Source: Candidatus Omnitrophota bacterium (GTDB taxonomy: Bacteria; Omnitrophota; Omnitrophia; Omnitrophales; Aquincolibacteriaceae). Taken from it: DNA of 33,324 bases. This document shows positions 1-33,324 of this stretch, in pieces; within the stretch, counting starts at the first letter, position 1; each line of letters begins with the position of its first letter. A program made the position numbers and the translations under genes. Below the pieces are notes generated by a model. The model had not been told where the DNA came from. It saw only the letters and a list, made by a program, of their open reading frames with translations, and did no database searches. The stretch is from positions 1 to 33,324 of the forward strand of contig JAZDJU010000086.1 in the NCBI GenBank assembly GCA_043803685.1, in the 5' to 3' direction.

Positions 1-36
1 ATCGACATCAAGAGCCAGATATTGTATCTTCTCCAT
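1..36 (-). CDS. N-terminal fragment of probable IS110-family transposase/recombinase (runs off window edge)
   Basis: ATG at 36 reads MEKIQYLALDVD, resembling the first RuvC-like DEDD motif (Y/F-x-G/A-L-D-V) of IS110 transposases. SD-like GGGAGGGG lies at 43-50. Only 12 codons are visible. Confidence 0.55.
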   Translation of the reverse strand, partial: MEKIQYLALDVD

Positions 37-134
37 GGGTGACCCCTCCCTGATGTTTTAGTGTTTCTGATTTTACATCAGAACACTATGAGGTAAAGCC
101 CTCGGTTAAGGGAGGCGGTCATCCATAACTATCT
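1..134 (-). mobile_element. Probable IS110-family element, left non-coding end
   Basis: Minus strand reads AGATAGTTATGGATGACCGCCTCCCT...AGGGAGGGGTCACCCATG. This long imperfect inverted repeat (109-126 with 35-51) encloses two hairpins and covers the RBS/ATG of the transposase-like ORF. Boundary approximate. Confidence 0.5.
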
Positions 135-177
135 TTACAAAAGGGGGAACCATCGCCCGGTCACCCGTTACAGTTTG

Positions 178-1242
178 CTAAAGAAAACGATGCATCTTCC
201 GTTTTTGAAGCTCAAGCACGATCTTGCGGATGGACTCCGTCTCGCTCATGGGACAGACCAGGATCGCGTCGCCGGTATCCACGACCACATGGTCTTTAAG
301 ACCGACCGTGGCGATCAAGCGCCCGGCCCCCTTCACGACGTTGCCGGAACTCTCCACAAGGACGTTATTCCCGAGGGAGAGGTTCTTGTCGCGGTCGAGA
401 GGCATAAGGTCGCGCAAGGTGGCCCAGCTCCCGGCATCGTTCCATCCCATCGAGACCGGGAGGGTCAGGATACCGCCGGAAAGTTTTTCCATGAGGCCAT
501 AGTCGATGGAGATACTCGGGACTTTGGAAAAAAGTTTTTTGACAGCCGCCGCAGAAAGGCCTCCGGCCGCGAGTCTGACAACGATCTTGAATACGGCGGG
601 AAGTTCACGGCGCGCGGTCTCAAGCAGGCAATCGGCGCGCCAAATGAAGATCCCGGCATTCCAGAGGAATTTTCCGGAACGGAGATACTTCTCGGCCCGG
701 GCAAGGTCCGGTTTTTCATGAAAACATTGGAGGTGATAGACCGGTAGTCCGCGGACAGTGGTCTTCTTCCCCGCCATTTCGAGATAGCCGTAGCCGGTAT
801 GCGGCTGGTCGGGTTTGATCCCGAGCGTCACGGGCATCCCGGATTCGTCGGCCTGTTCATAAGCAACGCGGAGGGCTTTCACAAAAGCGGCCTCGTCCTT
901 GATGAAATGGTCCGCGGGAAAAATACCAAGCACGGCGGAAGGGTCTTTTCTCATAATGTGAGAAGCGGCCCACGCGGCACAGGGTGCGGTGTTGCGACCG
1001 GCGGGTTCGCCGATCACTTGCGAGCGTGGGATGCGAAGGAGTTTTGCGGTCGAGGCGGCCTGGTCGAGCGCGGTAAAGACTAGAATGCGGGACGGAGGAA
1101 CGACTTTCTTGACGCGATCGAAGGTCTGCTCGATGAGTGTCTTGGGGCCGAAGAGATTCAGGAACTGTTTGGCGCGCCCCTTACGGCTTTCCGGCCAGAA
1201 GCGTGTGCCGCTCCCGCCTGCCATGATGACGCCCCAGTTCAT
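178..1242 (-). CDS. manC: Mannose-1-phosphate guanylyltransferase (monofunctional, no C-terminal cupin PMI domain)
   Basis: VIMAGGSGTRFWPESR..KQFL, EP.GRNTAP, FPADHFI, F.EKP, WNAGIF, SIDYG.ME and W.D.GSW motifs. Start overlaps the stop of the upstream PMM gene (ATGA). Confidence 0.95.
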   Translation of the reverse strand: MNWGVIMAGGSGTRFWPESRKGRAKQFLNLFGPKTLIEQTFDRVKKVVPPSRILVFTALDQAASTAKLLRIPRSQVIGEPAGRNTAPCAAWAASHIMRKDPSAVLGIFPADHFIKDEAAFVKALRVAYEQADESGMPVTLGIKPDQPHTGYGYLEMAGKKTTVRGLPVYHLQCFHEKPDLARAEKYLRSGKFLWNAGIFIWRADCLLETARRELPAVFKIVVRLAAGGLSAAAVKKLFSKVPSISIDYGLMEKLSGGILTLPVSMGWNDAGSWATLRDLMPLDRDKNLSLGNNVLVESSGNVVKGAGRLIATVGLKDHVVVDTGDAILVCPMSETESIRKIVLELQKRKMHRFL

Positions 1243-2609
1243 TTTTTCATCTCATGCATGAGCGTGTGGATCTCACCTTCCACGATCGCGCGGATCTCAT
1301 CGAGACGTTTCTGGGTCACGGCTTCAAAGCGCATCACGAGCACAGGCTGGGTGTTGGAAGCACGCACGAGTCCCCATCCGTCCGGGAACTGGACGCGGGC
1401 GCCATCGATATCCACGACCTCGTACTTTTTCTTGAGGTCGGCGACGGCTTGGGCCACGACCTTGAACTTGACGTCGTCGGGGCAATCGAAACGGATCTCA
1501 GGGGTCGAGACAAGCTCGGGCACATCGGCCAGAAGCGAGGAGAACGGCGCGTTCGCCTTGTCCAGGATCTCGAGGATGCGGCATGCCGCGTAGACGGCGT
1601 CATCGAAACCGAGCCAGCGGTCATTGAAGAACATGTGACCGCTCATTTCGCCCGCCATCTCGGCGTGGGTTTCTTTCATCTTGGCCTTGATCAGGGAGTG
1701 GCCGGTCTTCCACATGAGGGGTTTGCCGCCGCGTTTGGCGATATCGTCATAGATCTGCTTGGAGCTTTTGACGTCCCCGATGATCGTGGCGCCGGGTTTA
1801 CGGGTCAGGATCTCGCGGGCATACACGAGAAGAAGTTTGTCGCCGAAAATGACTTTCCCTTTTTCGTCCACGATACCAATGCGATCGGCGTCACCGTCAA
1901 ACGCGATCCCGATGTCGGCCTTCGTGCTAACCACTTTCTGTTGGAGATCTTTTAGATTGGCCGGGACTGAAGGGTCGGCCTGGTGGTCGGGCATCTTGGG
2001 ATCAAGGTTCTCATAAAGCACGGTCACATCATGGCCGAAGCGGCGGAGAAGCGCGGGCGCGGTGACGGCCGCCATACCATGTCCGGTGTCGACGATGACT
2101 TTGAGTTTCTTGGTGAACTTGAAGCCGGAGAAAATATAATCCTGGTAAGCCTTCACAAGCGCGTCGTGGTCGGGGTGCTCGACCTTGCCCTGGCCTGTCA
2201 CAAAATCGTTCTTCTCAATCGTTTCGCGGAGGCCCTGGATGTCCTTGCCATAAAAGGAGCGGCCGGAATGATGGAATTTGAAGCCATTCTCGTCCGGAGG
2301 ATTGTGGGAACCGGTGAGCGAGATGCCCGCATCGAGTTTATTATGCGTCACATAGAAATAGACGAGCGGGGTCGTGACAAGGCCGATCTCGACCACGGTG
2401 AGACCGCAGCTTTGAAGCCCCTTCGAGAGACCGCGGTAGAGGAACTCCGCGCTCCAGCGATGGTCGTGGCCGATCGCGATGGTGTGCTTCCCTTCGCGGA
2501 CAAGAAGCGATCCGAAAGATTTCCCGATCGCGAGCGCGACCTCTTCGGTGAGCTCTTTGCCCGCAATGCCGCGGATATCATATTCTCTGAAAATATGCGA
2601 TGGGATCAT
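1239..2609 (-). CDS. Phosphomannomutase/phosphoglucomutase (AlgC-like)
   Basis: IFREYDIRG N-terminus, catalytic TGSHNP, metal-binding FDGDADR, sugar-binding GEMSGH, and RASNTQP. Confidence 0.95.
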   Translation of the reverse strand: MIPSHIFREYDIRGIAGKELTEEVALAIGKSFGSLLVREGKHTIAIGHDHRWSAEFLYRGLSKGLQSCGLTVVEIGLVTTPLVYFYVTHNKLDAGISLTGSHNPPDENGFKFHHSGRSFYGKDIQGLRETIEKNDFVTGQGKVEHPDHDALVKAYQDYIFSGFKFTKKLKVIVDTGHGMAAVTAPALLRRFGHDVTVLYENLDPKMPDHQADPSVPANLKDLQQKVVSTKADIGIAFDGDADRIGIVDEKGKVIFGDKLLLVYAREILTRKPGATIIGDVKSSKQIYDDIAKRGGKPLMWKTGHSLIKAKMKETHAEMAGEMSGHMFFNDRWLGFDDAVYAACRILEILDKANAPFSSLLADVPELVSTPEIRFDCPDDVKFKVVAQAVADLKKKYEVVDIDGARVQFPDGWGLVRASNTQPVLVMRFEAVTQKRLDEIRAIVEGEIHTLMHEMKK

Positions 2610-2736
2610 GATGGTCTGGCCTTTCGGATTGTCGGATTCAGGATTGTCTGTTTCTCTGCGGATTCAATCTCAACATGCGTTCATCGTGACAGCCATCTTT
2701 ATGCCGCCACGTGACGCCATGGTGCAAAAAAAACAA

Positions 2737-2818
2737 TGCGAGCGAGAGGACTTGAACCTCCATGCCTTGCGGCGTCAGCCCCTCAAGCTGATGTGTCTGC
2801 CAGTTTCACCACGCTCGC
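2737..2818 (-). tRNA. tRNA-Leu(GAG), CCA not encoded
   Basis: GCGAGCG acceptor stem, D-loop GAAACTGGCAGA, anticodon arm TCAGC-TTGAGGG-GCTGA, long variable arm GCC-GCAA-GGC, T arm GGAGG-TTCAAGT-CCTCT, discriminator A. Confidence 0.95.
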
Positions 2819-2947
2819 ATGAACTAAAAAAATCCCGGGATTTCAATTTCATATTTGCGCCGCTGCGTAAGTACGGCTTCGTGACAATCCATAGACAACC
2901 GGCTACAAAGACCGCCACGCGCACATGAAATTCTAAAATTCAAAACC

Positions 2948-3331
2948 TTATGAGGACTTGCCCGTGCGTTTTCGCACAGCATTCAATTTTGCTTCTTTGA
3001 CAGCCTTGACCTTGCGCTCTTTTTCAAGCACCGCCTCAACCTGGCCAAGTTCGGTATCGAGCTTCTTGATCTCCCCGAGCACTTTTTTCATCTCGGACGC
3101 CTCGAGATCAAGCTTCTCGCCCTGTCTTACCGCGGTCTGATAAACCTGACTGCCCAGTTGCGAGAACGCCTTGGCGAGTTGATGCTCCAAAGTCGCCTTC
3201 TGAATCAGAAGCCGCGTCACATGCGCCGCTTCGCCCGTCTTCTCCGCCACAACCTTGGCGTACTTCTTCACGGTCTCAAAGGTCTCGTTGATGATCTTTT
3301 CCGACTTCGCGTAAAATTCTTTTTTATCCAC
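2948..3331 (-). CDS. Hypothetical helical/coiled-coil protein (127 aa)
   Basis: GTG start with GAGGTG SD; K/E/A/L-rich amphipathic helices; no recognisable motif. Confidence 0.75.
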   Translation of the reverse strand: MDKKEFYAKSEKIINETFETVKKYAKVVAEKTGEAAHVTRLLIQKATLEHQLAKAFSQLGSQVYQTAVRQGEKLDLEASEMKKVLGEIKKLDTELGQVEAVLEKERKVKAVKEAKLNAVRKRTGKSS

Positions 3332-3482
3332 ATTTCACCTCATGGGATGACGCCAGACGGGTTAAAAGCAGCCTTCTGTAGTCCCGAAGGCACTATGTTT
3401 TATCACATTTTTTAAAGATATCAAGCTCAGAATACGCCTCAAAAGACAACGCCCCTCCACCCCACGGAATGCACCCTTTTCT

Positions 3483-4538
3483 CTAGGGAACACCTTCTTT
3501 AGAAGCATTCCGTTTTTTCAGAAAATGAACGGAATCGCCCCACTCCCCATAACCGATCTTAGCGCCCGCCGCCTGCACACGATGCTCAAGACAGCCCTTG
3601 CACTGACGCGCGTTCTCATCCAGACACGGCTTGTTGTCATAAAGCTGATAGAACTTCCGGTAATCCGTGGGCGTCACGTTCGGCATGATGATATTCGCCC
3701 CGGCACGAACCCCCTTCTCCCGTCCCGAAGGATCCAGCGTCTGGAGCGCGGTCGACGCCGCGATATTCACATCCTTCAGAAACAGCCGCGTCAGCGCGAT
3801 CATCACAAGCCCGAGCCTCAAATTCTCCGCGGGATCATGCGCCGTAGGAACCAGCGGCGCATCCTTGTGTGGAATATAAGGCCCCATCCCGATCATATCG
3901 ACATCCTCGTTCTTAAAAAACAAGAGATCGTCGATCAGGTCCCTGTGGGTCTGGAATGGCAGCCCGATCATGACACCCGTTCCCACCTGATAGCCCGTGC
4001 GTCGAAGCGCGCGGAGGCATTCACGACGCGTCTCATAAGAGTGATCCTCGGGATGAAGCCGCCCATAAAGCTCCGGAGAACTCGTCTCGATCCTCAAAAG
4101 ATAGCGGTGAGCCCCCGCCTTGAACCATCGCTCGTAGGTTTCCGGGGACTGCTCCCCAAGCGAAAGCGTGATCCCGAGCTTTCCCGAAGTCGCGGCCTTG
4201 ATCTCCTGAAGGACTTCTTCGACAAAACGGACCGAAGCCTCATCCCGGCGTTCTCCGGACTGTAGAACGATCGAACCATAGCCCATTTCCAGAGACGCCT
4301 TCGCACATTCCAGGATCTCTGCCTTATCCATCGCAAAGCGCGTGACGTTCACGTTGCTTTTCCGGATCCCGCAATAATAGCAATCCTTCACGCAGTGATT
4401 GCTGTACTCGATGATACCGCGAAAATAGACCTTGGATCCCACATACCGGACAGCGCACGCACGCGCCTCACGGAAAAGATCGTCGAGCTTCGCCGGCTCC
4501 TTTTCGCTCAGCCAATGCAACGTTTCGTTCGAATTCAT
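3483..4538 (-). CDS. hydE: [FeFe]-hydrogenase maturation radical SAM protein HydE
   Basis: RGIIEYSNHCVKDCYYCGIR (CX3CX2C), YLLRIETS, GTGVMIGLP, DMIGMGPYIPH, GANIIMPN, YQLYDNKPC. Start reassigned to ATG 4538 (MNSNETL, SD GAAGG); the longer ORF extends through hydG and a repeat. Confidence 0.95.
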   Translation of the reverse strand: MNSNETLHWLSEKEPAKLDDLFREARACAVRYVGSKVYFRGIIEYSNHCVKDCYYCGIRKSNVNVTRFAMDKAEILECAKASLEMGYGSIVLQSGERRDEASVRFVEEVLQEIKAATSGKLGITLSLGEQSPETYERWFKAGAHRYLLRIETSSPELYGRLHPEDHSYETRRECLRALRRTGYQVGTGVMIGLPFQTHRDLIDDLLFFKNEDVDMIGMGPYIPHKDAPLVPTAHDPAENLRLGLVMIALTRLFLKDVNIAASTALQTLDPSGREKGVRAGANIIMPNVTPTDYRKFYQLYDNKPCLDENARQCKGCLEHRVQAAGAKIGYGEWGDSVHFLKKRNASKEGVP

Positions 4539-4566
4539 AAACACCTTCCGACAGACGGTATACGAT

Positions 4567-4627
4567 GAGCTGCGAGCCACGCGCCACGTGCCACGAATGC
4601 GTGGATCTTGGACCGTGGCTCGTGGTT
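4567..4627. repeat. Inverted heptamer-repeat hairpin (REP-like) between hydG and hydE
   Basis: GAGCTGC GAGCCAC GCGCCAC GTGCCAC G-AATG-CGTGGAT CTTGGAC CGTGGCT CGTGGTT. Confidence 0.75.
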
Positions 4628-6111
4628 CAAAGGAATAGATCCCTTTCCCCTTTTCGAACTCGTTCGAGGAATTGAAAGAAGGCCGGGAACCCTTGAGGAT
4701 TTCTCGTTTTGATCTCTTCGAGTTCTTTTTCAAGAACACGGAGCCCGACTTCGCGCGTCGCGGGCGTCGCGAAATCATCCAGCCATTCCTGAAAGGTCAG
4801 CACGGCGTTCAGTTTGCAGAACTTCCCTTCCTGGCCGCTGCGCAAAAGGTCCATGATGCATTTCCCCGTCCGCCCGCAGCGGTATCCCGCCGTACAAAAT
4901 GAGGTAATATAGCCCATCTCCGCAAAATCCCGGACGAGTTCATCCAGACTCCTCGTATCGCCCAGCATGAACTGCTGTCGTTCGGATTCCTGCCCTTCCT
5001 TCTCTTCACTGTAACTTCCGATCCCGATCTTCGTAGAAGCATCGGTCTGCGTGATCCCAAGGCCGATCGCGTCGCGCCGCATCTGGGCGGTTTCGCGCGC
5101 GGTGATGATCATCCCCGTGTATGGGATCGCGAGGCGAATGAGCAGGATGATCTTTTTAAAATCCTCGTCAGACACTTTATAGGGCGAATGCGCGGCATAT
5201 TCGGAGTTGAGTGCGGGTTCCATGCGCGGGAACGAAACCGTGTGCGGCCCGATCCCCATTTTGGCCTCCAGATGGATCGCGTGCTGAAGAAGCGCAAGCA
5301 CTTCGAAACGCCAATCATAAAGCCCGAACAGCGCTCCGATCCCCACATCGTCGATCCCCGCCTCCATCGCGCGGTGCATCGCGTAAAGTCGCCAGCGATA
5401 ATCGGATTTGATCGTCCCTTTCGGATGGAGCTTCGCGTAAGTCTCGTGATGGTAGGTTTCCTGAAAGACCTGATAAGTCCCGAGACCGCCGTCCCGGAGA
5501 CGGACAAGTTCCTCGACCGACATCGGCGCGGCATTCACATTGATGCGGCGAATATTGCCATAACCATGTTGGGTCGGCGTCTTCACGTCATAGATCGTCT
5601 TCATGCTCTCGAGAATATAATCGATCCCTGTCAGCGGATGCTCGCCGTAAACAGCGATGATCCGTTTGTGTCCGATCTTCCCCGTCAGAGCTTCGGTCTC
5701 TTTACGGACCTCCTCCATCGAAAGAATGCGACGTTTCGCCTTGAGATTCTCGTGTTTAAATCCGCAGTAGGCGCAATTATTGACGCAGAAATTCCCCATA
5801 TAAAGCGGGGCAAAGGTCACAATGCGGTTGTCATAGACCTTCTTCTTGATCCGGAGGGCCGCGCACTCCATCTCCTTGAGGATCTCGGGATCCCGAACAC
5901 GGATCAGCGTCGCGAGCTCTTCCGGCGTAAGCGTTTTCACTGCGAGCGAACGCTCGAGGATCGCGCGAACGGTCGCGGCGTCGGGTTCCCTGGCCGATTC
6001 GATCGTTTTCCAGATCGCGGCATCGTCGATAAAATCTTGGCCGTTGTCGAGATAACGATCGATCTGGTCCTGTTTGATACGCCCGGCGATCCAGGCCGTT
6101 TCCGTGCTCAT
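4627..6111 (-). CDS. hydG: [FeFe]-hydrogenase maturation radical SAM tyrosine lyase HydG
   Basis: FAPLYMGNFCVNNCAYCGF, GTYQVFQETYH, GIDDVGIGALFGL, GPHTVSFPR, and C-terminal auxiliary-cluster motif SFCTAGYRC-X19-C. Confidence 0.96.
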   Translation of the reverse strand: MSTETAWIAGRIKQDQIDRYLDNGQDFIDDAAIWKTIESAREPDAATVRAILERSLAVKTLTPEELATLIRVRDPEILKEMECAALRIKKKVYDNRIVTFAPLYMGNFCVNNCAYCGFKHENLKAKRRILSMEEVRKETEALTGKIGHKRIIAVYGEHPLTGIDYILESMKTIYDVKTPTQHGYGNIRRINVNAAPMSVEELVRLRDGGLGTYQVFQETYHHETYAKLHPKGTIKSDYRWRLYAMHRAMEAGIDDVGIGALFGLYDWRFEVLALLQHAIHLEAKMGIGPHTVSFPRMEPALNSEYAAHSPYKVSDEDFKKIILLIRLAIPYTGMIITARETAQMRRDAIGLGITQTDASTKIGIGSYSEEKEGQESERQQFMLGDTRSLDELVRDFAEMGYITSFCTAGYRCGRTGKCIMDLLRSGQEGKFCKLNAVLTFQEWLDDFATPATREVGLRVLEKELEEIKTRNPQGFPAFFQFLERVRKGERDLFL

Positions 6112-7364
6112 GATAAAGCCTCCTTACCTTTGATTTCGCGATACGCCGCAAGCGCCCCTGGAAAAGGCGCAAGCGTCCGTTCCAGAACACCTTGAACGAA
6201 CGAGATCGCGACCCCGTAATTCGTGATCGGAACACCTGCAGCCTTCGCTTTCTCGATCCGGGCAAGCATTTCCCGGCGCGTCAGCATGCAGGAGCCGCAG
6301 TGAATAATAAGTTTGTAGGATGCGAGGTCGTCCGGATAATCACGCCCCGCCGAACTCCGGATATCCAGCTCCACACCCGCGTATTGCCTGAGCCATCGCG
6401 GGATCTTCACACGACCAATATCATCCTCCACCGCGTGATGACTGCAGGATTCCGAGATCAGAACCCTATCGCCCGCCTTCAACCGGTCAATGGCCAACAC
6501 CCCTCGAACCATTTCGCTGAGATCTCCTTTGAGCCTTGAAAAAAGAATGGAGAACGTCGTGCATTTCACAGCCGGAGGCGTGTCCGCGACCATCTTGAGC
6601 ACCACCTGCGAGTCACAGACCACGATATTCGGAGGACTCTTGAGCTGACCCAACCAATGCGCATATTCCCGCTCCTTCACCACCAGCACCGCCGCGTCAC
6701 TATCCAGGGCCTCCCGGATCGTCTGCACCTGCGGCAGGATCAAACGGCCTTTCGGCGCCTCCAGATCGATCGGTACGACCATGACCGCGATCCCACCCGC
6801 CGGCACAAGATCGCCGATCAAAGGCGGCGGCTTCAAAAAGTCATCGGGACAAACTTCGAGCAGGAACTGCTTCAGAAGATTCACAGCACCATCGCGCTTT
6901 GAGCGGTCCGTGCTCGCGCAAGCGAGGATCCTCGGCGTCTTTTGTTTCAACTTGTCGAGAAAATCACCCGAAGGAATCTCCAGGTCGCTTTTGTTCACCA
7001 CAAGCACAAGAGGACTTTTTCGCGCCCCCGCCTCACGAATGACTTCTTCCTCAAATTCCGTCCACACCCCCGCCTCAAGAATCAATACCGTAACGTCCGA
7101 GCGGTCGAAAACTTTCCGGGTCCTTTCGATCCGCTTGGCGCCCAAGACAGACATATCGTCCAAACCTCCCGTATCGAGAAAAACCACAGGTCCCACCGGC
7201 AAAAGTTCCATGACCTTCTCGACCACATCGGTGGTCGTTCCAGGGACGGGCGAAGTAATGGCCACGTCCTGACCGGCCACCATGTTAAGGAAAGTCGACT
7301 TGCCGACATTGGTGCGGCCGAAGATCCCGATCTGAAGCCTGAGCCCCTTAGGTGTTTTTTCCAT
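6108..7364 (-). CDS. hydF: [FeFe]-hydrogenase maturation GTPase HydF
   Basis: P-loop GRTNVGKS, GTTTD, DTGG, NKSD, APKGRLILPQVQ, cluster ligands CSHH...HCGSC, TNYG. Start reassigned to ATG 7364 (MEKTPKGLR). Confidence 0.96.
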   Translation of the reverse strand: MEKTPKGLRLQIGIFGRTNVGKSTFLNMVAGQDVAITSPVPGTTTDVVEKVMELLPVGPVVFLDTGGLDDMSVLGAKRIERTRKVFDRSDVTVLILEAGVWTEFEEEVIREAGARKSPLVLVVNKSDLEIPSGDFLDKLKQKTPRILACASTDRSKRDGAVNLLKQFLLEVCPDDFLKPPPLIGDLVPAGGIAVMVVPIDLEAPKGRLILPQVQTIREALDSDAAVLVVKEREYAHWLGQLKSPPNIVVCDSQVVLKMVADTPPAVKCTTFSILFSRLKGDLSEMVRGVLAIDRLKAGDRVLISESCSHHAVEDDIGRVKIPRWLRQYAGVELDIRSSAGRDYPDDLASYKLIIHCGSCMLTRREMLARIEKAKAAGVPITNYGVAISFVQGVLERTLAPFPGALAAYREIKGKEALS

Positions 7365-8739
7365 GATCCTTGTACCCGAGTGATAAAAGATTCTGCGGAG
7401 AAAGCGCGCTGACCACAAGCTCCCGGCCCAGTCGTTCCTCCAAAAATGATCTCAAATTCTTCTGACCCGAAGCCTTGAACTCCTGAAGAAGGGTTCCCGC
7501 CTTCTCATAACCGATGTGGGGCACAAAGGCCGTCATGATCCCTTCCGAACGATCGACAAAGTCCCGGCATTTTTCGGCATCTGCCTGAATGCCTGCCACG
7601 TGCGTCTCAAACATCGCATCGGCACGGATCAAAAGCTCGATCGATCCCAGGAGCGCGTGGGCCAAAAGCGGCATGAATTCGCATATCTGGAACGTCGCGC
7701 GCGACGCCGCCTCCGTGACCAAAAGATCGTTCGCCATGACTTTGAGTCCCGCCTGCGTCACAGCCTCGAGAATGACGGGGTTCACCTTCCCCGGCATCAG
7801 TGAAGAACCCGCCTGAAGCTGCGGTAGCGTGATCTCTCCGAGAAGATTCATCAGCCGGAGATCGCCCGCGATCTTCACAAGATTACTGGCGTGCGCTTTC
7901 AGGATCCCGGATACTTCCACAAAGGGGTCCGCGTTCGCCGTCGTATCGATCATATTCTCGCTCCGGCTCAGACCCAGGCCCGTGATCTCGCGCAGTTTTT
8001 CGACCCCAAGAAAGATATAACGCTGAGGCGCGGCTAGCCCTGTCCCGATCGCGGTGCCGCCGAGGTTCACAACCCTCAAACGTTCTTCGCACTTGAAGGT
8101 GCGCCACCGGTCGCGCGCGAACGCCTCGGCAAAAGCCGCGCATTCCGCGCCCAGGGTCATCGGAACCGCCGCCTGAAGTTCCGTCCTCCCGATCTTCACG
8201 ATCCCGGCGAATTCCTCTTCCTTCACCTGGAACGCGCCCTGGAGTTTCGCCGCGGCCTCGCTCAATTCCCGAACTCCCTGGATCGCCGCCACGCGCAGGG
8301 CCGTAGGATAAACATCATTCGTGGATTGGTGCTTGTTCACATCCTCGATCGGATGGACAAGTTCATACTGGCCCTTGTGCCCCCCGAGGATCTCGATCGC
8401 GCGGTTCGCGATCACTTCATTGACATTCATATTCGTGGAGGTCCCGGCGCCACCCTGAAGCGCATCAAGCGGCCAGCAGGTATCCGGAAGCTTGCCCTGA
8501 AGGATCTCATCGCAGACGGTCAGGATCGCCTTAGCCTTCGCTTCGGGCAGATAACCCAACTCCCCGTTCGCGAGACATGCCGCTTTCTTGACCGACACAA
8601 GGGCCCGGATCAACCTGAGAGACACGCGCGATCCACTCAAGGGAAAATTCTCGATCGCCCTTTGAGTATGAATACCCCAATACGCGTCCGCAAGCACCTT
8701 CTTTTCTCCCAACGCATCCTTCTCAACGCGATAGTTCAT
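7348..8739 (-). CDS. aspA: Aspartate ammonia-lyase (fumarase/aspartase family)
   Basis: YWGIHTQRAIENF, QGGAGTSTNMNVNEV, QSTNDVYPTA, and signature GSSLMPGKVNP. Start reassigned to ATG 8739 (MNYRVEKD, SD GGAGA). Confidence 0.9.
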   Translation of the reverse strand: MNYRVEKDALGEKKVLADAYWGIHTQRAIENFPLSGSRVSLRLIRALVSVKKAACLANGELGYLPEAKAKAILTVCDEILQGKLPDTCWPLDALQGGAGTSTNMNVNEVIANRAIEILGGHKGQYELVHPIEDVNKHQSTNDVYPTALRVAAIQGVRELSEAAAKLQGAFQVKEEEFAGIVKIGRTELQAAVPMTLGAECAAFAEAFARDRWRTFKCEERLRVVNLGGTAIGTGLAAPQRYIFLGVEKLREITGLGLSRSENMIDTTANADPFVEVSGILKAHASNLVKIAGDLRLMNLLGEITLPQLQAGSSLMPGKVNPVILEAVTQAGLKVMANDLLVTEAASRATFQICEFMPLLAHALLGSIELLIRADAMFETHVAGIQADAEKCRDFVDRSEGIMTAFVPHIGYEKAGTLLQEFKASGQKNLRSFLEERLGRELVVSALSPQNLLSLGYKDHGKNT

Positions 8740-8753
8740 GCTGTTCTCCATCA

Positions 8754-8821
8754 AGTTCGGAGCGTGGAGTTCAGAGTTCGGAAAACTGATTTTAACCCCG
8801 AACTCCCATCTCACAATTCAT
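8754..8821. repeat. Inverted heptamer-repeat element between the TM1266-family gene and aspA
   Basis: AGTTCGG AGCGTGG AGTTCAG AGTTCGG ... AACCCCG AACTCCC ATCTCAC AATTCAT; the arms are complementary (GAGTTCGG/CCGAACTC). Confidence 0.65.
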
Positions 8822-8827
8822 GACTGA

Positions 8828-9076
8828 TTACTTCTTCGTCAGCGCGGATTTTACGGAAACGCCTTCCAACGCGCCGAGTTTCCCGGTCAAGGCACCCAAT
8901 TCATCCGTTGTCGCGTCCACGATCAAGGTGATCACGGAACATTTCCGCTCCCGGTAAGGAAGCCCCACGCGCGCCACAATGATGTCCCCGTGCGCCGAAA
9001 GAAGATCGTTCACCTGGTGCGCGGCCTTTTTCCGGTCTTCTACAATGATCCCGACAAATCCCAACCGTTTATCCAT
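8828..9076 (-). CDS. TM1266-family iron-only hydrogenase system putative regulator (ACT/NikR-C-like, 82 aa)
   Basis: MDKRLGFVGIIVEDR..A..VN.LLS..G.IIVARVGLPY...SVI.LIVDA..DELGALTGKLG.L.GVSVKS pattern; strong SD GAGGAGG at 9083-9089; first gene of the maturase cluster. Confidence 0.9.
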   Translation of the reverse strand: MDKRLGFVGIIVEDRKKAAHQVNDLLSAHGDIIVARVGLPYRERKCSVITLIVDATTDELGALTGKLGALEGVSVKSALTKK

Positions 9077-9099
9077 GATCTTCCTCCTCAAGGAACATT

Positions 9100-9136
9100 A
9101 AAAAAAATCCCAGCTCCTTCGAAAAGAAGCTGGGAT
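9100..9136 (-). terminator. Intrinsic terminator in the leader of the maturation operon
   Basis: ATCCCAGCTTCTT-TTCG-AAGGAGCTGGGAT: 13-bp stem with one G.U pair and a UUCG loop, followed by a T run. Confidence 0.9.
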
Positions 9137-9197
9137 CGGAAACTGTATGATTTTCCTTCCCTTGGCTTCAGGCCCGAAGGCCCTCTTCGTCAGGAAC
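9100..9197 (-). promoter_or_regulatory. Candidate transcription attenuator / riboswitch-like cis-regulatory RNA
   Basis: Three overlapping, mutually exclusive hairpins: 9157-9196, antiterminator 9126-9169, terminator 9107-9136 (see findings). Confidence 0.7.
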
Positions 9198-9232
9198 TCT
9201 TCAAATTTCAAATTTGAGATTTCAAATACTGA

Positions 9233-10984
9233 TTACCGCCTGTAAATGGGTAGCGGCTGATATTTCGTGTGAAGCAAATGATGGGATTTCTCGCTCAGCG
9301 GCTTCCCGAGAAATTCCTTGTAGAGCTGTTGGACATAAGGATTCTCATGGGAGCAACGAACCGTCTGGGCCTCGTCGTCCGAATAAAGCCCCTTCGCACG
9401 CGCGAGACGCAATTCGTCGGTCACACCATACGGTTGCCCGCCGCCGCCAACACAACCGCCAGGGCAAGCCATGACTTCGACAAAGTGATACGGAAGCGGT
9501 TTGCCTTCTTTCTGCGCTTTCCGGATCTGATCCAGCACATACTCCACATTGGCAAGACCATGGGCAACCGCGATCTTCACTTCGGTCCCTTCGATATTGA
9601 TCGAAGTTTCCTTAACACCTTTCAGACCGCGGACATTCTCAAATTCGACCTTGGGAAGCTTCTTGCCCGTCACAAAGGAGTAAGCCGTCCGGAGCGCGGC
9701 TTCCATCACGCCACCCGTCGCTCCAAAGATCGTCCCGGCGCCGCTATAGTCCCCCAGGATATGATCGCATTCTTCATCCGGCAGGTTCGCAAAATCAATA
9801 CCCGCCTGTTTGATCATACGGGCCAATTCGCGGGTCGTAAGCACCACATCGACATCCTGGAATCCGGAAGCGGACATCTCGGTGCTCCTCGAGATCTCGA
9901 ATTTCTTGGCCGTACACGGCATCACGGAGATCACCTTGAGCTTCGACGCATCGATCTTGTTCTTCTCCGCATAATAAGTCTTCACGAGCACCCCTAGCAT
10001 TTCGTGCGGGGATTTCGCCGAAGAAAAATGAGGGATCATATCGCTATGGAATTTCTCCATAAAATCCACCCAGGACGGACAGCAGGTCGTGATCAAGGGC
10101 AACACGCCCTTTTTATTCACAAAACGTTCAATGAATTCGCTCGCCTCTTCCATGATCGTAACGTCGGCGGCAAAATTCGTGTCAAAGACCGCCTTGAAAC
10201 CCATGCGCCGGAGCGCCGTGTACATCTTCTTGGTAACATTGGCACCGATCGGAAAACCGAACGCCTCGCCGAGCGCCACACGCACCGCGGGAGCGATCTG
10301 GACCACACAGTATTGCTCGGGATCGCGAAGCGCCTTCCAGGCAAGCATCGTGTCGTCTTTTTCAAAGATCGCGCCCGTCGGGCAATGGGCAGCGCACTGG
10401 CCGCAACGGACACAGGGCGACTCCGCGAGACTGATGTCCCCCGCGGGAGCCATTCTTGTATTGAACCCACGCTGAAGGAATGTGAGCGCCCAAACGTCCT
10501 GCACGTTCTGGCAGACATCCACACAGCGTCCGCAATTGATGCATTTCCGGGGCTCGAGCACGATATTCCCGGTCGAATCATCCTTGGGAATGTCGCGGAC
10601 GATCTTTTCATAGAATTCTTCCCGGATCCCGAAATCCGCCACGAGGGACTGGAGTTCACAATTATTGTTCCGGCCGCAAGTCAGACATTCGTTCGGATGA
10701 TTGGAAAGGAAAAGTTCGACCACGGTCCGGCGTATGGAAACGATCTCCGGATCGTGCGTAATGATGTCCATGCCTTCTTCCAGAGGGGTCGAGCAAGCGC
10801 GAAGCATTTTCCGGTTCCCTTTGACCCTTACAAGACAGATGCCGCAGGCCGCCGAGGCGTGAAGATAGGCGTCCGGATGCTTGCAAAGCGTGGGGATCTT
10901 GATCTGTGCTTTCCGTGCCGCGTCCAGGATCGTGGTGTTCTCCGGCACCTCGACCTTGATTCCATTGATCAATGCTTTAACCAT
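9233..10984 (-). CDS. hydA: [FeFe]-hydrogenase catalytic subunit (group A, HndD/HydA type) of the tetrameric enzyme
   Basis: N-terminal [2Fe-2S], His-ligated [4Fe-4S] (HPNECLTC) and 2x[4Fe-4S]; H-cluster motifs TTCCPSW, MPCTAKKFE, EVMACPGGCVGGGGQP; SHHLLHT. Start reassigned to ATG 10984 (SD GGAG). Confidence 0.95.
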   Translation of the reverse strand: MVKALINGIKVEVPENTTILDAARKAQIKIPTLCKHPDAYLHASAACGICLVRVKGNRKMLRACSTPLEEGMDIITHDPEIVSIRRTVVELFLSNHPNECLTCGRNNNCELQSLVADFGIREEFYEKIVRDIPKDDSTGNIVLEPRKCINCGRCVDVCQNVQDVWALTFLQRGFNTRMAPAGDISLAESPCVRCGQCAAHCPTGAIFEKDDTMLAWKALRDPEQYCVVQIAPAVRVALGEAFGFPIGANVTKKMYTALRRMGFKAVFDTNFAADVTIMEEASEFIERFVNKKGVLPLITTCCPSWVDFMEKFHSDMIPHFSSAKSPHEMLGVLVKTYYAEKNKIDASKLKVISVMPCTAKKFEISRSTEMSASGFQDVDVVLTTRELARMIKQAGIDFANLPDEECDHILGDYSGAGTIFGATGGVMEAALRTAYSFVTGKKLPKVEFENVRGLKGVKETSINIEGTEVKIAVAHGLANVEYVLDQIRKAQKEGKPLPYHFVEVMACPGGCVGGGGQPYGVTDELRLARAKGLYSDDEAQTVRCSHENPYVQQLYKEFLGKPLSEKSHHLLHTKYQPLPIYRR

Positions 10985-11019
10985 AACGATTTTTCTCCAG
11001 GATAAAAACTTATGTTGTA

Positions 11020-12759
11020 TTAACTGCGACTGATGGCGCGCGGCTTGCAAACCTCAAAACATTGGCCACAGCGGGTGCATTTGGTCTGATCGATCAGATA
11101 GCCGCTTTCGCGGTTCCCGGAAATGGCGCCCACGGGACATGCCTTGAAACACATACCGCACTTCACGCACTTTTCGCTCAGGATCATGAACCGGATCAGT
11201 TTTTCGCACTTGCAGGCCGGGCATTTCTTTTTATTCACATGAGCGTCATATTCCGCGCGGTAATAATGCAGCGTCGAAAGCACCGGGTTGGGCGCCGTTT
11301 GCCCGAGACCGCAGAGGGATGCCTTTTGCATGGCCACCGAGATCTGCTCCAGCTGTTCCAGGTCCTTTTGCGTCCCGGTCCCGTCCGTGACCTTTTTGAG
11401 AAGTCTCAACATTTGCGTCCCGCCGATACGGCAAGGCGCGCATTTACCGCAAGATTCATCCACGCAGAACCCCAGGTAGAATTTCGCGATATCCGCCATG
11501 CAATCGTCCTCGTCCATCACGATCATGCCGCCGGAGCCCATAATGGAACCCATCTTCTGCAAACTTTCATAATCCACTTTGGTCTGAAAAAATTCTTTCG
11601 GGATCACGCCGCCGGAAGGACCGCCGGTCTGGATCGCCTTGACGTTTTTCCCGCTAAGAGCCCCGCCGCAGATCCCGTAAACGATATCCTCGATCGCAGT
11701 ACCCATGGGCACTTCAACCAGTCCGGAATTCTTCACCTTCCCGGTCACGGCAAATACTTTAGTTCCCTTGGAACTTTCGGTCCCGATCCCCGCGAACCAG
11801 GCGCCGCCTTTCAAGAAAATGACGGGAACATTGGCCAGCGTCTCCACGTTATTGATACAGGTCGGTTTGCCCCAAAGTCCTTTGATCGACGGGAAAGGAG
11901 GCCGCGGACTCGGATAGCCGCGTTTACCTTCGATCGAAGCGATCAGAGCGGTTTCTTCTCCGCACACAAAAGCTCCGGCGCCCAAACGGATCTCAAGATC
12001 CAAATTGAAGGACGAGCCGAGGATCTTTTCACCGAGGATCCCCCGATCGCGGCACTGCTGAATGGCTTTTTCGATCCTTTCGATCGCGAGAGGATATTCC
12101 GCGCGAATATAAAAATAACCCTTGGAAGCGCCGATCGCGTAAGCGCCGATGATCATCCCCTCGATCACGGAATGCGGGTCACCTTCGAGGACACTGCGAT
12201 CCATGTAAGCTCCAGGATCGCCTTCATCGCCGTTACAGATGATGTATTTCTGGTCACCCTGAGCTTTACGCGTGATATCCCATTTCAACCCCGTGGGAAA
12301 TCCCGCGCCGCCGCGACCGCGAAGCCCGGCCGTTTTCATCTCCTGCGCCACTTTTTCGGGCGTGTATTCGCCGAGAACCTTCGCCAAAGCCTGATACCCG
12401 TCGCGGGCGATATAATCTTCAATGCTTTCCGGATCGATCACCCCGCAATTACGAAGCACGATACGAAGCTGTCTGGAGGGTTCCGTATTCGCCTTCCCCT
12501 CCACGGCCTTCCCACCGATCACGCTCGTCTGAACGATCTCAGAGATATCCTGGTCCTGAACATTCGTATAAAGGAAATTCTCCGGGAGAACACGAACCGC
12601 CATCCCTTGGCCGTAGATACCAATATCCGCCACGCGGACTAGCTGGACTTCGTTCTCTAGCCCCTTTTCCCTTATAATCCCGAGAAAAAGCCCGTAGAAA
12701 TCCCGCGTCCTGTCTTTTCCCGTGATCGCTGTATCCTTGATAAAAACCGTCTTGCCCAT
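11020..12759 (-). CDS. hydB: NuoF-like FMN/NAD(H)-binding hydrogenase subunit (HndC/HydB)
   Basis: GLRGRGGAGFPTGLKW, NGDEGDPGAYMDR, GAGAFVCGEETAL, GGPSGG, ESCGKCAPCRIG, CGLGQ, and a C-terminal 2x[4Fe-4S] domain. Confidence 0.93.
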   Translation of the reverse strand: MGKTVFIKDTAITGKDRTRDFYGLFLGIIREKGLENEVQLVRVADIGIYGQGMAVRVLPENFLYTNVQDQDISEIVQTSVIGGKAVEGKANTEPSRQLRIVLRNCGVIDPESIEDYIARDGYQALAKVLGEYTPEKVAQEMKTAGLRGRGGAGFPTGLKWDITRKAQGDQKYIICNGDEGDPGAYMDRSVLEGDPHSVIEGMIIGAYAIGASKGYFYIRAEYPLAIERIEKAIQQCRDRGILGEKILGSSFNLDLEIRLGAGAFVCGEETALIASIEGKRGYPSPRPPFPSIKGLWGKPTCINNVETLANVPVIFLKGGAWFAGIGTESSKGTKVFAVTGKVKNSGLVEVPMGTAIEDIVYGICGGALSGKNVKAIQTGGPSGGVIPKEFFQTKVDYESLQKMGSIMGSGGMIVMDEDDCMADIAKFYLGFCVDESCGKCAPCRIGGTQMLRLLKKVTDGTGTQKDLEQLEQISVAMQKASLCGLGQTAPNPVLSTLHYYRAEYDAHVNKKKCPACKCEKLIRFMILSEKCVKCGMCFKACPVGAISGNRESGYLIDQTKCTRCGQCFEVCKPRAISRS

Positions 12760-12779
12760 ATTTTCTCCGCTTCCTTGAA

Positions 12780-13130
12780 TTAATTAAGCTTCATGTCATA
12801 AATGCGGTCGTTCACAAGCATCTTGCCGCACACGTGTTTTTCCATGATCTTCGTCGCGACGTCCTTATCGACCTTGCCGTAGAACACCGTCGGCATGTTC
12901 TTGATATGGACTTCCACGAGAGGCTCCGCCGAGCACATCCCCACGCACCCGCACTTCTTGATCTCCACATCGGCGTTGTGCTTGCGGCTCTCTTCAAGGA
13001 GAGTCTCGTAGACTTCCTTGGCTCCGGCCGCGATCCCGCAGGTGCTGAACCCCACCTTGATCCAATTCCGGTCCGCTTCCGCGTGGCTTTTCTTGATCGA
13101 ATCCAAACCCTGTTTATTCAATTTAGTCAT
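12780..13130 (-). CDS. Thioredoxin-like [2Fe-2S] ferredoxin subunit (HndB-like)
   Basis: VGFSTCGIAAGA...GCVGMCSAEPLVEV...FYGKV motif; lies between the NuoE-like and NuoF-like genes. Confidence 0.88.
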   Translation of the reverse strand: MTKLNKQGLDSIKKSHAEADRNWIKVGFSTCGIAAGAKEVYETLLEESRKHNADVEIKKCGCVGMCSAEPLVEVHIKNMPTVFYGKVDKDVATKIMEKHVCGKMLVNDRIYDMKLN

Positions 13131-13146
13131 AAAGGTCTCTCTCCCG

Positions 13147-13638
13147 TCATCCCGCCACGGGGGCTTCAGCTTCTTCTGAATAATGAGCGATGATGTCGCC
13201 CATGTCTTTTTTCTTCACGCCGCCATAGATCTTCTCGCCGATCTTCACCACCGGAGCCAACCCGCAACAACCCAGGCACCGCACCATTTCCAGATGGAAC
13301 TGGCCGTCCTTGGTCGTCTCCCCGGGTTTCACGCAAAGAAGATGCTCCAGTTCCCCCAGGATCTCGGCGCCGCCTTTTAGATAGCACGCGGTCCCCATAC
13401 AAACGGAGATCGTGTGTTTCCCGGGCGGGGTCAGACGGAAAAAATGATAGAACGTGATAACTTCATAGATCCGCGCAAGAGGCACATCCAGGATCTCGGA
13501 AAGCACGAGCGAAACATCGCGCGGCACATACCCGTAACGATTCTGGATCTGGTGCAGCACCATGATGAGATTCCCTTCCTTGCCCTTCCAGGAATCCGCG
13601 ATCTCTTTGACTTCTTTTACCAAAACAGCTTTTTCCAT
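13147..13638 (-). CDS. hydC: NuoE-like [2Fe-2S] hydrogenase subunit (HndA/HydC)
   Basis: LIMVLHQIQ..YGY, V.TFY, VCMGTACYLKG, RCLGCCGLAP; SD AGGAG. Confidence 0.93.
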   Translation of the reverse strand: MEKAVLVKEVKEIADSWKGKEGNLIMVLHQIQNRYGYVPRDVSLVLSEILDVPLARIYEVITFYHFFRLTPPGKHTISVCMGTACYLKGGAEILGELEHLLCVKPGETTKDGQFHLEMVRCLGCCGLAPVVKIGEKIYGGVKKKDMGDIIAHYSEEAEAPVAG

Positions 13639-13667
13639 GAAAAAACTCCTCTTCCCCGGTATCTTTT

Positions 13668-14012
13668 CTATGACTTCTTCATTTGATCAATGGCTTTATC
13701 CACAAGCGTTACATAGGTCATGGCGCTGGAACCGCCCACGAGAACGGCCACCATGCAAGACTCCAGCATTTCTTCTTTCGTCCATCCCGCATCCAGACAA
13801 TGCTGGACCGCGCGCGGGATACACACCGGGCACTTCTGGGTCACACTGGCCACGAGAAGCAGCAACCATTTGGTCTTCTCGGGAACCTTCCCGGACTTTA
13901 TAAGAATTTCTTTTTCCTTCACGAACGCATCATACTGCGAAGGCAGGGTCTTGCGGATGTCGACCATGGCTTCGTTGAACTGTTTCAAAAGTTTCAGCGC
14001 ATCGTATTCCAT
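13668..14012 (-). CDS. Carboxymuconolactone decarboxylase/AhpD-like protein with CxxC
   Basis: KTKWLLLLVASVTQKCPVCI..AV..CLDAGWTKEEMLE...VA..VGG pattern. Start taken at ATG 14012 (SD GAGGGGG). Confidence 0.85.
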   Translation of the reverse strand: MEYDALKLLKQFNEAMVDIRKTLPSQYDAFVKEKEILIKSGKVPEKTKWLLLLVASVTQKCPVCIPRAVQHCLDAGWTKEEMLESCMVAVLVGGSSAMTYVTLVDKAIDQMKKS

Positions 14013-14041
14013 CGTAACCCCCTCAGGACCTTTTGAAGCGT

Positions 14042-14659
14042 TCACTTCGGAGAATCACAAAAAAGCGATAAAAACTCGATCGTAAAATCCATGTTCCGGA
14101 CCTGAACTTTGGCCGGCACGCTGATCGACGCCGGCGCGAAATTAACGATCCGCGTCAACCCCGAGAGCACCATATAATCCGCGACTTCCTGACAATGTTC
14201 TTTCGGCACCGCGATGATCCCGATATGCGCATGGAGCCGTTTGATGATCTCAGGCGCCCTCTCCACCGGATAGATCCGGACCCCGTCGATCCTCTTCCCA
14301 ACCTTCTGGTCAGAGACGTCAAAGGCCGCGACTAGCTTCACTTTATCCCGGTGGTAACCCGGATATCTCAAAATAGCGGAACCGAGATTCCCGACCCCAA
14401 AAAGCACCAGGTGCACGACGTTTTTCTGAAGAAGAAAATCTTCGAGCGTTTTCTTCAACTCCACCGTCCTGTAACCGATCCTCGGTTTCCCGATCTTTTT
14501 GAAATTCGAGATATCTTTGCGGATCTTGACGTCCGAAAGACCCGTAATCTCTGAAAGCTGTTTCGAAGAAACCAGATAGCGTTTCTCCTTCAGCAGGCTT
14601 TCCAGGGTCCTGATGTAAAGAAGAACCCGGGTGATCGTTTTGCGGGGGATTTTTTTCAT
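14042..14659 (-). CDS. rex: Redox-sensing transcriptional repressor Rex
   Basis: KIP..TI.R...Y.R.L, SSKQL...IRKDIS.F...G...GY winged-helix domain; Rossmann GVGNLG..I..Y; AAFD; NFAP. Confidence 0.92.
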   Translation of the reverse strand: MKKIPRKTITRVLLYIRTLESLLKEKRYLVSSKQLSEITGLSDVKIRKDISNFKKIGKPRIGYRTVELKKTLEDFLLQKNVVHLVLFGVGNLGSAILRYPGYHRDKVKLVAAFDVSDQKVGKRIDGVRIYPVERAPEIIKRLHAHIGIIAVPKEHCQEVADYMVLSGLTRIVNFAPASISVPAKVQVRNMDFTIEFLSLFCDSPK

Positions 14660-14665
14660 GTCAAA

Positions 14666-14683
14666 TCGTGAAATTCCGAACGA
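14666..14683. promoter_or_regulatory. Putative Rex operator 1 (TCGTGAAATTCCGAACGA)
   Basis: 18-bp imperfect palindrome related to TTGTGAA-N4-TTCACAA; closely matches the site at 20230; lies between the -10 box and the rex ATG. Confidence 0.7.
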
Positions 14684-14687
14684 TTGA

Positions 14688-14716
14688 ATTTTACCAATTT
14701 TTTAAAAACAGCGCAA
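14688..14716 (-). promoter_or_regulatory. Sigma70-type promoter of the rex-hnd operon
   Basis: TTGCGC-N17-TAAAAT with extended TGn. The -35 overlaps a possible terminator hairpin AGCGCA-N9-TGCGCT-GTTTTT that follows the upstream hydA stop. Confidence 0.65.
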
Positions 14717-14729
14717 GAAAAAAATGCGC

Positions 14730-16502
14730 TCAGGTTTTGGGGCGTTCGTGGTAATGCGTGTGAAGCAGATGGTGTGATTTTTCGCCGAGCGGCTTTTTCA
14801 GGAAATCGTCATAAAGCTTTTTGACCTGGGGATTGGTGTGGGACTTCCGGAGTTTCTTCCCGGCATCCTCTTTATAGATGGCGCCAATACGCGCGAGTCG
14901 AACGGAATCGTCGGTATAGCGAGGCTGTCCGCCCCCGCCGATACAACCGCCGGGGCACGTCATGACCTCAATGAAATGATAGTGCGCTTTACCTTCTTTG
15001 ATCTGATCCAGCAAATGCGCCGCGTTCGCCAGACCATGCGCGACCGCTACTTTGACTTCCACATTCTCCAAGAAGGACCATTCCGGGACGGTCCCCTTGA
15101 TCACAAGCGAGGCTTCCTTGATCCCTTGCAATCCTTCCACCGGCGCAAGACGAAGGTCCGCAGCCGGAAATTCGCGACCGGTGACGATTTCATAAACTGT
15201 TCTCAGCGCCGCTTCCATCACACCGCCGGTATTGGCAAAGATATCCGCGGCCCCGGTCGAGATCCCGAGAGGAGAATCCATCGTCCCGTCCTCCAAGCTC
15301 CTAAAATCGATACCGGCCGATTCGATCATGAATCCAAGCTCACGCGTGGTGAGAACATAATCAACATCCTGAAAACCGCTCGAGTTCATTTCAGGACGTT
15401 GGGCCTCGAATTTTTTTGCTGTGCAAGGCATGATCGAGACAACGATCATGTCCTTAGGATCGACGCCCTTTTGGGTCGCATAATAAGTTTTCGCGAGCGC
15501 GCCAAACATCTGCTGAGGCGATTTGCAGGAGGAGAGGTTCGGCAGGAATTCCGGATAATAGTATTCAGAGAACTTGATCCAACCCGGCGAACAGCTCGTG
15601 AACATCGGAAGCGACACAGGCTTCTTCTCGACCAAGGCCTGTTTGAGCCGTGTGAGAAGTTCCGTCCCCTCTTCGATGATGGTCAGATCGGCCGTGAAAT
15701 TCTTATCGAAGACCGAATGAAAACCGACCCGCCGGAGGGCCGTCACCATCTTGCCGGTCACCAGGGTCCCCGGAGGATAACCAAAACATTCGCCAAGCGC
15801 GGCGCGGATCGCCGGAGCCGTTTGCACGACCACGTGCTTCGTTTTGTCTTCGAGCGCCGCCCACACTTTATCGATATCATTTTTTTCCTGGATCGCACCC
15901 ACCGGACAGATGGCCGCGCATTGGCCGCACTGAACGCAAGCGACGCTGTTCAGATCCATCGCAAAAGCCGGACCGATCACGGTTTTGTAGCCGCGATTTT
16001 GCGGAAAAAGTGAGCCGACACCCTGCACTTCCCGGCAGACCGTCACGCATCGGCGGCATTTGATGCATTTTCCGGAATCCCGCACAAGCGCCGGAGTACT
16101 GGTGTCGATCTGAGCCACCGGTTTCTCGCCCTTGTAGTGGATGTCTTCGATCCCCAGATGCGACGCGATCTCTTTGAGTTCACAATCCTCACTACGCGTG
16201 CAGTACTGACAGCTTCCTTCATGTTCGCTCAGGAGCAGTTCCACCACCGTCCGCCGCGCTTCCCGCACTCTGTTATTGTTGGTGTGCACCCGCATACCGT
16301 CCACCGCAGGCGTGGAGCAGGAAGCCACAAGCGTCTTCGCGCCTTCCACTTCCACAAGACAAACACGGCAAGCCCCGATCGGCATCTTTCCCTCGAGGTA
16401 GCAGAGGGTCGGTATCTTGATCCCCAAAGCCTTGGCCGCGTCATAAAGGGTCGCGCCCGCCTTGACCTCCACTTCCTGATGATTCACGAAAAGTTTTGGC
16501 AT
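14730..16502 (-). CDS. hydA: [FeFe]-hydrogenase catalytic subunit (group A3-like HydA) of the trimeric enzyme
   Basis: [2Fe-2S] (IPTLC..ACRVC..SC), HEGSCQYC, 2x[4Fe-4S]; H-cluster motifs TSCSPGW, MPCTAKKFE, EVMTCPGGCIGGGGQP. Confidence 0.95.
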   Translation of the reverse strand: MPKLFVNHQEVEVKAGATLYDAAKALGIKIPTLCYLEGKMPIGACRVCLVEVEGAKTLVASCSTPAVDGMRVHTNNNRVREARRTVVELLLSEHEGSCQYCTRSEDCELKEIASHLGIEDIHYKGEKPVAQIDTSTPALVRDSGKCIKCRRCVTVCREVQGVGSLFPQNRGYKTVIGPAFAMDLNSVACVQCGQCAAICPVGAIQEKNDIDKVWAALEDKTKHVVVQTAPAIRAALGECFGYPPGTLVTGKMVTALRRVGFHSVFDKNFTADLTIIEEGTELLTRLKQALVEKKPVSLPMFTSCSPGWIKFSEYYYPEFLPNLSSCKSPQQMFGALAKTYYATQKGVDPKDMIVVSIMPCTAKKFEAQRPEMNSSGFQDVDYVLTTRELGFMIESAGIDFRSLEDGTMDSPLGISTGAADIFANTGGVMEAALRTVYEIVTGREFPAADLRLAPVEGLQGIKEASLVIKGTVPEWSFLENVEVKVAVAHGLANAAHLLDQIKEGKAHYHFIEVMTCPGGCIGGGGQPRYTDDSVRLARIGAIYKEDAGKKLRKSHTNPQVKKLYDDFLKKPLGEKSHHLLHTHYHERPKT

Positions 16503-19500
16503 TATTTATTCCCTCTCCGGGTCACCGTCTTGCCGTAATCGCAGCGAAGACAGCGCTTGGCCTGACGCTGAGCCACGTTCTCGTTCCATGAGAGCTCAAC
16601 TTCATCAAAATTGTGTTTCCGTTTCTCGACCGGGATCGACCGCACCGCCTCACGCGGGTACGGTACGGGATCCACATCGGGATCAAAATCCGTATCCACT
16701 TCCTTTTCCTCGCGCCAGAAAGCATGATCTTCGCCCGTCAAAAACTGGTCGATCCCGACGGCCGCTCTTTCGCCGGCGCCGATCGCCGCGACCACGGACC
16801 ACGGTCCTGAGGCCGCGTCCCCGCCCGCAAAGATCCCCGGGACCGAAGTCTTTCCCGTCACAGAATCCGCGTGAACGAATTTATTCTGCGTCATCTTGAT
16901 CTCAGCATCCTTCAATTCAAAAAGTCTTCCAGCCTGAAGGGTCTGACCGATCGCACCGATCACCTGGTCCGCTTCCAGCGTAAATTGATCCGCCCCGTCC
17001 GCGGTCGGAGAACGCCGGCCGCTACGATCATAGTCCCCGAGCTTCATGGTCATGCATTTCACGCCGCTGACCTTCCCCTGAGAGTTCTTCAATATTTCCA
17101 CGGGATGCGTGAGCGGCATCAGCTTGATCCCTTCATAGATCGATTCGCGCACCTCTTCGGCATAAGCCGGCATTTCTTCCTGGCTCCGGCGGTAAAGCAC
17201 GGTCACAGACTCTGCTCCCAGGCGGAGCGCGGTCCGGGCGGCATCGATCGCCGCGTTCCCGCCGCCCACCACGACCACTTTTTTGCCTACCGGCACGGAT
17301 CCCCGGATGTTGTATTCCCTTAGGAACGGAAGGGCCATCACGACCCCGTCCGCGTCTTCGCCCATGATCCCGAGCCCGAAAGATTCCGGCGCCCCGATCC
17401 CGATAAAGATCGCGTCATATTTCTTGTCGCGCAGTTCCTGCAACGTAAAATCCTTCCCAAGCCGTTTGTTCGTCTCGATCGTGACTCCCAGTTGTTCGAT
17501 CATGCGTATCTCCCGCGCGAGAGTTTCACGCGGCAACCGGTAAGCCGGGATGGTTTGCACCAGCATCCCGCCCGGTCGCGGTTCCGCTTCAAGCACCGTG
17601 GGCCGGTAGCCGAGCCTTGCCAGGAAATAAGCGCAGGAAAGCCCCGCGGGCCCCGCTCCCACAATGACGATCCTCTTCGCGGCATTCTGTTCATTATGGC
17701 GGACCTCAGGAACCTGGATCACCACTTCCTGATCGACCATAAAACGTTTGACGCCGCGGATCGAAACCGAATCATCAAGGGTCGCCCGACGGCATTTATC
17801 TTCACAAGTATGAAAGCAAACACGAGCGCAAACCGCGGCGAAAGGATTCCGTTCCCGGTGGAGCTTGAGCGCCTCCGCGTAACGTTTCTCCCCCACGAGC
17901 GACACAAAACCCGGGACATCGACCCCTGCGGGACACGCAGTTTGACACGAGGCCCGGACCAACGACGGACAAACACCGGCTTCGCAATGCCGCTCGCGGA
18001 TATGCTGATCGTATTCTTTCCGGAAATGACGGATCGTTGAGAGCACAGGATTCGGCGCCGTTTGACCGAGGCCGCAAAGAGAAGTCTCTTTGATCTGCAA
18101 TCCCAGCCGGATCAATTTTTCGACATCACCTTCCACACCTTGGCCCGCGCAGATGCGCTCCAGGATCTCGAGCATGCGCTTCGTCCCCACGCGACACGGA
18201 ACGCATTTACCGCAGGACTCGTCCTGCACAAAATCCAGAAAGAACCTCGCGACGTCCACCATGCAGGAATCTTCGTCCATGACAATGAGGCCGCCAGAGC
18301 CCATGATCGCGCCGAGCTCTTCCAACGTCTTATAGTCGAGCGCGACATTCAAAAATTCCTTGGGGATACATCCTCCCGAGGGACCGCCGATCTGAGCCGC
18401 CTTGTATTTCTTGCCGCCTTTGATCCCGCCGCCGATATCATAAATAAGTTCTCCAAGCGGCGTCCCGATCGGAACTTCCACAAGGCCCGTATTCTTGATG
18501 GCTCCCGCTAGCGCAAAAACCTTGGTTCCCTTACTCGGCGCTGTCCCCATGGTCGCGTACCATTCCGCTCCCTTGGTGAGGATGACAGGAATATTCGCGT
18601 AGGTCTCGACATTATTGAGAAGACTGGGTTTACCCCAGAGCCCGCTCTGCGCCGGGAAAGGCGGACGAGGACGCGGTTCTCCGCGCTTGCCTTCGATAGA
18701 GTTCATCAGCGCTGTTTCTTCCCCGCATACAAAAGCGCCGGATCCCATCCGGATCTCAAGATCAAAGCTGAATCCAGTCCCGAGAATGTTCTCTCCCAAA
18801 AGCCCGGCTTCCTTGGCATGTTCGATCGCTTTGGTAAGTCGTGCGACCGCAAGCGGATACTCCGCGCGCACGTACACAAATCCACGAGACGAACCCACGG
18901 CATAAGCCGCGACGACCATCCCCTCGATCACACTGTGCGGATCGCCTTCGAGAACGCTCCGGTCCATGAACGCGCCCGGATCGCCTTCGTCGGCGTTACA
19001 GATCACATACTTCACGTCGCCTTGGGCTTTGCGCGTAAATTCCCATTTCATCCCGGTCGAAAATCCCGCGCCGCCACGACCGCGCAGTCCGGACTTTTTC
19101 ACCTGATCGATCACCTCTTCCGGCTTCATGGACGTCAGGATCTTCGCAAGGGCCTGATATCCGTCCCGGGCGATATAATCCCCGATCTTGAGAGGATCGA
19201 TCGCGCCGCAATTCCGCAGGACGATCTTCGTCTGCTTCTGGAAAAAATCCATCTGAGCCTGTTTCGGGACCGGCTTATTGCTCTTGGCATCCCGGGGCAT
19301 CAACCGCTCGACCGGCTTCCCCTTCCGGAGATGTTCATTCACAATGTCCGCGGCATCTTCAGGCTTGAGATCTTCATAGAAGGTCTGGTCAGGGTCCACC
19401 ACGATCACGGGGCCCTGCGCGCAGGGGCCCAGGCACCCGGTTTCGACGACCTCGACATCAAGTTTCTCTTCCCGGATCTTGTCTTCCAGGGCCTTTTTGA

Positions 19501-19648
19501 GCCGGAGCGACCCGGAAGCGATACATCCGGCGCCGGCGCAAAGAAGGATCTTCTTTTTAGAGGCGTTCTTCTTTTTTTCGGCGAGGACGTCTTTTCTGAA
19601 GTTTTCGAGATCCTTGGCGGACCCGAACTTGCAGGGAGACCCGGTCAT
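16502..19648 (-). CDS. HydB/NuoF-like subunit fused to an NfnB/GltD-like FAD/NADP(H) oxidoreductase (1048 aa)
   Basis: Thioredoxin-like CAGAGC/GCLGPC; NuoF core NADEGDPGAFMDR, GGPSGG, ESCGKCVPC; then CQTACP...VCARVC...CEDKC, VGAGPAG, VGGGNAAIDAAR...YRRS, FAGGD and terminal RCLRCD. Confidence 0.92.
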   Translation of the reverse strand: MTGSPCKFGSAKDLENFRKDVLAEKKKNASKKKILLCAGAGCIASGSLRLKKALEDKIREEKLDVEVVETGCLGPCAQGPVIVVDPDQTFYEDLKPEDAADIVNEHLRKGKPVERLMPRDAKSNKPVPKQAQMDFFQKQTKIVLRNCGAIDPLKIGDYIARDGYQALAKILTSMKPEEVIDQVKKSGLRGRGGAGFSTGMKWEFTRKAQGDVKYVICNADEGDPGAFMDRSVLEGDPHSVIEGMVVAAYAVGSSRGFVYVRAEYPLAVARLTKAIEHAKEAGLLGENILGTGFSFDLEIRMGSGAFVCGEETALMNSIEGKRGEPRPRPPFPAQSGLWGKPSLLNNVETYANIPVILTKGAEWYATMGTAPSKGTKVFALAGAIKNTGLVEVPIGTPLGELIYDIGGGIKGGKKYKAAQIGGPSGGCIPKEFLNVALDYKTLEELGAIMGSGGLIVMDEDSCMVDVARFFLDFVQDESCGKCVPCRVGTKRMLEILERICAGQGVEGDVEKLIRLGLQIKETSLCGLGQTAPNPVLSTIRHFRKEYDQHIRERHCEAGVCPSLVRASCQTACPAGVDVPGFVSLVGEKRYAEALKLHRERNPFAAVCARVCFHTCEDKCRRATLDDSVSIRGVKRFMVDQEVVIQVPEVRHNEQNAAKRIVIVGAGPAGLSCAYFLARLGYRPTVLEAEPRPGGMLVQTIPAYRLPRETLAREIRMIEQLGVTIETNKRLGKDFTLQELRDKKYDAIFIGIGAPESFGLGIMGEDADGVVMALPFLREYNIRGSVPVGKKVVVVGGGNAAIDAARTALRLGAESVTVLYRRSQEEMPAYAEEVRESIYEGIKLMPLTHPVEILKNSQGKVSGVKCMTMKLGDYDRSGRRSPTADGADQFTLEADQVIGAIGQTLQAGRLFELKDAEIKMTQNKFVHADSVTGKTSVPGIFAGGDAASGPWSVVAAIGAGERAAVGIDQFLTGEDHAFWREEKEVDTDFDPDVDPVPYPREAVRSIPVEKRKHNFDEVELSWNENVAQRQAKRCLRCDYGKTVTRRGNK

Positions 19649-20220
19649 GACTTGGCCTCCTTCACATCTTCGCCTTCATTTTGGTACTGACTGATGATGT
19701 CGCGGATCCTGGCGGACTTCACGCGTTGGTGCACATCGTCATTGACCATGGCGACAGGCGCCAGGCCGCACGCGCCAAAGCACCGCCCCACTTCAAGAGA
19801 AAACATCCGGTCCGGTGTCGTTTCTCCCACATTGATCTTGAGATTCTTTTTGAAAGCTTCGAGGACTTCCTTGCCGCCTCGAACATAGCAGGCCGTTCCA
19901 AGACACACGCGCACAATGTTTTTGCCGCGGGGCACGGTTGAGAAAAAAGAATAGAAAGACACCACCCCGGTCACTTCGCTGTAAGGGATCTTGAGCCGGA
20001 GACTGATGTGCTTGAGAACACAGGAAGGAAGATAACCGAAAAGATTCTGGGCTGTCTGCAGGATCGGGATCAGCGCGCCATCGGTCTTGGCAAAACCGTC
20101 GATCACCGCGTCAAGACTGCGGAGCATTTCCTCATCGGTCGGCTGACAACTGCATCCCGTGGAAGGCTGCTTCGGATCCTGGGTTTTCGTTTCTGGATTA
20201 TTCAACAATTCGCCTGTCAA
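19645..20220 (-). CDS. hydC: NuoE-like [2Fe-2S] subunit (HydC); start codon uncertain (TTG)
   Basis: LIPILQTAQ..FGYLP, VVSFY, VCLGTACYVRG, RCFGACGLAP. Alternative TTG starts at ~20205-20208. Confidence 0.9.
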   Translation of the reverse strand: MTGELLNNPETKTQDPKQPSTGCSCQPTDEEMLRSLDAVIDGFAKTDGALIPILQTAQNLFGYLPSCVLKHISLRLKIPYSEVTGVVSFYSFFSTVPRGKNIVRVCLGTACYVRGGKEVLEAFKKNLKINVGETTPDRMFSLEVGRCFGACGLAPVAMVNDDVHQRVKSARIRDIISQYQNEGEDVKEAKS

Positions 20221-20229
20221 AATATAAAA

Positions 20230-20247
20230 TTGTGAAATAAAGAACGA
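20230..20247. promoter_or_regulatory. Putative Rex operator 2 (TTGTGAAATAAAGAACGA)
   Basis: Perfect TTGTGAA half-site plus the same GAACGA second half as operator 1; 10 nt downstream of the predicted -10 box. Confidence 0.7.
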
Positions 20248-20257
20248 TTGGGAGGAT

Positions 20258-20285
20258 ATCCTAATGTTTTTTTTGAGAATGTCAA
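20258..20285 (-). promoter_or_regulatory. Sigma70-type promoter of the trimeric hydrogenase operon
   Basis: TTGACA-N16-TAGGAT in an AT-rich intergenic region. Confidence 0.6.
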
Positions 20286-20329
20286 TTCTTCCGGCACATT
20301 TTTTTTACAAAAATACAAAAATGTAGTGT

Positions 20330-21724
20330 TTATTTCTTCAGCTGAAGGGCTTCATGGATCGCGTGAGCCGCTTTCTTCCCCGCACCCATGGCAAGAATGA
20401 CCGTGGCCGCGCCGGTGACAATGTCGCCACCGGCATACACGCCATCTTTTGAGGTCTTCATGGTCGCTTCATCCACGATGATCCCTCCCCATTTCTGGAC
20501 TTCAAGACCCGGCGTGGTCTGGCGGATCAAGGGATTCGGAGTTCCACCAATAGCGATGATGACCGTTTCAACAGGAAATTGGAAATTGCTTCCTTTTTTC
20601 ACGACGGGCCTGCGGCGACCGGACTCATCCGGCTCCCCAAGCTCCATCTCCACACATTCCATCCCCGTGACCCAACCATCCTTACCCAGGATCTTGACCG
20701 GATTGCGAAGGAGCTGAAAAATGATCCCCTCTTCCTTCGCGTGATGGATTTCCTCCGCGCGAGCCGGAAGCTCGGCTTCACTCCGCCGATAGACAATGTA
20801 AACCTCTTCAGCCCCGAGACGCTTGGCGGTCCGCGCAGCATCCATCGCCACATTGCCGCCACCGACCACCGCGACCCGCTTCCCGATCTTGACCGGTGTG
20901 GGAACATTCGGAAAATCATAAGCCTTCATAAGATTCGCGCGCGTCAGAAATTCGTTCGCAGAATAAACGCCGTTTAAATTCTCGCCTTCGATCTTCATAA
21001 AGGAAGGTAGCCCAGCCCCGCATCCGATAAACACGGCCTTGAATCCTTCCTGGAAAAGCTCATCCACCGTGATCGACTTCCCAATGATCACGTTCTTCTC
21101 GATCTTGACGCCGAGGTTCAGCGCATTCTCTATTTCTTTCGCCACAAGCTTTTTGGGCAACCGGAACTCCGGGATCCCGTACATCAAAACACCCCCGAGA
21201 GCGTGAAGCGCCTCAAAGATCGTCACTTCATAACCCATCCGCGCGAGTTCTCCGGCGCAGGTCAGTCCAGCCGGCCCGCCTCCCGCAATCGCGACCTTGA
21301 TCCCGTTCTTTTGGATCACAGGGATCTCCGGCGCCATATGCTCCATCGCATGGTCCGCCGCAAAACGTTCCAGGCGACCGATCGCCACCGGCTCCCCCTT
21401 TTTGCCGCGCACGCAAAGGGCTTCGCACTGCGTTTCCTGAGGACACACACGCCCGCAAACCGCCGGCAGACAATTCTCGCTAGCAAGAACCCGGAAAGCC
21501 TCGTCCAGATCATCCTCGGCTATTTTCTTGATAAACTCGGGGATCTTCACATTGACGGGACAACCGGCCACACAGGGACGCGTTTTACATTGAAGACAGC
21601 GAAGGGCTTCTTCTTTGGCTTGTTCCAACGTATACCCGAGCGCAACTTCCCTGAAATTCCTGATCCGTTCTTCAGGCTTCTGCTCCGGGATCGGAACTTT
21701 TTTGGGACTCATGTTAGGCGCCAT
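20330..21724 (-). CDS. nfnB: NfnB/SudA large subunit (often annotated as homotetrameric glutamate synthase)
   Basis: ERIRNFREVALGY..EALRCLQC...CVAGCP, VCGRVCPQETQCE..C, GGGPAG, YGIPEFRLP, VGGGNVAMDAAR..YRRS, GAATVILAMGAG; directly downstream of nfnA. Confidence 0.9.
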   Translation of the reverse strand: MAPNMSPKKVPIPEQKPEERIRNFREVALGYTLEQAKEEALRCLQCKTRPCVAGCPVNVKIPEFIKKIAEDDLDEAFRVLASENCLPAVCGRVCPQETQCEALCVRGKKGEPVAIGRLERFAADHAMEHMAPEIPVIQKNGIKVAIAGGGPAGLTCAGELARMGYEVTIFEALHALGGVLMYGIPEFRLPKKLVAKEIENALNLGVKIEKNVIIGKSITVDELFQEGFKAVFIGCGAGLPSFMKIEGENLNGVYSANEFLTRANLMKAYDFPNVPTPVKIGKRVAVVGGGNVAMDAARTAKRLGAEEVYIVYRRSEAELPARAEEIHHAKEEGIIFQLLRNPVKILGKDGWVTGMECVEMELGEPDESGRRRPVVKKGSNFQFPVETVIIAIGGTPNPLIRQTTPGLEVQKWGGIIVDEATMKTSKDGVYAGGDIVTGAATVILAMGAGKKAAHAIHEALQLKK

Positions 21725-21762
21725 GATTCTCCTTAAGTAAAAATTTACTTGCTCCAGTTACC

Positions 21763-21833
21763 TCCCCCTTTAGTAAAGGGGGACTGAGGGGGATTTAAAA
21801 ATCTCCCCTTGCCCCTCTTTTCCAAAGATGGGA
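21763..21833. repeat. Pair of inverted REP-like palindromic units between nfnA and nfnB
   Basis: TCCCCCTTTAGTAAAGGGGGACTGAGGGGGATTT followed by a degenerate reverse complement, AAATCTCCCCTTGCCCCTCTTTTCCAAAGATGGGA. Confidence 0.7.
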
Positions 21834-21839
21834 ATACTC

Positions 21840-22673
21840 CTAAACGCTCTTCAGCCCGATCTTGCAGGAATGGGCTTCTTCGGTTTTATACATGCTTTGC
21901 CGGCGCATCAACTCGTCATAGTCCACCTGATGGCCGTCAAAATCCGGACCGTCGACGCAGGCGAACTTGGTCTGTCCGCCAACCGTCACGCGGCAACCTC
22001 CGCACATGCCGGTCCCGTCGACCATAATGGGATTAAGGGAGACATTGGTCTTGAGGCCCCACGGCTTGGTGAGAAGGCTCACGAACTTCATCATGATCAC
22101 GGGCCCGATGGCGATGACCTCGTCATATTTTTCGCCCTGTTCCACAAGCTGCTTGAGTTTCTCTGTCACAAGGCCTTTGACTCCGGCGCTTCCGTCGTCA
22201 GTCGTCACGTAAACGTTCTTGCAGAATTGGGAGAATTTCTCTTCGAGGATAATGAGGTCTTTGTTCCGGGCGCCGAGGATCACATCGACCGAGGTCCCCA
22301 TGTCGTGCAATTTCTTGAGCTGGGGGAAAAGAGGCGCCGCGCCTACGCCACCACCGATCCCGATCACACGCTTGACGGGATGAAGCACGGTGGGTTGACC
22401 GAGCGGCCCCACAAAATCCGAAAGACCTTCGCCCACTTTTTTTTCGCTGAGCTTTTGCGTCGTGAAACCCGCCACCTGAAAAATAATGGAGACCGTCCCA
22501 CGCGCGCGGTCATATTCCGCGATCGTAAGAGGAATACGCTCTCCTTCTTCATCCACACGCAGAATAATGAACTGGCCCGGTTCGCAGTGCCGCGCGACAT
22601 ACGGCGCCAGAACCACCATTTCTTCCACGTTATTGTTCAGCTTTTTCTTTTCAAGAATGGGATACACAACCAC
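21840..22673 (-). CDS. nfnA: NfnA/SudB small subunit (FAD, NAD(H), [2Fe-2S])
   Basis: PGQFIILR...GERIPLTI, GPLG, GGGVG.AP, TDDGS, IGP..MMK, SLNPIMVDGTGMCGGCRV...ACVDGP. Confidence 0.92.
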   Translation of the reverse strand: MVVYPILEKKKLNNNVEEMVVLAPYVARHCEPGQFIILRVDEEGERIPLTIAEYDRARGTVSIIFQVAGFTTQKLSEKKVGEGLSDFVGPLGQPTVLHPVKRVIGIGGGVGAAPLFPQLKKLHDMGTSVDVILGARNKDLIILEEKFSQFCKNVYVTTDDGSAGVKGLVTEKLKQLVEQGEKYDEVIAIGPVIMMKFVSLLTKPWGLKTNVSLNPIMVDGTGMCGGCRVTVGGQTKFACVDGPDFDGHQVDYDELMRRQSMYKTEEAHSCKIGLKSV

Positions 22674-22763
22674 TTCCTTTCCCTGAACAGAGTGCCTGAG
22701 CGACGAAGAACGGAGTATATAGGAATGACAACGCCTTGAAAATTGTTTTTGAGAAATCCTTCG

Positions 22764-23126
22764 CTACATCAATATAACTTCATCCTCCGAACTCCAGGCA
22801 GGATCGACGATGCAGAAGAACACCAGATCGGTCTTGCCGGCGCTTTCGATCCACTGCACCGCCTTAGGCGGAATATCGATCACATCGCCGGGCCCGACCT
22901 CCGCGGTCTCCTGATCGATATGCATGAGCCCCTTCCCTTCGAGAATGTAATAAACTTCGGAGGTTTTGAGCGAGTGAGGCTTGGTCTTCGTACCGGATTT
23001 CACGACGGCATGCGCGAGGCTGTAGCGGTAGGCGCGTTTGTCAGTCCTGGCGTTCAAAAGTTCACGTAAATGGCAGGCATCCCCCGCGATAAATTCCGGG
23101 CAATCTTTCAATTGGCGAATGAACAT
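22764..23126 (-). CDS. Cupin domain protein
   Basis: SLAHA.V..G..T.PH....EVYYILEGKG.M.I.....VGPGD...IPP...Q.I cupin pattern; ATG 23126 with SD AAGGAG. Confidence 0.88.
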   Translation of the reverse strand: MFIRQLKDCPEFIAGDACHLRELLNARTDKRAYRYSLAHAVVKSGTKTKPHSLKTSEVYYILEGKGLMHIDQETAEVGPGDVIDIPPKAVQWIESAGKTDLVFFCIVDPAWSSEDEVILM

Positions 23127-23179
23127 AGAAATACGCACTCCTTATTTTAGGTTGAAACCGCACCGGGGAACGGCCGGAA

Positions 23180-26100
23180 TTATACCACGGCAGGCTGAGA
23201 ATCGGACGAGGCCGGAGCTAAAGGCTTTTCGCCATCGCTCCCATCCGATTCTTTTTCTTTTTCAGGATCTTCATCAACACTCACTTCAAAGGTCGTCCCA
23301 CGAACGCCTGTGTAAGAGGTCGGCGTCTTCACCTCGAATTTTGAATTCCCCTTGAGCTTCTCCACTTTTACAAGGATTTTCCCGAGCGCGAGATCGATCA
23401 AGGTCGTCCTGTCCCCGGTCTTGGGGTCCACATCAGCCTTATTGATCCTGAAGAGGGTCCCTTCCCTGACCTCGATCTGACCGATCTTTCCGTCATCGAG
23501 CAATACTTCCGCTGAACTTCCCTTCAAGGTCTTCACTTCATCCCCGGGCAGGATCACCATTCCATCCTGTGCCGACACCCATTTCCCGCTCCGGCTCTTT
23601 ACAAAAACTTCCTTTCCGGGATTCCTGAGCGTTCCATACCACTGACCTTCTTTCGTCTGGCTCATCACGACTGGAGAAACAACTTTCTTTTCCCGCATCG
23701 CAGGAGCAGGCGTCGCCTCCGGCTCAACAGTCTCGCTTGCGCCACGGCATGAGCTCCGGGTATCCCCCTCGCGACAAGGACCTGTGTCTTCCTGAGTTTT
23801 GATCGCGGGTTTCTTCCGTTGGTAAGGCACTCTGACAAAATTCCCGATCTCTAAAAGAGAGATCCTGTTAGCGCCATCCACGACGTACACCGCGCCCTCG
23901 ATCACCCGGACATTCGTTCGCAAACGACCGGCGGTGTTGGGATCAAAATAAATATTGAACGCCTCGTTCCACGACCCGCTCGTGCCGGAGCCCTGCTCGT
24001 CACCCGCTGCTCCGCCTGTCGACTCGCCGGTTGTTGTCTCACCTTCCGTTGACGACGGACTCGTGGACGAAGAAGCCGGAGAAGATTCAGGAGAAGATTC
24101 AGATGTTGAAGCCGGCGTTTCAGAAGGCTGTGTCGTCGGCCCGGGGATCGTGATCGTTTCTCCAAGATCCGAAGGCAACGTCGGCATCGTCATATCTCCG
24201 ATCCCGGGGTCTTGGGTCGTAAAAGGATTAATGTTGAGTTGATTCAGGTCCTGCTCCGTAACATTGGGAGTCTCGGGTGCAGAAGGCGGCAGTTCGGTCG
24301 AGGTGATGACGCCTGTGTTATTGACCACATACGTGTAGCTGTAATTATTCCCGCTATTCCCATCGGTCGCAACGCCAGAAGGCGTCAGCGTCTTTCCCGT
24401 TCCGACGGCGGCAGTATCAAAAGTCTGCGACCAGGTCGCGGTGTCTAAACCCTGGAGCGCGCCACTCGTCAGAGTCGGCACGCCTGCGGAGCTTGTCGAA
24501 GCATCATAAGGCTTCGTATCGGTCACGGCGGTCACCGTAAGAGGGCGAGCGGTGATATCCGCAGTAGCGGATGCCGTGGTCACTCCATTCAGCGTGAACT
24601 TGGCCGCGTCGGCACCCGTGAGCGAAATGCCAGTCACGCTGATAGCCTTCCCCGTCCCGACATTCTTGCCGGCATCAAACGTGGCGGTGTAACTCCCAGA
24701 AAGCGAAACCGTATAAGCGGTAAAGATATTCTGGATCGAAAGATTGACTGTCGCAGCGTCGGTCGCATCATAGACTTTGTTGTTCCCCGTCGCGCTCGCC
24801 GTCAGCAACACCTGAGCCGTGCCGCTGATCGTTCCGGTGTTCGCGATCGTTGTCGTGGCAGGGTTCACAGTCTTGATGCCGTTATTACTCACCGTGAGGT
24901 TGTAATAATTGAGAGCCGCGACGGTCTGCGCGCCACTGCCGTTGTAATTAACTGTCGTGGAGTTTGATGTCGCGTCCACCGTCAATCCGCCTGTCGTAAA
25001 CGTGTTCGCCACTCCCGTCGTCCCCGCTGCCAGCGTCTTTGTCCCCGAGCCCGAGAATGTTAAGTTGTAGTAACTGACCGCAGCAATCGTCTGGCTTGCG
25101 CCGTTGAAGATTACAGAGGAGAAACCACAATAAAATTGAGTAGCCCTCAACCAGTTGCCAGCAATGTAGATAGTGGGTGTACCGGTGGCATCTAAAATAC
25201 CACCATCCACGGAAGCATAAGTTAAACCGCCCGTTCCGATCGTAAGTGCGTTGTCGTGCGTGGTCAACCTTCCAAATGGTGTGATGCTCAACCCATCGCA
25301 GGTAAGCGCTGAAAGCATATTCAGATTGGATGAAGAAACTACTGCGGTGCCGATATTCTGGATGCCTGCCGTTGAGTCGGTGTAATTCTGTGTCGCACCC
25401 CCGTCAAAGGTGATTGTCCCGCCCTTGGTGTAGGTCGTGCCGGCGTCTAGCTGAAAGTTGCCCGCGTAGTTCTGATTCAAAGAGTTGGCGTTGAAACTGC
25501 CCGATTGCAGTCTGAAATTGCCGTTCACATCAAGGTTATTTGTTAAGAGACTGATCGAACCGGTGATCGTTAGATTATTGAGGGCCTGGCTGGCATTGAG
25601 AGTCTTAGCAGCTCCTGACATCGTCAGTGTGGAGCCGGTGTTCGTCCATGCGCTTGTGATCACGACATTGCCTGAGGCATTGATACTCGGAGTCCCGGAG
25701 CAAGTGAACGTGCCGCCGGTGTGCGAGAAGTCCCGGGTATTCAGCGTCCCAGCCAAAGTGTGCGTCCCCAAAGAATGCGCGTAATCCTGTACTGTGATAG
25801 TGCCTGAACCATGCGTGACGGTCATATCGGCATCATTCAGGGTCATGTTGTAACCTGCCCCGCTTAACGTACCGCCGTTGATATTCAAAACTGCCGCAGA
25901 TGTCGGCGCCGGCGAAAAGTCAGCCCCCAACGTCCAGGTCTTGCCATTCAGATCCAATGTTCCAGCCGTAAAGCTGAGAACTCCGCCCGCCGACTGAGTA
26001 ACGTTATTTGATAGTTGCACTGAGGTCCCCGTATTATTAATGGTCGCATTGTAAAAATCGCCTCCGCGGGTATAGATTGTTTGCGTGCCTGTGGCGCCAT

Positions 26101-29100
26101 TAAAGATCACTGTAGAGGAACCACAGGTAAAAGCGAACGTCGTCCAATTACCCGCGACAAATATAGAGGGTGTGCCGGTGGCATTCAGGTTGGAGTTGTT
26201 CGTTTCGTTTTTAAAAACAGCCACACCGCCTGTTCCAATCGTAAGTGTGTTGTCGTGGGTAGTGAGCACACCATCATTTAAAATGACTAGGCCATCGCAG
26301 GTAAGTGCGGTTAGCATGTTTAGATTGGTAGAAGTTCCTGTGACATTGACTGTTCCAATATTCTGAATGCCGGCGGTTGAGTCGGTGTAATTCTGAGTTG
26401 CTCCCCCATCAAAGGTGATCGTCCCGCCCTTGGTGTAGGTCGTGCCCGCATCCAATTGAAAGTTGTCGGCGTAATTCTGATTCAGAGAGTTGGCGTTGAA
26501 ACTGCCCGACTGCAACCGGAAGTTGCCGTTCACATCGAGATTATTCGTCAAGAGACTGACCGAGCCAGTGATCGTTAGATGGTTCAGGGACTGGCTGGCA
26601 TTGAGAGTCTTCGCGGTTCCGGACATCGTCAATGTGGAACCGGTATTCGTCCAGGCGCTCGTGATCACCACATTCCCCGAGGCGTTGATTGCTGGCGTGC
26701 CGGAGCAGGTAAACGTACCGCCCGTGTGTGAGAAGTCACGGGTATTCAGCGTCCCTGCCAAGGTGTGTGTCCCCAAAGAGTGCGAATAATCCTGCACTGT
26801 GATAGTGCCTGAGCTCTGGGTGACTGTCATATCAGCATCATTCAAAGTCATGTTGTAACCGGCGCCGCTTAAAGTCCCGCCGTTGATATTCAGTGTCGCC
26901 GAAGACGCCGGCGCCGGCGTAAAGTCCGCTCCCAACGTCCAGGTCCTGCCATTCAAATCCAGTGTCCCCGCAGTAAAACTGAGCACGCCGCCCGCCGACT
27001 GAGTAACGTTATTGGTAATTAACTGGACTGAGGTTCCGGTATTGTTAAGGGTCACGTTGTAAAAGTTATTCGAACCAGCATTGACTGTCTGAGTACCTGA
27101 GGCGCCATTAAAGATCACCGTGGAGTTACCGCACAAAAACCATCCCCCCGTCCAGTTGCCCGCAATGTACATAGTGGATGTGCCAGCATCCAGGAGTCCA
27201 GTCTGGAAATCCAAGCCACCCTCTCCAATAGTGAGTGTATTGTCGTGGGTGGTGAGCCCGCCTTCGACTTGTATCGTCAAACCATCGCAGGTAAGGGCTG
27301 AAAACATATTAAGATTCGTAGGATAGCCCGTCACGACCAAGGTGCCGATATTCTGGATGCCTGCCGTCGAGTCGGTGTAGTTTTGAACTGCTCCCCCGTC
27401 AAAGGTGATCGTTCCGCCCTTGGTGTAAGTCGTGCCCGCATCCAATTGAAAGTTGCCGGCGTAATTCTGATTCTTGGAGTTGGCGTTGAAGCTGCCCGAT
27501 TGCAGTCTGAAATTGCCATTCACATCCAGGTTATTCGTTAAAAGACTGACTGAACCTGTAATCGTCAAATGGTTAAGCGATTGGGAAGCATTGAGAGTCT
27601 TCGCAGCTCCTGACATCGTCAGCGTGGAGCCGGTGTTGGTCCACGCGCTCGTGATCACGACATTCCCCGAAGCATTGATACTCGGAGTCCCGGAGCAAGT
27701 GAACGTACCGCCCGTGTGTGAGAAGTCACGGGTATTCAGCGTCCCTGCCAAGGTGTGTGTCCCCAAAGAGTGCGAATAATCCTGCGCTGTGATAGTTCCG
27801 GTTGTTTGAGTAACGGTCATGTCTGCATCGTTCAGCGTCATGTTGTAACCGGCGCCGCTTAAAGTCCCGCCGTTGATATTCAAAACAGCTGCAGATGTCG
27901 GTGCGGGCGAAAAATCAGCTCCCAACGTCCAGGTCTGACCATTCAGATCTAGAGTGCCGGCAGTGAAGCTGAGTACGCCGCCTGCCCCCTGGGGAACATT
28001 ACTAAGTAACTGCACTGAAGTTCCGGTATTGTTAAGAGTCACGTTATAAAAACCACTTGGATTATTAACCGTCTGAGTACCTGAGGCGCCGTTAAAGATC
28101 ACGGTGGAGGAGCCACGAATAAAATGGGAACCCGTCCAGTTGCCCGCAACAAATATGGATGATGTGCCGGCGACATACAGGTAGCCACCTTGTTCTCCTT
28201 CAGTGATTGTTATACCGCCCGTTCCGACAGTAAGCGTATTGCTGTTGGTGTGGAGCTCACCTTGGTTTTGAATTGTTAAGCTGTCACAAGTAAGCGCTGA
28301 GAGCATATTTAAAATACTAAAATGCCCCGTGACGACAACAATGCCGATGTTCTGGATCCCTGCCGTCGAGTCGGTATAGTTCTGAGTCGCTCCCCCGTCA
28401 AAGGTGATCGTCCCGCCCTTGGTGTAGGTCGTGCCCGCGTCCAACTGAAAGTTGCCGGCGTAATTCTGATTCAAAGAGTTGGCGTTAAAACTTCCCGACT
28501 GCAAACGGAAGTTGCCGTTCACATCCAGATTATTGGTCAAGAGACTGATCGAGCCGGTGATCGTCAGATTATTCAGAGACTGGCTGGCATTGAGAGTCTT
28601 CGCAGCTCCTGACATCGTCAGTGTGGAGCCGGTGTTGGTCCAGGCGCTCGTGATCACGACATTCCCCGAAGCATTGATGCTAGGCGTTCCTAAGCAAGTG
28701 AACGTACCGCCTGTGTGCGAGAAATCCCGGGTATTCAGTGTGTCTGCCAAGGTGTGAGTGCCCAAGGAGTGCGAATAATCCTGCACCGTGATAGTGCCTG
28801 AACTCTGAGTGACGGTCATATCAGCATCATTCAAAGTCATGTTGTAAGAAGCACTACTCAAGGTACCGAAATTGATATTCAAAACAGCCGCAGATGTCGG
28901 CGCCGGCGTAAAGTCAGCCCCCAGCGTCCAAGTATTCCCGCTCAAGTTCAGAGTGCCCGCGATAAAACTGAGGACACCGCCTGGAGTCTGAGTAAGAGAC
29001 GAGGCGAGCAATCGCACTGTGCCTCCGGTATTATTAATAGTCACGTTGTAGAAGTTATCCCCTCCGGAGACTACTGTCTGGGTGCCAGAACCATTAAAGA

Positions 29101-32100
29101 CCACGGTTGAGGAGCCAGCTAAAAAAACACCGGCGTTGACCCAATCGCCTGCAACGAATATGGAGGGTGTACCAGTAGCATCCAGGGTGCCTTCATCTCC
29201 AGGTGAGCTCCCAGACGCAAGAGTTAAGCCTCCAGTTCCAATAGTGAGCGTGTTGTTATTGGTGACGATCTTACTAAGAGTTTGAATTATCAAACTGTCA
29301 CAGGTAAGCGCTGACAACATATTCAAATTGGTAGAAGCCCCTGTGACATCTACGGTACCGATATTCTGGATGCCTGCCGTCGAGTCGGTGTAGTTTTGAA
29401 CTGCTCCCCCGTCAAAGGTGATCGTCCCGCCCTTGGTGTAAGTGGTGCCTGAATCCAATTGAAAGTTACCGGCGTAATTCTGATTCAGAGAGTTGGCGTT
29501 AAAGCTACCCGACTGCAAACGGAAGTTGCCGTTCACATCAAGGTTATTTGTTAAGAGACTGATCGAACCGGTGATCGTTAGATTATTGAGGGCCTGACTT
29601 GCATTGAGAGTCTTTGCGGCTCCCGACATCGTCAGTGTGGAACCGCCGTTGTTCCAGGCACTTGTGATCACGACATTGCCGGAGGCATTGATGCTGGCAG
29701 TTCCGGGGCAGGTGAATGTGCCGCCGGTATGCGAGAAATCCCGGGTATTCAGTGTTCCTGCTAAGGCGTGTACGCCCAAGGACTGCGAATAATCCTGCAC
29801 TGTGATCGTGCCCGAGCCGTGAATGACGGTCATATTGGCGTTATTCAGCGTCATGTTGTAACCTGCCCCGCTTAACGTACCGCCACTGATATTCAGTCTC
29901 GCCGAAGACGTCGGCGCCGGTGCAAAGTTCGCTCCCAGTGTCCAGGTCTTACCATTCAAATCTAGCGTACCGGCGGTAAAACTGAGCACTCCGCCTGCAG
30001 ACTGAGTAAGATTACTGGTCATCAACTGTACCGAAGTCCCGGTATTGTTAATGGTCACGTTGTAGAAATTACTCGAACCCGCATCAACCGTCTGAGTGCC
30101 TGAGGTACCGTTGAAGATCACTGTCGAGGAGCCCGCAGTAAAGGTGCCGGAGTTCGACCAGTTGCCACCGACGCTTAAGGTCGGGGTCTTCAAAACAAGA
30201 TCCACTGAAGCGGATTTAACATCATAAGGATTCGAGGTGCCGCTAGTCCAGGTCAGGACGAGTTTGTTGCCATTGATCAATGCGGGGGCTGAAAGATTCG
30301 TGTTCGTGCCTGCGTAATAAAGAGCGGTGGGGGCGGCATCCCAACTCACATCGGAGCCCGAGATCAAACCGCTCTTGCCATAGATCGTATTGGAAGCGAT
30401 CCAGGTGGCATAAAGACTATTGGCGGAGCCGTACAATGAAATATTGGGAGCTGAGACCGCGGAACTTGAAAGAGTGACCGCGCTTCCCCATGTCGACGAA
30501 CCGGCATCAAAACGCTTGTAGATCAGCTGGCTCGTCGCATTCGTGTAGGTCAGGTAGATATTCGCCGCCGAGTCATTCACCACGGAAAACTGCGAAGAAG
30601 CGCCTGTGTCGGCTGCAACCGTTTTACTGTAATAAGCTAAATAGCTGGCAGAGATATTGTTTTCAGCGGCAAGGAAAGCTCCTCCCACGTAAGCGCTTTC
30701 TCCGTTCAAGGCCAACGCGTAAACGGTATTATTCACCCCGTAATTACCGCCGTTGCCGGCCCCGAGGTAATTAAAACTGTTCCCCGCAATGTTGTAGCGG
30801 ATCACTCTCCCACAATTCGTCTTGTTCACCGTGTCGTAGGCCGTGGTGAAACTACCTCCGATATAAACATCCGTACTGTTCAGGACAATGGCCCAAACTG
30901 CGCTATCCACCCCGTAATTACCTCCGTTTCCGGCCCCCAGATAATGAAAGCTGTTCCCCGCAATGTTGTAGCGGATCACTCTGCCGCAGTTCGTCTTATT
31001 CACCGTGTCGTAGGCTGTGGCGAGACCACCTCCAAGATATACATCCGTACTGTTCAGGGCGATGGCATAGACACCGCCATCCACCCCGTAATTGCCGCCA
31101 TTACCCGCCCCGAGATAATGAAAGCTGTTTCCCGCGATGTTGTAGCGGATCACATTCCCGCAGTTCGTCTTATTCACCGTATCGTAGGCTGTGGAAAACA
31201 TTCCTCCGATATATACATCCGTGCTGTTCAGGGCAATGGCATTAACCCAGTTATTCACCCCGTAATTCCCGCCATTACCCGCCCCGAGATAATTAAAACT
31301 GTTCCCCGCAATGTTGTAGCGGATCACAGAGCCGCAATTTGTCTTATTCACCGTATCGTAGGCCGTGGTGAAACCACCTCCGATATAAACATCCGTGCCA
31401 TCCAAGGCAATGGCGAGAACGGTGCTATTCACCCCATAAGCACCGCCATTGCCGTGGCCCAGATAATTGAAGCTGTTCCCGGCGATGTTGTAGCGAATGA
31501 CTCGGCCGCAGTTGGTCTTGTTCGAGGTGTCATAGGCCGTGGTAAAGTAGCCTCCGATATAAACGTCCGTGCCGTTCAGAGCGAGGGCGTTCACCGCGCC
31601 ATCCACTCCGTAATTGCCTCCGTTACCGGCACCGAGATAATGAAAGCTGTTGCCGGCGATGTTGTAGCGGATCACATACCCGCAGTTCGGCTTATTCACC
31701 GTGGCATAGGCCGTGGTAAAATCGCCTCCAAGATAAACATCCGTGTTGTTCAAGGCGATAGCGAGAACCAGGCCGTCCACCCCAAAATTCCCCACACTAC
31801 CGGCCCCGAGATAGTTAAAACTGTTCCCGGAGATGTTATATCTCGTCACATAGCCGAAATTGATCTTATCCGTGGTGTCATAGACGGAGAGAAGATAGCC
31901 TCCCACATAAACATCCGTGCTGTTCAGGGCAAGAGCGTTAATGGCGGCATTCGCTCCGTAAATCCCCCCGCTACCGGACCCAAGGTAGCTAAAACTGTTT
32001 CCGGCAATGTTGTAGCGGATCACATAGCCACAGCTCGTCTTATTCACCGTGTCGTAGGCGATGGTAAAGTTACCTCCGATATAAACATCCGTGCCGTTAA

Positions 32101-33124
32101 GAGCAAGGGCGAGAACCGTGCCGTTCACTCCGTAATTACCGCCATTGCCGGCCCCCAGATAATTAAAGCTGTTCCCGGCAATGTTGTAACGGATCACTCG
32201 CCCGCAGGTGGTCTTGTTCACCGTGTCGTAAGCAGTAGTAAACAATCCCCCGATATAAACATCCGTGCTGTTCAAGGCCAGGGCGTAAACGATGCTATTC
32301 ACCCCGTAATTGCCGCCGTTACCGGCCCCGAGGTAGTTAAAGCTGTTCCCGGCGATGTTGTAACGGATGACTCGGCCGCAGTTGGTCTTGTTCACCGTGT
32401 CATAGGCCGTCCAAAAGTCGCCTCCGATATAAACATCCGTGCTATTCAAAGCAATGGCACGAACCACCGTATTCACTCCGTAGCTCCCTCCATTGCCGGC
32501 CCCGACATAATTAAAGCTGTTGCCGGCGATGTTATAGCGGATCACATAGCCGCAGGTGGTCTTATTTGCCGTGTCATAGGCCGTCGTAAAATCGCCTCCG
32601 GCATAAACGTCTGTGCTGTTAAGAGCGATCGCGCGAACCAAACCATTCACCCCGTAATTACCGCCATTCCCGGCCCCAAGGTAATTAAAGCTGTTCCCCG
32701 CGATGTTGTAGCGGATCACGTAGCCGCAGTTGGTCTTGTTCGCCGTGTCATAAGCCGTAGTAAAATCACCTCCGATATAAACGTCCGTGCCATTCAAGGC
32801 GATGGCATAAACCGCACCATTGACCCCATAATTCCCACCGTTACCGGCCCCGAGGTAGGAAAAAGCGCCTGAAGTGATGTCGTATTTCACAACATAGCCC
32901 ACGTTCCCCAAGTAATTTGAGGCATTGGCCGCGGTAAAATTTCCGCCAAAATAAATGGTCGTATCGTTCACGGCTATGGCATTCACGATGCCATTAAACG
33001 TATTGCCGCTCACGTGGAATCCAAACCAGCCATACTCCCCACCCGCGGTGGCCGTGTCCCAAGTTGTGCCGTTGTAGCTGTAAGCCATCAGGTTATTGGA
33101 GTCATTGCCGCAGAAAAGCATCAC
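23180..33124 (-). CDS. Giant secreted/surface repeat protein (adhesin/filamentous-haemagglutinin-like), probably 5'-truncated
   Basis: 3314-aa ORF rich in G/T/N/S. Contains propeller repeats, beta-helix repeats, NKVYDAT (YDG-like) and DTKPYD (MBG-like) domains, a P/S/T/E linker and a FecR-like C-terminus. No signal peptide or SD at the ORF start; the frame stays open only to 33181. Confidence 0.85.
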   Translation of the reverse strand: MMLFCGNDSNNLMAYSYNGTTWDTATAGGEYGWFGFHVSGNTFNGIVNAIAVNDTTIYFGGNFTAANASNYLGNVGYVVKYDITSGAFSYLGAGNGGNYGVNGAVYAIALNGTDVYIGGDFTTAYDTANKTNCGYVIRYNIAGNSFNYLGAGNGGNYGVNGLVRAIALNSTDVYAGGDFTTAYDTANKTTCGYVIRYNIAGNSFNYVGAGNGGSYGVNTVVRAIALNSTDVYIGGDFWTAYDTVNKTNCGRVIRYNIAGNSFNYLGAGNGGNYGVNSIVYALALNSTDVYIGGLFTTAYDTVNKTTCGRVIRYNIAGNSFNYLGAGNGGNYGVNGTVLALALNGTDVYIGGNFTIAYDTVNKTSCGYVIRYNIAGNSFSYLGSGSGGIYGANAAINALALNSTDVYVGGYLLSVYDTTDKINFGYVTRYNISGNSFNYLGAGSVGNFGVDGLVLAIALNNTDVYLGGDFTTAYATVNKPNCGYVIRYNIAGNSFHYLGAGNGGNYGVDGAVNALALNGTDVYIGGYFTTAYDTSNKTNCGRVIRYNIAGNSFNYLGHGNGGAYGVNSTVLAIALDGTDVYIGGGFTTAYDTVNKTNCGSVIRYNIAGNSFNYLGAGNGGNYGVNNWVNAIALNSTDVYIGGMFSTAYDTVNKTNCGNVIRYNIAGNSFHYLGAGNGGNYGVDGGVYAIALNSTDVYLGGGLATAYDTVNKTNCGRVIRYNIAGNSFHYLGAGNGGNYGVDSAVWAIVLNSTDVYIGGSFTTAYDTVNKTNCGRVIRYNIAGNSFNYLGAGNGGNYGVNNTVYALALNGESAYVGGAFLAAENNISASYLAYYSKTVAADTGASSQFSVVNDSAANIYLTYTNATSQLIYKRFDAGSSTWGSAVTLSSSAVSAPNISLYGSANSLYATWIASNTIYGKSGLISGSDVSWDAAPTALYYAGTNTNLSAPALINGNKLVLTWTSGTSNPYDVKSASVDLVLKTPTLSVGGNWSNSGTFTAGSSTVIFNGTSGTQTVDAGSSNFYNVTINNTGTSVQLMTSNLTQSAGGVLSFTAGTLDLNGKTWTLGANFAPAPTSSARLNISGGTLSGAGYNMTLNNANMTVIHGSGTITVQDYSQSLGVHALAGTLNTRDFSHTGGTFTCPGTASINASGNVVITSAWNNGGSTLTMSGAAKTLNASQALNNLTITGSISLLTNNLDVNGNFRLQSGSFNANSLNQNYAGNFQLDSGTTYTKGGTITFDGGAVQNYTDSTAGIQNIGTVDVTGASTNLNMLSALTCDSLIIQTLSKIVTNNNTLTIGTGGLTLASGSSPGDEGTLDATGTPSIFVAGDWVNAGVFLAGSSTVVFNGSGTQTVVSGGDNFYNVTINNTGGTVRLLASSLTQTPGGVLSFIAGTLNLSGNTWTLGADFTPAPTSAAVLNINFGTLSSASYNMTLNDADMTVTQSSGTITVQDYSHSLGTHTLADTLNTRDFSHTGGTFTCLGTPSINASGNVVITSAWTNTGSTLTMSGAAKTLNASQSLNNLTITGSISLLTNNLDVNGNFRLQSGSFNANSLNQNYAGNFQLDAGTTYTKGGTITFDGGATQNYTDSTAGIQNIGIVVVTGHFSILNMLSALTCDSLTIQNQGELHTNSNTLTVGTGGITITEGEQGGYLYVAGTSSIFVAGNWTGSHFIRGSSTVIFNGASGTQTVNNPSGFYNVTLNNTGTSVQLLSNVPQGAGGVLSFTAGTLDLNGQTWTLGADFSPAPTSAAVLNINGGTLSGAGYNMTLNDADMTVTQTTGTITAQDYSHSLGTHTLAGTLNTRDFSHTGGTFTCSGTPSINASGNVVITSAWTNTGSTLTMSGAAKTLNASQSLNHLTITGSVSLLTNNLDVNGNFRLQSGSFNANSKNQNYAGNFQLDAGTTYTKGGTITFDGGAVQNYTDSTAGIQNIGTLVVTGYPTNLNMFSALTCDGLTIQVEGGLTTHDNTLTIGEGGLDFQTGLLDAGTSTMYIAGNWTGGWFLCGNSTVIFNGASGTQTVNAGSNNFYNVTLNNTGTSVQLITNNVTQSAGGVLSFTAGTLDLNGRTWTLGADFTPAPASSATLNINGGTLSGAGYNMTLNDADMTVTQSSGTITVQDYSHSLGTHTLAGTLNTRDFSHTGGTFTCSGTPAINASGNVVITSAWTNTGSTLTMSGTAKTLNASQSLNHLTITGSVSLLTNNLDVNGNFRLQSGSFNANSLNQNYADNFQLDAGTTYTKGGTITFDGGATQNYTDSTAGIQNIGTVNVTGTSTNLNMLTALTCDGLVILNDGVLTTHDNTLTIGTGGVAVFKNETNNSNLNATGTPSIFVAGNWTTFAFTCGSSTVIFNGATGTQTIYTRGGDFYNATINNTGTSVQLSNNVTQSAGGVLSFTAGTLDLNGKTWTLGADFSPAPTSAAVLNINGGTLSGAGYNMTLNDADMTVTHGSGTITVQDYAHSLGTHTLAGTLNTRDFSHTGGTFTCSGTPSINASGNVVITSAWTNTGSTLTMSGAAKTLNASQALNNLTITGSISLLTNNLDVNGNFRLQSGSFNANSLNQNYAGNFQLDAGTTYTKGGTITFDGGATQNYTDSTAGIQNIGTAVVSSSNLNMLSALTCDGLSITPFGRLTTHDNALTIGTGGLTYASVDGGILDATGTPTIYIAGNWLRATQFYCGFSSVIFNGASQTIAAVSYYNLTFSGSGTKTLAAGTTGVANTFTTGGLTVDATSNSTTVNYNGSGAQTVAALNYYNLTVSNNGIKTVNPATTTIANTGTISGTAQVLLTASATGNNKVYDATDAATVNLSIQNIFTAYTVSLSGSYTATFDAGKNVGTGKAISVTGISLTGADAAKFTLNGVTTASATADITARPLTVTAVTDTKPYDASTSSAGVPTLTSGALQGLDTATWSQTFDTAAVGTGKTLTPSGVATDGNSGNNYSYTYVVNNTGVITSTELPPSAPETPNVTEQDLNQLNINPFTTQDPGIGDMTMPTLPSDLGETITIPGPTTQPSETPASTSESSPESSPASSSTSPSSTEGETTTGESTGGAAGDEQGSGTSGSWNEAFNIYFDPNTAGRLRTNVRVIEGAVYVVDGANRISLLEIGNFVRVPYQRKKPAIKTQEDTGPCREGDTRSSCRGASETVEPEATPAPAMREKKVVSPVVMSQTKEGQWYGTLRNPGKEVFVKSRSGKWVSAQDGMVILPGDEVKTLKGSSAEVLLDDGKIGQIEVREGTLFRINKADVDPKTGDRTTLIDLALGKILVKVEKLKGNSKFEVKTPTSYTGVRGTTFEVSVDEDPEKEKESDGSDGEKPLAPASSDSQPAVV
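25100..30180 (-). repeat. Five tandem ~1-kb (330-338 aa) intragenic repeats
   Basis: Anchor LDVNGNFRLQSGSFNANS recurs at ~29528, 28514, 27515, 26525 and 25520 (spacings 1014, 999, 990, 1005 nt). Confidence 0.92.
30625..32998 (-). repeat. Fourteen tandem 174-nt (58 aa) beta-propeller blade repeats
   Basis: Unit GVNxxVxAIALNxTDVYIGGxFTTAYDTVNKTNCGxVIRYNIAGNSFNYLGAGNGGNY; first and last copies are divergent. Confidence 0.92.
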
Positions 33125-33125
33125 A

Positions 33126-33324
33126 TTCGAGCCGGTGATAGCCGAGTGGCTGAAGCAGAATCTGGTATATTCACCGCCGCTTCACAACTACCTCTGGGGA
33201 TATGGGATGTTGCTACCGCTGTGGCTTTTAGGGGTAGTGCAAATATGGCGCACAAAGCGCGACAATTCATTGTGGATGTTGCTGCTCATATGGTCAGTCG
33301 TTGTTTGGGTGCTTTTGTATTTGC
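33126..33324 (+). other. Internal fragment of an unrelated multi-pass membrane protein gene (no start codon)
   Basis: Stop-free + frame FEPVIAEWLKQNLVYSPPLHNYLWGYGMLLPLWLLGVVQIWRTKRDNSLWMLLLIWSVVVWVLLYL with two hydrophobic helices; abuts or overlaps the 5' end of the giant ORF. Confidence 0.6.

Follow-up and report, generated by a model that had tools for sequence, protein, structure and literature searches.

The window analysed here is a stretch of 33,324 nucleotides from a Candidatus Omnitrophota bacterium, and the genes and leader elements described below lie on its minus strand. Matches to NCBIfam and Pfam give the gene order rex, an AhpD/CMD-like gene, a nuoE-like gene, a 2Fe-2S ferredoxin gene, a nuoF-like gene and hydA, followed after a gap of 156 nt by a TM1266-family gene, an aspA-like gene, hydF, hydG and hydE. 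The head of the operon is rex (14659-14042; NCBIfam), the gene of a redox-sensing repressor. The gene upstream of the leader, hydA (9233..11050, stop codon at 9235-9233), encodes a group A6 NADH-dependent [FeFe] hydrogenase (NCBIfam NF040763, 816 bits against a cut-off of 765). Downstream of the leader, the TM1266-family gene (8828..9076) encodes a protein of 82 residues (TIGR03959, 109 bits against a cut-off of 60.8; PF21699). The remaining genes proposed as controlled (3483..8814) match their NCBIfam models above cut-off: the aspA-like ammonia-lyase gene (8814-7348; NF008909), hydF (7418-6108; TIGR03918), hydG (6111-4627; TIGR03955) and hydE (4778-3483; TIGR03956). The genes flanking the leader are those named in the original prediction, which had been made from the letters alone.

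PMC11736057 describes aspA as commonly linked to hyd operons and as a possible source of nitrogen for the dithiomethylamine bridge, which accounts for the aspA-like gene here. The longest open reading frames of hydE and hydG overlap by 152 nt (4627-4778) and those of aspA and hydF by 71 nt (7348-7418); because the HydE family match begins at residue 81, the true start of hydE is probably further downstream. A second group-A6 hydA is found upstream (14730-16502), near a gene for a 1048-aa NuoF-like/GltD-like fusion (16502-19648), a NuoE-like gene (19645-20220) and a GltD-like gene (20330-21724), and covariance models run over the window place no copy of the RNA motif described below near this region (14730-21724). 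In a giant open reading frame of 3314 aa (23180-33124) the only Pfam matches are to YDG and FecR domains, close to the C-terminal end.

The leader between hydA and the TM1266-family gene had been proposed to hold a 5' hairpin, an antiterminator and a terminator, and every stretch quoted for these elements is present on the minus strand, letter for letter. The 5' hairpin reads as described at 9196-9157. It falls within a conserved element at 9155..9197, our sensor hairpin and proposed anti-antiterminator, which is matched by two covariance models (R1, 37.6 bits, E 1.7e-05; R2, 36.3 bits, E 5.4e-06). P1 of this hairpin pairs CCU (9194-9192) with AGG (9162-9160), the inner helix consists in the window of one G-C pair only (9188 with 9165), P2 with its UUCG loop spans 9184-9170, and the internal loop is conserved. 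The 3' half of the hairpin (GAAGCCAAGGGA, 9158..9169) can instead pair with 9135-9126, which gives the antiterminator at 9169-9126; enclosed by it is a spacer hairpin, GGAAA...UUUCC (9138..9156), seen in leader folds, the sequence of which is not conserved among relatives. The 5' half (GUUCCU..CGAA, 9186..9197) is complementary to the apex of the terminator (9123-9113; UUCG, A, AGGAGC), with a duplex energy of -12.3 kcal/mol by RNAduplex. The intrinsic terminator (9100..9137) has a stem of 12-14 bp at 9137-9106, a four-nucleotide UUCG loop at 9123-9120 and eight T directly after the stem (9107-9100). It stands, as predicted, ahead of the Shine-Dalgarno sequence GAGGAGG (9089-9083) and the ATG (9076-9074) of the TM1266-family gene, the reading frame of which was checked.

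Folding energies single out two of these elements. The terminator folds at -19.2 kcal/mol (z -4.41) and the antiterminator (9126-9169) at -15.0 kcal/mol (z -4.11), and for each none of 200 shuffled sequences folds as well; the whole 141-nt leader gives a z of -3.09, with 1 of 200 shuffles as good. A terminator consensus scan of 2500-17000 returned the leader terminator as its longest stem, with 14 pairs, and the same interval holds no excess of terminator-like sites (20 found against 17.1 expected). The antiterminator pairing also appears in the minimum-free-energy (MFE) fold of the window transcript when this is ended at the terminator loop. The 5' hairpin alone folds at -14.3 kcal/mol (z -0.83), and 44 of 200 shuffles are as good. 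Because this energy is unremarkable, the case for the hairpin had to rest on comparison across genomes.

For this comparison an alignment of 36 TM1266-family proteins served as the query in a scan of species-representative genomes, which returned 569 relatives. The best 80 were used, giving 81 sources together with the window; as all loci were found through TM1266, the link of the motif to that gene is partly an effect of sampling. Most of these best 80 are labelled as Omnitrophota MAGs, as are by name the closest homologues of the TM1266-family protein of the window; other labels are Planctomycetota, Auribacterota, Lentisphaerae, Verrucomicrobiota (Pelagicoccus), Fibrobacterota and Clostridia. 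Hand-made motif finders, based on a regular expression and on constrained folding, were dropped as too noisy in favor of covariance models. As a seed, 56 of the 81 leaders were picked by a loose regular expression and by eye and were aligned with MAFFT. R1 was built from this alignment and searched against the window and the 80 loci, 488,966 nt, on both strands.

At E<=1 the model matches 74 of the 81 sources, once in each, and every match lies upstream of TM1266 and on its strand; no other match at this threshold occurs on either strand of the 488,966 nt. In the window itself R2, run with filters off, scores 36.3 bits at 9155-9197 and 14.1 bits at its next best site. The conserved core reads, on the 5' side, yCCUG, C or A, GG, two to four bases ending in A, and AGG; on the 3' side, after a variable hairpin, it reads CCUGA, two bases, C, one base and AAGGG. 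In most loci a strong terminator comes next, with a 5' arm that usually starts (U)CCC. The homologous leaders keep the hairpin of the original prediction, its P2 and inner helix covarying, and a terminator comes after it. The stretch GACGAAGA, for which conservation had been expected, is not conserved as such in the aligned leaders, whose core differs from it.

The seven sources below the threshold are of two kinds. Four motif-free loci (L055, L063, L076 and L079) have a gap of at most 41 nt upstream of TM1266 and no hyd genes within 3 kb. The other three carry weak variants of the motif at the expected place (L064, L066 and L075, with 9.0, 15.7 and 9.4 bits for R1 and 13.4, 19.2 and 12.8 bits for R2). 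Three TM1266 loci of Bacillota from a plasmid collection (L081-L083) gave no significant match and no score above 9.2 bits. By eye, the Acetoanaerobium TM1266 leader among them (L083, 2880-2965) has the look of a diverged copy (CCUGAUAG...CUUCAAGGAUC) with its own terminator, the loop of which is complementary to AAGGAUC; with R1 it scores only 5.5 bits.

Covariation bears on the helices unequally. RNAalifold, applied to the MAFFT alignment of 56 leaders, returns P1 (CCU/AGG), a 2-bp inner helix (GG/CC) and P2, stacked on one another, with compensatory changes in five of the nine pairs. Standard pairs fill 93.5% of the cells of this alignment as against 84.3% in shuffles, double-change cells number 58 as against 21.7, and the covariation score is 0.414 as against 0.233; none of 500 shuffles reached the observed value in any of the three measures, counts which are not probabilities, the shuffles ignoring the relatedness of the sequences. 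When the 3' partner columns are slid by one position, pairing falls to 58-65%. The model-fitted alignment of the 74 matches gives the same picture. Most of the signal comes from P2, which varies freely in sequence and length while its pairing is kept (C-G 25, G-C 11, A-U 7 and U-A 6, for example), and the inner helix adds 13 double changes across its two pairs. P1 is invariant, without a single double-sided change, and is conserved without support from covariation. G-U pairs are frequent, with 45 at one pair of P2, which shows that the helix exists on this strand only and as RNA. Mutual information over all pairs of columns gave nothing beyond P2 and subtype signals. A conserved, structured sensor with covariation is thus seen in 74 of 81 sources, with none of 500 shuffles at the observed score in either alignment. 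It is this conservation in the aligned leaders, and not folding energy, that raises the predicted hairpin above chance.

Terminators were located by an automatic rule that requires a hairpin with an energy of at most -9 kcal/mol and a U-run at its end. The rule placed one in 68 of the 74 motif-bearing sources. The distance from the sensor to the hairpin so chosen is 6-28 nt in 66 of these 68, and further downstream in the other two, 196 nt in L032 and 113 nt in L053. A terminator-like hairpin is visible by eye in L003, L053, L062 and L041. For L029 and L039, both motif-bearing, a U-tract terminator was found neither by the rule nor by eye.

Both halves of the sensor are complementary to this terminator. 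The 3' half (...C.AAGGGA) can pair with the base of the terminator 5' arm, which is the antiterminator of the original prediction, now seen in the relatives as well. The 5' half (UCCUG.GG..) can pair in many loci with the terminator apex, a relation absent from that prediction; the duplex reaches -23.5 kcal/mol in L043. Matching changes are found on the two sides: the hairpin has CUCUG and the terminator CAGAG in L031, the corresponding sequences are UUCUA and UAGAA in L064, and CGAUAA goes with UUAUCG in L025 and L022. Mean duplex energies were compared by 10,000 permutations of the terminators among 66 distinct loci. The 5' half pairs at -10.93 kcal/mol with its own terminator and at -9.39 kcal/mol with those of other loci, the 3' half at -11.37 and -9.64 kcal/mol, and in neither case was any of the 10,000 permutations as good. 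The differences are modest but consistent, about 1.6 kcal/mol. When the own terminator is shuffled, the energies are -8.16 kcal/mol for the 5' half and -8.67 kcal/mol for the 3' half.

Folding of the transcripts points to the direction of the switch. In RNAs ended at the terminator loop, P1 is part of the MFE structure in none of 68 loci, as against about 15% of folds in controls with shuffled terminators, and forcing the sensor hairpin costs 8.6 kcal/mol, as against 4.6 kcal/mol with shuffled terminators. At least four nucleotides of the 3' half are paired with the terminator region in the MFE structure of 49 of these 68 shortened transcripts, and at least four of the 5' half in only 29 of 68. 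In the full-length RNA the terminator is part of the MFE structure in 58 of 68. The pairing of the expression platform thus overlaps the sensor, in the complementarity of both halves to their own terminator and in the transcript folds. These folds disfavour the sensor hairpin, which suggests that read-through is the default state, and they fit the proposed logic in which the formed hairpin would set the terminator free and turn expression off. The sensor hairpin would be the likelier binding state, since the antiterminator would place the conserved loop nucleotides in ordinary duplexes.

We consider it quite probable, on comparative sequence evidence, that the leader is a conserved cis-acting attenuator of riboswitch type between hydA and the H-cluster maturation operon, and that it works as RNA. 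The analysis shows its conservation, its covariation, the terminator and the alternative complementarities; that an effector binds the hairpin, and which way the switch works, is what we infer. The nascent RNA would first fold the small hairpin, with P1, the 2-bp inner helix, the conserved internal loop and the variable P2. P1 would be weak alone, and without a stabilizer the RNA made downstream would invade the hairpin: the base of the terminator 5' arm (UCCC...) would pair with the hairpin 3' half (...AAGGGA) and, in many loci, the terminator apex would pair with the 5' half (UCCUG...) as well. The terminator 3' arm would be left without a partner, and RNA polymerase would read into TM1266-(aspA)-hydF-hydG-hydE. 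An effector that stabilizes the hairpin would allow the terminator to form, and transcription would end after hydA, making this an OFF switch. Cells must balance an abundant hydrogenase against catalytic amounts of maturases, and an element kept in dozens of mostly uncultured species would be a concrete control point between the structural and the maturation genes. Whatever the effector, it may offer a regulatory part for engineered hydrogen production.

Searches of Rfam 15 gave no family for this element. At gathering scores cmscan finds over the whole window only a tRNA, at 2737-2818, and over twenty of the related loci it finds no match; the absence of a known family from the leader, on which the claim of novelty depended, is thereby confirmed for Rfam 15. 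At E<=10 nothing in the leader comes near a threshold, the best scores being those of PyrR (23.1 bits against 54), the L10 leader (20.6 against 44) and NsiR1 (20 against 39). Identity with PyrR (RF00515) or the L10 leader was rejected, both lying far below the gathering score with alignments that rest on the terminator. In the PyrR alignment the well-matched columns fall on the terminator stem and the U-run, and the PyrR binding loop, mostly skipped, has no match. Searches of full texts open to all readers yielded no paper that describes an RNA element upstream of TM1266 or of the hyd genes for maturation; the accounts of the HydE/F/G pathway in the papers searched describe no cis-regulatory RNA and do not address the balance between hydrogenase and maturases.

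Among known systems, the leader is close in layout to two groups. Transcriptional OFF riboswitches with small hairpin aptamers, such as preQ1-I and the THF-II/folE motif, likewise combine a short conserved sensor carrying an internal loop, a P1 whose 3' strand is shared with the antiterminator, and an intrinsic terminator just before the controlled genes. Unlike them, the leader has no match in Rfam 15 and lies between two co-directional genes rather than at a 5' end, and in many loci its terminator apex also pairs with the sensor 5' half. PyrR attenuators (RF00515) share with it the logic of anti-antiterminator, antiterminator and terminator; in these, too, the regulated operon begins with a candidate gene, that of the effector protein, and copies between cistrons occur. 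The leader differs from them in a context unrelated to pyrimidines and in its core, CCUG...AAGG in place of the PyrR loop. A further likeness, an RNA switch linked to hydrogenase genes, is offered by the Moco/Wco riboswitches, the only riboswitches connected with hydrogenases in the papers searched: tandem Wco riboswitches upstream of ferredoxin hydrogenase genes are described in PMC9481103. These belong to a much larger RNA family, which has no match here, and concern a tungsten cofactor, not H-cluster maturation. The leader appears to be a previously undescribed and widely conserved candidate attenuator of riboswitch-like kind.

As to what would stabilize the hairpin, we lean, at somewhat less than even odds, toward a small molecule or ion bound directly by the RNA; this is plausible because several phyla share the core without variation and because its size resembles that of other small riboswitches. 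If the element binds a metabolite it would be a new orphan riboswitch class, and the ligand would point to the signal of H-cluster demand. The TM1266-family protein as effector, a candidate by its position, is a serious though tentative possibility, and another factor takes what is left.

With the TM1266-family protein as effector the RNA mechanism would be the same, and the control an autoregulatory attenuation in the manner of PyrR or HutP. The product would bind the conserved internal loop, lock the hairpin and terminate transcription, so that the level of maturases would be low and steady alongside strong transcription of hydABC; the position of an OFF switch behind hydA would make sense as negative feedback by a product of the operon. 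TM1266 directly follows the element in all 74 cases, while the second gene varies: among 73 loci it is AspA in 35, HydF in 31, HydG in three and HydE in two, and two have none or reach the contig edge. The constancy of the first gene is owed in part to sampling through TM1266 itself. Although long annotated as "putative iron-only hydrogenase system regulator", the protein is an 82-residue ferredoxin-like domain without a DNA-binding domain. It matches PDB entry 2nzc (E 5.8e-17), the crystal of which has four chains. A structure model (pLDDT 92.9) has a NikR-C/ACT-like, ferredoxin-like fold, and Foldseek aligns it with 2nzc at a TM score of 0.92, with NikR C-terminal domains at about 0.8, with ACT domains and, more weakly, with the ferredoxin-like ribosomal proteins S10 and S6. 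NikR C-terminal and ACT domains share with it the beta-alpha-beta-beta-alpha-beta fold. Unlike NikR, the protein has no ribbon-helix-helix DNA-binding domain, and sequence identity is 10-20%. A domain of this kind could add a small-molecule or metal input.

In the alignment of 36 TM1266 proteins, eight residues, six of them basic and two aromatic, vary hardly or not at all. The two strands of the sensor internal loop are alike, CCUG...AAGG on both, and nearly two-fold symmetric, as would suit a symmetric oligomer. Against such a role, RNA binding is to our knowledge not known for the NikR-C/ACT fold family, and the Foldseek neighbours, metal-binding NikR domains and ACT domains, neither show nor exclude it. 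The homologues of the four motif-free loci keep all of the conserved residues without a motif or hyd genes nearby, and the three Bacillota TM1266 loci also lack the motif; no residue of TM1266 discriminates motif-bearing from motif-free loci. We regard it as less likely than not that the protein is an RNA-binding attenuation protein that recognizes the CCUG/AAGG loop and terminates transcription after hydA. If TM1266 does bind the element, a function would be assigned to a widespread protein family; its RNA binding, if true, would be a new use of the NikR-C/ACT fold and would make it the first known regulator of H-cluster maturation.

Close homologues away from hyd genes (L055, L063, L076, L079 and L081) suggest that the TM1266 family may not be specific to hydrogenases. 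The gene stands in L063 between an epimerase and an MFS-acyltransferase-AMP-binding fusion, and in Vescimonas (L081) it precedes an ABC transporter. Shewanella HydX was considered as an equivalent of TM1266 and rejected, its size being 23.9 kDa according to PMC4694547.

The position of the element bears on a further alternative, that there is no switch at all and that the stem at 9137-9106 is a leaky terminator of the hydA operon that sets a fixed low ratio of maturases, the conserved hairpin serving the stability or processing of the mRNA 3' end. In 50 of 73 motif-bearing loci the HydA match ends within 120 nt upstream of the motif; the nearest upstream match is HydA further away in 12 and a NuoE-like protein in four, and two reach the contig edge. 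Between the upstream stop codon and the start of the element there are in many loci 12-40 nt, too few to leave much space for a promoter, and in seven loci with a long gap before TM1266 (L024, L025, L065, L067, L068, L073 and L080) it stays beside hydA. Both observations speak for this alternative. A plain terminator, however, needs no conserved upstream hairpin, and it leaves unexplained why the halves of that hairpin track their own terminator beyond any of the permutations, with the matching changes of L031 and L064 in addition. The element is also present in five loci (L016, L018, L026, L042 and L061) with no HydA match within about 2.8 kb upstream. We judge a mere leaky terminator to be improbable. 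Since the attenuator adjoins the upstream gene, commonly hydA, most copies are probably transcribed from the promoter of the hydrogenase operon and would gate the maturation genes within it; the five copies without hydA upstream would then need a promoter of their own.

Two side observations concern this intergenic region. The distance from terminator to TM1266 is 240-840 nt in the seven long-gap loci, and in L080 and L073 the stretch TTGACATTACTATATTTT, promoter-like by eye, lies before TM1266. Seven loci (L019, L021, L023, L037, L049, L060 and L074) have an extra open reading frame of about 110-165 aa between hydA and the motif.

A role of the conserved sequence at the DNA level, as the operator of a regulator such as Rex that binds DNA, is very improbable. 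In its favor, rex heads the operon and AT-rich palindromes adjoin the element at 9208-9232; against it, the helices keep G-U pairs, which would not match in a DNA palindrome or in the opposite strand, and P2 keeps its pairing through free variation of sequence and length. A Rex-box consensus has no match at up to three mismatches in the whole window, a result from which nothing follows on control by Rex. The AT-rich palindromic stretch just after the hydA stop codon (9208..9232), made of TTTGAAAT/ATTTCAAA-like repeats between that codon and the sensor hairpin, lies outside the conserved covariance model, and the MFE structure of the leader shows it as paired. Its role could be that of an operator or of an additional RNA hairpin, and similar palindromes are seen by eye upstream of the motif in L003, L004 and L007.
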